Shown here: positions 1 through 64,000 of the stretch, in pieces | Layout of the letters: each line of letters starts with the position of its first letter | Position numbering within the stretch: the stretch's first letter is position 1 | DNA from: an uncultured Acidobacteriota bacterium | Lineage (GTDB): Bacteria; Acidobacteriota; UBA6911 | DNA length: 64,000 bases | NCBI GenBank assembly: GCA_963827655.1 | Contig: CAWHCF010000043.1 | Span: 1 to 64,000, forward strand | Direction of reading: 5' to 3' | The notes under the pieces: model-generated | What the model was told of the DNA's origin: nothing | What the model saw: only the letters and a program-made list of their open reading frames with translations | The model's database searches: none | Program-made: the position numbers and the translations under genes

Positions 1-2928
1 CCGACAGTGTCAACGCGCCGCTGTTACGCCCCGAGGCTATCAACTTCCCGTCAGCACTTAAAGCGACGCTCAACACCTCGTCTCGCTTACGGTCGGTTGG
101 CAGTCGGGCGTGATTTGCGAGTCGCCGCATCCCAGATTTTCAGCGTTCCGTCCCCGCTGCCGGAGACTATGGTCTTGCCGTCGGGCCGGAAAGCCAGACC
201 CCGAAGGGCTTTCGGGTGCGCGTCCACACGGTGACCAAAGGCCGTCGCGTCGACATCCCACAGAATGAGCCAAGTCGTAGCTCGCCGAAACAAACGATCT
301 TCCGTCGCGACTGAACATGACGCTCCGCACCTCGTTCTTATGCGCTCGCAGTACCTGTCTGGCCCGAATTTCCCCGTCATGATCAGGGGTTCCTCCGGAT
401 CCCAGACGACGATCGTACCGTCCTTGCTCGCGGAGACTCAGCTTCTGCCGTCATTGCTGAACGCCAGGTCGTAGACCCAATCCTGGTGCTCGCGCTCCTC
501 CGCCGCCGCGCGAAACTTGCCGTCCCCTCCCGGCCCCAGAAGGCGACGGTCCCATCGGCGTGCCCTGAAACCAAGTGCTCGCCTTTTGGGCTGAACGCTA
601 CAGCGAAAGGAGTATCTCACGATTTATCTTCAAGTCGTCGACTTTTTGCCGGTCGCTTGGGTTCCACACGGAAGAGCGCGCCGTCAGTATGCGCGGTTGC
701 GAGCCACTTGCCGTCGGGGCTGAATGCAACCCCGTTGACCCCGCCTTTGCCCGTGTCGAGCGACCTACGGCCGGCTTCTTCGTCGCGGGATTCCAGAAGA
801 CGAAGTTCCATCGTCGCTCGCCGACACCAAGGTTGTGCCGTCAGGGCTGAACACGATCCGGTTCACCCACTGCTCATGATGTTTCTCGGGGCCCGATAGT
901 AGTTTGCCCGATGCGGCGTCCCAGAACATGACGGCTCCGCTGTCGTCTCCCGAAACGATCGTAGCGCCATCGGGACTGAACGTCACCGTCCAGGCGCGGG
1001 CGTTGTGGCGGCCTTCCAGCTTGCGCAGCTGCCTGCCCGTCTCCACGTCCCATTGGATCAGCATCCCATTGTCGCCCGCCGAGACGATGGTCTTTCCGTC
1101 GGGGCTAAACGCCACGCTATTCGGCGCCGTCGGCGAAGCGAGAATCTTGCGGACCTGAGCGAGACGGCTAATGGGCACGAGCAGGCCACGGCGCGCCTCG
1201 ACGCTGGGCTGGAGTCGATAGCCGGCGATCGCAAGAAGGGCTGCGGTATCGAGCGGAACGTTCATAGTCGGGTCAGCGAAAAGGATGCTCTGCGCGGCCA
1301 CCTTACCTCCGAGAGCGAGGTGAGACTGTTTGGCCGCCTCGGCGGCTGAGGCCTTGGCTTTGGTCTCGGCATCCTCGGCGGTCTCGCGGAGCTTCGTCTC
1401 TTCTTCCGCTTTCGTCTTCAGCGACCTCCCTAAGGCCTATGGCGTCCCCCTCCGCCATGAGAGCTCCGGTTTAGAGCTTTTTGGTTTCCGTTTCCGCTGT
1501 GAGGGCGTCGTTGCGAGCCGCCCGTGCGTTCAACCACATATAGATCGCGATGGCGGTGAAGACAATGCAGACCATCGCTACACCGATGACGAGTCGGTCC
1601 GCGCGCGCTGCCGGCGCGCCTCCCATTCGACACGCTCGCGCTCTTGTGTGACGGGCCTCTTCCTCGCGCTCGTGTTCGCGCTCCGCCGCCCGCCGGCGGT
1701 TGCGGTGCTCGCGCACGGCGCGGGTCAGCAAGTCGTGGGTCACTCAATCCGCTCCGCCCCGTAGCGTTCTTCCACGCGAAGCAGCCGGCGCTGGATGAGG
1801 AGATTGAGCTGATCCTGTGTGAGCCGACCGGGGACGGCGTCCTCTTTCGCGTAGCTGTTGCGGAACCCCTTTCGGTGATGAGATCGGTTTCGATGAAGCG
1901 GCGCCCCGCGTCGGGTAGGCTCTCGACGCACGAAGCATAGTAGTCCGAGATGATGCTCGGCCCGCGCCGTCCAAGAGCGCAGCGTCAAAGTGCGGCTTGG
2001 CCTGGCGCTTGCGCTGCTCGTCGAGGCCCCGGCAGAAAAGGCTTAGCAGGGCGGGCTCGATCTCGCCGCTCGGCGCAATGTCGGCTGCGCCGGCTCCGAA
2101 CTCGTGGCCTGCGCCGCCGCGACGAACGCGACGATGCGCCGTGCCGTCGCCTCGTCCATGAGGTGTGGGGCCGTGTCGTAAACGGCTGACAGCGCCTGCT
2201 CGGGCTGCATCGGTAGCAACCGCACCCGCACGCGGCCGAGCGACGGGATCTCCCGCCGCCAGGCCTCGAGGTCCGGCAGGAAGTCCTCGCGCAGGCTCAC
2301 GATGATCTTGTAAGGCATCGCGCGCAGGTCCAGCCGCTCGACTTCGGCAGCCTTGGCCTCAAGGAGGGCAGCGACCGCGGCGGGAATGCGGTTCTCGATG
2401 AGGTCGCCGAAGTCGATCCGGAACCGCTCGACGGCCTCCGGTACGTGCTCGCCGAGCGAACTGCTCCTCGAACTGGTCGACCACCAGGATCGGGGTCAGC
2501 TCGTAGTTCTCCTTGCTCCACAGCTCGAGAGTGGAACGATGGAGGTAGTCCCAGAGCGTCTCGCCGTCCGTGAACGCGGGCGCATCCACGCGTTCGCTCT
2601 CGCAGGTCGCCCGCAACACATCGCGCAACTGCTCGGCGAGCGGGGGCGCGTTGTGGCGGATGTCGAGGCGCACGTAGACGGGGAGGAAGTGCTTCTCGCG
2701 CAGGCGCGGGAACAGACCGGCCTTCAGGAGCGAAGTCTTGCCGAGCCCCGACTTGCCGAAGAGCACGGTGAGGGGCGCGCCGGCCACTCGCCGGACCAGC
2801 TCCTCGGCCTCGGCGTCGCGGCGGAGAAAATAGTCGCGCGCGTTTTCTTCGAAGGCCTGGAGCCCCGGCCATGGGTTGTCCGGGTCGAGCTGGCGTTCGA
2901 CCGGCAGGGCCGTGAGAGTCGCGTTCAC
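1..2928 (-). CDS. nSTAND1-like NTPase - winged helix - TM helix - WD40 repeat protein; multiple frameshifts, 3' end beyond window
   Basis: Pieces in successive frames: NPWPGLQAF, Walker A GKSGLGKTS, Walker B ILVVDQFEE (2359-2928), IIVSLREDFL (2043-2318), LIQRRLLR...IE(L)THDLL (1471-1988), TM LVIGVAMVCIVFTAIAIYMWL, then WD40 units such as VAFSPDGKTIVSAGDNGMLIQWD and LAFRPDGKTIVSGSGDGTLKIWD down to base 1. Confidence 0.85.
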
Positions 2929-4309
2929 CGGGCCTCCCGTCGGCGCGCCGCGCGGACCAAACGGTCCGCGTCGAGGGGGCGAGCCGACCGTCCGGGGCGC
3001 CGACGAAATTGAAGTCCCGGAACATGCGAAAGGCCACGTCGTAGCGCGCGGGGTTGCCGTCGAAATCGCCGTCGATCACGACCGGCACGATGAAGTCTCC
3101 CCGCGCGAAGCCCTTGTTGCGCTCGATGGCCTCGCGCCATTCCTTGAAGACCTCACCGACCTCTCGGCCCTCGGTATTCCGCGAGATCACCGGCAGGAAG
3201 AGCCGGACCTGGTCGCGGATGGTAGAGAGGATCTCGTCTTGCCATCGGACCCCGGGATCGAGGCGCCGTCTGTCGAGCCAGACGTTCCCATGCGCCGCTT
3301 TGATCGAGTCGGCAAGGCGATCGACGGCGTCGGCATCCTCGCGCGCGTAGCTGATGAAGATGGTTTCCTCGGTCGGGCCGGTGGGCATCGACTCGGCGGC
3401 CTGGGGTGCGGCTCCCGCCTTCGGCTGCGGGGCGCGCTTGGCCCACCGCGCGTGCAGCTCCGCGACGAACTCGGCCGGATCAGCCTCGAGGACCTGGACC
3501 AACGACTCGCCGCAGAAGGTGGAGAAGAACTCGACAAGGCCCGGGCTGCGGCCCACGTCCTGGCTCACGATGAAAAACTGCTTGGTCGTGCGCGACAGGC
3601 GGTTGTCGCTTGCCAGCCGCGTGAGTATGCGCCCGACCCAGTCCGACAACGGGACACCGATGAAGAGCAGCGCGTCGCCGCGGATCCGCTGGTTTAGCCA
3701 CTCGGGCAGTCGCGCCGACTCCGTGAGCAGGGCGTGCAGCCACTCTAACACGTCCTCCTCGTGCACGGCGTACTGGGGCGTGGACGAGGCTTGGCCGAAC
3801 AGCTGGAACACGATGACCTCGTCAGGTGCGGGCCGGCTGGCGTTGCGTTGCTGGTCGCCGGTCGACTGGTTGGGGGAGAACCAGAGCTCGCGAGTGCGTG
3901 CGGCGCCGGCGAACCGGACGGCGTTGACGGCGGCGGCGAGCACGTGGTCGAAGGTCGTGCTCACGAACACCGACAGGTCGCTGATCTGCGCGAGCTGCCG
4001 GAGCGACTCCGGCGGCTGCGGGTTCAGGTCCGACAGGAGGTCGGCGATGCGCCCGTAGAGCCGGCGGTCGGCGTTGTCCCTGCCGTGCTTAGCGACGTAC
4101 GCCCGTGCGGCGTCGTCGAGACTGGCCCGTGCCGTCCATTCGACTTTCAGGTCGTAGCGCTCGGCGAGCCGCTCACCCAGCAGCCGGCAAAGGGGCACGC
4201 AGCGATCGCCGTCCTTGACGGTCACAAGCTCCGAGCCGACCACCGGAAGTAGGGTGCCCGACTTCAAGTGGCTGAACAGATCGTCCCAGAAATCCTCGCT
4301 CGCTTTCAT
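2925..4309 (-). CDS. SIR2-like domain + C-terminal TIR domain protein; one frameshift near 2980
   Basis: N-terminal PVVGSEL, VSTTFDHVL, FQLFG and LLFIGVPLSDW match the SIR2_2-type layout. C-terminal IFISYAREDA...VWLDRRRL...FLPVISRN...FKEW is TIR. Likely true stop TGA at 2925-2927 (alternative frame ...RRREAR*) overlaps the GTG of the STAND gene (GTGA). Confidence 0.8.
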
Positions 4310-4942
4310 GTCTGATTACCTCCAGACTCGCCGCGGTCAAGAACCCGAGTCTGTCTTAGCCGACAAAGAATGAAGAAAAGGGAAAAGCCTTCCCTTTAAT
4401 CACCAAAAGCTTCTGAATGAGAAGGCCATCAACCTAGATTGTCTCTGGCGGCAATGACTATGAAAACAGCCGCCGGCGGGTTAGACCATCTATAAGGAGA
4501 AACAAGCGTCATTTTCAGCTCAAATCCGGGGTAACTCACGTTCTGAGAAGGAGTGTAATGTAAACCGACCCAGTCTGCCGCAACTGCCCAGAGCCCCGGA
4601 CCGATCACGACCGGGATTTTACATCAAAACGATGTTGCATAATAATCTGGAGTTGACAAACACGTCTCCTCCAGCAGCAGACATTTCTCCGACTAGTCTC
4701 TCCTGCTCACGAAAAGTTGAGTTCGCCTGTCTCGCGATCTGGTAATGCGGAGGCAATCGGGGGCGGTCTGGAACCGAGGCCGAGACAGTCAAGTATCTTT
4801 CGAGTCGCCTCCGGGGGATGAATGGCGGCAATAATCCTCATGCGGCCGCCACATCGGGTCAGCAATGTGAGCGCAACCTATAACTCGCATAGACGCCGGT
4901 CCGGCGCTCCAGCCGCGGCTTAGCGCCTTCGTTTTCCTCAGC

Positions 4943-5922
4943 TCACACGCGCGACCAGATGCGGGTCTCGAGCTCCAGCGTGTCGATCAGGCGCTCGGCC
5001 AGCCTCACGACCTCGGCCAGCTCGCCGCACGCGATCTCCGGCGTGATCTTGCGCGCCGAAGACCACTCATCTCGAACCGGTTCTTGTTCTGCGGGATCGT
5101 CACGAACACGGAGTTGTCGTGGAAGGACAGCCGCAGGTGCGAGCGCAGCACGCGCTGCGCCTCGATGATCAGCTCCATCATCTTCGGCGTCAGGATGTAG
5201 CGCGCCTCCTGCTGGTCCGTGCCGTAGACGCTGTACAGCTTCTCGAAGTCGACGCTCTCCATCCGGCAGATGTCCTTCCTGCGCCGGCTCTCCGACTCGC
5301 CGAACAGCCCGCCGAGGATCTTGCTCTCGCTGTCGGGCACCACGACGGTGTGGCCCAGGAAGTTCTTGTTGAAGTCGAGCCGGACGATGCTGCCCTTGAA
5401 GATCGTGACGGTGCGGCGGTTCTTGCCCGAGCCCTCGGTGCGCGTGGCCTTGGCCTCGAGAATCGAATACGTGACGGCGTTCTTCCTGCCGCAGACCTCG
5501 TCCTCGGCGTGCCACTTCTCGGCGCGCTTCTCGAACAGGTCCATGTCGAGGAAGTCCTGCTTCGTGAAGCGGGACTCGGCGCTGTACGTCATGCCCTGGC
5601 CGAGCGCGCCGACCACGCGCGTCACGACGATGCTGCTTGTAGGTCTTGTTGAGCGCGCGCCACTGGTGCGTGCCGAAGACAGGACGATGATGCCACGGCG
5701 CCGCCGACGGAGAGCCGCGGGTCCTGTAGCCGCGGTTCCACATGATGCTGTAGGCGATGAGCGCCGAGCGCCGCGCACACGGCGCCGACCGTGAGCGATG
5801 CGACGCCGGACCTTGGCGACTTCGGCGTTGATGTAGTCGCAGGCCGCCTTGAGCTTCACCTGCGACTGCTTGTCGAGCTGGCTGAGACGCCCGACGCGTG
5901 GTGCTGAAGGGTCGGCGCTCAC
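4943..5922 (-). CDS. DUF3137-like membrane protein (frameshifted)
   Basis: TIFKGSIVRLDFNKNFLGHTVV and MESVDFEKLYSVYGTDQQEARYILTPKMME motifs; downstream of lemA with GTGA overlap. Confidence 0.75.
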
Positions 5923-6483
5923 GCCTTGAACAGGCTCTTCATGTCGACGTCGCGCGCGCTTGCTGCTCTTCGGCGACGAACGTCTGACGCAGCCCGAAGC
6001 CGGTGCCGCCGGCGATCAGCGAGCTGGGGAAGGTCTGCACGGCGTTGTTGTAGTCGGTGACCGCGGCGTTGTAGCTGCGGCGCGCGGCCGCGAGCTGCTC
6101 CTCGACCTCGTTGAGCGAGCGCTGGAGCTGCACGAAGTTCTCGCTCGCCCGGAGCTGCGGGTAGTTCTCCATGGTGACGTTGAGCTGTCCCATGGCGCGC
6201 GTGAGCTGGTTGTCGGCGCGCGATCTTCTCCGCCGGCGTCCGGCTCGACGAGCGCCTGCGACCGCAGCCGCACGATCTCCTCCAGCAGCGAGCGCTCGTG
6301 TCCCATGTACTGCTTCACGGTCTCGACGAGCTTGGGGATCAGGTCGTAGCGCTGCGTGAGCTGGACCTCGATGGTGCTGAACGCCTGGTCCACCATGTTG
6401 CGCCGGCGAACCAGATTGTTGTAGATCACGACGCCGGCGATGCCGAAGAGCAGCAGCACTCCTCCGAGCAGAAAGAGGCTCAT
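5919..6483 (-). CDS. lemA: LemA family protein (frameshifted)
   Basis: N-terminal TM, YNNLV...IEVQLTQRYDLIPKLV, ENYPQLRASENFVQLQ...ARRSYNAAVTDYN...FPSSLIA. Confidence 0.9.
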
Positions 6484-6755
6484 GGGTTCTCCTTAATGAG
6501 CTTATAGGAATTTGAATTTCTATCACGAATGAATCGGCGGAGCGAGCAAATTGTCCGGTAATGGTGGCTGGCGACGGAGCGGAAGACGCGGGACGGGAAC
6601 TTAAAGGCGCCGGCATGCAACAGCTGGGCAAAGCGTCGTCTCACAACCATGAGCGTCGTAAGGTGAGGTACAGTCTGGTGCCGGTCCTTGGTCTGTGGCG
6701 AACGGCACCCGAGCTCCTCTGAGCCTGCCATAGGTCATCGGCAGAATGCGGGCTC

Positions 6756-7040
6756 TTATGCCCAGCCGCGCGTGAGGTAATCGGTCAGGGTCAGGAAGAT
6801 CATGATGGCCAGCCAGAATGCGCCCGCGCCAACCACAATCCACGTCAGGCGCGAACTGTAGCGCACGTGCATGAAGAACAGGGTTACCACGATGGCTTTG
6901 CCGACCGCGATCGTCAGAGCTACGATCGTGTTCAAGGGCCCCAGATCGGCGAATGCCACAAGAGTCGTGACCAGGGTAAGGATCATGAGCAACCCGAAGA
7001 CGTTGTAGTAGAGCTTCTTTGGAACGACGTGTCCCGCCAC
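6756..7040 (-). CDS. ctaF: Cytochrome c oxidase subunit IV (caa3-type)
   Basis: Three-TM small protein with IAVGKAIVVTLFFMHVRY; last gene of the cox operon; GTG start with GAGGA RBS. Confidence 0.85.
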   Translation of the reverse strand: MAGHVVPKKLYYNVFGLLMILTLVTTLVAFADLGPLNTIVALTIAVGKAIVVTLFFMHVRYSSRLTWIVVGAGAFWLAIMIFLTLTDYLTRGWA

Positions 7041-7080
7041 GGTCAGATCCTCAAACAACCCGATAAGCAATGAGGTTCTT

Positions 7081-7732
7081 TCATTGATGGCGCCCGATCA
7101 GGTAAAGCAAAGGAAAGAGAAAGATCCAGACAATATCGACGAAATGCCAGTACAGGCCCGACACTTCCACCGGCGTATGATAGGCCGGCGAGTAAACGCC
7201 GCGGCAGGCCTTTACCACGAGAACCGAAAGCACCCCGACTCCGATGATCATGTGCAGGGCATGAAGGCCGGTCATGGCGAAATACACGGAAAAGAACAAT
7301 TGCACTTGCCTGGCGTCTGGACCCGGATACGAGAATGCGCTTCCCGGGACCAGGTGGTGCTCGAATTTTTCGGCATATTCGACAGCCTTGATTCCCAGAA
7401 AGGTCAGACCGAGCAGCACCGTAAGAATGAGAAATCCGATCAGCGCCTTGCGGTTTCCGACTTGAGAGCCATGCACTGCCAGCGCCATCGTCAGACTGCT
7501 GCAGATCAATACGGCCGTGTTCACTCCGCCCAGGGTTATGTCGAGGTGGCGGCTGGCATCGGCGAAAGCGGCCGGATAGAACGTCCGGTACACGACGTAG
7601 GCGGTAAATATCCCGCCGAAGAACATGACCTCGGTGACCAGAAAGACCCACATTCCCAGCGACGATGCCTCGTGCTGCTGCTCGAGACTGTCGAAGTGAT
7701 GCTGCAAGGATGAACGTGCCAGCGCGTCGCTG

Positions 7733-7740
<8 letters not shown>
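7081..7740 (-). CDS. ctaE: Cytochrome c oxidase subunit III
   Basis: [45 protein letters not shown]. Confidence 0.95.
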
Positions 7741-9354
<1,614 letters not shown>

Positions 9355-9358
<4 letters not shown>

Positions 9359-10383
9359 TTCATTGACCCTCGAGTGCTATCCGGTTTCTGTCGTTTCTTT
9401 GGGTCATCGTATCTTGGCGGTCCTGCCGGAATCGCCGGTACGGTGCCACCTTCCGGAGGTCCGATAGACCGAATGTATTCGATGAGCTGCATCAGCTGCT
9501 CTTCCGTGACCAGCCCCTGGAAGGTGGGCATAAGCGGCTCGAATCCAGCCACAATCTTCGCTTTCGGATTCAGGATTGACTCACGGATATAGCCTGCGTT
9601 CGCCGTTGCAAGTTCGCCGCCTCGCAATTCCACTTGCTTGCCGTACAAGCCCTCCAGCAAGGGCCCTCGTCCCTGTGTGTCGCCGCGGTGACAGTTGTCA
9701 CAGGCCAGCGACTGGAACAGCCGTTGTCCCAGAGAGGCGAGGGACCCTTCAGCCGCGCCGCCGCTGAGCCACGCCTGGTAGTCGGCGGGTTCCATAACGA
9801 TGATCCAGCCTATCATGCCGGAATGGTTCGTCCCGCAATACTCGGCACAAAACAGGTGATAGCGCCCGGGCCGCGTCGCCTTGAACCAGATTGAGCTATA
9901 TCGGCCGGGTATAACGTCGGCCTTGATGCGAAATGCGGGGACGAAAAAACTGTGAATGACGTCTTCTGTGGCCATGATCAGCTTTACGTTGCGGTCGACG
10001 GGCACATGCAGCTCGTTGATCTCCCGCTGGCCGTCCTGGTGCTGAAACTTCCACATCCACTGTTTTCCCACCACGTAGACATCGAGCGATTCGGCCGGCA
10101 TCCGCGTGATTGCGAAGTAGACGCTTGCTCCCCAGATGAAAATAACCATGGAAATCATGAACGGGATCACCATCCAGATTACTTCCAGCTTGAGTGAACC
10201 GTGAATAGGCGCTCCCACCTCCCCGGGCGAACGCCGCCGGTATTTCACGGCAAAATAGACAATGAGTCCGGCGACGAGCAGCGAGAAAAAGAGAGAGATT
10301 CCTACCAGGAAGAAATAGAGCGCATCTACCCGCCAGGCAACCGTCGAGGCCTGCTCCGGAAATAACGGTAATCCGGTTTGCAT
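9355..10383 (-). CDS. ctaC: Cytochrome c oxidase subunit II with fused cytochrome c (caa3)
   Basis: KQWMW, DVIHSF, CuA motif [13 protein letters not shown]-terminal CDNCH. Confidence 0.96.
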
Positions 10384-10417
10384 AATTACCTGGTTCTCTC
10401 CGTCGTTCCGCTATGCC

Positions 10418-11311
10418 TCAATCAGGCTTCACGTTCCCTTGAGTCGTGGGTCTCAATCGTAATCGGTTGCGCCTTGCATCGCGGCGCAAGAATAAAATCA
10501 GAATCGCGCCTAAAGTCAAAACGGTCGCAGCGCCGCCCAGGCGGACGAAGTTCATGACGACGGCGCCGTATTTCCCCGTCGCAGGATCGTAGTGATAGCA
10601 GAACAGAAGCAGCTGATCGACCGGCGACCCGATCTGGTTGTTCGAGGCTTCCACCAGGCCAAGCCGAAGATCTCGCGGCGAATACTCGATTCCATAAAAA
10701 TAGCGCGAAATCTTCCCCTGCGGCGTCAGAACCATAATGCCGCTTGCGTGGGCGAACTGTCCCTTTTCGACATCGTATCGATAGCGGAAGCCGACAGCCT
10801 GAGTGAGGGCTTCGATCGAGCTCTCGGGCCCGGTCAGAAAATGCCAGCCGCCGTCCGCGCCGGGACGCGAATAGCGTCCCATGTAGGATTCCTTCTTGGC
10901 GGCTGCGAGGTCGGGCGTTTCGCGTGGATCAAAGCTTACTGTCAGGACCAGAAACTGTTCGCCGGCATCCAAAGAAAGAGCCTTGAGACTGCCCACGAGC
11001 CCATTCAGCACCTGGGTGCAAAGCATGGGACAATCGTAGTAGACGAGCGCGAGAATAATGGGCTTGCTGCCGAAGTAGTCTCCCAGTTTGATCGATCGTC
11101 CACTCTCGTCGCGAAACACCAGGTCGGGTGGGACCTGAGCGTTCAGTTTCTGCTCGATGACGACATTGCGAAGAGCGGCCGGCAGCGCAGGTTGCGCGAC
11201 AACCAGCCGGCAGGCGGCGAGAACCAGTAGGCAACACAAGGTTGCGCCGAGGGCGTTCTTGCCCGCGGGAAGCCGGCTTCTTGTAAGTTCCCTCGCCATA
11301 GTGTGACTCAA
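10418..11311 (-). CDS. SCO family copper chaperone
   Basis: YYDCPMLC, FAHASG, C-terminal TM; located between the act and cox genes. Confidence 0.92.
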   Translation of the reverse strand: MSHTMARELTRSRLPAGKNALGATLCCLLVLAACRLVVAQPALPAALRNVVIEQKLNAQVPPDLVFRDESGRSIKLGDYFGSKPIILALVYYDCPMLCTQVLNGLVGSLKALSLDAGEQFLVLTVSFDPRETPDLAAAKKESYMGRYSRPGADGGWHFLTGPESSIEALTQAVGFRYRYDVEKGQFAHASGIMVLTPQGKISRYFYGIEYSPRDLRLGLVEASNNQIGSPVDQLLLFCYHYDPATGKYGAVVMNFVRLGGAATVLTLGAILILFLRRDARRNRLRLRPTTQGNVKPD

Positions 11312-11340
11312 CCCATGTCCATGCCCGGCGTCTTCGCGTC

Positions 11341-11826
11341 TTAGCGGTGATCAGTTGCTCTTCCCGAAGCGGGATCGCGCGGCAGGGGTGCGCCGGAAAC
11401 GCCGTCGCCGGACCTCGACGGCAATCCCCGCTCGGCGAGCATCTTTATCGCCTGCTCGATCGGTATTCTTGCGGTTCCCGTGGCCTGAGCCACCCAGGCA
11501 TAGGTCGTCAGGATGGATTCCTCGGCTGCTCGCATTGAGTTCAGCTCCTCGACGGGATGGATTTCGTGTCCAGGGGCTCCCTGCAAGCGAGGTTCAGGCG
11601 GAAGCTGATCGCGCTCCTGTCCAGCGGACTGCGCGTAGGGTTCCCGCGCGGCATAATACTTGTAGAGTCCCCACATCAGAATGTGAGTGACGATGGCTAT
11701 GATAACCAACCCGACTCCGAACTTTACGATATCAGGAATGCTGACGTCGCTGGTTTCATGCGCTAGCTTCGGATTCGTCATTGGTTCCCCGGACTTCCCC
11801 TCATGGGGTGAGCTACTCTTTTCCAT
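11341..11826 (-). CDS. Single-TM protein of ACIII clusters (ActG-like)
   Basis: HETSDVS, TM, PPEPRLQ, RIPIEQAIKML; position directly after actF. Confidence 0.65.
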   Translation of the reverse strand: MEKSSSPHEGKSGEPMTNPKLAHETSDVSIPDIVKFGVGLVIIAIVTHILMWGLYKYYAAREPYAQSAGQERDQLPPEPRLQGAPGHEIHPVEELNSMRAAEESILTTYAWVAQATGTARIPIEQAIKMLAERGLPSRSGDGVSGAPLPRDPASGRATDHR

Positions 11827-12994
11827 GACTTAACGCTTCCTCCAGGTACGGGTCGTTCACCGGCAGCAAGGGCCTTGTCCTTAGCTGCTGCGAGAAGAAT
11901 GCAAGCCAGAGCCCGCCGATACCGATGGGGGCCGCGAGGTCCATGAAATGCAGACTCACTCCATCGTGGTGAAACTCCGGCGCGATCAGCCAGAACAGGT
12001 CGACGAAGCGCATGACGATCACTGCGACCGCCACGATCGCCAGCATACGGGCATTGCGTTTCACGCCTCTCGACAGCAGAAGAAGAAAGGGCGCGGCGAA
12101 GTGAAAAGCTATGAGCGTCAAACCGACCCATTGCCAGCCGCCCCTGGTCCGGTGCAAGTACCATGGAATCTCTTCCGGCAGGTTGCCCGACCAGATGATC
12201 AAGAACTGAGAGAAGGAGAAGTATGCCCAGAGCATGACAAGTGCGAGCATGAGTTTGCCCAGATCGTGCAGGTGACTGGGCGAGATCACGGAGGAAAACG
12301 GCTCACGCCTTGAGAGCAAAACCCCCAGCGCGATCACGAATGCGATGGCGGAAAGGGCCTGGCCGCCCATGAAGAGCACTCCGAAGATGGTTGAAAACCA
12401 CTCGGGCTCGAGTGACATCACCCAGTCTACCGAGGCGAACGTCACGGTGAGCCCATACAGCACCAGCCCGGGTCCGCTGAGATTCTCAAACCTGCGCGTC
12501 AAGCCGCGATCAGCCGTTCGATCCTGCTCTTCCGACCACTTGTTCAAGTAATGGGTCAGAGCCAGCCAGGCAGCAAAGTAAAGGATGGTGCGCACGAGAA
12601 AGAATGCGATATTCAGATAGGGTCGCTTGTGCTGCAGGAGCTCGCTTGATGCGACATTCGCAGAGACGGCCCAGCTGTAGATACTCTGCACCCCGAGAGC
12701 GATCGGAATGAAGAGCAGGAACATCAGCGGGAGCGTTCGCGTGCCTGACTCGAGCAAGCGGCGAATGACCAGACCCCACGCTCCGCCCGACAAATGGTGC
12801 ACCATGACAATCGCAAGGCAGCCAAGGGCGATCCCGGTCCAGAAAACATATCCGAGCAGATAGGAGCGGAAGAATTGCGCAGGGCTGAAGAACAAGCCGA
12901 CGACGCAGACCGCCATCCCCGCTATTCCGATCCGGAGACATTGGCGCTGCACCGCTTCCAGTTCAGGAGGCGCGTCATACAAGTTTTGGTTCAT
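11813..12994 (-). CDS. actF: Alternative complex III membrane subunit F
   Basis: Polytopic; DWVMSLEPEWFSTIFG, HLHDLGKL, WAYFSFSQFLIIWSGNLPEEIPWY. Confidence 0.9.
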   Translation of the reverse strand: MNQNLYDAPPELEAVQRQCLRIGIAGMAVCVVGLFFSPAQFFRSYLLGYVFWTGIALGCLAIVMVHHLSGGAWGLVIRRLLESGTRTLPLMFLLFIPIALGVQSIYSWAVSANVASSELLQHKRPYLNIAFFLVRTILYFAAWLALTHYLNKWSEEQDRTADRGLTRRFENLSGPGLVLYGLTVTFASVDWVMSLEPEWFSTIFGVLFMGGQALSAIAFVIALGVLLSRREPFSSVISPSHLHDLGKLMLALVMLWAYFSFSQFLIIWSGNLPEEIPWYLHRTRGGWQWVGLTLIAFHFAAPFLLLLSRGVKRNARMLAIVAVAVIVMRFVDLFWLIAPEFHHDGVSLHFMDLAAPIGIGGLWLAFFSQQLRTRPLLPVNDPYLEEALSHGKE

Positions 12995-13689
12995 CGTCGC
13001 TCCCTGGCGATGCCCAGCTGACTCCGCCCCTCGGCGGGCACATCCCCCAGCGGCACATTCTGGCTCAATTGCAGCGCCCGGATGTAAGCCACAATCGCCC
13101 ACCGGTCCCTTACATGTATTTGTGCCGCATAGTCCGGCATGGCGCCAAAGCCGTTGGTTATCACATCAAAGAAATGGCCGACGCGCGCTTCTTTCAAGCG
13201 ATCTATGTGATACGAGGGCGGCTGCCTGAATCCCCGCCGGACCACCATGCCTTCGCCGGTTCCCAGTCGCCCGTGACAGACGGAACAAAAGATGTCAAAC
13301 CGTTCTCGGCCGCGCTCCAATACCTCGCGTGTGATCGGAAAAGGAAATGTATCGACGAAGATCGGACCTTGGGCCGCGACCGGCGACTTCGCGTCGATGC
13401 CTGGCGGCCTCACGACTGGTAAGGCTCCCCCGGCAGCGCTGGTCTGGCTGACTCTGCCGGTATACAGGTGCGAGTCGTCTTTGAGGTATCCGCGAGCAAC
13501 CGTTCCCGGCACGCTGGGCCGCGCCGACAGCGAATCCTCGAAGAAAGTGGTCCCTCTCAGGGGTTTGTACTTCGGCTGGTCATGCATGTCCTGCCGGCTA
13601 CACCCGGACAACACCAAAGACGCGAATGCCGCGAAGACCCAAAGGTACGCACGCGCGTGTTTGCGATTCGGACGGCAGCGGATATTCAA
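12991..13689 (-). CDS. actE: ACIII monoheme cytochrome c lipoprotein
   Basis: Lipobox LSGC, MHDQPK, CSVCH, GAMPDY...DRWAIVAYIRALQ. Confidence 0.92.
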   Translation of the reverse strand: MNIRCRPNRKHARAYLWVFAAFASLVLSGCSRQDMHDQPKYKPLRGTTFFEDSLSARPSVPGTVARGYLKDDSHLYTGRVSQTSAAGGALPVVRPPGIDAKSPVAAQGPIFVDTFPFPITREVLERGRERFDIFCSVCHGRLGTGEGMVVRRGFRQPPSYHIDRLKEARVGHFFDVITNGFGAMPDYAAQIHVRDRWAIVAYIRALQLSQNVPLGDVPAEGRSQLGIARERR

Positions 13690-13704
13690 TCTCCGCGTGC
13701 CGGT

Positions 13705-14065
13705 CTGACCAGGTGCCGCAAGATCGCCCGGCCCGATGTGCCGGACGGGCTATCAAGCCCGTCCGGCCCTAAGGCCGGAAAGAAATTCTTAAGGTTTAGA
13801 AACACGCCGATGGCGCGACTAGCGACGGAGTGCCGATGGCCCGTCGCCACCTCGGGCTTCGGGATCATGTCTGACCCCCGCCCTCACGGGCGGAGCTAGT
13901 TATTGCGACGGCCTCTCGTGACCCTGCTCAACCCCGACCGCGCTGCAGTGCCTGCGAAATGTCCAGACTCCAGGTGCTGAAGACCCTGGCAGTGAATAAC
14001 CCCGCTTTCGTAGTGCGGAAGCTAGCTGTGCGCCTTGTGCTGCGGCAGCCTGCTGCCGCCCGCCT
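13705..14065. repeat. Cluster of REP-like palindromes between actD and actE
   Basis: Perfect 12-bp stem GCCGGACGGGCT-atca-AGCCCGTCCGGC (13740-13767); CCGCCC-tcac-GGGCGG (~13878-13893); GCGGCAGC-ct-GCTGCCGC (~14042-14059). Confidence 0.7.
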
Positions 14066-14070
14066 GACGG

Positions 14071-14610
14071 TTAGGAGTGCACATCGGAGATCTCTTTCGG
14101 GCTAAGAGTGGCCAGGAAGTTCCTGGTTGCCTGGCCATCGAACTTCGCATCCGCAGCCTCGATGCAGAGGAAAAAACGATCGCGGCTCGCCAAGGCGAAG
14201 CGCGGCACGTTGAAAACCGGGTGGTAAGGCATGGGGAGACCGTTAAGCGCCAGCATTCCGAGCACCGCGGTCAACGCGGCGACCAGAACGGTGGTCTCGA
14301 AAGTGACCGGAATGAAGGCAGGCCAGCTGTGGAGGGGCCGCCCACCGACGTTCAATGGATAATCAATGACCGCAATGTAGTATTGCAGCAAATAACCTGC
14401 GATACATCCGATCACGCCGCCGGCCAGCACCAGAAGAGGCAGGCGGTTGTGATGGAAGCCGAGCGCCTCCGCCAATCCCTCAACAGGAAAAGGCGTATAG
14501 GCATCCATTTTACGGTATCCCTCCCGGTGGGCGCTCAGCGCCGCCGAGACAAGATCCCTAGGATTCTCGAACTCAGCCATCAACCCGTACAGGGTATGGT
14601 CAATTTTCAT
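14071..14610 (-). CDS. actD: ACIII subunit D (DUF3341)
   Basis: DAYTPFPVEG, DYPLNVGGRP, WPAFIPVTFE, DRFFLCI. Confidence 0.92.
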   Translation of the reverse strand: MKIDHTLYGLMAEFENPRDLVSAALSAHREGYRKMDAYTPFPVEGLAEALGFHHNRLPLLVLAGGVIGCIAGYLLQYYIAVIDYPLNVGGRPLHSWPAFIPVTFETTVLVAALTAVLGMLALNGLPMPYHPVFNVPRFALASRDRFFLCIEAADAKFDGQATRNFLATLSPKEISDVHS

Positions 14611-14630
14611 GGTTTGATTTCACCGGCGCT

Positions 14631-14865
14631 AGGGTTCGCGCAGAAATAAGTTCGCATTCTGCTGCAGGCCCCCAGGCCCGCTGGCGAGGCGCGAGCGACG
14701 ATGCGTACCCCGTGCGGTACGTGAGGAGCGAGCAACAAAGCCAGCGGGCCTGCGGGCCGCAGCCCGAAGGGGCGCGATCCTCAGCGTGCTTACCTAATAG
14801 AAACCGGTTCATGATTAACCACCGACTCTCGCGCCAGAATGCGAAGTTATTTCTGCGCGAGCCCT
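14631..14865. mobile_element. MITE-like element with 31-bp terminal inverted repeats
   Basis: AGGGTTCGCGCAGAAATAAGTTCGCATTCTG (14631-14661) matches the reverse complement of 14835-14865 at 29/31; nested internal stems; abuts the actC stop codon. Confidence 0.75.
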
Positions 14866-16277
14866 TAGTCCGCGCCCTCCTTTACCTCTGCCTCCGGCAA
14901 GAGCGTCCTCATCTCGAAAATTGCGATCATGGGAAGGAATCTCACAAACAAGAAGAGCAGCGCAAGGAACAACCCGATCGTTCCAACGAAAGTCATTAAA
15001 TCCCACGCCGTCGGCCAGTACATGCCCCACGATGACGGCAGGAAGTCACGATGCAAGCTGGTAATAACGATAATGAAGCGCTCCAGCCACATGCCGATGT
15101 TCACAATGATGGCAATCACAAATAACGCCGGCACGCTGGACCTTACCCGTCTGGACCAGAGCGCCTGAGGGATCAGGACGTTGCACAAGATCAGCATCCA
15201 GTACATAAGGGCGTAAGGCCCTCGCATCCGGTTGAGGATCATGAAAGTTTCGTACCCGCTCCCGCTGTACCACGCCATGAAGGTTTCGGTCATGTATCCA
15301 TAGGCGACGATCAGTCCGGTTGCGAGCATTACTTTAGCCATGTTCTGCAGATGCCGCAGGGTAATGAAATCCTCGAGGCCATAGATGGCTCGCAGTGGAA
15401 TTGCCAGGGTCATGACCATGGCGAAACCCGAGTAAATCGCGCCGGCGACAAAGTAAGGGGGGAAGATCGTCGTGTGCCAGCCCGGGATGATGGAGATTGC
15501 GAAATCGAAGCTCACGATCGTGTGTACGGAGACAACCAGCGGCGTGGCCAGCCCGGCCAGTAGAAGATATGCCGTCTCGTAGCGGTGCCAGTGAATCGCC
15601 GAGCCGCGCCAGCCCATGGCGAGGATGCCATAGGTGATGCGGGCCATGCGGGTTCTAGCCCGGTCTCGCAGCGTCGCCAGATCAGGAATCAATCCTACAA
15701 ACCAGAAGAGCAGAGAAACGGTCCCGTAGGTACTGACGGCAAAGACATCCCAAATGAGCGGGCTGCGGAACTGCGGCCAGACTTGCATTGTATTCGGATA
15801 AGGAAACAGCCAGTGCGCGAGCCAGGGCCGGCCCAGGTGCAGGATCGGGTAGAGCGCTGCGCAAGCAACGGCGAATAGTGTCATGGCTTCGGCGAAGCGG
15901 TTGATCGATGTCCGCCATTTTTGATTCAGCAGGAGCAAGATCGCGGAAATCAGCGTTCCGGCGTGGCCGATCCCAATCCACCAGACGAAGTTGATGATTG
16001 CGAACCCCCAACCGACCGGTACCCCCACGCCCCAAACTCCCACGCCGGCAACCAGCAGGTAGCCGATGGAGTACAGCAGCATCATGACCAGCGCGAACGT
16101 GAGCGCGAAACCCAGGAACCAACCGGTCCGCTTGCGCCGGGTCAGCACAATGGAACTGATCTTGTCGGTGATCGACGCGAAGGTGTGGCCCGGTTCCAGA
16201 ATCGCGTAAGAGTCGCCCGCCGGAGACTGCTCGATCGCTCTTCGGTTTACTTCACTCGATTCCCTACCGGTTTCCAT
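14865..16277 (-). CDS. actC: ACIII subunit C (NrfD/PsrC family)
   Basis: WGFAIINFVWWIGIGHAGTLISA, HLGRPW, SPLIWDVFAV, VHTIVSFDF, GWHTTIFPPYFV. Confidence 0.95.
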   Translation of the reverse strand: METGRESSEVNRRAIEQSPAGDSYAILEPGHTFASITDKISSIVLTRRKRTGWFLGFALTFALVMMLLYSIGYLLVAGVGVWGVGVPVGWGFAIINFVWWIGIGHAGTLISAILLLLNQKWRTSINRFAEAMTLFAVACAALYPILHLGRPWLAHWLFPYPNTMQVWPQFRSPLIWDVFAVSTYGTVSLLFWFVGLIPDLATLRDRARTRMARITYGILAMGWRGSAIHWHRYETAYLLLAGLATPLVVSVHTIVSFDFAISIIPGWHTTIFPPYFVAGAIYSGFAMVMTLAIPLRAIYGLEDFITLRHLQNMAKVMLATGLIVAYGYMTETFMAWYSGSGYETFMILNRMRGPYALMYWMLILCNVLIPQALWSRRVRSSVPALFVIAIIVNIGMWLERFIIVITSLHRDFLPSSWGMYWPTAWDLMTFVGTIGLFLALLFLFVRFLPMIAIFEMRTLLPEAEVKEGAD

Positions 16278-16296
16278 GCGCTTACAGTCTTCGCGT

Positions 16297-19200
16297 TCAG
16301 TCCAGCTCAGGGTTGATGTTCCGCACCGCAGCCAGATAGGTCGTGCGCGGCCGAGTATTCAGTTCGGTGAGCAAGCCGTAGTTACGAGGCTCGCGCTTCA
16401 ACTTTGCCACCTGGCTGCCGGGGTCATTGATATTGCCGAAAACGATGGCATCGACCGGACATACTGCCTGGCATGCGGTCAAGACTTCACCGTCGCGCAC
16501 CTGCCGGTCTTCTTTTTCGGCTTCGATCTTCGCTTTGTTGATCCGCTGGACACAATACGTGCACTTCTCCATGACACCCCGGCTCCTTACCGTCACATCG
16601 GGGTTGCTCAATAGCTTCAAGCTTGGTGTGTCCCAATCGGAATAAAGCAGAAAATTGAAGCGCCGGACTTTGTACGGACAGTTATTGGAGCAATAGCGTG
16701 TTCCGACACATCGATTGTAGACCATGTCGTTCAGCCCTTCAGCGCTGTGAACGGTCGCAGCTACGGGGCAGACGACCTCACACGGGGCATTTTCGCAGTG
16801 CATGCAGGGGACGGGTTGAAAATAAGTCTCCGGCGCGTCTACAGGGCCCTTGTGATAGCGGTCGATTCGCAGCCAGTGCATTTCGCGGCCGCGCAAAACT
16901 TCCTCCCTGCCGACGATCGGGATGTTATTTTCCGCCTGGCAGGCGATGACACAGGCATTGCAACCGATGCACGAATTCAGATCGATCGCCATCCCCCAGG
17001 CGTAGCCCTGGTACTCGTGCGGAGGGTAGAGCGAGAGCCCTTCCCCGTGCCCCACATGCTGGGCAAAGCCCGGATTGTTACGGTAGTGTTCGAACGAGGT
17101 AGAGCGGATCAGGTCGCGGCCTTCGAGATTGTGATGCAACTGTGTGTTGGCGAGACCATGCTTCTGACCCGTCTTGCGCAGCTCCAGGCTGCCGTCGAAC
17201 CATGGCGCTTCCGAGGTTCGAAGCGCGTAGGCATTGAAGCCGGCTCCGGTCCCGATCCTTCCCGCTCGCGTGCGTCCGTAGCCAAGATGAACCGTAACCG
17301 AATCGTCCGGCAACCCCGGTTGAATCCAGACCGGCGCTCGCACCATCCGTCCCCGATAGCGCAACTCGACGACGTCCGCAAATACCTCGCCGTGTTCTCC
17401 GCCCCGGTTGCTGAGCTCATAGCCGAGTCCGAGCCGGGCGGCTGTCGCCGGGCTCACGAGCGCCGCATTATCCCAGGTGAGCTTGCTAAGCGGCTTGGGA
17501 AGCTCCTGAAGCCAGCCATTGTTGGAAAACCGCCCATCGAATACGGTGGAGTCCGGGCGGAAGACGATGTCCAGCCCGGTTGCCGAGGCGGGGGTCCGGG
17601 GACCCGGTGTTAGAGACGTGTGCCAATCCGGTCTGAGCGCTACGGACTTCGAAGGGAGTCTGGTATTCGATATGAAGCCATCGTGTAGCGCTCTCCGCCA
17701 GGATTGCTCGAAATCGCCCGGCGCGCGGGAAGTCTGAACACTCCCCCGCGACGCTTCCTTGCCCACCGGTTTCTGGTCTCTGACACCGGGCGCGCGGGCC
17801 TTCACCCCCGCCTCCTCTTTTACCGCCGACGGCCAGTGAGTGCGCCAGTAATCGCGCACGATGTCGTAGCTGGATCGCTCCGGCCTGTCGGTTAACGTCG
17901 CGAGCAGCTCATGCGCGGTCTTGCCGCGATAGAGCGGAGCAATCAAGGGCTGCAGAATGGTCACGGTTCCGTCATAAGCGCGAGCGTCGCTCCAGGATTC
18001 GAGGTAGTGAGCCTCTGGAATATGCCACTGGCACAAGGCGGAGGTTTCGTCCTCGTACAGGCTCAAATGAATTCGAAGACCGACCTTTTGGAGACGTTCG
18101 GCGAATTTCAAATCTGCAGGCGCCGTGTAGACCGGGTTGGCCGATATTATCACCAGCATGGTGACTCGACCGGCATCCATGTCTCCGGCGAGCTCCCGCA
18201 GCGACTGGGTTTGATTATTCGACTCCGCTTCGATCGGGTCGGTATAAACGACAGTCTTGCCAATGTTGCCCAGCGCGTGGTTCATCGCGTGAGCCAGGGC
18301 ATGAACCTGGGTCGATTGATAGTCGCCGGGAATGATGACGCTTGAACCGCCGTGGAGCTGAAGCTCACCCGCGATGACTTTGATCCATTTGTTCCTTCGC
18401 TGTGCCTTGGGGGACTGAGGATCGTCCGGCCACTTCGGCGCGTCACCCGGTAGGATTCCCAATTCATGCGCCAGCGCGCGCGTAAAGATTTCGATCTCGG
18501 CAGGACGCAAGGGCAAGCGATGATCCGCCACGGCCCCGGTATTCGAGATGGTTGACTCCACGGCGTAGAGACGGTTCATCTGCTTCGACGGCAGTTTCCT
18601 CCGTGAAGCGAAATCGCGCGCGTAACGCAGGCTCGCAGGCCCGCAGCCGAGGAAATCCGAATCAAGAGCCAGAATAACCTCTGCTTGATCGGGCTGAAAG
18701 ACTGCGTTCAGGCCTTCGCCAAAGGCCAGACGGGTGCCGTCGCGGCCTCCATTGTGTCCGCTTGCATCGTACTGATGCCACCGGGCTTTGGGAAAAGTTG
18801 AGAGTATGTCGCGGATCTGGCCGGCCAGCGTCGGAGAAGTGATGGTTTCGGTAAGCAGGCGCAGGCCGGCTCCCTGAACGGCGACCTGCCCGTCAAGTCC
18901 GGCCCGGACCGCGCCCAGAAGCGCCGGCCAGGGCCGGATGTTCCCCAGGTGGGTAAGGGTCTGGGACCGATCAGGGTCGTAAAGGGAGAGCACGGAAGCT
19001 TGCGAGAATACGTCCGTGGCGCCCAGGCTGGCGGGATGATCGGGGTTCCCTTCAATCTTCGTTGGCCTGCCTTCGTGGCTTTCCACCAGCACTCCGGAAG
19101 CCACTCCGGCCAGCGTGGTCGCAGTCGCGAAAAACAGTGGCCGGCCGGGGACCACGTCCTCCGGCTGGCGAACATAGGGGACAATGGCCTCGTTGGGCTG

Positions 19201-19455
19201 TCGCGTACATGCGCTCAGGCCGGCCAGGGCCAAGGAAGCGCCCATCAGCTTCAAGAACTCGCGCCGGTCGGCCGAATCGTTCCATTCCGAGGCGTGCCGC
19301 GGAAATTCCTGTTGTAGAAGCCGCGCAAACTCCTCGCTCTCGGCAAGCTCTTCAAGACTGCGCCAGTAGTCACGACCATGGCGGCGCAGCAAAGCCAACT
19401 CGAGAGAACTGTGCCTGGTCTTCATCCGTGACGCTCTGTCAACTATCGGTGACAC
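16297..19455 (-). CDS. actB: ACIII subunit B (molybdopterin-oxidoreductase-like + Fe-S domain, Tat signal)
   Basis: YWRSLEEL, DRREFLKLMGA, GRPTKIEGNPDHP; Fe-S motifs CIGCNACVIAC, CMHCENAPC, CVGTRYCSNNCP, CTYC. Confidence 0.95.
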   Translation of the reverse strand: MSPIVDRASRMKTRHSSLELALLRRHGRDYWRSLEELAESEEFARLLQQEFPRHASEWNDSADRREFLKLMGASLALAGLSACTRQPNEAIVPYVRQPEDVVPGRPLFFATATTLAGVASGVLVESHEGRPTKIEGNPDHPASLGATDVFSQASVLSLYDPDRSQTLTHLGNIRPWPALLGAVRAGLDGQVAVQGAGLRLLTETITSPTLAGQIRDILSTFPKARWHQYDASGHNGGRDGTRLAFGEGLNAVFQPDQAEVILALDSDFLGCGPASLRYARDFASRRKLPSKQMNRLYAVESTISNTGAVADHRLPLRPAEIEIFTRALAHELGILPGDAPKWPDDPQSPKAQRRNKWIKVIAGELQLHGGSSVIIPGDYQSTQVHALAHAMNHALGNIGKTVVYTDPIEAESNNQTQSLRELAGDMDAGRVTMLVIISANPVYTAPADLKFAERLQKVGLRIHLSLYEDETSALCQWHIPEAHYLESWSDARAYDGTVTILQPLIAPLYRGKTAHELLATLTDRPERSSYDIVRDYWRTHWPSAVKEEAGVKARAPGVRDQKPVGKEASRGSVQTSRAPGDFEQSWRRALHDGFISNTRLPSKSVALRPDWHTSLTPGPRTPASATGLDIVFRPDSTVFDGRFSNNGWLQELPKPLSKLTWDNAALVSPATAARLGLGYELSNRGGEHGEVFADVVELRYRGRMVRAPVWIQPGLPDDSVTVHLGYGRTRAGRIGTGAGFNAYALRTSEAPWFDGSLELRKTGQKHGLANTQLHHNLEGRDLIRSTSFEHYRNNPGFAQHVGHGEGLSLYPPHEYQGYAWGMAIDLNSCIGCNACVIACQAENNIPIVGREEVLRGREMHWLRIDRYHKGPVDAPETYFQPVPCMHCENAPCEVVCPVAATVHSAEGLNDMVYNRCVGTRYCSNNCPYKVRRFNFLLYSDWDTPSLKLLSNPDVTVRSRGVMEKCTYCVQRINKAKIEAEKEDRQVRDGEVLTACQAVCPVDAIVFGNINDPGSQVAKLKREPRNYGLLTELNTRPRTTYLAAVRNINPELD

Positions 19456-20099
19456 GTACTACAACTGGTCAGGACAGCAGGACTCTGAATATTGTATTTC
19501 TTCACCAGCGCCGACCCTTGATCGAGCTGGTCTTGTGGCTGCCAGTCCATGCGAAACACATATTCGCGTGGCCGGATGTAACGTTCGGGCCGGCGATGGC
19601 ACTCCAGGCACCATTCCATTTGGAGTGAAGACGCCTGCCAGGTCAGTGGCATCAGGTCTACACGTCCATGACACGTGGCGCAACCGACCCCTTTATTGAC
19701 GTGAATACTGTGGTCGAAGTAAACGAAATCGGGCAGATCATGGACGCGCGTCCACTGAATAGGCCTGCCCGTGCGAAAGCTGGCGCGCACCGGTTCCAGA
19801 ACCGGGCTGTCGGCCCAGATCTGCGAGTGGCAGTTCATGCAGATTTTCGTGCTCGGGATTCCCGCAAAAGCCTCGGTCTCGACCGAAGTGTGGCAATGGC
19901 GGCAATCGATCCCATCATCGCCGACGTGATGCTTGTGGCTGAACTGGACGGGTTGGGGCCGAGCGACGTAAGCCTGGGTGGCATAGGACGACCGATTGAT
20001 CTGAGCCACGACCCAGATGATCCCGGCGATAATGAAGATAGCTCCAAAAATACTGAGCTTGGAAAGGGTATTGGTGCTGGGATGAAAAATCTGGGCCAC
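19443..20099 (-). CDS. actA: ACIII pentaheme cytochrome c
   Basis: Five CxxCH motifs (CRHCH, CMNCH, CATCH, CLECH, CSTCH); N-terminal TM; QPVQFSHKHH. Confidence 0.95.
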   Translation of the reverse strand: MAQIFHPSTNTLSKLSIFGAIFIIAGIIWVVAQINRSSYATQAYVARPQPVQFSHKHHVGDDGIDCRHCHTSVETEAFAGIPSTKICMNCHSQIWADSPVLEPVRASFRTGRPIQWTRVHDLPDFVYFDHSIHVNKGVGCATCHGRVDLMPLTWQASSLQMEWCLECHRRPERYIRPREYVFRMDWQPQDQLDQGSALVKKYNIQSPAVLTSCSTCHR

Positions 20100-20193
20100 A
20101 GTCGCCAACCGCTTCGACAAGTGCGAACGCGCAGCAGCATATCACAGTGTTGCCGATAAGCATGTGCAGGAATATTAGAACGGAGAGGTTTTG

Positions 20194-20247
20194 GTCTTCG
20201 CGTCTTAGCGGTTAAGTCGTTCAACAAAACCGCTAAGACGCGAAGAC
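20194..20247. repeat. Short palindromic repeat pair GTCTTCGCGTCTTAGCGGTT ... AACCGCTAAGACGCGAAGAC; possible terminator
   Basis: 20-bp perfect inverted repeat; related half-units at ~11330, ~22030, ~32960, ~33755, ~36388, ~39730, ~47277, ~52970, ~61731. Confidence 0.75.
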
Positions 20248-20265
20248 GCCGAACTACAGACGATC

Positions 20266-21632
20266 TCAATTCGAACTCGTAGAAGTCGACCAGCTCAATT
20301 CAAATTCGTAGAAGTCGTCGCCGCTTTGCGCGTCTTGGATCAAGACGACTGCCGTGTAGTTATTAGCTGCGGACGGTTGTTCGACCAGCTCCACTCTTCC
20401 TCTGCCCCGAAGCTTGTTCAACTGTATGTTGACTGGATTGCGCGGAAGCGGTGAAGGGAGATCGTAGGATGCGTCTGCTACGTTGCGTGCTGCGACGTGC
20501 TGGATTGTAACCGCGTTGCCCCGGATTCGAACGTAATCGGAGCCGTCGACGCGGCCCTGCCATCGAAAGTGGCCGCCGGCCCGGTCGAGATCTCTGTTTG
20601 AAACCGCCGGAGCGCGCGTGCTCCTGTTGGAGCCATACCTCACTCCTAGAGCGCCTGCCAGCCGGGCAACCTCGTTCTGAACCGGAGCCCAATCATTCTG
20701 AATGTCGAGGGTCGAGCGATCGAGCATCAGGTCGATCTTTTCGGCCTGAAGGACCAGGTTTCTGCCTTCACTGCGCAAGACCCCGTCGCCGCTCAGCTGG
20801 GAATAACGCTGCGCGCTGTTGGCGAACTCCCTCAAGGATCGGTAGAGCGCCGCGTTCTCCTGAGTCTGGCGGACACCAGGTTCGCGCCGATGTTGCGGAC
20901 CAGATTCCAGACCTGTGCGGCTCGATCATTCAAGTCGCGCGCAATCAGGTCGAGGGGCTCGTTGCTGAGACGCCCATCCCTCGATCGGTTGTAGCGATCG
21001 CCGGTGCGCGAGAATTCACCGGACGCCGGACGTACACCGCCTGCGGGATTCCTTTCCAGAATGAAGTTGAACGCCTGTTCCGGTTCGAATTCAACATCCT
21101 TACCTGTGGTCACCAGGACCACGCCGGTTCCCCCGGCAGCTCCGATAGCGGCTCCAACAGCGGCACCCTTGCCGCCGCCGGTGATCGCTCCGATGATCGC
21201 GCCGATGGCCGCCGCCCCGCCAATCACGCCGGCGTCGCGGCCCTTTGAATTATCGGACTCGACCGTAACGGTGTTCGACTCGACCGGGAAGATAGCGTCG
21301 CCGACACGCACGTCCGAGACCGTGAGTGCCATGCGCGCCCGCCCGCTTACTTTGCCTGAGTCGCGAACTTCAACCAGCCTGCCGGTAACCGGGCTTCCGG
21401 CAGGAATTTCGACCCGTCCATTAACAATGACGTCCTTGTCTGCGATCGCCTGAAACGTATCCCCGGTTTGGTTCGTGTCGGAGTCCAGGCGTTCAGTTAA
21501 ACGCACCTCCAGGTTTGTGCCGTCCGGCAGGCGAAGGATATCCACCCTCCCCCTACGCTGGGCGAGGCCCCCTGCGGCCGACGAAAAAAGAAATGCGGCC
21601 GTTATGACAATGGTTTGAATTCGTCTTCGCAT
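20266..21632 (-). CDS. Secreted protein with TrbI/VirB10-like beta domain, glycine zipper and C-terminal beta domain; one frameshift near 20850
   Basis: Signal peptide, LPDGTNLEVRL...GDTFQA, GAAAIGAIIGAITGGGKGAAVGAAIG; ORFs 20832-21632 and 20266-20835 join. Confidence 0.7.
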
Positions 21633-21668
21633 AATTTTTACCTCCTTTTTAAACCACTTGCCTGGAGA

Positions 21669-21684
21669 TGCAATCGTCGCGCCA
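21669..21684 (-). promoter_or_regulatory. sigma54 (-24/-12) promoter
   Basis: Minus strand TGGCGCG-ACGA-TTGCA, about 37 bp upstream of ATG 21632, which has an AGGAGG RBS. Confidence 0.65.
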
Positions 21685-22054
21685 GGGTTGCGTTTGCCTT
21701 GTATTTGAAGGGCTTACACGAGGCTTTGAAATCGTTCGGGCGGGAATACTTACCGTAATTCCCCGGACGGGAATTTCTTGTCGAGGCTAGTTGGGTGTTG
21801 AGAGAGAAATCGCCGCTCTACAATCTTCCGGGAAGTAGATGTCCCTTCGCGAAAAACTCCGGGCAAGATTTTTCCACGAGCAGAGAGAAAAAGCTTCTGC
21901 CACGGATTACACGAATTTCACAGAGCCAATTTAGACTTCGTGAAATTCGTGGAATCCGTGGCGAGTATTTGGTTGTGGCCAAAGGCCGCGTCGCGTCTCG
22001 GCGGCGCCTTCTGTTCTTTACACTCCATCCACTAAGACGCGAAAGCAGGCCTGG

Positions 22055-22799
22055 CTAGTTCACGCCCGACTCGTTCGGCAACAGATGGCGTCGCAGTGCC
22101 CTGATGCCGAATCCCGCCCCTAACGAAAGAAGGCCAGCCAGAGCAATCAGCGGAAAGGGGCTGGCAGTCTTGGGCAGCTGTGCCGCTTTAGCCGGCTCGC
22201 CAGGCGCGGGGACCTGAGACTCCGCCGCAGGGCGGGCCGGTTTTGGCCGCAACCGGTCCTGGCGCCGGGGGCGCAGGCGGCCGCGCTTCGGCTATTTGAG
22301 CGGGCTTATCCGAAGCCGGCTTGTCTGCTGGAGGCGGCGTTCGAGACAGGGAAGCTTGTTCTTCATCCGAAATCGAGCGGACCTGTTCCTTGACCGCGGC
22401 GCTGAGCGCAGCCGCTTCTCGCTTGGGATACGCAAACTCCTGCCCGAAATTGTCCCCTGGATAGAACCATGACCTTAACGCCGGAGGCGTTCCGGTCGGC
22501 GTTTCCCAGAAACTGAACTCAGTTGCGCCGGTCGGCTTGAGCCTGGAGTTGGGTATGGCCAGGATCGTTGCCAGTAACTTCGATTCGCCTTCATTGAAGA
22601 CCTGCACAATGTGCCGATTCGAAGCTGAGTCCGCTAATTTCACGACGTACTTTCCTGGCTGAAGAACGGTCCCGGGAATCTGTAACGGCTGATTGATCGT
22701 CAGAATCGTTTTCTTGTTCCACTGATCCGCGTCCGCCCAGGGCGCGATCAGAATCAGCCCCAACGCCATTGCACCGAAAACAAACCCTAGCTTTCTCAT
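22055..22799 (-). CDS. Secreted protein with Pro/Ala linker and C-terminal LPKTA sortase-like signal; frameshift near 22250
   Basis: Signal peptide, DQWNKKTILT, WFYPGDNFGQEFAYPK, then QLPKTASPFPLIALAGLLSLGAGFGIRALRR. Confidence 0.78.
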
Positions 22800-22870
22800 T
22801 GTCCCCCTCCTCTTCAAGATCGCTCGTCCGTGTCTGGTGATCGCACAGACGCCTCGTACACTATTCTCAA

Positions 22871-22886
22871 GGCAATCTTCATACCA
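22871..22886 (-). promoter_or_regulatory. sigma54 (-24/-12) promoter
   Basis: Minus strand TGGTATG-AAGA-TTGCC upstream of ATG 22799. Confidence 0.6.
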
Positions 22887-23288
22887 CGGGGGTATTGGCG
22901 CGATGTAACTGGATTTCCAATACTAAGCGCAGACGCCGACACCTGCTTACATAACCAACCGGTGCGCGGGCGGAAATTTCTCCCTGTCAACTTCGATTTC
23001 GACCGTGCTCGGGCCGCCGGATCCCACCAGGGAATAATTCCCGCAAGCGACGTGACCGATCGCAGCCGCGGCAGGATGGCGCGCCGGATTTTCTCAAATG
23101 CGCCAACCCTTTATTCTTGAAGAAGTCGACATCATATCGGGTTCGTTCCCGAAGACTTGGTCTTTCAATTGCGTAAAGCCCCGGGTGTATGGAACGTTGG
23201 GCTTAACCGATCTGGAGGCGTTTGATCGAGAGTAAGGTATTAGCCCAGAGACAAAAAAATCGGAGGCACTTCGGGAGGGGGTATCGGC

Positions 23289-23438
23289 ATGCTTTGGACC
23301 ATCTTTGTTATTCTGCTGATCATGTGGTTACTGGGGATGGTAACCTCGTACACATTGGGAGGGTTCATCCATCTCTTGTTGATCATCGCGATCGCTGTAA
23401 TTCTGATTCAAGTGATTCAAGGACGCAGGGTCGTCTAG
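23289..23438 (+). CDS. lmo0937-family small membrane protein (49 aa, not in ORF track)
   Basis: Own translation MLWTIFVILLIMWLLGMVTSYTLGGFIHLLLIIAIAVILIQVIQGRRVV; GGAGG RBS. Confidence 0.88.
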   Translation: MLWTIFVILLIMWLLGMVTSYTLGGFIHLLLIIAIAVILIQVIQGRRVV

Positions 23439-23456
23439 CGAGGGTACACACGAGCC

Positions 23457-23666
23457 ATGAGCGTGAAGACGATTGGCGTGATACTGATTGTCCTGGGGCT
23501 GGTGGCCTTGGCCTATCAGGGGATCAGTTACACGACTCGTGAGAAGGTTGTTGACTTAGGTCCGATTGAAGCCAGCAAAGAGACTAAAAGAACCATCCCG
23601 TTGCCGCCGGTAGTCGGCATCGTCTCGGTTGCGGGTGGAATCTTCTTGCTTCTGAAGAAGACCTGA
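23457..23666 (+). CDS. Small membrane protein (DUF3185-like)
   Basis: GISYTTREKVVDLGPIEAS...TIPLPP flanked by two TMs. Confidence 0.8.
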   Translation: MSVKTIGVILIVLGLVALAYQGISYTTREKVVDLGPIEASKETKRTIPLPPVVGIVSVAGGIFLLLKKT

Positions 23667-23667
23667 C

Positions 23668-24417
23668 CTACGACCGGCCGAAGCCTCCGTTGATGCTGAT
23701 TGCCTGGCCCGTTATCCAGGACGCGCGCTCCGATGCGAGAAAAACAATCATCGGAGCGATGTCGTCAGGAACACCCAGGCGTCCCAACGGATAATGGCGC
23801 GACCATTCTCGCTCTTGATCGGGCGTCAGATAGGAAGTCATAGACGTCCTGGTGACTCCAGGGCAGACGGCATTCACATTGATGTTGAAACGCCCAAGTT
23901 CGATTGACAGCGCTTTGGTAAAGGCAATAACCCCCCCTTTGGTAGCTGAATAGACCGCGATTCGTTTCTCGCCCACCTTTCCGGCCTCGCTGGCCAGGCT
24001 GATTATCTTCCCTGCCCGCTGCTCCATGAACGTTTGACTGACCGCATGACAGCAGTTCATCACTCCACGCAGGTTGACATCGATCTGCCTCATCCAGGAT
24101 TCGGGACTGGTCTCGGCGAATAGCCCGTGGTCGCCGATCCCTGCGCTATTCACGAGTATATCCAGCCGCCCGAAGTGTTCGAGCGCGGCGGCCACCGTTT
24201 GAACGCACTGCTGGTAGTCGCTCACATCCATGACCCTGCTCAGAACTTTGCCGCCTCTTCGCTGGAGATCATCGGCGGTTTCCTGAACCCGCTGCGGTTC
24301 CCTGTCGGCGATCAGCAGGCAGACTCCTTCTTCGATGAACATCTCGGCGCTACGCCGGCCCAGTCCCGAGGCGCCTCCCGTTATCAGTGCGACTTTATTG
24401 TGGAGATCAAGGTTCAA
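23668..24417 (-). CDS. SDR family oxidoreductase (FabG/BadH-like)
   Basis: TGGASGLG, NSAG, YSATK, VCPG. Confidence 0.92.
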   Translation of the reverse strand: MNLDLHNKVALITGGASGLGRRSAEMFIEEGVCLLIADREPQRVQETADDLQRRGGKVLSRVMDVSDYQQCVQTVAAALEHFGRLDILVNSAGIGDHGLFAETSPESWMRQIDVNLRGVMNCCHAVSQTFMEQRAGKIISLASEAGKVGEKRIAVYSATKGGVIAFTKALSIELGRFNINVNAVCPGVTRTSMTSYLTPDQEREWSRHYPLGRLGVPDDIAPMIVFLASERASWITGQAISINGGFGRS

Positions 24418-25631
24418 TGCGGCCTCTTCGGGGACGGATTCGGAATCGTTACGCCGAGGCGGTCAAGCTCGAGGATCTCCGCTCGGGTGAATCGCGCCGC
24501 TCGCAAGATCTGTCCCGTGTGTTGACCCAGTGATGGCGCTGCCAGCCTCCCATCCATCAGCTTGCCGTCCAGGCGTACCGGACTGCGTACCACACGATAG
24601 GGGCTGCCTTTATAAACGTCCATCTTGAAAAGACCATTGTGCCGAACCTGCTGGTCCTGAATTACCTGTTTGTACGAAAGAAGGGGGCCGCAGGGAACCA
24701 CCGGCTGGAGAATCTTCAACCATTGCGCCGTGGTTTTGGTTCGGAAGATTCTCGCCAGCACTCTTTCAAGCGCAGGCTTATTCGAGATCCGGCTTTGATG
24801 ATCGCTAAAGCGGGAGTCGCTTTGGAGTGAGGCTTGCCCCAGAGCTCTGCAGAATCTGTGCCAAAAGCGGCTGGTCGGCAGCGATATCATCAGTTGCCCG
24901 TCGGCAGTGGCAAAACAATTGCTGATCATGAAGTATGAACCATTCCCCACCCTGCGAGGGTCGTCGCCGATTACCGAGCTGTAAGTGAATAGATTGCCCT
25001 GAAGCGCGAGCACCGTATCCAGGAGCGCGCCTCCGACGCGAGCGCCGTGGCCTGTCTGCCGGCGCTGCAGCAAGCACGCGAGAATTCCCAGAGCGGTGAG
25101 AATTCCGGTTCCAACATCCACCACCGATGCCGCTGCCTTTGATCCCTTTCCTCGTGCCGGGCCGGTCAGACTCATCAACCCTCCTACGGCCTGGAACACG
25201 GCATCGAAACCGGGACGTTCGGACCGGGGTCCGGTCTGTCCGAAGGCGGAGACCGTCGCATAGATGAGACGAGGATTGATAGACGAGAGAGTTGGATAGT
25301 CGATCCGCAGCTTCCGCGCCGATCTCGGGAGCGAATTATGAATAAGAACGTCGGCGCGTCGAACGAGACGATGGAGAGCGTTCTGGCCTTCAACTCGCTT
25401 CAGGTCCAGAACCAGACTCTTCTTGTTTCGGTTCGCGTAAAGATAGAGTGTGCCGCTATCGACGAGATATGGAGGTCCCAGCGACCGGCTCAAATCACCT
25501 TCGGGGCCTTCTACCTTGATAACCTCGGCCCCCAGTCCAGCGAGCAGCATCCCGCAATAGGGTCCGGCCAGTACCTGGCTCAGGTCCAATACACGGATTC
25601 CCGATAGAGGACGGCTCAGGCGTGTATCCAC
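24414..25631 (-). CDS. CoA-transferase family III (CaiB/BaiF)
   Basis: PLSGIRVLDLSQVLAGP, NRNKKS, GFDAVFQA, APSLGQHT. Confidence 0.92.
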   Translation of the reverse strand: MDTRLSRPLSGIRVLDLSQVLAGPYCGMLLAGLGAEVIKVEGPEGDLSRSLGPPYLVDSGTLYLYANRNKKSLVLDLKRVEGQNALHRLVRRADVLIHNSLPRSARKLRIDYPTLSSINPRLIYATVSAFGQTGPRSERPGFDAVFQAVGGLMSLTGPARGKGSKAAASVVDVGTGILTALGILACLLQRRQTGHGARVGGALLDTVLALQGNLFTYSSVIGDDPRRVGNGSYFMISNCFATADGQLMISLPTSRFWHRFCRALGQASLQSDSRFSDHQSRISNKPALERVLARIFRTKTTAQWLKILQPVVPCGPLLSYKQVIQDQQVRHNGLFKMDVYKGSPYRVVRSPVRLDGKLMDGRLAAPSLGQHTGQILRAARFTRAEILELDRLGVTIPNPSPKRPH

Positions 25632-25650
25632 AATCCGGTAGCTTCCCCCC

Positions 25651-26124
25651 TCAGGTCTTGGTACGGGCGAGACGCCGTCTTGAGATATAGACGATCGGGG
25701 CGCCGACGATCCAGGTGGCGAGAGTGGGCGCGATCACCATCCAATTCAGGACGTGCATTCCAATATGCTGCCACGGGGTCGGATCAAAACCCAGGAACTC
25801 CCGTAACCGTTCGTGTTCGTGATACAGCGTCTCGGCTCCGGACAGATACGTGTATGCCAGCCCCGCAATATAAAGCAATTGACAGAGACCGAAGAGAATC
25901 AGATTGGCTAGCCACAGATGGAGATAAGACAGGTCCCACGCGCGCGCGATGCGGAAGGCCAGGTAGAGCATGCCGATCAATTCGACCGCAGTGAGACTGG
26001 CCAGGTAGACCAGGGCGCGCGGGGCGTGGGCCGCCGACAAGGCAAACCTCAGAATTCCGACGATAACTGCGATCCAGAGAAGAGGCTTCAGCAGCTTGAA
26101 GGTCTTTCCCATGATCTCTCGCAA
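25651..26124 (-). CDS. Hypothetical membrane protein
   Basis: About four hydrophobic segments; co-oriented with neighbours. Confidence 0.65.
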   Translation of the reverse strand: MREIMGKTFKLLKPLLWIAVIVGILRFALSAAHAPRALVYLASLTAVELIGMLYLAFRIARAWDLSYLHLWLANLILFGLCQLLYIAGLAYTYLSGAETLYHEHERLREFLGFDPTPWQHIGMHVLNWMVIAPTLATWIVGAPIVYISRRRLARTKT

Positions 26125-26152
26125 CCGAGTTTGCCGGTCTTCCGCCGAGGCC

Positions 26153-26518
26153 TTATCGCTTCAGTTCGACTTCGATCACATGCACCGCCGTCTTGCCCGA
26201 GTTTCGGATGCTATGAGTGACGCCGGCTTCGCGCCAGCCGGCGTCGCCATCCTTGAAGGTCACGCTCTCGGCTTTCCCTTTCTCGGTAAACTGAAGCGTT
26301 CCTCCCTTCACGATGACTCCGACGTGCGCGTATTCGTGCGTGTGAGGCGCGTACTCGACACCCGGCTCCATCAAGACTTCCCGGACGCGAACCCGGTCGT
26401 TTTCCAGAAGGGTTTTTCGCTTTTCTTCCGGCTTTTGAGCCAGCGAGACGATCGCGCCCAAAACACAAATAGACAGGGCTGAAAGAGTGATCCTGCGCAG
26501 GTTTCGCTTTTGTTTCAT
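26153..26518 (-). CDS. Secreted cupin-domain protein
   Basis: LLENDRVRV, HTHEY, HSIRNSG...IEVELK. Confidence 0.85.
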   Translation of the reverse strand: MKQKRNLRRITLSALSICVLGAIVSLAQKPEEKRKTLLENDRVRVREVLMEPGVEYAPHTHEYAHVGVIVKGGTLQFTEKGKAESVTFKDGDAGWREAGVTHSIRNSGKTAVHVIEVELKR

Positions 26519-26526
26519 GGATTCAC

Positions 26527-27309
26527 CTATCGAATCTGTGAGAAGGGCAAAGGGGCCATCAACTGGTTGGAGATTGACGATACCAGCTCGCGGTCGCTGT
26601 TTCCGGGAGCCGTCGACATCTTCTTCCACTCCGCATCCTGGCCGAACTTGGACCATGCCTCTGCTCGGGCTTCCCAGGACGGATAGTAGACCAGATAGGT
26701 CAGGTTAGGCATGCGAGCGCCAAAGACGGTCGCGCCAAAAAACACCGGATTAATCCCGACTCTCCGGAAAATACTGATTTCGCCGGTATCGAACATGGCG
26801 ATCTTTTTTTCGTGAGCCGAGACATTGCGAGACTCGTAAATCCGCAGCTCGAAGAGGTTGGACTTCCCTTCCGCCACCTGAGGCACTTCGATTCCCGGAA
26901 AGGTTTTGAAGCCCCGCAACAGAGCGGATTCCCGCCGCTCGTATGCCAGCTCCCATTTATCGTCGAAAGCGCGGAGTTCTTTCGACCATTTTTCATCCGA
27001 GAGCAACTTTGCCTGGGTCTCCTGGATTGCGGCCATCGACGGATACGAAGCCACCACCAGAAACGATGGATTGTCGGGACCGATCTGCGTCTGGAAAATC
27101 CCCACGGGCTTCACGCCGCAACGGCCGTAGGCCGGCAGCATACTGTCGCCCAGAAAAGCCCGCAGGCGCGCCAGATCCTGATCCCTCCTGCTGCGAAACC
27201 AGTCGAGAGTCAGGTAGCGTTCGCCTGGCTGAGCGCCGGCGTCTGTCCGCTGCAATCCGGACGCCAGCGCTAATGCGGTTACCGAGTGAACAAAGGTGCG
27301 GCGTTTCAT
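26527..27309 (-). CDS. NIPSNAP family protein with Tat-like signal
   Basis: MKRRTF, FELRIYES, MPNLTYL, WSKFGQDAEWK. Confidence 0.88.
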   Translation of the reverse strand: MKRRTFVHSVTALALASGLQRTDAGAQPGERYLTLDWFRSRRDQDLARLRAFLGDSMLPAYGRCGVKPVGIFQTQIGPDNPSFLVVASYPSMAAIQETQAKLLSDEKWSKELRAFDDKWELAYERRESALLRGFKTFPGIEVPQVAEGKSNLFELRIYESRNVSAHEKKIAMFDTGEISIFRRVGINPVFFGATVFGARMPNLTYLVYYPSWEARAEAWSKFGQDAEWKKMSTAPGNSDRELVSSISNQLMAPLPFSQIR

Positions 27310-27471
27310 CTTCCTCCTCCTGACGGGCGAGCCAGTCGCGAATCCTCGGATCGTCGGGTCCTGGCGGTTGATTCGAAGACCGCAGGATATCAAATCGTCG
27401 ATCTCTCGCCGACAAAATAGTAATTGAACAGTAGGTGGTCCTACCCTGGCGCGGATGTTCGTGTCCGACAC

Positions 27472-30400
27472 TCACGGCGCAGATGGTTGGATGGTGAGGG
27501 TTATCCGGATGTGCTTTTCACGGGATACGATTACCGCTCCCGTATATGTCCCGGCCGCCAGGCCGCGCGGGTTTACGGTGATGGTCAGATCTGAGAACGA
27601 GTTCTCGTCAGCGATCGTGCTCTGACTTAGACTCGCGGTCAGCCAAGGTGCATTGTCGCTCACGCTCACGTTAAGAGAGCGCGTCCCAACGTTGCGCACG
27701 ACGATAATCCTCGTCGAAGATGCCGGACCTATCAGCTCGAAAGAGACGCTCCGCTCGAGAATCTTGAGAATGCCCGATGGGGGCGTGCCACCGTACCGTG
27801 TGTCGATGGTTCCGCCGTAGCTGTTGCTGTAGAGATAAGGCTGGTGACTGAATGCGCTGAAATCGATGCCGATCGTCCCGGAATAAAGATCAGTATCCTC
27901 GAAGGTGTTACTTCGGACTACCGTATCGCTCTGCAGGCCGAGGAGGACAACATACTGATGTGCGTTCATGACGTGGTTATGTTCGACTACCGCGTTTTGC
28001 TGCCAGATCCGGTCGACTCCATAGAGATTAATATCTCCCACGGAGAGGGCATGATTCCTCGCCGCGCCTATTATGTTGTCAGCGATTGTGTTGAGATTGA
28101 GCAGCAGGTCCGCCGTCCGGTCCGGGTTCTCGATCCGGCTCCAACTCGTCACCCCGTATTTGATGTCTGTTATGGTGTTGCCCGTTACCGTGACGTTCCA
28201 GTTCGGGCAACCGTTGAGCATGAAACTCCCGCCGGCGCCAGCGACGCATGAGAGATTGACCAAGGCAGAGATTTGGACACCGGTAGTGGTAGTGCTGATA
28301 GTGTTATTCGCGACTACCAGATCCATGACGGTACCGAAAGCTTCGACGCCGGCGTTATACAGATCATCGGGAGCACTGAAGACTTGAGAGAATCCAGTCA
28401 GCGTGTTCGAGTAGACTGCGCTCCTGAAAGAGGCGTTGCTGATTGTGATGACGCTGGTCGTGTCCGGAGTAATGTCCCAAGGTCGATCAAGCGTGAGTTG
28501 GCTGGATGTGTTCGCGGTGATCCTCCGGTACTGTCCCGCTCCGGGTCCTTTTTGAATAAGCGCGACGGCCGGGTTGACGATCGACGGATCCTGCCAGGAT
28601 GTGTTATCGTCCCAGACGAAGCGCGAAGCTGCAAAAGGTGTTCCTAAGAAGGTCAGAGTGTTAGATCCCACGTTCATCGGTGATCCGGTGAAGTAAGTTC
28701 CCGCCGACTCAAAAAGAATCTGCTCCCCGCAAGTTCCGACGCGGCATCCCGTGCTCTGCGTCTCGTTGCCCCCGAGATAGTGGTGAGAGGTCGTCGATTG
28801 AAACGCTCCCTGCGTGAGCCACAACCGACAGAGGATGCTTCCGCCGGCCCGGTTCAGGCTGCGCCCGAGGTTGTTGCTGATGTCCATCTCATGGCTGCGC
28901 AGTGCGGCAATCGCCACAGTTCCAGGGCTGGCGTCGGCCTCGGGCCAATTGCCGTCGATTGTGTTGTTCTGGATGAATGCCTGAAACACTATGTAGAGCT
29001 GTATCGCCTGGGAAGACCTGAACTCGGAATTCGTGATAATCACGTCGTTGACCGAGCGCGTGTCGATGCACCGATATGCCGAAGTGGCCGCGTTCGGTGT
29101 GAGGAAGGCGACCGAGTCCACGATTGCCCCGGCGCGCGTCGGCGTTTGGTTGAATCCGTCGAAGAATATTATTCCCTGGCTCAGTCCGCGGGTGATCGAG
29201 CTATTGAAGCGCATATTTCTAATCCGCGTCGGCAGATCATTCACCTTGAAGACGCCTTGGCAACACCAGGTGGTTGCGGTTATGTCAATTGTAGTGCTGG
29301 CGATCCCGGCGCCGTTGATGTCGATCGCCGCGTTGATGTGGAGTTGGTCTGTGCCGGTCAACGTGAATGTCCCCGCGGGAATCGTTACGATATCCCCGTC
29401 TGCGGAAGCGTTGAAGGCCGCCTGAAAGGCCGAAGTGTCGTCTAGTCCGTCGTTGGCGACTGCGCCGAAAGACGTAACACTTCGGCTCGTCCCGGCCCAG
29501 GTGTAAGGATTGCTCGCTTCCACGCGGAGTTTCAGCGGCCCGCTCCAGCCGTACTCGCCGCCATGGTTGTTATGAATCCAGACCTCGTAATCAGCATTTG
29601 TCCTGACTCTCGGGATCGTGAATGTGACCTTGTACGGGTTGACAGACGAGACGATGCAGACGGTAGATGCCGTCCCCGACCCCGAGCCCCAAGGTCGGAT
29701 AAAGACACTGGAGGTTACAGTAGAGTTGTTTTTGGAGAGGTTGCGACCGTAGACGCTGATTGAGGCCCCGACGACTCCATGGTTAGGCCCGACCCACCAC
29801 GCTTCGGTCGCATTGACGCGGATCGGCCTACCGGCACCATTTTGGTTCTCCGGCCAAATGAGGTACATGCCGTAAGGAACGAAATCAGGAACGTAAGCAG
29901 TCACCGAGCCGATATCTTCCCTGAGAATTTGCGTGCTCCACAGCGTCGCGTTTGAGTTCTCAGTTTGCGAATAGAGCAGAACCCTGATATCAGACCCGGC
30001 TGCCGGGCCCGCGCGCGCCGTGAAATTTGATCCGTGAAGCACGAAGCTTCGGTCCGGTGATGCCTGGCGCGTGAATTCCGATACGACTGGAGTTCTTCTC
30101 GCAACGCTTCCGGTGAGAGATGGGTTGAACGTGTCCCCTGGTGCGGCAGGATTGTCGGGAGGACGCGTGTAGTTGTAGGCTAACAGATCGAGATCAAAGT
30201 TGGTCTCTCGATAGATTCCGCCGTTGTCCTTGAGAACTGGAGGCGGCAGAACGGTCGCTCTGATGGGGGTCTGCAGTATTGGTTTCGGCGGCGCGATGAC
30301 GGCCCAGATCTCGTTCCTGAACCCACTCTCGGCTCGGGTCGATGGCGCATGGCCGACGGCGTAAGTAGTGACGGCGGAGACATGCGCTCCCGGTGTCAAC

Positions 30401-30474
30401 GTGATGTCCTCCGCAGTTGCCGGGATCAGGCTTGCACGTACAGCAAACAGGAATAAGGCTAATCGTCCGGTCAT
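27472..30474 (-). CDS. Large secreted parallel beta-helix protein (pectate lyase 3/GH28-GH55-like start) with Ig-like N-terminal and BACON-like C-terminal domains
   Basis: Signal peptide, SVTSFGAVANDGLDDTSAFQAAF...IPAGTF, Asn-ladder repeats, APWLTAS...VNPRGLAAGTYTG. Confidence 0.75.
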   Translation of the reverse strand: MTGRLALFLFAVRASLIPATAEDITLTPGAHVSAVTTYAVGHAPSTRAESGFRNEIWAVIAPPKPILQTPIRATVLPPPVLKDNGGIYRETNFDLDLLAYNYTRPPDNPAAPGDTFNPSLTGSVARRTPVVSEFTRQASPDRSFVLHGSNFTARAGPAAGSDIRVLLYSQTENSNATLWSTQILREDIGSVTAYVPDFVPYGMYLIWPENQNGAGRPIRVNATEAWWVGPNHGVVGASISVYGRNLSKNNSTVTSSVFIRPWGSGSGTASTVCIVSSVNPYKVTFTIPRVRTNADYEVWIHNNHGGEYGWSGPLKLRVEASNPYTWAGTSRSVTSFGAVANDGLDDTSAFQAAFNASADGDIVTIPAGTFTLTGTDQLHINAAIDINGAGIASTTIDITATTWCCQGVFKVNDLPTRIRNMRFNSSITRGLSQGIIFFDGFNQTPTRAGAIVDSVAFLTPNAATSAYRCIDTRSVNDVIITNSEFRSSQAIQLYIVFQAFIQNNTIDGNWPEADASPGTVAIAALRSHEMDISNNLGRSLNRAGGSILCRLWLTQGAFQSTTSHHYLGGNETQSTGCRVGTCGEQILFESAGTYFTGSPMNVGSNTLTFLGTPFAASRFVWDDNTSWQDPSIVNPAVALIQKGPGAGQYRRITANTSSQLTLDRPWDITPDTTSVITISNASFRSAVYSNTLTGFSQVFSAPDDLYNAGVEAFGTVMDLVVANNTISTTTTGVQISALVNLSCVAGAGGSFMLNGCPNWNVTVTGNTITDIKYGVTSWSRIENPDRTADLLLNLNTIADNIIGAARNHALSVGDINLYGVDRIWQQNAVVEHNHVMNAHQYVVLLGLQSDTVVRSNTFEDTDLYSGTIGIDFSAFSHQPYLYSNSYGGTIDTRYGGTPPSGILKILERSVSFELIGPASSTRIIVVRNVGTRSLNVSVSDNAPWLTASLSQSTIADENSFSDLTITVNPRGLAAGTYTGAVIVSREKHIRITLTIQPSAP

Positions 30475-31010
30475 TTTTGTTCCTCATTGGTTGGGTAATG
30501 TTGGTGTATTGCTTGGGTTGTCAGACGTGCGCTGGCATCGATCGAGCGCTGAGGGGTGACGGTCTGTCGGTAGCCTCAATGACATGATCGAAGAAAGCAC
30601 CATGTTCGAATTCGAAGTTGTTGTACGCAACGTTCTTATTGGGGTTAACTTCGCCGTCGGCAATCCGCTGGCCCTCCCCGAAGCTCCTACCAGGTCGTGG
30701 GATGAGCGCGTCGTCGTAGACGCGGGTTTGCGCGGTCTGGACCTGGCGATGTTCCGGTCGGGAAGCTGGCGAAGTCCGACCCAACCTCAAACACACTGGT
30801 ATTGACCAGCGCTGTACCGGTCGCCCATCACCGTCGCGACCTGGTTAAAGCGGAATATCTGTAAGTCCTCGGTGCCTGGCCGCTGTCCGTGCCGCCACTA
30901 ATGCGCACAAAGCAGCAAAAACACGGACGATGGCGAAGCACCGCAGTCGAGCGTGATCGAACCAGCGCGCCAGCCTGCGCAATGGCCGCTGACGCAGTTG
31001 CATACAATCT

Positions 31011-31052
31011 CGGGGGAACTGATCGGGGGAACTGATCGGGGGAACTGATCGG
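31011..31052. repeat. Tandem repeat CGGGGGAACTGAT x3
   Basis: Three exact 13-bp units read directly. Confidence 0.9.
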
Positions 31053-31374
31053 CGTTGAGGCTATCTACGTTCCAGTGTACGAGGCGCTATTTGCGGGGAC
31101 TTGATTGGTGTTGATCTCGAAATCGCGAGCGTTGAGCGATCGGCTTGAGCTGTACGTGATGATGCCGCGCTTCCGTTCGAATATACACCTCAGTGGCGGG
31201 CAATGTCATCAAAATCGTCAGAGCGTGGAATTCGGCAGGAAGGCGCACAAAAAGCAAGCGCTGCGATATCAAATGGATTCCAAATCTGATATCTTGATTT
31301 GATTCTGAGGCATTCAGTTTTCGCCGTCTCTAAGCTATCCCCTGAAACTCGAAGACGCCAGGAAGCGGGAATCT

Positions 31375-32940
31375 ATGAGGCTGTACGATCGTACCTTGCC
31401 GTTGCGCAAGTATCCGCATTCGCTGACCGAGATCATGGAGATCACTGCCCATGCTGTTCCGGAGCGCACAGCCCTGATTTATGAACAGGAGTTTATCGGC
31501 TTTGCCACGCTGCTGGAGCGCATGAAGCGCGTAGCTTCATTTTTGCGTGATCGGGGAATTCAACCGGGCGATCGTATCGCTCTCCAGGTCGACAACCGTC
31601 CCGAATTCGCTTATATCACGGGCGGCGTTTTGATGTCCGGAGCCGTGCTTGTCGCCATGAACGTGATGTATCTCGAAGATGAGATCCGATATATCCTTCA
31701 GAACTCCGGGGCACGAATGTTGTTCACGATCGACGCGCTCGCCGGCCGGGCACTGGCCGTTCGCGGAGACGTTCCTGCTCTCGAGGACGTGATCGTCATC
31801 GGCGGGTCGCGCCCTGGCTGTACGCCTTTCGAAGCGGTCGCGTCCTGCGCGACCGAGAACGAAATCCGATACCCGCACGGAGACGATCTCGCTTTGCTGC
31901 AGTATACCTCCGGAACTACAGGCAGGCCGAAGGGGGCGATGCTGACCCATAAGAACGTGGTCTCCTGCCTCGATATGATGGCCAACGTGAAGCAGTCACG
32001 GCTCAAGGAAGGGGACGTTGTGCTGCTGGTACTCCCGCTGTTCCACTGCTACGGACTGATTCTCGGACTGTTCGGGTGCACCACGTACGGCTCGACCACG
32101 GTTCTGGTCAACCGGTTTGATCCCGTGGAGATTTTCAGGTTATTTGAAAAGCACCGCGTTACGGTTTTCTATGGCGCTCCGCCAATGTATGTCGGGTTCG
32201 TGAATACGCCGGGTCTGGATAAGTTCGACGTTTCATCGCTCGACCGCTGCGGGTCAGGCGCGGCTCCGCTTCCGGTCGCCGTGCTGGAGCGGTTCCGGCA
32301 GCTGACTGGCGTCGAGATCACGGAAGGATATGGCCTCACGGAAAGCTCTCCAACCATTTGCACCAACGCCAATGCAGAAGCCTGCCGACCTGGGACCGTG
32401 GGGAAGGCTCTTCCACGAGTCGACGTGCGCATCGTTGACAATGATGGGCGCGACGTTGCGCCGGGAGAGGTTGGCGAGCTTGTCGCGCGGGGCGACAATA
32501 TTTTCGTCGGGTACTGGAACAACGAACCAGCGACCCGGGAAGCCTTGCGCGACGGCTGGTTTTACACCGGCGATATGGCGCGGATGGACGAGAACGGGTA
32601 TTTCAGCATCGTGGATCGCAAGAAAGACATGGTGATTGTAAGCGGATACAATGTGTACCCGGTCGAGGTAGAGAATGAACTCTTCCGGCACGCGGGCATC
32701 GCCGATGCCGCAGTAATCGGGGTACCGGATCCGTATCAGGGAGAATCGGTCATGGCCGTGATCGTACCGCGCGCCGGAGCAAATCTGACCGAGGAAGAAG
32801 TGATTGGCTTTTTGAAAGCTCGGCTGGCAACGTTCAAGGTTCCGAAACACGTTGCCTTTGTCGACAGTCTTCCCAAGAACCGAACGGGCAAGGTGCTGAA
32901 GCGAGTCCTGCGCGAACAGTTTCGCCAGGTAGACGCCTAG
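31375..32940 (+). CDS. fadD: Long-chain fatty-acid--CoA ligase
   Basis: YTSGTTGRPKG, EGYGLTE, TGD, DRKKDM, LPKNRTGKVLK. Confidence 0.9.
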   Translation: MRLYDRTLPLRKYPHSLTEIMEITAHAVPERTALIYEQEFIGFATLLERMKRVASFLRDRGIQPGDRIALQVDNRPEFAYITGGVLMSGAVLVAMNVMYLEDEIRYILQNSGARMLFTIDALAGRALAVRGDVPALEDVIVIGGSRPGCTPFEAVASCATENEIRYPHGDDLALLQYTSGTTGRPKGAMLTHKNVVSCLDMMANVKQSRLKEGDVVLLVLPLFHCYGLILGLFGCTTYGSTTVLVNRFDPVEIFRLFEKHRVTVFYGAPPMYVGFVNTPGLDKFDVSSLDRCGSGAAPLPVAVLERFRQLTGVEITEGYGLTESSPTICTNANAEACRPGTVGKALPRVDVRIVDNDGRDVAPGEVGELVARGDNIFVGYWNNEPATREALRDGWFYTGDMARMDENGYFSIVDRKKDMVIVSGYNVYPVEVENELFRHAGIADAAVIGVPDPYQGESVMAVIVPRAGANLTEEEVIGFLKARLATFKVPKHVAFVDSLPKNRTGKVLKRVLREQFRQVDA

Positions 32941-32977
32941 GAAAAGCTTGTGTCACGCAACCGCGAAGGCGCAAAGC

Positions 32978-33751
32978 ATGACTTTTGATCATGAGATGGA
33001 TGTGGCGCTCCGCACCGGCCGGCGTGCCGGTGAAGTCGCCCTGCGCTACTTCGCCCAGGAGGGCGCAGGCGAGCAAGAAAAAGAGGATCTCTCTCCCGTC
33101 ACCATCGCCGACACAGAATGTGAGAAGCTCATCACCCGGCTCTTGTCCGAAGAGTTCCCCGAGGACGGCATCATAGGCGAGGAAGGCGCTTTCAGAAGTT
33201 CGCGTTCAGGGCGCCGCTGGATCATTGACCCTATTGACGGCACTCGAGATTTCGTGCGCCGCACGCCTTTCTGGGCCGTTCAGATTGCGCTGGAAGCCGA
33301 TAGCCAGATAGTCCTCGGCCTTATCTATTTTCCTCGCCTCGAGGAGATGTTTCATGCCCTGAGAGGCGCCGGCTGCTTCTGGAACGATGCCCCCACCCGC
33401 GTATCTCAGGTTAACCGGCTGGAGCGAGCTCTGCTGATGATCAACGGATTCGCTCCGCTGTGGAGCAAGACAGGAACAGATCCAATCCGGTTTCTTACCG
33501 AGACCTGCTGGACCGTGCGAAGCTATAGCGGTTGTTATGACGTCACTATGATTGCCCGAGGGAAAGCGGATATCTGGATCAGCGGCAGTGGCAGGGAGTG
33601 GGATTACGCTCCGGCCAAGGTGATCGCCGAGGAATGCGGCGCCCGTTTTTTCAATATGAATGGCAACGATCGCATTGACGCGGATAACTGCATCATCTGC
33701 ACTCCGGGACTAGAACCCGACCTCCGAAAAGTGCTCTGCGCGCCGAAGTGA
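32978..33751 (+). CDS. Inositol monophosphatase family protein (HisN-like)
   Basis: SPVTIAD, GEE, WIIDPIDGT, WDYAP. Confidence 0.88.
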   Translation: MTFDHEMDVALRTGRRAGEVALRYFAQEGAGEQEKEDLSPVTIADTECEKLITRLLSEEFPEDGIIGEEGAFRSSRSGRRWIIDPIDGTRDFVRRTPFWAVQIALEADSQIVLGLIYFPRLEEMFHALRGAGCFWNDAPTRVSQVNRLERALLMINGFAPLWSKTGTDPIRFLTETCWTVRSYSGCYDVTMIARGKADIWISGSGREWDYAPAKVIAEECGARFFNMNGNDRIDADNCIICTPGLEPDLRKVLCAPK

Positions 33752-33787
33752 AACCACAAAACGCGAAGACCCAAGAAACACCAAAAT

Positions 33788-34012
33788 TCAATCGTAAATC
33801 GTCAATCGTAAATCGTAAATCGAGTCACGTTCGTTGCCCTGAATGAAATGGGTCGTGACCAGCGCCCGTCGAAGTGAATTTGAGGTCTTGTCCAGCTTGG
33901 AGTCAGCTGGTCAGGATAGGAGACTGGTTTTCAAATCGTAAATCGTCAATCGTAAATCGTCAATCGTGTCACGGTTCGTCGCCCTGAATGAAATGGGTCG
34001 TGACCAGCGCCC
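33788..34012. repeat. Direct duplication of a heptamer tract plus the 3' end of the downstream gene
   Basis: (AATCGTM)n followed by an identical 32-mer at 33836-33867 and 33981-34012. Confidence 0.85.
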
Positions 34013-35174
34013 AGTAGTCCTGGTAGAGCCCGTGATCGAAGTCGTCAAGGAAGACGGTCATTTTCTGCAACAGAGTCGTCAGCCGGTGAGGACTGACTCG
34101 AGCAGGATGGGGTTCACGCATGTTCGGAAAAGCTCGAATGAACAGGCTCTTGTCCGTAATCGGAAGTTTTTTGACATTCTCGACGAAAGTACCGAAGCTC
34201 CCGTTGGCGAACAGGTACTGCTCCACGTTTGAGGTATAAAACACCGTGACGCTGTGCCCATGTTTCTTGAGGTACTCGCCGACGCCGGCGAGCGCCTTAG
34301 GTCCCGCGAAGTCCCCAACCACGGGGATAATCCGGTTGCTGCGGTGAAGCTTGCGCAGGAACTCATAATCATCTTCGCAGGTCAGGAAATTGCCCAGCTT
34401 GCCGTGCAGGTCCTGCTGCATGATCAGGTCCTTCAAGGTTGGAAAGTATCCCCATTGCGGGCCTCCCCAATTCCCCGACCCGGAGCGGTACTGGATATTC
34501 AGATTCTCGTTTCGGAATGCGCTGTACACCGACGACAGTGAACTCTGGTCGCGCTCCGAAAGAGGAAACTGGAATTCATTCTCGATCGTGTCTCGAATGC
34601 TCGCCAGGTTGCTGTTGAAGACTTCCTCACTGGAAGGCGCCTCGTCCACATACTTCAAGATCTGATCGACCGGGCTGTCACGTCCCGGAACATCCCCTCC
34701 GTTTAGCGGCTTGCTAAACAAACGCGACAAGAACTGGACGCGATTCTCCGAAACGACAAAGATCGCCTTGAACATCAAATGCTGGATGATTGCTTGCCGG
34801 CGAATGTCAACAATGAAGGCAATTTGCGGGCGAATCTTCGCGATATACGTGAAGTTTTGATCCGGCCCTACTCCGACGTACGCCCCGCCGGTCGCTCCCA
34901 GTCTGCGCATCTTGTCGACGACGTGAAGATAAGAAGTTTCGTTTGAGATGAAATTGTCAGATCGGAAGAACCCGTCGGCTTCGGACAATTCCCGGATGAT
35001 ACGCGAAAATTCAGACGCAGGAATTGTCTCGGAGGGAACCTGTTCGAGCCAGACTGGCTGCCATGCCTGGGTGGCCGGGCTCACGCTGAGGGAGATGCCT
35101 ATGGCGAAGACACCCAGCAAGCGCCGCCACCGTTTCCGCTCTATGAAGAAAGCCACAAACCGTGGAACAGTCAT
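33969..35174 (-). CDS. Hypothetical secreted protein, possibly methyltransferase-like fold
   Basis: Signal peptide; SDNFISNE, AYVGVGPDQNFTYIA, FYTSNVEQYL. Confidence 0.7.
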   Translation of the reverse strand: MTVPRFVAFFIERKRWRRLLGVFAIGISLSVSPATQAWQPVWLEQVPSETIPASEFSRIIRELSEADGFFRSDNFISNETSYLHVVDKMRRLGATGGAYVGVGPDQNFTYIAKIRPQIAFIVDIRRQAIIQHLMFKAIFVVSENRVQFLSRLFSKPLNGGDVPGRDSPVDQILKYVDEAPSSEEVFNSNLASIRDTIENEFQFPLSERDQSSLSSVYSAFRNENLNIQYRSGSGNWGGPQWGYFPTLKDLIMQQDLHGKLGNFLTCEDDYEFLRKLHRSNRIIPVVGDFAGPKALAGVGEYLKKHGHSVTVFYTSNVEQYLFANGSFGTFVENVKKLPITDKSLFIRAFPNMREPHPARVSPHRLTTLLQKMTVFLDDFDHGLYQDYWALVTTHFIQGDEP

Positions 35175-35362
35175 CCGGCGACCACCTCCACCCTCCTTAC
35201 CAGAAGCATCTCACCGGCTAGTTGAACATGCGCTGAGCGCTTCGCAAGCATTTCGCGAAATGCTGCCCTATGCGCCCCGGCCACGTCAACAGCAATGATG
35301 GAATCGGCGTGCAAAAAGGAAGAAGACATCCCGATTTTACTCTGTGGTAACATCACTGCATC

Positions 35363-36376
35363 ATGCAAGCGGTCGTATTTTTGGGCTCCGGGCGGTGGGA
35401 GATCCAGGAGGTGGAGGAACCGCGCCTGGAACGCCCTGATGATGTCCTGCTCGCCGTAGAGCGGGCTGGAATCTGCGGCACCGATCTGCACATTTTATCG
35501 GATCCTCCGAGACATCCCGCCACGCCTGGCTGCATTCTTGGACATGAGTATGTAGCCCGGGTTGTCGAATGCGGCCGGACTGTGACCACTCTCGAGAAAG
35601 GCGACCGCGTGGTAGTGGATCCCAACATCCCGTGCGGGGATTGCGAATTCTGCCGCCCGGGTCGCACCAACCTGTGCCGCAACCTGACAGCGCTCGGTAT
35701 TTTCCTCAACGGCGGACTGGCGCGCTACAGCGTCGCTCCAGCAAGCGCGCTGCACAAAATCGCTCCAGACGTGGCCCCGGAGCGAGCCGTCCTGGCCGAG
35801 CCACTGTCTTGCATCTTTGCAGCCTATGACAAGGCTCCGGCCCGCCCCGGCGACAGCGTCGTGATCCTCGGCGCCGGACCCATCGGCCTGGCATTCATCC
35901 TGCTCTACCGAAAGATGGGAGCGGGAACGATCGTCGCCGTGGAGCCGCGCGAGCTTCGGCGCCGCATCGCCTTGGATCTGGGAGCCGATCGCGTACTCGA
36001 CTTCCATGCCGATGGGCTGCTTTCAAAGATCAGCGATACCTTACCCGGGGGCGCCAGCATCGTCATAGATGCCGCCGGTAGCCTGCTGGGTCCGGCGCTC
36101 GAAGTTGTCCGGCCCGGAGGCACGGTCGTGCTCTTCGGGATGGTTGAAAGAACTTCGGCACCAGTTTCTCAATACGATTTGACCCGGAGAGAGCTCACCA
36201 TTGTCGGCTCGTTCATCCAGACCAACACGTTTCCCAAGGTTACGGAGGCGCTGCGTCAGAAGGATTTTCCGATCGAAAAGATCATCTCGCACTCTCTTCC
36301 CCTGGGCCGGATCGGCGAGGCCTTCGAATCGATGAGAAAGGGTCTCGCGCTCAAGGTCATCCTTGACCCCAATTAA
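35363..36376 (+). CDS. Zinc-dependent alcohol/polyol dehydrogenase
   Basis: GICGTD, GHE, CGDCEFC...C, GAGPIG. Confidence 0.92.
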   Translation: MQAVVFLGSGRWEIQEVEEPRLERPDDVLLAVERAGICGTDLHILSDPPRHPATPGCILGHEYVARVVECGRTVTTLEKGDRVVVDPNIPCGDCEFCRPGRTNLCRNLTALGIFLNGGLARYSVAPASALHKIAPDVAPERAVLAEPLSCIFAAYDKAPARPGDSVVILGAGPIGLAFILLYRKMGAGTIVAVEPRELRRRIALDLGADRVLDFHADGLLSKISDTLPGGASIVIDAAGSLLGPALEVVRPGGTVVLFGMVERTSAPVSQYDLTRRELTIVGSFIQTNTFPKVTEALRQKDFPIEKIISHSLPLGRIGEAFESMRKGLALKVILDPN

Positions 36377-36399
36377 ACCAGCGCCGCCACGAAGACGCG

Positions 36400-37723
36400 A
36401 AATCACTTGTACCGACCGGCCCGTCGACCGATTTTCTGGACAGCAATATTTCTTGGCCGGACAAGCCTGGCAATCTGCCAGCCTAGCCCGATATTTATAG
36501 GAGACCTCCGAACTTCGTTCCTCTTTTCCTTCATAGTCCAGTGTCTTACCTTGCGGACAGCGGAAACTATTGGTCTCGGGATCGTAGACGAACTGCGACG
36601 TGTGATACTCTGAAGTCACTCCCCGTCTCTCGTACGATTTTGTTCCCTTGCTCTGGTCATCACACTGTGGCCCGATGAACTCCACTCCCCGCGCCTTCAT
36701 ATGGACGAGGTTATCTCGGCTGACATAGCCTCCATCAACCATTACCTGCTTTGGCTGCTTCCCTAGATTCTGTTCCACTCTGTCCACACCGGGCCTCAGT
36801 TGTCCAAAGTCGTTGCCCGCCTGCGTTACCCCAACAGCTACGATCACTCCGTTGGCTGCATCGGTGTTGAGCTGTACGTTATAGCTGGCTGCAAACCCTC
36901 CGTCCGGTTGCTTCATCACTCGTGCTTCCGGGTCCGTCGTGCTCACTCGCATCTTGCTCTTGTCTGTCCCACTTCCTTCCGCCCGCAGTTTCTCTAATTC
37001 CTTCTGCGCCGCTTCCAGTCGCTCCTTTCGCTCGCGCCGCGCTCGCTCGCGGGCCTTGGCCATTCGCTCGCTCGATTCTTCCTCCGCCATCTTCGTGATC
37101 GCTTCTATCTGCTCCTGTGCTTTTCGCAGTCGATCCTGGATTCCGTCATCCCTTCGGAAACTGTCCGAGGCTGCCGAGGCTTTGATCTTCGTTCCGTCTT
37201 GTGTCACCCGCTCGAGCGTGATCAAACCATCTCCGCTCAGTACGGCCAATACCTGTACGAACAGTCCATTTAGCTCTTCCTCGTGTCCTACTCGAAAATC
37301 CGACAGCGTGTGCCCGCTGATCCCCTCCATCCCTGTTAGCCACTGATAGGCCGGATCGCATTCGCACAATCGAGCAATCGCCCGGGCCGAGCCCACTCCC
37401 TGGCTATAGGCGTAAACCCACAGACTAATCAAAAGCTGAGGACTCAGTGCCGATCGACCCGCTTTCCCTTCCAATGCACGTACTTGCTCTTCATACTCAC
37501 TCAGATTCAATCCACCCACAAAATCCCAGATCGCTCGTGCCACATGCTCCTCTGGAATCAGCCGCTCAATATCCAACATCCGCCACTGTAGCTGCTTCCG
37601 GTCGACTGCTTTAAACCGCGGCTTGCACGGCCCGATCCCACTTTCATTCTCTTCTATCTTATTGTCTGCAGCGCCACATCCTCCTTGCTCCAAGCCTGGC
37701 AATCTCGCTTGTTCACTTTCCAT
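36400..37723 (-). mobile_element. IS1182-family transposase, 3'-truncated
   Basis: LIPEEHVARAIW, SARAIARLC, DGTKIKA, STTDPEARVMK, YNVQ, VDGGY, CPQGK, CQACPAK. The ORF then leaves the element and runs antisense into the dehydrogenase. Confidence 0.85.
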
Positions 37724-37915
37724 GCTGGCCACTCCGTGATTTACTTCCGGCCTTCCGGACACGACGAAGTACCAGCGTATTGCGATCCTCAACTACCCAG
37801 TCAATCTCCTCCCCTTTTTCCAACTCCATGGCCTGTGCTAGTGGGGCTGGGCAGATGAAATAGTACTGACGCGTGTCGTTTGCTCGCTCGATCACTTGCA
37901 CTTTGGTAAGGTATC
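37713..37915 (-). CDS. Small AbrB/MazE-like DNA-binding protein upstream of the transposase (start damaged)
   Basis: YLTKVQVIER...FICPAPLAQAMELEKGEEIDWVVED; overlaps the transposase start. Confidence 0.6.
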
Positions 37916-37931
37916 AAGGACACGTGTCAGT

Positions 37932-39749
37932 TCACGTCTTTGATCGAACGGTTACAACCGCAACCGCTCCCGTGTTCATATCCTCCCGGTAAGGCCGGCT
38001 GAGGTGAACGTCGGCGTCCTTGAGACGCAAGAAATCTTTGAGTCCCGAGAGCCGCGGCCCTTGTGTTGTGGTCACGTCTTCCCCGCGGATACGGCCGAAG
38101 AGGGTGAGTTCAATCCCGAGCGGATCATGCACCTGTTCTACCAGATTCCCTTTTGCATCCGCATATTCTCCGGTCCGGCCGCAATACGGACATAGTTCTA
38201 CATCAGCGTGCAGAGGATGAGCGTGTTCGACCTCGTAATGAACGCTCGCCGCCACCCTCCAGTAGAGGCCGGCTTCCGAGCCTGCAGAGACCCGGACCCG
38301 CTGAGCGGATTCCGCCTCGAGCCGAGTCCAGAAAAAGCGGATGTGGACGGCATGCGCGTGCCGCAGCCCTTCGACGGAATCCCAGGGATTGAGATGTTCG
38401 ACCGAAAGCGCCAGATCAGCCCCCTCGTTCAGTGTGACTTCGGCGGAGTGATATCCGGCTGAACGAAACCGCTGCTCGAGAAACGCCACGAAATCGCGAT
38501 AGGTGGGAAAATTTTGAGCCGGAGTCTGGAACCAGAGGTTCGGAAAGCGGGGTGTTTCAGTCCGGAACAGCGACTTTCCCGGAAGGTCGAAAGGAAGAGC
38601 CGGGTCGATTCGGCTTGCCTGAGGAGAACCGGGTAAGATGCCGGCCTTCCTGCGCAGAGCGCTTCCCTCGTCGGTTCGCAGCAGGAACTCCGGGCTGGCG
38701 CCCGCTCGTCTTTCAACCTGGGCGTCAAGCGCCGCCGGCCGATCCTTCCAATCCGGCCACTCCGTCTTGGGCCGGAAGTTGTAGGCCAGGCAATTCTGCT
38801 GAAGGGCAGCGTTGTTCCAGCGTGAAACGGCTAGCCGGTTGGGCGCCGACAGGTGGGCGGCGAGATCGACCTGTTGGTCAAAACGGATGAAATCGTCCCA
38901 GCTTCCTTCAAATCGCACAGGCCAGCCGGAAGTGCGGGGATGCGTCGGATGCTGTCTCCCCTCCCCGCGAAGTTTTTGAAATGCGGCGAAGTTGTAGTTC
39001 TTCAGATTGCCCGGCCGCTGCAGGTCCAGGTAGCGTTGCTCGGTATCGTCGGCGTTAGCCTGAATCTCGAGCGTCTCCCAGCCGGTCGGAAGCGAGCCAT
39101 GCTTTCCCCATTGAACGTTCACTCTGGGACGGCCATTGTGCGCGACCGCGTCGCGGACGGCCTCCGCCGAAGACAGAATTCTCCCGTGGAAGTAGGTGTA
39201 GAGCTCCGTCAGCGCGTTGCTGGCCGGATCGTAACGGACCCAAACCAGCTCGTGGTCGCAGGGATCGTTGTCGGCGGGAAAGTCAATATCATCCTCCCAG
39301 AAGAAGTGGTAAGCGATCAGAGGCTCGTCCGGATGATGAATGGCAACGGCGTCCAGCAGGCGGAAAGGGTCCGAGCGCACCTGGAAGAGCCGCGGCGAAA
39401 AACGGAGCATCGCGGCGCGTCTCCGTTCGTCCAGGGGAAGCAGCGGGTCCAGCTCCAGCAGCCGGCGATAGTGTGAAGCCGCTTCGTCCAGGCGTCTCCG
39501 GAGATGCAGCGCGTGCGCCAGCCATGCATGACCCAGGGCGTTGCCGGGTCCCAGGCGCAGCGAGCCCTCGAACAGAGGTAGAGCTTCCCTGAAGTCTTCC
39601 TGCGCGAGCCGCTCGATGCCGAGCAGCAGCAGTTGCCGCGGATCGCTCCAGAATGCCGAATCCTGCGCCGGCGGGCGGGCAGGAAGAAGCGAAGCCCAGG
39701 CACCAACAAGTACGAAAAGCGCGACTCTACCGCGATGACGCGAAGGCAC
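37932..39749 (-). CDS. Secreted TPR-containing hypothetical protein
   Basis: Signal peptide, N-terminal TPR-like helices, conserved-looking FWEDDIDFP..DPCDHE, WGKHG and CPYCGRTG motifs. Confidence 0.65.
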   Translation of the reverse strand: MPSRHRGRVALFVLVGAWASLLPARPPAQDSAFWSDPRQLLLLGIERLAQEDFREALPLFEGSLRLGPGNALGHAWLAHALHLRRRLDEAASHYRRLLELDPLLPLDERRRAAMLRFSPRLFQVRSDPFRLLDAVAIHHPDEPLIAYHFFWEDDIDFPADNDPCDHELVWVRYDPASNALTELYTYFHGRILSSAEAVRDAVAHNGRPRVNVQWGKHGSLPTGWETLEIQANADDTEQRYLDLQRPGNLKNYNFAAFQKLRGEGRQHPTHPRTSGWPVRFEGSWDDFIRFDQQVDLAAHLSAPNRLAVSRWNNAALQQNCLAYNFRPKTEWPDWKDRPAALDAQVERRAGASPEFLLRTDEGSALRRKAGILPGSPQASRIDPALPFDLPGKSLFRTETPRFPNLWFQTPAQNFPTYRDFVAFLEQRFRSAGYHSAEVTLNEGADLALSVEHLNPWDSVEGLRHAHAVHIRFFWTRLEAESAQRVRVSAGSEAGLYWRVAASVHYEVEHAHPLHADVELCPYCGRTGEYADAKGNLVEQVHDPLGIELTLFGRIRGEDVTTTQGPRLSGLKDFLRLKDADVHLSRPYREDMNTGAVAVVTVRSKT

Positions 39750-39769
39750 GGAGGTTCTTTGCCGGCGCG

Positions 39770-42700
39770 CTAGAAGTAGTACTTGAGCGCAAACTGAATT
39801 ATGCGCGCATTCCGGGCCGACAGGATCTGTCCGAATCCGCTGGCCTCGGCCCGGATGTCCGGCGGATCGAGATTCGCCCGGTTGAAGGCATTGAAGAACT
39901 CGGTTCGGAACTGAAAGTAGTTGTTCTCACTGACCGAAAAATTCTTGGCCAGCGTGAAATCGAAGCTGGTGAATCCGGGGCCGCGCATGATTCCGACGCC
40001 GGAGTTCCCGAAGGCCTGGGGCGAGGGACTGAAACCCGTGGTGAAGGCCGCCGTGTTGAACCACTTCTCCACTGTCTGCTGGGAAGAAGAGAATTCGGCT
40101 TCCTGTCCCGGCACCCGGTTCGGTCGAGCTCTTCGCTCCCCGCCCAGGCCCAGGACCGTTCCGCCTCCCAGGGTAGCGGTCAGCCCGAGACCGCTCTGAT
40201 AGGAATGGATGCCATTGATCTGCCAGCCGCCCAGGAGGAGATCGGTCGCTCGATTCCAGTTCTGGCCCACCCGGCGTCCGCGGCCGAATGGCAACTCGTA
40301 GATATAGCTCGCGACGAATCGGTGCTTGACGTCGAATTCGGCGAGACCGCGCTCTGCCTTCAGATTGTTTGGATTCTGGGGCTCACGGAAGGTTCCGGTG
40401 TCGAGCCCCGGCCCTCCGCCACTGGTCGAAATGTGATCGGGCGCCTCGGTCAATGCCTTGCCGAAGGTATAGCTGAAGAGAGTCGAGAGTCCGGCGGAGA
40501 AACGTTTTTCAAGACGCCCCTGCAGCGAGTTGTAACTCGAGAGCACGCGGTTTTCCATCCACTGGATATCGCCGAAGCTGGGATACGGCCTCCCGCCGAC
40601 GGCCTGGGAACCGTCAGGGTTGACGGTGAAGAAACGCTGGTTCAGATTGCGAAATCCGTTCAGTTTTGTGCCCTTGTTCCCGACATAAGCAATGTCGAAG
40701 AGCCAGTCCTGCACGAATTCGTACTGAATGCCGAAGTTGTACTGCTGGATGTACGGACTGCGCTGGTTGGGATCCTGCGAACGGCGCAGAATGGTCGGAG
40801 CCAGCGAATTCGGGTCGAGCAGGCCCGAGGGGTAGCCGTCCTGAAGCCGGAAGGGCGCTGCCGATGCCACGGCTGCCGCGCCGGTCACGGCCGTGTTCAG
40901 CAGGTTATCGACCAGAAACGGAGGATTGAACCCGAGCAGGCCTTCTCTTCCCTGCCGAACCGTGTGAGTGTAGAAAACGCCGTAAGCGCCCCGTATCACC
41001 CAGCGTGAAGCGGGCGTGTAAGCAAAGCCGAAGCGCGGCGCCCAGTTGTTGCGATCGGGATGAATCAAAGCCCGGTCGAAAATGCCGCCGTCCTTGGCAA
41101 ACAGCATGGTGCCGGTTGCCGGATCAAAATTGGCGAACTGATTGTCCCTCTCGCGCGGCGGCGTCGCATACTCGTAGCGAAGTCCCAGGTTCAACGTGAA
41201 CTTGGAAGTGAGCTTGAAGTCATCCTGAAGGAAGTAGAAATACATATCCTGGCCCTGATCCATGACCGTGAAGCTGGTCAGGGCTAATTCAGTAGGCACT
41301 CCGAGCAACAAGTCTCCGACCGATCGTCCGGTGAAGCGGTTGTCGAAGTTGATGCGTCCGATGGTTGCGTTCAAGTCGTTGATCCGGGTCTGGACGTGGA
41401 GGAACTCAGTCCCGAATCTGAAGAAATGCCGACCGCGGGTAAGGCTGAAGGTCGCGCGCGGATTCCAGGAGCGCGGTGTCTGAAACTGGGGCGTGGAGGT
41501 GTGGCGGCCAACCGCATCGAACCCCTGCAGGTTGATCTTGGGGATTCCGCCCGTGATCGCCGGATCGTTCGGAACATTCTTCAGGCCGATCTGCGCCGGG
41601 CCGTCCACGCCGTAGTTGGGCGGATTGGTGAAGAAATTTCCCCGAGACCACCCGAAACGGAAGTCTGCCAGGAAAGAAGGCGAGAGGGTCCAGGTCAGGC
41701 CCAGAGCCAGTCCTTGCGACCGATTCAAGTTGGCCCCAAACGCGTCGTTGAAGGAGCCTTCGGCCAGGCCCTCGAAAGGAGCGCGGACGAAACGTATCGG
41801 TGTCCACGAAACTGTAGCGGCCGAAAAGATTCAAAGTGGGACTGAACTGGTGATCGGCTCGGACGTCGAACTGATCGGTCCGTGTCCGGGTGATCGGAGT
41901 CGACGCATAGACATTTCTGCCGGCGACGTTAGGATCTGGAATCAAGGCGGCGATGTTGGCGCCGACGGGATCCCAGCGGCTCGCCGGTATGACCCACAGC
42001 CCTTGCGCGTTGCGGCCGAACTCAGGCCGGCCCGGCGCGAATGGATCGACCACGGCTACGCTGAAGAGGCCGGCCTTTTCCCGGCGGTCGGAAGAGTCCT
42101 GGCGCGCGGCACTCCTTCCCGCTCGCGCAGTCCCTCGTAATCCGCAAACCAGAAAGTCCTGTTTCTGACCAGAGGGCCGCCCACGGCAGCGCCGAACTGA
42201 TTTCTCTTCCGTACCGGTTTGGGCGCGCCCAGCGCATTCGAGAAGAAGTTGTTTGCGTCCAGAACGTCGTTGCGCAGAAACTCGTAAAGACTGCCGTGCA
42301 GATTGTTGGTTCCCGACTTGATGGTGGCGTTCACCACAGCGCCTGAACTGCGGCCGAATTCTGCCGAGTACGCGTTGGTCTGGATTTTGAATTCCTGGAG
42401 CGCCTCAACCGAGGGCTGGACCATCTGGACGTTTTCACCACGAAAGGAGTTGGAATAGGAAATATTGTCCACTCCATCGAGGAGGAAGACGTTGTTGAAC
42501 GTCCGGTTGCCATTCACATTAAGGACGCCTTTGAAGTTGACGGCGGCCAGCCGAGGCGTTCCGGGCAACACCCCGGGTGAAAGGAGCGCAAGCTGGTTGT
42601 AGTCGCGTCCGTTGAGAGGAAGGTCGACAATTTTCTTCTGATCGATCACGGAGCCCCGGGACGAAGTGTCGGCTTCGAGCAGCGGAGCGGACGCGCTCAC

Positions 42701-43084
42701 CTGGACCGTGTCGGCGATTTGTCCAACCTGGAGGCTGATATCGATGCGCGCAACCTGATTTACTTGAAGAACAATCCCTTCCTGAAGGAACTTCTTGAAG
42801 CCTGTTATTTCCGCGCTGACAGAGTATGTCCCCGGATTGAGAGCTGGAATGACGTAGTTCCCGGTTTCGTTACTGATAGTCGACTGGGAAGTATTTCGTG
42901 CCGTGTTGGTGACTGTAATGCTAACGCCGGGCAAAACAGCACCGCTGCTATCGCGGACTGTCCCGGTCAGAGTGGCGCTGGACGTCTGCGCCAGTGCCGC
43001 GGCGGCGTTCGACAAAAAGGCCAGGCAAACGAGAGCTCCAGCACAAGCCAGAGCGCGCGCTGCGGTGTTGCGTCGACTGAACAT
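39770..43084 (-). CDS. TonB-dependent receptor, Oar/carboxypeptidase-regulatory-domain type; two frameshifts (~42050, ~41780)
   Basis: GTVRDSSGAVLPG, LPLNGRD, LDGVDN, EFKIQTNAYSAEFG, KSGTN, NLGLRYEY, NNWAPRFG, C-terminal RIIQFALKYYF. Confidence 0.9.
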
Positions 43085-43326
43085 CCTGGTTACCTCCCTG
43101 GGTTTCTCATGAAAGAGATTAAAGCTTTCCGGTGCCGGAATGATTACAGCTCGATGAAGAATTTGTTAATCCCGCGTTCGGACGGAAGATTGCTCGCGCC
43201 CGCTACCTTGGGAACCAGCACTGATGGCCCCACGGTAGACAGAGAGCGCTCACAAATTTCCTGCCAGGGATTGTATGGAAGCGCCGTACCAAAGATTAGT
43301 AAGGGACGGCAAAGCGGTCAAGGGGA

Positions 43327-43420
43327 ATTGACGATTGACGATTGGCGACTATCGTGGATTAGTGCTCTGGCGTAGCCGCTCTCGCCAATCGTCAATCGTA
43401 AATCGTCAATCGTCAATCGC
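43327..43420. repeat. Heptamer-armed hairpin element, copy 1
   Basis: (ATTGACG)n - GTGGATTAGTGCTCTGGCGT - (CAATCGT)n. Confidence 0.85.
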
Positions 43421-46015
43421 GTGGCCCTGGAGCAGCCAGATGTCGGACTTCCGGACGCCGACTGACATCGCGAACCGCGTGCCATCCGGGTGTAGGCTGA
43501 ATCCTTTGACGGTGGCCGTTCCCGGGATAGCCAGATCGAGTTGCTTTTGCTCTTTCCCGCTGGTGACCTCGATCAGCGCGACCACCCACTTCCGGCCACC
43601 GAGATTCCGCACCGCGTACAAGATCGACCCGTCTTTGGAAAACCCATAGGCCTCCGGGCGGTACGTTGTGAGCTGCCGAATTTCTCCGCCATGCGGTGAA
43701 ACCACGTGCAGGTTGCCCTCTTCGTTGCGGAAGCAAATCCAACGGTCGCTGGGAGACCATGGGTGTTCGCTGCCTGCGGTTGCTGCATCGGGAACCAGAA
43801 CGACCGGCGCTCCCCCGCCGAAGGGAACCTTCACCAATTCCCACTTGCCTGCTCGCAGACGCCGGTAGGCGATCCAGCTCCCATCCGGGGACCACGAAGG
43901 CCCGTGCTGGTCCTCGGTCTCGGAATCGAGTCGCACGGCCCTGCCGCCGGCGATGGGCGAGATCCAGATCGTGTGCTGCGACCCGTAGACATCGTACGCA
44001 ATCCTCTGGCCGTCCGGTGAGAAGACGGGCCTCTCCAGCCGATTCCAATCCGACGACTCCTGTGAATTCGCTGTGACCAACGGCCGAGCCCAACCCTCCT
44101 GCACGCTCCTCAACCACAGTTCGACCGTGCCGCCGGCGTTGGTTGAGTACACATATTGCCCGCCGGAAGGAGCCCAGGCGGGAAACTCCTCGTTGCGCGC
44201 CGTCGCGAGAAGGGGGCGCACGGGGTCTCCGTTCAACGGCGCTTCCACAAGATCGAACTCCAGACTACCTGAGGCGAATGCGATCTGGGTGCCGTCCGGC
44301 GAGACAGAGGGAAAATTCTCTTCGGAGGTGCTCGAAGTGACTCGCCGGATGGTGCTGTTTTCGGTATCGCCCATGTAAAGATGCGTGCCCGAGCCCCCGG
44401 GCATGTTCGCGCCGAAGACAATGTGACGGCTGTCGGGCATCCAAACCACACGCTGGATCGCCGCGGAGGTGTTCAAGGATGCCAACACCCGGCGGGGCGT
44501 TCCTGACGGATAGGGGAGAACCCAGAATTCGCCGGTCAGGCCTCCCGCGTCCCGGGACATCAACACGAGGATCTTCGAGCCGTCCGGCGCGAACTGGGGG
44601 GCGGCGGCACCCCCGGTGAACATTTCCGGAAACGGCGTCGCGCGATATTTTTGCGGCTGGGTGTCCTTATCGGTGGTGATCCAGAGACCCACGTTGCCCG
44701 TCATCCCACGCATGAAAGCCAGCACCTTCCCATTGGGCGAGACGCATCCAGCGTTGACGCGCTCCATCACCCGGTTCGCAGCGCCGCCGGCGACGCCGAC
44801 AGACCACAGATCCCCTCCCGCGTGATAGTAGATGTGAGTCCCGTCCGGCGACCAGAAAGGGTTGGTGCACGCCGAAGGGGAACTTGTAATTTGGGCAGGA
44901 GTAGGCGAATTCAGGTTCCGCACAAACACTTGTGTCACCCCGTCGATCGAGGCAACGTAGGCCAGGGCCTTGCCGTCCCGCGACCAGGCAGGCTGAGTCT
45001 CGACTTCTATTCCAGTCGCCACTGGGATGAAGCGGTAGGACGAAGGGTCCGGACCGCGGGCCGGAGTGAGCAGGTATGCCAGGAGAAAGCCGGCCGCGGC
45101 CGCCGCAGCCGCAATCCCGGCCGTCAGCGCTCCCCGGCGCGGGGCTGGCTGCGGCGCGATCTCTGCGGGTTCTTCCGCCGCATCCTCGAGCGCGATCCGG
45201 ACATCGTCAATAAGTTGAAACCGCCGGGCGGGATCTTTGCGGAGGCAGCGGGCGATGATCTTCTCCAAGTCGCGCGGCGACCCTTCAACAAGCTGGTTCA
45301 GCGGCTGCGGCTCCTTGTGCAGGATCGCCGCCAGAGTCGAAAGCGGTGACTCTCCCTCGAAGGCTCTTCGACCGGCGACCATCTCATAAAGTACAGCGCC
45401 GAAACTGAAGATGTCGCTGCGGCAGTCGATCTTCCTGCCCTCGGCTTGCTCGGGGGACATGTAGGCCACGGTGCCCAGGATGGCGCCTTCCGCGGTGCGG
45501 GCGTTCAGCGTCTCGGTGAGCGCCAGAGGGCCATCGTTCTCGCGCTCGGTGAGCTTGGCAAGACCGAAGTCGAGCACCTTGGCCCTGCCGTCCTCGGTGA
45601 TCATGACGTTGCCCGGCTTCAGATCGCGATGCACAATGCCGGCGGCGTGGGCTCGGCCCAGCGCATCCGCGATTTGAATGGCGCAGCGGATCGCTTCCGC
45701 CGGTGGAAGGCCGCGTCGCGCGATCACCTGGTGAAGCGTCCGTCCGGGGACGTACTCCATGACAATGCAACTGTGGACGCCGTCGTCCTCAATGTCGTAG
45801 ATCGTGACAATATTCGGGTGATTGAGTGCCGAAGCGGCTCGCGCCTCCTGGAAGAACCGCCGCTTGCGTTCAAAGTCAGAGACCTTGTCGGCAGGCAATA
45901 GCTTCAGGGCGACAAGGCGGTCCAGCCGTGTATCCCGGGCCTTGAAGACGACGCCCATCCCGCCTTCGCCGACCTTCTCCAAGATTTCGTAGTGGAATAG
46001 TGTCCGGCTGGTCAT
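43406..46015 (-). CDS. Hanks-type Ser/Thr kinase with TM and PD40/TolB-like propeller
   Basis: GEGGMGVV, VALK, HRDLKPGN, DFG, YMSPEQ; WSPDG/FSPDG repeats. Confidence 0.95.
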   Translation of the reverse strand: MTSRTLFHYEILEKVGEGGMGVVFKARDTRLDRLVALKLLPADKVSDFERKRRFFQEARAASALNHPNIVTIYDIEDDGVHSCIVMEYVPGRTLHQVIARRGLPPAEAIRCAIQIADALGRAHAAGIVHRDLKPGNVMITEDGRAKVLDFGLAKLTERENDGPLALTETLNARTAEGAILGTVAYMSPEQAEGRKIDCRSDIFSFGAVLYEMVAGRRAFEGESPLSTLAAILHKEPQPLNQLVEGSPRDLEKIIARCLRKDPARRFQLIDDVRIALEDAAEEPAEIAPQPAPRRGALTAGIAAAAAAAGFLLAYLLTPARGPDPSSYRFIPVATGIEVETQPAWSRDGKALAYVASIDGVTQVFVRNLNSPTPAQITSSPSACTNPFWSPDGTHIYYHAGGDLWSVGVAGGAANRVMERVNAGCVSPNGKVLAFMRGMTGNVGLWITTDKDTQPQKYRATPFPEMFTGGAAAPQFAPDGSKILVLMSRDAGGLTGEFWVLPYPSGTPRRVLASLNTSAAIQRVVWMPDSRHIVFGANMPGGSGTHLYMGDTENSTIRRVTSSTSEENFPSVSPDGTQIAFASGSLEFDLVEAPLNGDPVRPLLATARNEEFPAWAPSGGQYVYSTNAGGTVELWLRSVQEGWARPLVTANSQESSDWNRLERPVFSPDGQRIAYDVYGSQHTIWISPIAGGRAVRLDSETEDQHGPSWSPDGSWIAYRRLRAGKWELVKVPFGGGAPVVLVPDAATAGSEHPWSPSDRWICFRNEEGNLHVVSPHGGEIRQLTTYRPEAYGFSKDGSILYAVRNLGGRKWVVALIEVTSGKEQKQLDLAIPGTATVKGFSLHPDGTRFAMSVGVRKSDIWLLQGHAIDD

Positions 46016-46182
46016 GGCGCTCATTTCCGCCGGGGCATCCCCGCCCGGCGACGCTCGCCTTTCTCCAAGGTACAACCTGCGCCGCGCCCGCGGCAGACCA
46101 TTATCATTGGCTTCGGCCGCAAAGATCGATGATCACTAGTTATAAGGAACTGGGTGAGAATAAGGCGGTGCGGATTCGGATT

Positions 46183-47269
46183 TCAATGGAAATCTGACCT
46201 CGGAAATCTGACCTCGATTGACGATTGACGATTTACGATTGACGATTTATGTGGATCAGTGCTCTGGCGTTCACGATCTCCAATCGTCAATCGTAAATCG
46301 TCAATCGTCAATCGCCATCGATCGGTTGCGCGATAGCACTGATCGACGATTTCAACCGAACGATAGCCGTCTTCGGCCGTCACTCCCGGTGGTTCTTCCC
46401 CCAGAATCGCCGAGATGAAGTTGGCGTCTATGGCGGCATACCCCAACTTCTCTTCCCGGCTAAGAGCGACGAAAATCGCGAACCGAGGCCGGACGATTCA
46501 GTCCGGCTGAAAGAGTCACGCGATCCATTTCGGCGGTCTCGATCGTGAAGTAACGCCCGAAAATCTCCACCCTTTCGAAGGGAAAGGCCCAGGTCGCGTG
46601 GGCACAGGACGCAAACGTAAGCGAGATGCCGGAGTCGAATTGCAGCAGGAAGGAGAAGTTGTCCGGCTCGGAGTAGACTCGCCTGGCGGCATGCCCGCGC
46701 ACACTGGATACCTCGCCGAAGAACCAGCGTGCCAGGTCGAACAGATGCAGCGGGGTTTCATACAAATACCCGCCGGTGAGAGATGTGTTACCGACCCAGA
46801 CGGGAGATTCCAGCTCGCCCCGGTTCATCTTGAAATGAGCCAGAGTGGGCTCGAGGTCTCCGGCTTTTAGCCATTCTTTTACGGCTCTATAAGCCGGGGC
46901 GAACCGGCGGTTGTGGCCGACCTGCAGAATAGTCCTGGCGTCGGAAGCGAGGTGGCGCAGGCTGCGCGCGTCGGCGAGCGATGTGGCGAAAGGCTTTTCC
47001 AGAAAGACGTGTCGGCCGTGCTTGAGAGCGCGACTTGCCGCCTGCGCGTGGAGGGTATTGGGAACCGTGACGTAAACGGCATCACTCCGTTCGAACAGTT
47101 CCTCTTCGGTCTCGGCTAGCGCGCAGTCCAATTCTTTTGCCGCTTCCTGTCCCCGCTGCCGATCGACGTCGAACACCCCGGCCAGCTCAACCCGGCGATC
47201 GCGGCGCAAAATGTGAGCGTGCACCCGCCCCATAAACCCGCCGCCCAGAATACCTGCTCGTACCGGCAT
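46183..47269 (-). CDS. Gfo/Idh/MocA oxidoreductase; frameshift near 46465, C-terminus uncertain
   Basis: GGGFMG, EKPF, GHNRRF, HLFDL; continues LGYAAIDANF...TAEDGYRSVEIV in the second frame. Confidence 0.88.
46215..46315. repeat. Heptamer-armed hairpin element, copy 2
   Basis: (ATTKACG)n - GTGGATCAGTGCTCTGGCGT - 36-bp right arm identical to copy 1. Confidence 0.85.
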
Positions 47270-47276
47270 AGTCCCC

Positions 47277-48131
47277 TTAGTGTTTCTTCGTGTCTTTGGG
47301 TCCTGGTGGTATTGGTTTATTACTTTTTCGGTTTTGCTGGTTCAAGATATCCATCAGCCGCTTCGGATAGTCGGTCTGGATGTAATCAAAGCCCATTTCT
47401 ACGGCTCGCTCCAGATTCTCGATCGTGTCATCCGGACCGAGAACGTTCACGAAGGTAGCCACCTTCAAGTTGCGCGCCTCATTAACCATTTTCTGGTTCC
47501 AATTCCTCCAGTCGCTGCTGAAACACGCGGTAGGAAACTCTCGTTTGAGCATCTGCATCATGCCCGAGGCCTGGACCCAGTCTCCCATATCAATCAAGAC
47601 GCGGAACTGCGGGTCGACCGACAGAATCTGCTTCAGAGCCAGAAGCGTATAGGGACGGAATACCACCATCGAGTGCGCGCCCAGTTCCTTCACCAGCCGT
47701 GCAGCAGGAAAGGGGTTATCCTCCTTCATGTCCAGATAAAGCTGGATCTTGCCTCGCGCCAGATCGATGGCCTCGCGCAGGGTCGGAACTCTGGTTCCGA
47801 TGAACTCCCTTTTGAAATAGGTGCCCGCGTCGAGCCTCCGGATTTGGGCCAGATTCATATCGGAGACCCGCCCTGAGCCATTTGTCGTGCGTTCCAGGGT
47901 TCCGTCGTGCATCAGGATGACTTCGCCCTCCGAGGTGTAGCGCAGATCGATTTCGGCCATGGCGCAGCCGAGCTCGATCGCCTTTTGAACGGCCGGCAGC
48001 GTGTTCTCGGGAGCTTCCAGGACCACCCCTCGATGCGCAATAACTCCGGGCCGCCGATCGGGATCGTTTGTTGCGCAGCAAAGCGCTACAAAACCGAGAG
48101 CACATCCCAAACGCGTATAAAAAAATCGCAT
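47277..48131 (-). CDS. Glycerophosphodiester phosphodiesterase
   Basis: IAHRG, PENT, EIDL, HDGTLERTT, IQTDYP. Confidence 0.92.
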   Translation of the reverse strand: MRFFYTRLGCALGFVALCCATNDPDRRPGVIAHRGVVLEAPENTLPAVQKAIELGCAMAEIDLRYTSEGEVILMHDGTLERTTNGSGRVSDMNLAQIRRLDAGTYFKREFIGTRVPTLREAIDLARGKIQLYLDMKEDNPFPAARLVKELGAHSMVVFRPYTLLALKQILSVDPQFRVLIDMGDWVQASGMMQMLKREFPTACFSSDWRNWNQKMVNEARNLKVATFVNVLGPDDTIENLERAVEMGFDYIQTDYPKRLMDILNQQNRKSNKPIPPGPKDTKKH

Positions 48132-48253
48132 GCCTGCTCCTTTTCGAAGGAGGGAAATATCCGGGCCGCCCTGTCGTCGTGGTGGCTTTTGCTTCCCGCT
48201 GACGTCTTCCGCCTTGACAACCCTCACCAAACCCCAATATATACCGGTCGTAA

Positions 48254-49138
48254 ATGATCCGCCTCGCGCTCAACCCCGATACTACACCGCTTTCGATTTC
48301 AGATACGCTTGTATTCAAGTCGACTGCGGAACGCGTGCGGGAAGCAGCTCAAGCCGGATTCTCCGCAGTCAATGTCGATGAAGAAGATGGGCTCACGGCC
48401 GAAGACGCCCGCCAGATCTTGCAAGAGTACAGGATGGAACCTGCTTCCGGGTTCTTCCAAGGCGCTTTCTACCTCTCGGATGAGGAAGGCCGGATCTATG
48501 ACGCGGCAATCAGCAAGGCTGAATTTGCGCGGGCGCTGGGCCAGCGTTGCATCTTCGTCAGCGCGCTGGTTTCGCCGCCTGAACGACGGGCCATCGCGGG
48601 CCGCGTCGGGCCGGACCAACCGATCTCGCTCGACGATCGTCAGTTCGAACGGATGGCGCGCCTCCTCGAACGGATCGCTCGCCTGTGGAAAGATTATGAC
48701 ATCGAGCTTTGCTATCATCCCCACGCGGCCACCTATGTCGAAGCGCCGCACGAGATCGAACGCTTGATGGAAATGACGGAACCCTCTCTGGTGCGCTTCG
48801 GGCCCGACACGGGACACATCCTCTATGGCGGAGGAGATCCGGTCCCGCAGATCCGGCGCTACTTCTCACGGCTGGGAGCGATTCATCTCAAGGATGCGAG
48901 ACGAGCCATACTCGATCGGGCACGGGTGGAGAAACTCAATTACCGCGAGGCTTGCGCTCGCGGAGTGTGGACCGAGCTGGGAACCGGCGACGTCGATTTT
49001 CCGGCTTTGTTTCACTTGCTTCAACAGAACGCGTGGTCAGGCTGGGTGATCGTCGAGACCGACCACACACAACTCGGAACTGCCCTCGAAAGCTCCATGG
49101 TTTCGCGAAAGTACTTGAGAGAAGCGTTCGGCCTATAG
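48254..49138 (+). CDS. iolE: Inosose dehydratase-like TIM-barrel protein
   Basis: YHPH..TYVE, DTGH, HLKD, ELGTGDVDF, WVIVETD; first gene of the iol operon. Confidence 0.78.
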   Translation: MIRLALNPDTTPLSISDTLVFKSTAERVREAAQAGFSAVNVDEEDGLTAEDARQILQEYRMEPASGFFQGAFYLSDEEGRIYDAAISKAEFARALGQRCIFVSALVSPPERRAIAGRVGPDQPISLDDRQFERMARLLERIARLWKDYDIELCYHPHAATYVEAPHEIERLMEMTEPSLVRFGPDTGHILYGGGDPVPQIRRYFSRLGAIHLKDARRAILDRARVEKLNYREACARGVWTELGTGDVDFPALFHLLQQNAWSGWVIVETDHTQLGTALESSMVSRKYLREAFGL

Positions 49139-49151
49139 GGGAAATACTTGT

Positions 49152-49943
49152 ATGACCGTGTCGATAGTGCGAGGTGGTGCATCCAACGATTCCAACAGCG
49201 GCTATCAGCAGATCCTCTCTGCTGAACAAGAACCCCAGGTGGGGTTGACTTTCGGCGTTTGGCGACTGGAACCTGGAAGAGCAGCCACCCTGGTAGCGCG
49301 CGACTCAGAAATCGCCGCACTGGTTTTTTCGGGCTCAGGGTCGCTGGCAGTGAATGGCCATGTCATTGACTTCGACCGGCGCGAGTGGATCGAGACTGCC
49401 CCTACCGTGGTCCACTGCTGCGCCGGCGATTCCATTGAGGCCGCCAGCCGTGGTGATCAGACAGCGGAGATTTTCGTGGTTCAGGCTACGAACCCGAACC
49501 GCTTCGCTCCCCGCTTCTATCGCGCCGGCGACGTTCAAATCGAACATCGCGGCCAGGGGATCCTGCAGGACACGTGCCATCGCATCGTCCGGCTTGTCTT
49601 CGACGATACCAACGGTCCGCCGGAAAGCAAGCTCGTGCTGGGTGAAGTGGTTAACTTTGCGGGTCGATGGAGCTCCTATCCACCTCACTCGCACCCGCAA
49701 CCAGAGATCTATTACTACCGATTCAGTCCGTCGAATGGATACGGACACGGCGAGTTGGGTGATGACGTCTTCAAGATTCAGAGCGGAGACCTGCTGGCAA
49801 TCACGAAAAACCGATCGCATTGTCAGGTGAGCGCGCCCGGATACAACATGTACTATCTTTGGGCCGTCCGGCACCTGGACGGGAACCGCTACCGAGGATT
49901 CGAATTCGATCCTCAGCACGCCTGGACTCTCAATCAAAAATGA
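49152..49943 (+). CDS. iolB: 5-deoxy-glucuronate isomerase
   Basis: GRWSSYPPHSHPQPEIYYY, PGYNMYYLW. Confidence 0.88.
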   Translation: MTVSIVRGGASNDSNSGYQQILSAEQEPQVGLTFGVWRLEPGRAATLVARDSEIAALVFSGSGSLAVNGHVIDFDRREWIETAPTVVHCCAGDSIEAASRGDQTAEIFVVQATNPNRFAPRFYRAGDVQIEHRGQGILQDTCHRIVRLVFDDTNGPPESKLVLGEVVNFAGRWSSYPPHSHPQPEIYYYRFSPSNGYGHGELGDDVFKIQSGDLLAITKNRSHCQVSAPGYNMYYLWAVRHLDGNRYRGFEFDPQHAWTLNQK

Positions 49944-50013
49944 AGTCGATTGGCCGCGTCTTCGGATCAGAATCCGCCAAGACGCCGGGCCTCAAGTTGG
50001 AAAGGAGCACGCC

Positions 50014-51912
50014 ATGAAAGAACAACTCGACGCCGATGCCGTGGTTGCGGAATCCGCGAGCCCAATGCCGCTTCAGCGCATGACCGGAGGACAGGCCATC
50101 GTGCGTTATCTCGTCCACGAGGGGGTTTCTCACATCCTCGGAATCTTTGGCCACGGGAATGTTCAGCTCGGAGAGGCCATCGCCCAATCGCGCGACAAGA
50201 TCACGTACATACTGGTCAAGAACGAACAGAGCGCCGTGCATATTGCGGCCGCCTACGCCAAGTTGACCGGGAGACCGCTGGCTGTAACCACCTCGGTCGG
50301 ACCGGGCGCGACCAACATGGTGACCGGCGCGGCTGCCGCCAAAATCAACCGCCTGCCGGTGATTCTCTTGCCGGGCGAGGTTTTTGCGGACGGAGTCGGA
50401 CCCGTGTTGCAGCAACTGGAATCGGTGCAGGACGAGACCGTGAACTCCGCCTTGAAGCCGGTAAGCAAATACTGGTCGCGCGTGACCCGCGTCGAGCAGC
50501 TCCGCCGGAAGATGAGAGAAGCCTTCGATGCAATGCTGGAGCCCGGGAGCGAAGGTCCCGCCGTGCTCTGCCTTCCCATGGACGTGCAGGCGGAGTCGGC
50601 CGAATTCGATACCTCGCTCTATCTGGCGCCGGTCGACCGGGTCTATCCCCGGATCTGCGAAGCGCCGGAGAAAATCTCACAGGCGGCGGATCGCATCCTG
50701 GCGGCTCGTCGTCCGGTGATCATCGCCGGCGGCGGCGTGCTGCGGAGCGGCGCCCAGCGGCAGCTCGTGCTTTTCGCCGAACGGATAGGGGCGCCGGTCG
50801 TGTCGACGCAGGCCGGCATTGGAGCGATTCTGCATGATCACCCCCTCAACCTGTATTCAGCCGGACCCACCGGGACTTCGTGCGGCACCGCCATGGTGCA
50901 GCAGGCGGATCTTGTGATTGGAGTGGGCACGCGCTACAGCGATTTTACCACCAGCAATGAAACGCTCTGGGGCGCGCGTCCCGAGTTTATCAACATCAAT
51001 ATCTGCCACTTCGATGTGTCGAAGCAGCGCAGCTTCAAGCTCTGGGGGGATGCGCGCCGCACGTTGGAGGCCCTGTTGGAGGAGCTGGAAGGACGCCCCC
51101 CGGCTTTCAGGTCAAAGGGAAGCGGAACCGGATATTCCAATACCAGCGACTATTTCCACGAGATTCAGCGCTCGCTGGCCGAGTGGATGAAAATCGCCGA
51201 AAGCTGGTTATCCCGTGACCGCGTACCGATCGACCAGACCGCGGCAATCGATGTCATTAATCGCCATGTAAACCATGATTCAGTGGTCATAAACGCGGCC
51301 GGGAGCCTTCCCGGAGACCTGCATCGCTTGTGGAAGAATAAAGACCCGGAAGGCAAAGGGTATCTCATGGAGTATGGCTATTCCACGATGGGATTCGAAA
51401 TCGCCGCCGGACTTGGCGCCCGGCTTGCCATGCCACAGCGCGAGGTAATTGTAATGGTGGGAGACTCATCTTTCCTGATGGCCAGTCAGGAACTGGTGAC
51501 TGGGGTGCAGCAGCGGCTGGCGTTCACCGTGGTTGTCTTCGACAATCATGGCAATCAGAGCATTCGTCACCTCCAGCAAGGAAGCGGTTTCGAGGATTTC
51601 GCAATGGAGTTCGATCTGGCCGGCCGTCCCGGCTCGGAGTTTGTTCCCGTAGACTATTACCTGATGGCGCGGGGCATGGGGTGTCATGCTCTGCGCGCCA
51701 ACAGCCGCGATGGTCTGAAACAGGCTCTCGAAGAGGCGCGCACGGTCCGCGACCGGCCGACCGTGATTCATCTGGAATCCGAGAAAGACGATTTGATGGG
51801 TGGATATGGCGGGTGGTGGGATGTGCCCCAGCCGGAACTCGACCGCGAAGGCAAATTCAGGGAACGGCGGCGGCTCTACGAGGAACAGAAGAAAAAGCAG
51901 ATCATCCGCTAA
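50014..51912 (+). CDS. iolD: ThDP-dependent trihydroxycyclohexanedione acylhydrolase
   Basis: GIFGHGNV, NEQ, SVGPGATNMVT, AAGSLPGDLH, EYGYSTMGFEI, GDSSFLM. Confidence 0.92.
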   Translation: MKEQLDADAVVAESASPMPLQRMTGGQAIVRYLVHEGVSHILGIFGHGNVQLGEAIAQSRDKITYILVKNEQSAVHIAAAYAKLTGRPLAVTTSVGPGATNMVTGAAAAKINRLPVILLPGEVFADGVGPVLQQLESVQDETVNSALKPVSKYWSRVTRVEQLRRKMREAFDAMLEPGSEGPAVLCLPMDVQAESAEFDTSLYLAPVDRVYPRICEAPEKISQAADRILAARRPVIIAGGGVLRSGAQRQLVLFAERIGAPVVSTQAGIGAILHDHPLNLYSAGPTGTSCGTAMVQQADLVIGVGTRYSDFTTSNETLWGARPEFININICHFDVSKQRSFKLWGDARRTLEALLEELEGRPPAFRSKGSGTGYSNTSDYFHEIQRSLAEWMKIAESWLSRDRVPIDQTAAIDVINRHVNHDSVVINAAGSLPGDLHRLWKNKDPEGKGYLMEYGYSTMGFEIAAGLGARLAMPQREVIVMVGDSSFLMASQELVTGVQQRLAFTVVVFDNHGNQSIRHLQQGSGFEDFAMEFDLAGRPGSEFVPVDYYLMARGMGCHALRANSRDGLKQALEEARTVRDRPTVIHLESEKDDLMGGYGGWWDVPQPELDREGKFRERRRLYEEQKKKQIIR

Positions 51913-51915
51913 CCG

Positions 51916-51947
51916 ATTGCGGATTGCAGATTGCGGATTGCGGATTG
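51916..51947. repeat. Heptamer tract (GATTGCG)x~4.5
   Basis: GATTGCGGATTGCAGATTGCGGATTGCGGATTG between iolD and iolG. Confidence 0.85.
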
Positions 51948-51953
51948 AACAAC

Positions 51954-52973
51954 GTGAAGCAACACGGATTGCGAGTTGGCATCGTCGGTCTGGGGCGAAT
52001 GGGAAAGCTCCACCTGGCCAACTTGATCCACATGACCGACCGTGTGGAGGCAATTGCAGCTTGCGACTCCTGGTCAGGGGCTCGCGATGAGATTGCGGCC
52101 CGGTATGCCGTCAGTGTGTACGATGATTTCGCCACGATGATAGAGCGGGAGAAGCCCGATGCCGTCGTCATAGCGACGACACCACCCAGCCATCCTTTTC
52201 TGATCAAGGAGGCCGCCGGGCGCGGGATCCACATTCTCTGCGAAAAACCATTGGCCCTGTCGCTGCAGGACGCTTGCCAGGCGGCAGACGCGATAACCAG
52301 AGCCGAAGTTTTGTTTCAGATCGCCTTCCAGCGGCGTTTTGACCGAGCCTATCAGAAAGCGCATGAAAGAATCGCCACCGGCCAGATCGGCGATCCTATC
52401 ACCTTCAAGGCCGTGGCGCGCGATGCCGGGGAACCCAGTATCGAGTTTGCCCGTCCCGAAGTCAGTGGCGGCTTGCTGCTCGACATGGCGATTCACGACT
52501 TCGATCTGGCGCGCTGGCTTATGAACAGCGAGGTCACGCGAGTCTCGAGCGAGGGGAGCAATTTACTCTATCCTAAGCTGGCCGGCGTCGGAGACATCGA
52601 TAATGCGGTGGTGAATCTGACTTTCGCCTCCGGCGCGATCGGAAACATTGAAGCCTCGCGGACTGGAACTTACGGGTACGATATCCGCACCGAGATCGTG
52701 GGTACGAACGGAGCGGTCTATATCGGCGGCATCGAACAATCGAGTCTTGTGACGGCGCGCCGGGACGTCTTCACCCGCGATGCTGTATCGGGTTTTGAAG
52801 AGAGATTCCATGGCGCGTATCAGCGCGAGTTGAGCGCATTCCTCGACTGCGTCATAAAACAGCGCTCTCCCGAGATCGGCATCACGGAAGGACTCCGCTC
52901 GCTCGAAATCGCGCTGGCAGCGACCGAGTCACTGCGCACCGGGACGCCGGTGACCGTGCGACAAGATTCTTAG
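51954..52973 (+). CDS. iolG: Inositol 2-dehydrogenase
   Basis: GLGRMG, CEKP, FQRRFD, DMAIHDFDLARW, YGYDIRTE. Confidence 0.85.
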   Translation: MKQHGLRVGIVGLGRMGKLHLANLIHMTDRVEAIAACDSWSGARDEIAARYAVSVYDDFATMIEREKPDAVVIATTPPSHPFLIKEAAGRGIHILCEKPLALSLQDACQAADAITRAEVLFQIAFQRRFDRAYQKAHERIATGQIGDPITFKAVARDAGEPSIEFARPEVSGGLLLDMAIHDFDLARWLMNSEVTRVSSEGSNLLYPKLAGVGDIDNAVVNLTFASGAIGNIEASRTGTYGYDIRTEIVGTNGAVYIGGIEQSSLVTARRDVFTRDAVSGFEERFHGAYQRELSAFLDCVIKQRSPEIGITEGLRSLEIALAATESLRTGTPVTVRQDS

Positions 52974-53020
52974 TGTTTCTTCGTGTCTTCGGTCTTAGTG
53001 GTATTCGTTGGAGTGTGATC

Positions 53021-54804
53021 ATGACAAGGCGCGCAGGCTTCTTGGTGTGCGGTTTTCTTTTCCTGGGAACAATCGTTGCGGCCCAGACCCGGACCCAGTC
53101 TTCCAGTACCGAGCTTCCGAAAGTAGTCTTGATCGGAGACTCGATCCGGCTCGGCTATGCGCCTGTCGTCGCGAGGAGTCTGGCAGGCAGAGCCGTCGTG
53201 GTCAGTCCCGAACCCAACGGCGGCGACAGCGCCAATGTGCTGGCTAATCTTGAAGCATGGGTTGTGCGTGAGAATCCTGACGTCGTGCACCTCAACTGCG
53301 GCTTGCACGACCTGAAGGTTTCCAAGAAAACCAGGCAACACCAGGTAGAAATCAAAGAGTATGAGATCAACCTGAAACAGATCGTCGCGCGAATCCAGAA
53401 AGAGACCCGCGCGACGCTCGTGTTCGCCAACACCACTCCGATTATTGATGACCGGCATGCCAGGCGAGGAGCGGATTTCGACCGCTTTGAAACCGATGTC
53501 GTCCGATACAACGCGGTCGCCACGCGCGTGATGAAAGAGGCCGGCGTCCCGCTGCACGACCTGCACTGGGTTGTTGAAAAGGAGGGTTCTTCAGGACGCA
53601 GCCGGCGCTGATGCTGCCCGATGGCACTCACTTCAATGAAGCCGGGTACATTCGGCTGGGCGAAGCGGTGGCCGATTGTGTGTTGCGGCAGATAACCGTG
53701 CGCAAGTACCAGGCCCTTCCCTCCCCCCCTTCGGGACCGCAGGCGGGCGCGGATTACCGCAAGGCAGCTTCCGAGCGCGATCGACAGGTCCCCGGAGTCT
53801 ACAAGAACCTTGGCTTCGGGAGTTTCTCTCTTCCGAAGAGCGCCGCTGACTGGACCGAGGCGCGGCGCGAGACTCACAAGCTTGTTGTGCAATCCCTCGG
53901 CGATCTTCCGCCGCGGCCCGCGCCGCTTCAAGCAAAAGTAATTTCGCGCGAAGTGCGCCCCGGCTACACGCTCGAAAAAGTGGCGATTCCCAACGGCGTC
54001 GACAACATGGTTTCGGCGCTGCTCCTGATCCCCGACCGGCGCCTTCAGCCTGCCCCGGCGATCCTCTGGCTTCACTCGTCCACTCCGGACAAGACACAGA
54101 TCATTATCCCGAACACCAACGGCGGCCAGGAATCACTGGGTGAAGCCTTCGTTCGGGCGGGATATATCGTACTTTCTCCCGACGCATACTGGCATGGCGA
54201 CCGAGTCGGCACCGGGCCGGCCGGCCCCCTTGAGACGTCGCGCAGCGAGCAGGAAAGCCTCTTCAAGCTGAACCTGTGGCTCGGACGCACGCTCTGGGGA
54301 ATGTTTGTTCGCGACGATCAGATCGCCCTGGACTATCTCTGCAGCCGGCCGGAGGTGGACAGGAGCCGCATTGGCGCAACCGGCATGAGCATGGGGAGTA
54401 CCCGCGCCTGGTGGCTGGCGGCCGTGGATGACCGGGTTGCGGCGGCGGTGGGGGTCGCCTGCCTGACCCGCTACCAGAACCTGATCGCGCACGGCGATCT
54501 GCGCCAGCATGGGATTTATTATTTTGCCAACGGCTTGCTCAAGCATTTCGACTCCGAAGGGGTGCTCGCCCTCATAGCGCCGCGACCGTTTCTCGCCTTG
54601 ACGGGAGACCTCGACGCAGGCTCACCCGCCGATGGGATAAAGATGATCGAGGAAAAAGTGGCGAGCGTTTACGCTACGCTGGGAGCCGGGGAAAAATTCA
54701 GGAGCATCCTTTATCCCGACGTCGGCCACGTCTATACGCCGGAGATGCGGACTGAGATGCTGAAGTGGTTCGACCGCTGGCTGACCCCGGGCAATTCGAA
54801 GTAG
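53021..54804 (+). CDS. SGNH/GDSL hydrolase fused to alpha/beta (dienelactone-hydrolase-like) hydrolase; frameshift near 53600
   Basis: GDSI and NCGLHD in the first ORF; the SGNH DGTH motif lies at the start of the second ORF, followed by GMSMG and GH motifs. Confidence 0.82.
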
Positions 54805-54946
54805 TTTTCCTTGCCCGAGCGGGATATAGACGGCGGGCCGTACTCCCAAGTTGAAAATCCGTTTAGGCGTGACTGTTAGGCCGCCGATACAGTTTCATAA
54901 CTGGCGCTCTACGTACGCATTCAGAACATCCCCGGGGCTCGGCCGG

Positions 54947-57616
54947 TCATTTATTCAGCGCGGCGGGCCAGTTCAGGAACACCGTGGCCGGCTCGCCCGC
55001 CGCGCCCTCCGCCTCGCTGAGGATCAGAAACCGCTGCCCGTCGCCTGTGACGGCGTAGCCGGCGCCTGGGGCGCCCGTAAACACACGCGTCTGGAACAGG
55101 GGCCGGGGAATTTCCGCTTCGAAGCGGGTCCCGGCCTTGACCTCCACCGCCATCAGCTTGCGGTCCGGCGCCAGATAGAACAACTCCTTGCCGTCTCCGC
55201 GCCAGCGTGGCCCGACACCTCCACCTGTTGAGACCGGCCACTTCCCGCCGCTGGCCGGCTGGCCCGGCAAGAATTCTCGCACGTAGACCTCGTATCGCCC
55301 CGACTCGTTCGAGTCGTAGGCCACCCACTTCCCGTCGGGCGAGAACCGGCCGTTTCGCTCGTGAAACTCGGTGCGCAGAAAGGGCATCGGCTTCCGCCCG
55401 GCGTCTTTTGTCTCCGCAGTGAGCGGCAGCACCCACAGGTCCATTCGTGTCTTGGCATCCGATTCGCCGAAGAGAAGGAACCGCCCGTCCCGGGACCAGT
55501 CAGTTGGCCATTTGTCGGCCTGCGTCTTCAGCAGTGATTCATCCTCGCCTGTCCCGCTCGCGGCCTTTTGGTAGAGGTTCCAGGGGCCGTCCCGGGTTGA
55601 GTAGAAGGCGATCCGGCTGCCATCGGGCGACCAGACGGGAAAGCCTTCGATGGCGGGATGGAAAGTGAAGCGCGAGCTTGCGGCACGTGCGACATCGAAC
55701 AGCCAGATATCCGAGTCTCCGGTCTGGGGATCGCTGCGCATCGCCGCCACGCGCCGTCCGTCCGGCGACAGGTCGAGTTGCCAGTACGCGCCGAGCGCGC
55801 CCACGGTTTCCAGCCGCTTGCCGCCGTGGTCCATCCAAACAAGCTGGCGGTTGCCGCCGCCGCTGGAGTCATAGACCAGCACACCGCTCTCGGAGACCGA
55901 AAAGCGCGCGCGCCAGAAACCGGTCTCCACCCCCACCGGCTCGGCCACCGGAAAGGCCTCGCCGCTCAACTCGAGCTTGCCCGGATCGAACCGTTGGGCC
56001 ATCAGCGCGCGTTCGCGCAGGAACAGCAGATACCCGCGCCCCGTGGCCGGCCCGGCGAAGGCGGCACTGGAGTCCGTTGCCACCAGGCGCGTTTTCTTTG
56101 AATCCATCTCCTCCTTGGAATCAAGCGAGCCCAGGTAAATGCCCCAGTGTTCCCGCTGCTGGCTACTGACGATGAAATGCAGGAAGCGGCGGCCATCGGG
56201 CAAAAACTGCGGCCAGCGGTGGGAAGTCTCCTGGCGCGAGGCGTCAAGCTGGGTCACCGGCTTCGGCTCGCCCCCTGCCGCTGGCACCTGCAACAGGGCG
56301 CCTGAACTACTGGGCGCGAAGACGATCACCCCCTCCCGGCTCCAGGCGGCGCCGCGGCCGGTCGGCGCCCTGGCGAGCGTCTGGGGCGGCCCGCCCGAAG
56401 CTTCGATCTTCTGCAGCGTGCCGCCGGCGAAAAAGCCGATGGAGCGGCTGTCGGGTGACCAGAAGGGGTAGCTGGCGCCCTCGGTCCCGGCCAGCGTCTG
56501 GGCGGCCAGCGCATCCAGCGCGCGCACCCAGAGCTGCGTCTTGCCCGAGGCATCGGTGGCCGTGAAGGCTACCCGGCGGCCATCGGGGGAGACTGCGACG
56601 GCGCCCAAGGCCGTTTTCTCGGGCGGGAGCAGAGCGAACCTGGTCACTCGCTGCTCAGGAGGCGCTTGGCGGAAATGCACGATTGCTAGCACCAGCGCAA
56701 TCGCGGCGAACAGCGCGGCAACCAGCCACGGAATCGCGCGCGCACGTGCCGTTGCCGCCGGCATCGCTCGCTCCGCAGCGGCGGGCTGCTTGAGTTCCAG
56801 CAGCGCGTCGCCCGCATCGCGCAGCCGCTCGCGCGGGTCCTTTTGCAAGCAGCGCCGCAGCAGCGTGCGCACCGGGGCCGGCGTCACGGCCGGAAGCGCG
56901 CTCCACTCAGGCTCGTTCTTGACAACTGCGGCTAGGGTATCGGTGATGGTGTCGGCCCCGAAGGCCGGTTTCCCAGCCAGCATTTCGTAGAGCACGCAGC
57001 CGAAGGCCCAGATGTCGGTGCGCTTGTCCACCGGCTTGCCCCGCGCCTGCTCCGGCGACATGTAGGCCGCCGTGCCCAGAATCACCCCGGCGCGCGTGGC
57101 GTCCGCGCTGATGGTTTTCGACAGTTCCGCGTCGGAGCCTTCCGGCTCAAAGGCCTTGGCCAGGCCGAAGTCCAGCACTTTGACCGTACCTTCCGGCGTC
57201 AGCTCTATGTTGGCCGGCTTCAGGTCACGGTGGATGACGCCCTTCTCGTGCGCCGCCTCCAGCGCCTCGGCAATTTGTTTGGCCATCTCCACCGCTTCCT
57301 CCCCCGGCAGCGGCCCGCGCTTCAAACGCTCGGCCAGAGTCTCGCCCGCCACGTATTCCAGCACCAGGTAGCGCAGGCCGTCGGCCTCCTCCAGGTCATG
57401 GATCGCCGCGATGTTGGTGTGATTCAGCGAGGCGAGCAGCCGCGCTTCCCGCTCAAACCGGGCCAGCCGCCCCGCGTCCTGAGCAAAGGACTGGGGCAAA
57501 ACTTTTATCGCTACGTCGCGTCCGAGCGTCGTGTCCTGCGCCCGGTAGACGACACCCATGCCGCCCTCGCCGAGCTTCTCGACGATGCGGTAATGGCCGA
57601 GCGTCTGACCGATCAT
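54947..57616 (-). CDS. Hanks-type Ser/Thr kinase with TM and PD40 propeller
   Basis: GEGGMG, VAIK, HRDLKPAN, DFG, YMSPEQ; WSPD repeats; SNESGRYEVY. Confidence 0.95.
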   Translation of the reverse strand: MIGQTLGHYRIVEKLGEGGMGVVYRAQDTTLGRDVAIKVLPQSFAQDAGRLARFEREARLLASLNHTNIAAIHDLEEADGLRYLVLEYVAGETLAERLKRGPLPGEEAVEMAKQIAEALEAAHEKGVIHRDLKPANIELTPEGTVKVLDFGLAKAFEPEGSDAELSKTISADATRAGVILGTAAYMSPEQARGKPVDKRTDIWAFGCVLYEMLAGKPAFGADTITDTLAAVVKNEPEWSALPAVTPAPVRTLLRRCLQKDPRERLRDAGDALLELKQPAAAERAMPAATARARAIPWLVAALFAAIALVLAIVHFRQAPPEQRVTRFALLPPEKTALGAVAVSPDGRRVAFTATDASGKTQLWVRALDALAAQTLAGTEGASYPFWSPDSRSIGFFAGGTLQKIEASGGPPQTLARAPTGRGAAWSREGVIVFAPSSSGALLQVPAAGGEPKPVTQLDASRQETSHRWPQFLPDGRRFLHFIVSSQQREHWGIYLGSLDSKEEMDSKKTRLVATDSSAAFAGPATGRGYLLFLRERALMAQRFDPGKLELSGEAFPVAEPVGVETGFWRARFSVSESGVLVYDSSGGGNRQLVWMDHGGKRLETVGALGAYWQLDLSPDGRRVAAMRSDPQTGDSDIWLFDVARAASSRFTFHPAIEGFPVWSPDGSRIAFYSTRDGPWNLYQKAASGTGEDESLLKTQADKWPTDWSRDGRFLLFGESDAKTRMDLWVLPLTAETKDAGRKPMPFLRTEFHERNGRFSPDGKWVAYDSNESGRYEVYVREFLPGQPASGGKWPVSTGGGVGPRWRGDGKELFYLAPDRKLMAVEVKAGTRFEAEIPRPLFQTRVFTGAPGAGYAVTGDGQRFLILSEAEGAAGEPATVFLNWPAALNK

Positions 57617-57669
57617 GCGATGCCCCCGTTTGGCGTGCCATGTTAGGCGCGCCAAACAGACAAGTCAAC

Positions 57670-58095
57670 GCTCCGCCTCATCAGGCTCATCAGGTACCCG
57701 ATGTGTATCCCGGATCCGAGCAAGCCTGACTTCGTCACCGATCTCATCCTCCCCAAGACGGTGTCGGAGGCGTCGGTCGAAAGCCGCTCGGCCTTCCTGA
57801 AGGCGGTCGATCGCCACTACCGCGCGCTCAACGAGAAGGCGGAGCATGCCGACCTCGACGCCTACATGCGCAAGCCTGGAAGATGATCCTGACGCCCGCG
57901 GTGCGCGATACCTTCGATCTGTCGAAGGAATCCGACAAGACCAAGGAGCAGTACGGCAAGGACTCTGTCGGATCGTCTCTTCTGCTCGCGCACCGCCTGG
58001 TTGAGGCGGGGAGCCGCTTCGTCACTGCCGCGGGCTTCCACAGCACCTCCTGGGATACGCACAGCGACAACGACCGCGGGCACCGCGACTGCAAC
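57670..58095 (+). pseudogene. Internal fragment of a DUF1501-like gene
   Basis: FDLSKESDKTKEQYG...LLLAHRLVEAGSRFV...WDTHSDN; no plausible start or end; frameshifted. Confidence 0.7.
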
Positions 58096-58119
58096 TGCGA
58101 AGGTGCGAACCACGCTGAA

Positions 58120-59064
58120 TCAACCGCCGTTGCCCTGCTGGGCAATCAGCGCTTCGACCTCTGACAGGGTGGGCATTGCTTCCGAACACATCAACCGGTT
58201 CACTACAATGGCCGCAGCGGCGTTTCCGTAGCTGAGCGCCTGGGTCAGCGACATCCCCCTGAAAATCGCATAGAGAAAGCCTGAAGCGAACCCATCCCCC
58301 GCCCCGATAGTCGAGACTACCTCAACCGGATATGAAGGAAGAAAGACCGACTCCGCAGCATTGGTCGCGCGCGTTCCTTCCGAACCCATTTTGGCCACCA
58401 CCAGCGGAACACCCCGGTTCCGAAGCCTCGCGATGGCCTGGTCGACATCGTCTTCTTCGGCCACCATGCAGATTTCTTCCGGATTGGCGATCAGGATATC
58501 GATGAATGGAAGCGCCAGCCTCGCGTACAATCCCGCCTCTTCCGGGCCGGCCCAGGAGCTGGCACGAAAGTCTACATCGAACGCGATACGCACGCCCGCT
58601 GTGTGAGCCGATTCCAGCGCGCGATAGGTCGATTCCCGGGAAGGCGACGCGCACAGGCTGGTGCCGTTCGTGACGAAGAGCCGCGTCGACCCGATGAATT
58701 CCTGTTCCGGGCCGCCCACTTCCACCTGGGCGTCTGCGGGACGATCGCGATAGAAGACCTGAGGGAAATGATTCGGCGGCGAGACTTCAGTCAGGCAGAG
58801 GGAGGAAACGTAGCCCGCCTTGCGTTGAACGAATCGGGTATCGACTCCCTCGTGTTCGAGATACTCGATCAGGTAATCGCTCAGCGGATCTGTGCCGACG
58901 CAGCTGATGATTCCGACGCTGAGCCCAAGCCGGCGCAACCCCACCGCCATGTTTGCTGACGAGCCTCCCAGATAGCGCGAGAAGCGTCGCACGTCTTTGA
59001 GTGGAACATTGTGGTCTTCAGCGTAGAGATCGTAGCCGATTCTTCCCAGTATGCCGACATCCAT
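58120..59064 (-). CDS. iolC: 5-dehydro-2-deoxygluconokinase (PfkB family)
   Basis: GRIGYDLY, YLGGSSAN, DVDFR..W, GAGDGFASG. Confidence 0.9.
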   Translation of the reverse strand: MDVGILGRIGYDLYAEDHNVPLKDVRRFSRYLGGSSANMAVGLRRLGLSVGIISCVGTDPLSDYLIEYLEHEGVDTRFVQRKAGYVSSLCLTEVSPPNHFPQVFYRDRPADAQVEVGGPEQEFIGSTRLFVTNGTSLCASPSRESTYRALESAHTAGVRIAFDVDFRASSWAGPEEAGLYARLALPFIDILIANPEEICMVAEEDDVDQAIARLRNRGVPLVVAKMGSEGTRATNAAESVFLPSYPVEVVSTIGAGDGFASGFLYAIFRGMSLTQALSYGNAAAAIVVNRLMCSEAMPTLSEVEALIAQQGNGG

Positions 59065-59232
59065 GTCATTGGTCATTGGTCATTGGTCTTAGTCATTTGT
59101 CATTGGTTCTGAGATGTCCAGAGACTGGCACTGCACGAGACGCGAGTCCGAGGTCCGAGTATGAATGATAAATGACCAATATGACAAATGACCAATGACA
59201 AATGACCAATCATGACCAATGACAAATGACTA
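59065..59232. repeat. Inverted heptamer tracts (GTCATTK)n ... (MAATGAC)n
   Basis: Read directly between the divergent iolC and ATPase genes. Confidence 0.88.
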
Positions 59233-59310
59233 ACGAGCCGCTACCCTGGACCTCGCTAGAAGGTGAAACCGTCACCGGGAAGAAGCGAGGACAGCAAGAG
59301 GGAGGACCCG

Positions 59311-61737
59311 ATGGAATCTTTTGAGAAACTTGGCCTGTTTTATCTCGGGAAGCTGGTAAACCCCCAGTCCGGAACGCTTCAGAATGACTATCTCTTGTAC
59401 GACGCCAAGGACCTGGTGACACACGCGGTGTGCGTCGGTATGACCGGCAGCGGGAAGACCGGCTTGTGTCTTGGGCTGCTGGAGGAAGCCGCGATCGACA
59501 ACATCCCGGCAATCATCATTGACCCGAAGGGAGACCTGGGAAATCTATTGCTGGCGTTTCCAGACTTGAGGCCGGACGACTTTCGCCCTTGGGTCCAGGA
59601 AGACCAGGCAAGCAAAGCGGGCGTCTCTCTCGACGAGTACGCCGCCGCCGAAGCGGAGAAGTGGCGCAAGGGGCTCCAGGAGTGGGGACAGGACCCGCAG
59701 CGGATTCGCGCATTCAAGTCGGCCGCCGATTTTACCATTTACACACCGGGAAGCACCGCCGGTCTGCCGGTCTCGATCCTGAAATCCTTTGCCGCCCCTG
59801 CTCCGAACACCGATCTCGATCTGCTCAAAGATCGCATTCAAACGACCGCGTCAAGCCTGCTGGGCCTCGTCGGTATTCAAGCGGACCCGCTTCGCAGCCG
59901 AGAACACATCCTCATTGCCAGTGTCCTCGAACAGGCCTGGTCATCCGGCAAGGATCTGGACCTTCCTGCTTTGATACAGATGATCCAGAAACCTCCAATG
60001 CCGCGCATCGGTGTCTTTGACCTGGAAACATTCTACCCGGCGCAAGAACGTTTTCAGCTGGCATTGACGCTGAACAATCTGCTCGCGGCACCGGGCTTCG
60101 AGGCATGGATGGAAGGCGAGGGACTGGAAATCGATCGCATGCTGTACACAAAAGCGGGAAAGCCCAGAATGAGCATCTTTTCCATTGCGCACCTTTCCGA
60201 TGCCGAGCGAATGTTTTTTGTCACGATCCTGCTCAATCACGTGCTCGGCTGGATGCGCTCTCAACCCGGAACACCGAGCCTGCGCGCCATACTTTACATG
60301 GATGAGGTGTTCGGCTTTTTTCCTCCGGTTTCCGAGCCCCCTTCCAAGCGCCCCTTGCTCACCCTTCTGAAGCAGGCGCGGGCTTTCGGTCTTGGAGTCG
60401 TACTGGCAACTCAGAATCCCGTGGATCTGGACTATAAGGGCTTGTCGAATGCCGGTACCTGGTTCATCGGGAGATTGCAGACGGAGCGAGACAAGGACCG
60501 GCTGTTAGAAGGACTCGCAAGCGCCGCCGGCACAAGCGGAGCAGGATTCGAACCGCGCGCCCTGGCCGACTTGATATCGAAGCTCGGCCAGCGCGTTTTC
60601 TTGATGCAGAGCGTGCACGAAGAGCAGCCCACGATGTTCCAGACTCGCTGGGCGCTATCTTATTTGGCTGGACCGCTCACTCGCAGCCAGATCAAGCAAT
60701 TGATGCAGGACAGGAAACCGGTGAGTGAGCCTGCGATGCCGCAAGCCGTGCCCCAGGCTTCTGAGCCGGGGCCAGAGACATCCAAGGTCAGGCCGCAGCT
60801 ACCTCCCGAGGTTCGTCAGTTCTTTGCCGTCGCCCAGGCCCGGCCGGATTCCGAGGGGCAGCTGGCCTACCATCCCTTTCTTTATGCGTCTGCCAAAGTG
60901 CACATCATCAACAACAAGCTGGGAATCACGCACGCCCAGTCGCTGGCCCATGTAATCGAACTGCAGGAAGACATGAACGCCGCGCTTTGGTATCAAGCCC
61001 GGGAGCTGCCTGGGGAGCCGGACCAGCTTGGGCGTCAACCGTCGGAAGACGCGGCCTACCTTCCTCTCCCCGCGGCCTCCTTGCAGGGAAAACGCCTGGC
61101 AAGTCTGTCGAAGAGCTACATCGACTTTCTCTCCAAGCAGCATCAACTCACACTGTGGAAAAGCAATCTTTTTAAACATACCTCTCAGCCCGGGGAGCCG
61201 GAGAGGGATTTCCGTATCCGCCTGCAGCAACTGGCTCGCGAACGGCGGGATTTCGAGGTGGCACGTCTGCGCCAGCGCTTCGCCACCAAGATCGGCACGC
61301 TCCAGCGGCAATTAATGCGGGCCGAGCAACGCGTCGAACGGGAGCAGGAACAGTACGGCCAGCAGAAGGTGCAGACCGCCATATCGGTGGGCGCGACCCT
61401 GCTCGGGGCAGTATTCGGGCGGAAGACCACCAGCATCGCTAACCTCGGAAGAGCCACAACCGCGGCCCGCGGGGCGAGCCGGATTTCGCGGGAGAAAGAA
61501 GACATCGAGCGTGCTCAACAGCAGCAGCAAGCTACCCGGGCGCAATTGGATGCCATCGAGAAACAACTGAGCGAGGAGGCAGACCGGCTGGCGCAGACGT
61601 ATGATCCGCAGGCCGAAACTCTGCAAGAAGTGATCGTGCGTCCGGCGAAGGCAGACATCTTGTTACAGGATTTCGGATTGCTCTGGATCCCCTACTGGCA
61701 TTCCAAAGCAGGCAATCCCGAACCGCTCTACCGCTAA
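59311..61737 (+). CDS. HerA/FtsK-superfamily ATPase (DUF87-like) with C-terminal coiled coil
   Basis: [34 protein letters not shown]. Confidence 0.88.
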
Positions 61738-61841
61738 GGCGCAAAGACGCGAAGAATGGCCAGGAACCTGGTGAAAAGGACGTGGTATGTGCGCCGCAAC
61801 TGTGGTTAAATCGTTGTGATCCACCTATCCTCCTGGAGGTT

Positions 61842-63110
61842 ATGATGAGACGGTATCTGAAGCTGGGAGCCTTGGGGCTCGGAGCATCAGCGATTGCCCT
61901 GACCGGTACCGTGGCAGCCGGACCGGCAAATACAAAGGTCACCTTTACGAAGGATGTCGCTCCAATTCTCTTCAAGCGCTGCGTCGAATGCCATCGCCCC
62001 GGAGAAATTGCCCCGATGTCGCTTCTGAGCTACGAGCAGGCGCGCCCGTGGGCGAGATCGATCAAGGAGAAGGTGGTGGAGCGATCGATGCCTCCCTGGC
62101 TGGCCGATCCGCAGCATACCCATTTCGAGAACGACCGTCGGCTGCCTCAGAAAGAGATCGACACGCTCGTGGCCTGGGCAAACGCCGGCGCCCCCAAGGG
62201 CGACGACAAAGACCTCCCGCCTGCGCCGAAGTTCTCGGAAGGCTGGACGATCGGAAAGCCCGATCTGGTCCTGACCATGCAGGAGGAATTCGAAGTGCCG
62301 GCCGAAGGGGTAGTGCCCTACAAATACATGACCATCCCGACCAACTTTACCGAGGATAAGTGGATTCAAGCCCTGGAAATCCGTCCCGGGAATCGGAGTG
62401 TGGTCCATCACGTGATCGCCTCCGTTCAGGATCCCGGCGCCGGTCAGCCTCAGCGCAATCGAGACCCTCAGGCGTCCGGCGGCAGCGCCACGAACATCCA
62501 GAGGGGCCGCGAGAACTTCCTGGGCGGCATCGCACCCGGCGACTCGGCGGATGTCTTTCCACCGGGAACCGCCAAGCGCATTAAAGCAGGTTCAAACATC
62601 GTGCTTCAGATGCACTACACCACCAATGGCGTCCCGACCCGGGATCGAACCAGCGTCGGTTTTGTTTTCGCAAAGGAACCGGTGCACAAGACGATCGTGA
62701 CCGGCAACGCAGCCAACGCGCGCTTTGTGATTCCGCCCGGCGATCCCGGCCATGAGGTGACATCGAGCACCACGTTCGCCGAGGACGTTCACCTGATAAC
62801 TCTGATGCCGCACATGCACGTCCGCGGTAAGGACTTCCTGTATACGGCGATCTACCCTGATGGGCGGTCTGAGGTGATCCTGCGAGTCCCGCGCTACGAT
62901 TTCAACTGGCAGCTGACTTACAAGTTCGCCAAGCCGCTTTCCTTGCCAAAGGGTACCCGCATCGATTGCGTCGCTCACTTCGATAATTCCACCAATAACA
63001 AGTACAACCCCGATCCGACCCGCGAAGTGCGCTGGGGAGATCAAACCTGGGAAGAGATGATGATCGGGTGGTTTACTTATACGCGGGACGCGGAGCAGCT
63101 CGGAAATTGA
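61842..63110 (+). CDS. Secreted cytochrome c + PHM-like copper monooxygenase-domain protein
   Basis: Signal peptide, CVECH...MPPW, VVHH, QMHY, PHMHVRG, YDFNWQ, WEEMM. Confidence 0.8.
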
Positions 63111-63253
63111 CGATTGACGATTGACGATTGACGGTGGAATAGTTACGATTTCATCGCAATTGACGATTTACGACTTGGGCAGATACTGACGATTTGACGA
63201 GTGGACTGACGAGGTCGGGAAATCGTCAATCGTAAATCGTCAATCGTCAATCC
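63106..63253. repeat. Heptamer-armed hairpin element, degenerate copy 3
   Basis: (ATTGACG)x4 ... AATCGTCAATCGTAAATCGTCAATCGTCAATC. Confidence 0.85.
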
Positions 63254-63269
63254 AACTGAGGGGATTACC

Positions 63270-64000
63270 ATGAAGTTTAGCCGTGGTTTGTACGCTAGCC
63301 TGATTTGCCTTACCTTCGCGACTATTTTCGCCCATGCTCCAAGCGCGGCCGGGGGACCGGCAGCCGCTGTCACTTTCAACAAGGACGTGGCTCCGATTCT
63401 GCAGAGGAGCTGCATGACGTGTCACCGTCCCGGCGAAGTCGCGCCCATGTCCCTTCTGACTTACAAAGAAGTGCGCCCGTGGGCCAAGTCGATCCGGGAA
63501 GTCGTGCAGGAGCGCAGGATGCCACCCTGGCCGGCAGATCCGCGCCACGGCGAGTTTTCCAACGACCGCCGCCTCTCCCAGCGCGAGATCGAGACCATTA
63601 CGGCCTGGGTTGAAGGTGGGGCGCGGGAAGGAGACGCCAAAGACCTGCCGCCGAATCCCAAGTTTGTCGAGGGTTGGAGCATCGGTCAGCCGGACGTGAT
63701 CCTCGCCATGACCGAGGAATACAGCGTGCCGGCCGATGGCGTGGTGCCGTACAGGAATTTTGTGGTCCCCACCAATTTCACGGAAGACCGTTACGTGCAG
63801 GCGGCGGAGATCCGGGCGGGAAACCGCGGCGTCGTCCACCATGTGATCGTGAGCGTGCTGGCTCCCACACGAGGGAAGCTCCCTTCGGCCGGGCTGCTAC
63901 GACAAGAGGAAGATCTGACGTCCGAAACAACGCCGGGGCGCGCCACGGTTTCCGGCCTGGTAGGGACGGCTCCGGGGATGCCTCCGCTGATGCTGCCACC
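63270..64000 (+). CDS. Second cytochrome c/copper monooxygenase-like paralog, runs off window (not in ORF track)
   Basis: Own translation MKFSRGLY...[30 protein letters not shown]...MPPW...VVHHVIV. Confidence 0.85.

What the first reader, a model, noticed from the sequence alone, without database searches (positions are those of the whole stretch)
1..4309. Candidate two-gene immune/conflict system: SIR2-like+TIR effector coupled to an effector-less, membrane-anchored STAND-WD40 receptor
Seen: a SIR2-like/TIR gene whose likely stop overlaps (GTGA) the start of a gene that begins directly with an nSTAND1-type NTPase, followed by a winged-helix region, one TM helix, a coiled linker and many WD40 repeats. 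Established: Avs and bacterial NACHT proteins are typically soluble STAND receptors with a fused N-terminal effector, and TIR and SIR2 domains act on NAD+ in Thoeris and DSR. Inference: this is a split NLR-like module in which the WD40 propeller senses on the far side of the inner membrane, the STAND oligomerises in the cytoplasm, and the separate SIR2-TIR protein is recruited as effector. I do not recognise it as a named system, but I cannot confirm novelty without a search.
Basis: partly seen in the sequence, partly recalled or inferred. Interest (0 to 1): 0.85.

Follow-up and report, generated by a model that had tools for sequence, protein, structure and literature searches.

The report
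Two-gene TIR and membrane-STAND immune module
This is a strictly conserved bacterial gene pair, a TIR enzyme fused to a dead sirtuin-like domain plus a membrane-anchored NLR-type ATPase with a WD40 sensor, that looks like an undescribed immune module, seen here in a copy garbled by assembly errors.

Summary
On the minus strand a SIR2-like/TIR gene (4309-2925) ends in a TGA that overlaps the GTG (2928) of an nSTAND1 NTPase gene. That gene continues through one hydrophobic helix and WD40 repeats and runs off the contig start. The many frameshifts are most likely assembly errors: short-read contigs of close relatives carry the missing bases at those sites.

The pair is conserved. A STAND gene follows directly on the same strand in 79 of 79 related loci from at least seven phyla. 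It also follows in 4 of 4 copies in this genome and in 4 other genomes of the phylum. The NTGA overlap occurs in 61 of 78 loci. A helix with positive-inside bias occurs in 63 of 70. The C-terminal sensor is WD40 in about 51 of 67 and otherwise YEATS-like.

The TIR keeps its Glu, so TIR is the likely enzyme.

No PADLOC, NCBIfam or literature match names this module. I read it as a new variant of NLR-like STAND/TIR conflict systems. An immune role and sensing outside the membrane are inferred, not shown.

The parts
2925..4309 (-). Gene 1: standalone SIR2-like + TIR protein, about 460 aa. It has one frame change near 2975 and its stop is TGA 2927-2925.
   Evidence: The intact paralogue C35 and 78 of 79 orthologues have their own stop.
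3425..4309 (-). SIR2-like Rossmann domain (residues 1 to about 295) with the catalytic Asn and His replaced (T119, F171).
   Evidence: Pfam SIR2_2 scores 25 bits. The AlphaFold model has pLDDT 90. Top Foldseek hits are ThsA, Avs5, KomC and DSR2. hhalign against canonical SIR2_2 gives probability 98.2.
3035..3376 (-). TIR domain (residues about 312-425) with an invariant Glu390-Trp391.
   Evidence: TIR_2 at 6.5e-17. The best solved relatives are SPARTA TIR-APAZ, and E390 aligns with their residue 77. E390 is invariant in 45 of 45 sequences.
2928..3010 (-). Conserved basic C-terminal tail helix of gene 1 (AP.G.PD..L...L..EIR..RR). It is read in a second frame in the window.
2925..2937 (-). GGAGG followed by GTGA: the start of gene 2 overlaps the stop of gene 1.
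   Evidence: An NTGA overlap occurs in 61 of 78 related loci.
1..2928 (-). Gene 2: nSTAND1 NTPase, TM helix, linker and WD40. It has many frame changes and its 3' end lies beyond the contig start.
1700..2928 (-). nSTAND1 NTPase module, from Walker A GKSGLGKTS and Walker B VVDQFEE to the ELTHD motif.
   Evidence: PF20703 at 2.2e-23 on the first fragment and 2.3e-32 on an intact orthologue covering profile positions 1-340. The Walker residues are invariant in 46 of 46 sequences.
1531..1593 (-). Single hydrophobic helix LVIGVAMVCIVFTAIAIYMWL, preceded by an Arg-rich stretch.
   Evidence: An equivalent helix occurs in 63 of 70 orthologues. Lys+Arg is higher on the N side in 59 of 63.
1..1110 (-). 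WD40 repeats, in several frames.
   Evidence: About 51 of 67 orthologues carry a beta-propeller here.

Best explanation
This is a conserved two-gene, NLR-like conflict module, probably abortive-infection immunity.

Gene 2 is the sensor and switch. Its nSTAND1 ATPase sits on the cytoplasmic face. One helix holds it in the inner membrane. A variable C-terminal domain (WD40 propellers here, a YEATS-like domain in others) most likely lies outside the membrane.

Gene 1 is the effector. It is made in step with gene 2 through the overlapping stop and start. Ligand binding by the sensor is proposed to let the ATPase oligomerise. That would bring copies of the SIR2-like/TIR protein together so that their TIR domains cleave NAD+, either depleting it or making a signal.

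The SIR2-like domain has lost the canonical catalytic Asn and His. It is proposed to act as a scaffold or adaptor, or as a nucleotide-binding regulator.

Shown: domain identities, strict pairing, coupling, helix conservation, sensor variation, and the residue losses and retentions.
Inferred: binding between the two proteins, NADase output, topology, trigger and an immune role.

The window's copy is very probably intact in nature and broken only in the assembly.
For: Pairing:
- A STAND gene lies directly downstream on the same strand in 79 of 79 genome-contig loci. These come from Acidobacteriota, Gemmatimonadota, Burkholderiales, Actinomycetota, Chlorobiales, Methylomirabilota, Cyclobacteriaceae and Syntrophobacteraceae.
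- The same holds in 4 of 4 copies in this genome and in G070, G094, G178 and G230.
- 78 of 79 loci have a separate stop. The 79th has the stop in a shifted frame.
- NTGA overlap occurs in 61 of 78; the other 17 start 2-20 nt after the stop.
- Of the best 150 among 559 clusters at E<=1e-30, most are 440-500 aa. Only 4 exceed 700 aa.
- Two of those four, the two I scanned, are fusions with nSTAND1, in either order: P0016 and P0043.

Enzymology:
- E390 is invariant and aligns with residue 77 of SPARTA TIR-APAZ. That this residue is the catalytic Glu is recalled.
- Walker A and B residues are invariant in 46 of 46 sequences.
- The SIR2 fold is confirmed, but the canonical Asn aligns to T119 and the His to F171.

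Membrane:
- A hydrophobic span of median 22 residues occurs in 63 of 70.
- Mean Lys+Arg is 5.8 on the N side and 2.8 on the C side. N exceeds C in 59 of 63 and is never lower.

Sensors:
- WD40-type families match in up to 51 of 67.
- The short class has a YEATS fold (Foldseek E 4e-06). Pfam pYEATS matches below its cut-off in 8 of 10 tested.

Binding:
- Complex prediction scored 0.60 (runs 0.57, 0.61, 0.60). The best of 3 controls scored 0.01. The verdict was 'weak support'.
- That mark was reached by 58 of 80 solved complexes and 2 of 110 mismatched pairs. At 0.60 or under, only 7 of those 80 reached it, as did both mismatches.
- The runs agree in at least 93% of contacts, and the partner's pLDDT is at least 76. 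My own alignments were used.

Frameshifts:
- Contigs from 4 independent soil or rhizosphere runs, 90-99% alike, insert bases at 1595, 1742, 1871, 1958, 2087 and 2457. One run also shows changes at 237, 240, 438, 1647 and 1648.
- These sites match the frame changes I read.
- The C35 paralogue has a single frame change in the NTPase, at a different place.
Against: - No experiment on any member was found.
- Context is not clearly a defence island. Among 115 flanking ORFs of 24 loci, PADLOC hits were scattered: mad3 4, mad8 3, caspase 3, phospholipase 2, HamB 1, BrxH 1. The commonest Pfam families included ABC transporters and peptidase M24. No background control was run.
- No match in 50,697 phage records or in IMG/VR by pattern. 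Only 1 match in 72,556 plasmids, a 2.5-Mb non-mobilisable replicon.
- The loss of the SIR2 residues leaves half of the proposed effector without a known activity.
- The complex prediction is weak, and no interface was given.
- Topology rests on hydropathy and charge bias only.
- The contigs come from relatives, not from this strain. Genuine decay of this copy is therefore not excluded.
Confidence: 0.6

Rival explanations
1. Reversed roles, as in Thoeris. The SIR2-like/TIR protein senses infection and makes an NAD-derived signal. The membrane-anchored STAND protein is the effector, for example by clustering its helices to damage the membrane.
For: TIR proteins are the sensors and signal makers in Thoeris, and many Thoeris effectors carry TM helices (passages of 10.64898/2025.12.03.692087). 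A non-catalytic SIR2-like pocket could bind a nucleotide. Gene 2 has no recognisable toxic domain.
Against: The STAND protein keeps the full sensor-type architecture, with a variable C-terminal repeat or ligand-binding domain. It has no known signal-binding domain such as SLOG, Macro or SAVED. The variable part lies in gene 2 and the constant part in gene 1, which is the usual mark of sensor versus effector.
Confidence: 0.12
2. The module is not antiviral. It is an envelope-stress, kin-recognition or developmental cell-death switch of soil bacteria, many of them with a multicellular habit.
For: nSTAND1 and related systems were described as conflict or apoptosis-like systems enriched in multicellular prokaryotes (passages of PMC8195603 and PMC7159879). 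Neighbourhoods are mostly housekeeping genes. The module is absent from phages and mobilisable plasmids. A sensor outside the membrane would see the envelope rather than the phage interior.
Against: Distribution is patchy: 29 of 401 genomes of the phylum have any match, and only 4 others have a near full-length one. This genome carries several divergent copies. The flanks differ between genomes. These are traits typical of accessory defence genes.
Confidence: 0.15
3. The hydrophobic helix does not span the membrane. The protein would be a soluble, Apaf-1-like cytoplasmic STAND whose WD40 or YEATS domain senses an intracellular ligand.
For: Solved and tested bacterial STAND sensors are cytoplasmic, and WD40 Apaf-1-like sensors are reported (passages of PMC12803255). 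No signal peptide is present. No topology experiment exists.
Against: The span has a median of 22 apolar residues and a mean Kyte-Doolittle score of 1.8-3.3, and it occurs in 63 of 70 proteins. Charge bias favours the N side in 59 of 63. A C-terminal Cys pair occurs in 32 of 49 long WD40 forms that otherwise have a median of 1 Cys. The YEATS-like domain has two nearly invariant Cys. Both would fit disulfides outside the cytoplasm.
Confidence: 0.2
4. The copy in this window is a genuine pseudogene, decaying after duplication, rather than an assembly artefact.
For: There are at least a dozen frame changes in 2.9 kb of gene 2 and only one in 1.4 kb of gene 1. A second copy, 92% identical, exists on C35. 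The contigs are from relatives, not from this strain.
Against: The neighbouring LemA and DUF3137 genes are also frame-broken, with an indel at 6249 seen in relatives' contigs. Other nSTAND1 paralogues in this draft are split too. Nearly all listed differences are bases missing from the window at single sites, each supported by up to 4 runs. The region lies at a contig end and within a near-repeat. The pieces still read as conserved protein, 68-77% identical to an orthologue over the three best-aligned NTPase pieces.
Confidence: 0.15

Closest known systems
Avs/AVAST antiviral STAND proteins, notably Avs5 (SIR2-STAND) and TIR-bearing Avs
   Same: A STAND ATPase with a variable C-terminal sensor is coupled to a SIR2- or TIR-type NAD+ effector. 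The Avs5 SIR2 domain is among the top structural matches of gene 1 (9jap and 9nc9).
   Different: Avs are single soluble polypeptides with the effector fused at the N-terminus. Here the effector is a separate protein in 78 of 79 loci. The ATPase belongs to the nSTAND1 clade and carries a TM helix. The SIR2-like domain lacks the catalytic His that is mutated in the related DSR2 and KomC structures. No Avs model in PADLOC matched.
Type I Thoeris (ThsB TIR + ThsA SIR2-SLOG)
   Same: It combines TIR and SIR2 folds in one system. ThsA is the best structural match of the SIR2-like domain (7uxt, 6lhx and 8bto).
   Different: Here the two folds sit in one protein, there is no SLOG domain, and the SIR2 Asn and His are lost. 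The partner is a STAND ATPase. ThsB models match only weakly and partially, at 1e-04.
nSTAND1 conflict systems with effector-associated domains (Kaur et al. 2021, PMC8195603)
   Same: They use the same NTPase clade. Effectors, including TIR and SIR2, can sit on separate proteins (passages).
   Different: In those systems the coupling runs through a shared EAD or Death-like adaptor on both proteins. Here Pfam finds no such domain. The STAND protein starts only about 5 to 27 residues before the NTPase motif, which leaves no room for one.
SPARTA TIR-APAZ / short pAgo
   Same: It has the closest solved TIR domain by sequence (E about 1e-10), with the Glu aligned. It is also the best PADLOC TIR match, Aga_TIR at 9e-13.
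   Different: This module has no APAZ domain and no Argonaute. The likeness is confined to the TIR domain.
TIR-nSTAND1 paralogues of this same genome (contigs C36 and C42)
   Same: They share the NTPase clade and a TIR partner, and the C42 copy has WD40 repeats.
   Different: By my reading of the translations, without a Pfam scan, TIR is fused to or lies alone before the NTPase and there is no SIR2-like domain.

Membership tests
nSTAND1 (Pfam PF20703) | Match to the family profile above the curated cut-off of 27.1 bits | tested here: met
   84 bits on window 2359-2928. 113.5 bits on the intact orthologue L068.
nSTAND1 (Pfam PF20703) | Intact Walker A and Walker B motifs | tested here: met
   The GxSGLGKxS Lys and the DQFEE motif are invariant in 46 of 46 sequences. 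Both are present in the window.
TIR NADase (TIR_2, PF13676) | Profile match plus the conserved catalytic Glu | tested here: met
   62.6 bits. E390 is invariant in 45 of 45 sequences and aligns with residue 77 of TIR-APAZ. The catalytic role of that residue is recalled, not tested.
Catalytic defence SIR2 (SIR2_2: ThsA, DSR, Avs5, KomC) | SIR2 Rossmann fold | tested here: met
   The top Foldseek hits are all defence SIR2 proteins (E 2.5e-12 to 1e-07). hhalign gives probability 98.2. Pfam scores 25.0 bits against a cut-off of 24.5.
Catalytic defence SIR2 (SIR2_2: ThsA, DSR, Avs5, KomC) | Catalytic Asn (TTNYD motif) and His (HG motif) | tested here: not met
   Asn aligns to T119 and His to F171 (Phe, Leu or Met across the family). 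GAGxS aligns to G-[SP]-E-L. That these are the catalytic residues is recalled. The PDB titles 'DSR2 (H171A)' and 'KomBC(H146N)' agree with this.
Thoeris | Separate TIR (ThsB) and a signal-binding effector (ThsA with SLOG or Macro) | tested here: not met
   No ThsA model matched. ThsB matched only weakly and partially. Pfam finds no SLOG or Macro domain.
Avs/AVAST | Single polypeptide with an N-terminal effector, a STAND ATPase and a sensor | tested here: not met
   78 of 79 loci are split. No PADLOC model matched the STAND protein.
EAD-coupled STAND conflict systems (Kaur et al. 2021) | A homotypic adaptor domain shared by the effector protein and the STAND protein | tested here: not met
   Pfam finds no adaptor family. 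The STAND N-terminus is too short to hold one. An undescribed short peptide-type coupling, through the conserved tail of gene 1, is not excluded.
Anti-phage defence system (general) | Protection against phage; enrichment in defence islands | not testable with these tools
   Only a rough look at neighbours was possible, without a background control.

The most novel reading that the evidence does not exclude
This would be a true transmembrane NLR in bacteria. A STAND receptor would have its WD40 or YEATS-like sensor outside the cytoplasmic membrane. It would detect an event in the periplasm or cell wall, such as phage entry machinery, envelope damage or a foreign surface molecule. It would carry that signal through a single helix to drive ATPase oligomerisation inside the cell. 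The ATPase would then assemble a separate TIR NADase through a pseudo-sirtuin adaptor domain.
Probability: 0.33. Interest if true: 0.85.

Novelty: new variant of a known kind. Interest (0 to 1): 0.62.

Why it matters
All bacterial STAND/NLR-type immune receptors characterised so far, as far as I recall and as far as the passages I read show, sense ligands in the cytoplasm and carry their effector in the same chain.

This module is widespread. It has 559 sequence clusters at E<=1e-30. It occurs in soil Acidobacteriota, Burkholderiales and many Mycobacterium, Nocardia and Rhodococcus genomes. It departs from the known pattern in three linked ways:
- The effector is a separate, co-translated protein with no known adaptor domain.
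- A sirtuin fold has been kept but stripped of its catalytic residues.
- The receptor is anchored in the membrane with its variable sensor probably outside.

If confirmed, it would give a tractable model for signalling across a membrane by an NLR-like ATPase. It would also show a pseudoenzyme serving as scaffold for TIR activation.

Tried and rejected
- A fused single ORF is rejected. The long open frame 4309-2297 is out-of-frame Pro/Arg-rich sequence after about residue 445. Orthologues have their own stop. L053, the one locus scored 'same frame', has the tail and stop in a shifted frame.
- An active SIR2 NADase is rejected.
- A sequence profile of the SIR2-like domain found no solved structure, with 0 matches at E<=10. 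The comparison therefore rests on the fold and on hhalign against 17 canonical SIR2_2 sequences taken from the loci.
- A defence-island test gave mixed hits without a control. I draw no conclusion on enrichment from it.
- The one plasmid hit, a Paraburkholderia 2.5-Mb replicon, carried no annotation.
- Phage records and IMG/VR gave nothing.
- A shared 2-nt frameshift in both copies was suspected from similar out-of-frame tails. It is rejected, because the C35 frame change lies 12-17 codons upstream of the window's.
- Runs X1-X4 hold at most 0.20 of the sampled words. I name no habitat or strain from them. Parts of the stretch without cover are not interpreted.
- Literature searches that found no description of this pair: 'nSTAND1'; 'SIR2-TIR'+'STAND'; six terms; 'EACC1'+'STAND'; four spellings of TIR-SIR2; 'pYEATS'; STAND, TM, periplasmic and WD40.
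- Of the papers I saw only passages found by term: PMC8195603, 10.1101/2023.09.22.558884, PMC12803255, 10.64898/2025.12.03.692087, PMC7159879 and 10.64898/2026.10.19.760177. Their supplementary tables were not seen. Those of PMC12803255 and PMC8195603 may list this architecture.
- DefenseFinder and newer PADLOC releases were not available.

Full report
WHAT IS IN THE WINDOW

The window is the first 64 kb of contig C43 of an 8.18-Mb draft genome in 53 contigs. All features of the finding lie on the minus strand.

Gene 1 starts at ATG 4309, behind a GGAGG. It matches TIR_2 at 6.5e-17 and SIR2_2 at 25.0 bits, just over the cut-off of 24.5. The ORF list shows this frame open down to 2297. After about residue 445, however, it reads as Pro/Arg-rich out-of-frame sequence. 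The protein-like reading shifts frame near 2975, at a run of five C. It then ends '...LDADRLVRAARRREAR' at TGA 2927-2925.

That TGA overlaps GTG 2928-2926, and a GGAGG lies 4 nt upstream. From this GTG the sequence reads 'VNATLTALPVERQLDPDNPWPGL...GKSGLGKTS...VVDQFEE', which matches nSTAND1 PF20703 at 2.2e-23.

Further down, in changing frames, come four more elements:
- the ELTHD motif;
- an Arg-rich stretch;
- a 21-residue apolar helix encoded at 1593-1531;
- a charged linker and WD40 repeats that reach base 1.

Two additions are needed: gene 2 is cut off by the contig end, and it is broken many times.

ARE THE FRAMESHIFTS REAL?

I laid the Logan contigs of four soil and rhizosphere runs on 1-6700 at 90% likeness or more. 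Contigs that are 90-99% alike insert one or two bases at 1595, 1742, 1871, 1958, 2087 and 2457. Each of these is seen in 2 to 4 runs. One run also shows changes at 237, 240, 438, 1647 and 1648. These are the places where I had to change frame. A further 53 indels were not listed by the tool.

Several other observations point the same way:
- The neighbouring LemA and DUF3137 genes are frame-broken too, and two runs show an indel at 6249.
- Other nSTAND1 paralogues of this draft are split.
- Window 1-4355 is 92% identical to the last 4.36 kb of contig C35.
- The C35 copy has only one frame change in its NTPase, at a different place.
- Its gene 1 is intact and 95% identical at the protein level.

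I conclude that the breaks are most likely consensus errors at a contig end that lies within a near-repeat. The contigs come from relatives, so genuine decay of this one copy keeps about 0.15.

IS THE PAIR CONSERVED?

Yes, strictly.
- This genome has four copies of gene 1: C43, C35, and C50 and C23 at 33-35% identity. Each is followed by an nSTAND1 match.
- In a sample of 401 genomes of the phylum, 29 had any match. Near full-length ones were in G070, G094 and G178, plus a copy in two pieces in G230. All four are followed by the STAND gene.
- An exhaustive search of 1.84 billion representatives gave 6422 proteins at E<=1e-3 and 559 at E<=1e-30. Of the best 150, most are 440-500 aa and four exceed 700 aa.
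- A scan of GTDB species genomes returned 79 loci. They come from Acidobacteriota, Gemmatimonadota, Burkholderiales, Actinomycetota (Mycobacterium, Mycolicibacterium, Nocardia, Rhodococcus), Chlorobiales, Methylomirabilota, Cyclobacteriaceae and Syntrophobacteraceae.
- I built an HMM from six intact STAND modules. With it, 79 of 79 loci have the STAND gene directly downstream on the same strand.
- 78 loci have a separate stop. The remaining one, L053, has the tail and stop in a shifted frame.
- The start overlaps the stop as ATGA or GTGA in 61 of 78. In the other 17 it lies 2-20 nt behind the stop.
- The NTPase motif begins 14-80 nt after the stop, so the STAND protein has no N-terminal domain.
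- Two rare singletons are fusions, SIR2-TIR-nSTAND1 (P0016) and nSTAND1-SIR2-TIR (P0043). This is Rosetta-stone support for a functional link.

WHAT ARE THE PARTS?

Gene 1. The AlphaFold model, built from 45 sequences, has pLDDT 90. Its N-terminal 300 residues match defence sirtuins: ThsA, Avs5, KomC and DSR2. A sequence profile of this domain finds no solved structure. Profile-profile alignment against 17 canonical SIR2_2 sequences gives probability 98.2 over 236 columns. In that alignment:
- the canonical TTNYD Asn falls on T119;
- the canonical HG His falls on F171, which is Phe, Leu or Met across the family;
- the GAGxS loop falls on G-[SP]-E-L.

That Asn and His are the catalytic pair is recalled. 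The PDB titles 'DSR2 (H171A)' and 'KomBC(H146N)' fit this. Other pocket residues stay conserved: D121, E185, D186, E189, D223, R227 and R231. A binding role is therefore possible.

The TIR domain is closest to SPARTA TIR-APAZ, at about 1e-10. Its invariant E390 aligns with residue 77 there. A basic tail helix after the TIR domain is conserved.

Gene 2. The Walker A and B residues are invariant in 46 of 46 sequences. A hydrophobic 19-mer with a Kyte-Doolittle mean of at least 1.8 lies 20-80 residues after the NTPase module in 63 of the 70 proteins long enough to show it. The apolar span has a median of 22 residues. The 15 residues before it hold on average 5.8 Lys+Arg, against 2.8 after it. The N side is richer in 59 of 63, equal in 4 and never poorer. 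This predicts an N-in, C-out orientation.

Behind the helix, up to 51 of 67 proteins match WD40-type propeller families. The short forms have a 65-residue helix and a beta-sandwich. The model of this part has pLDDT 88, and its best structural matches are GAS41, AF9 and ENL YEATS domains (E 4e-06). Pfam pYEATS matches below its cut-off in 8 of 10 tested. pYEATS is listed as a ligand-binding sensor in conflict systems in one passage of 10.64898/2026.10.19.760177.

The YEATS-like domain has two nearly invariant Cys. Of 49 long WD40 forms, 32 end in a C-x(15-40)-C pair, while the rest of each has a median of one Cys. This would fit disulfides outside the cytoplasm. It is only a hint.

DO THE TWO PROTEINS BIND?

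I ran one complex prediction with a natural intact pair from a Nocardia isolate. It used STAND residues 1-418 and the whole of gene 1, each with a 46-row alignment.
- The score was 0.60 (runs 0.57, 0.61, 0.60), against 0.01 for the best of three controls. The tool's verdict was 'weak support'.
- The mark was reached by 58 of 80 solved complexes and 2 of 110 mismatched pairs. At 0.60 or under, only 7 of those 80 reached it, as did both mismatches.
- The runs agree in at least 93% of contacts, and the partner's pLDDT is at least 76. No interface was given.

Given strict synteny, coupled translation and the rare fusions, the prior for binding was already high. The result adds a little.

IS IT KNOWN?

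- PADLOC-DB 2.0 gives only partial TIR-domain hits (Aga_TIR, SAVED_TIR, ThsB). It gives nothing for the SIR2-like part or for the STAND protein.
- NCBIfam has no model over its cut-off.
- Source names are 'TIR domain' or 'hypothetical protein'. One fusion is called 'conflict system STAND superfamily ATPase/TIR domain-containing protein/SIR2-like protein'.
- nSTAND1 was defined by Kaur et al. 2021, who describe effectors coupled to it through shared adaptor domains (passages).
- Dore et al. note STAND targets predicted to be periplasmic (passages).
- None of the passages I read, and none of seven full-text searches, describes this pair.

CONTEXT

The flanks differ from genome to genome. Among 115 flanking ORFs of 24 loci, PADLOC hits were scattered (mad3 4, mad8 3, caspase 3, phospholipase 2, HamB 1, BrxH 1). 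Pfam's commonest families included ABC transporters and peptidase M24. No control was run.

There is no match in phage records or IMG/VR. The single plasmid match is on a 2.5-Mb replicon.

VERDICT

The finding is a real, conserved two-gene module of the STAND/TIR conflict kind. It has three unusual linked traits:
- a split effector without a known adaptor;
- a sirtuin fold that has lost its catalytic residues;
- a membrane anchor, with the sensor probably outside.

I rate it a new variant of a known kind, with interest 0.62. The immune role, the topology and the activation mechanism are inferred.

Noticed in passing
window 1-4355 and 4914-6559; G000:C35:93650-98009 and 87785-89413: The first 4355 bases are 92.3% identical (61 gaps) to the very end of contig C35. 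The LemA-DUF3137 block is 91.3% identical to a block 4 kb further into C35. Two readings are possible: the contig ends are strain variants of one locus, or LemA-DUF3137 copies flank a duplicated permease-STAND-TIR segment.
   Followed up: partly
window 4943-6631 (-): The DUF3137 gene (5.3e-30) and the LemA gene (4.4e-15) are both split over two frames. Relatives' contigs show a 1-base difference at 6249. From about 6700 onward the ORFs are long and unbroken.
   Followed up: partly
window 1322-1512: Contigs of two runs skip 191 bases here, with one base in between. A third run replaces 101 bases with 100 others. The linker between the helix and the WD40 domain therefore varies among close relatives.
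   Followed up: no
G000:C36:~15600-17000 and ~28000-29400; C42:~41700-44700; C41:~129700-130800: This genome has four further nSTAND1 genes. By eye on the translations, two have a TIR-like N-terminus in the same gene region, one follows a separate TIR-like gene and carries WD40 repeats, and one begins with an OmpR-type winged helix. Several are also frame-split.
   Followed up: partly
L045 (G230:C6) 2296-3617 and 3618-4917: The gene-1 homologue is in two pieces. A long ORF on the opposite strand, 410-415 aa, lies right behind it. This looks like an insertion, but the ORF was not identified.
   Followed up: no
P0016 (1065 aa) and P0043 (1006 aa): These are rare single-member clusters in which SIR2-like, TIR and nSTAND1 sit in one chain, in both orders. 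They could be true fusions or gene calls across sequencing errors.
   Followed up: partly
L074 14116-15339: A second STAND module (7e-108) lies about 2 kb downstream of the first pair in one actinobacterial MAG locus.
   Followed up: no
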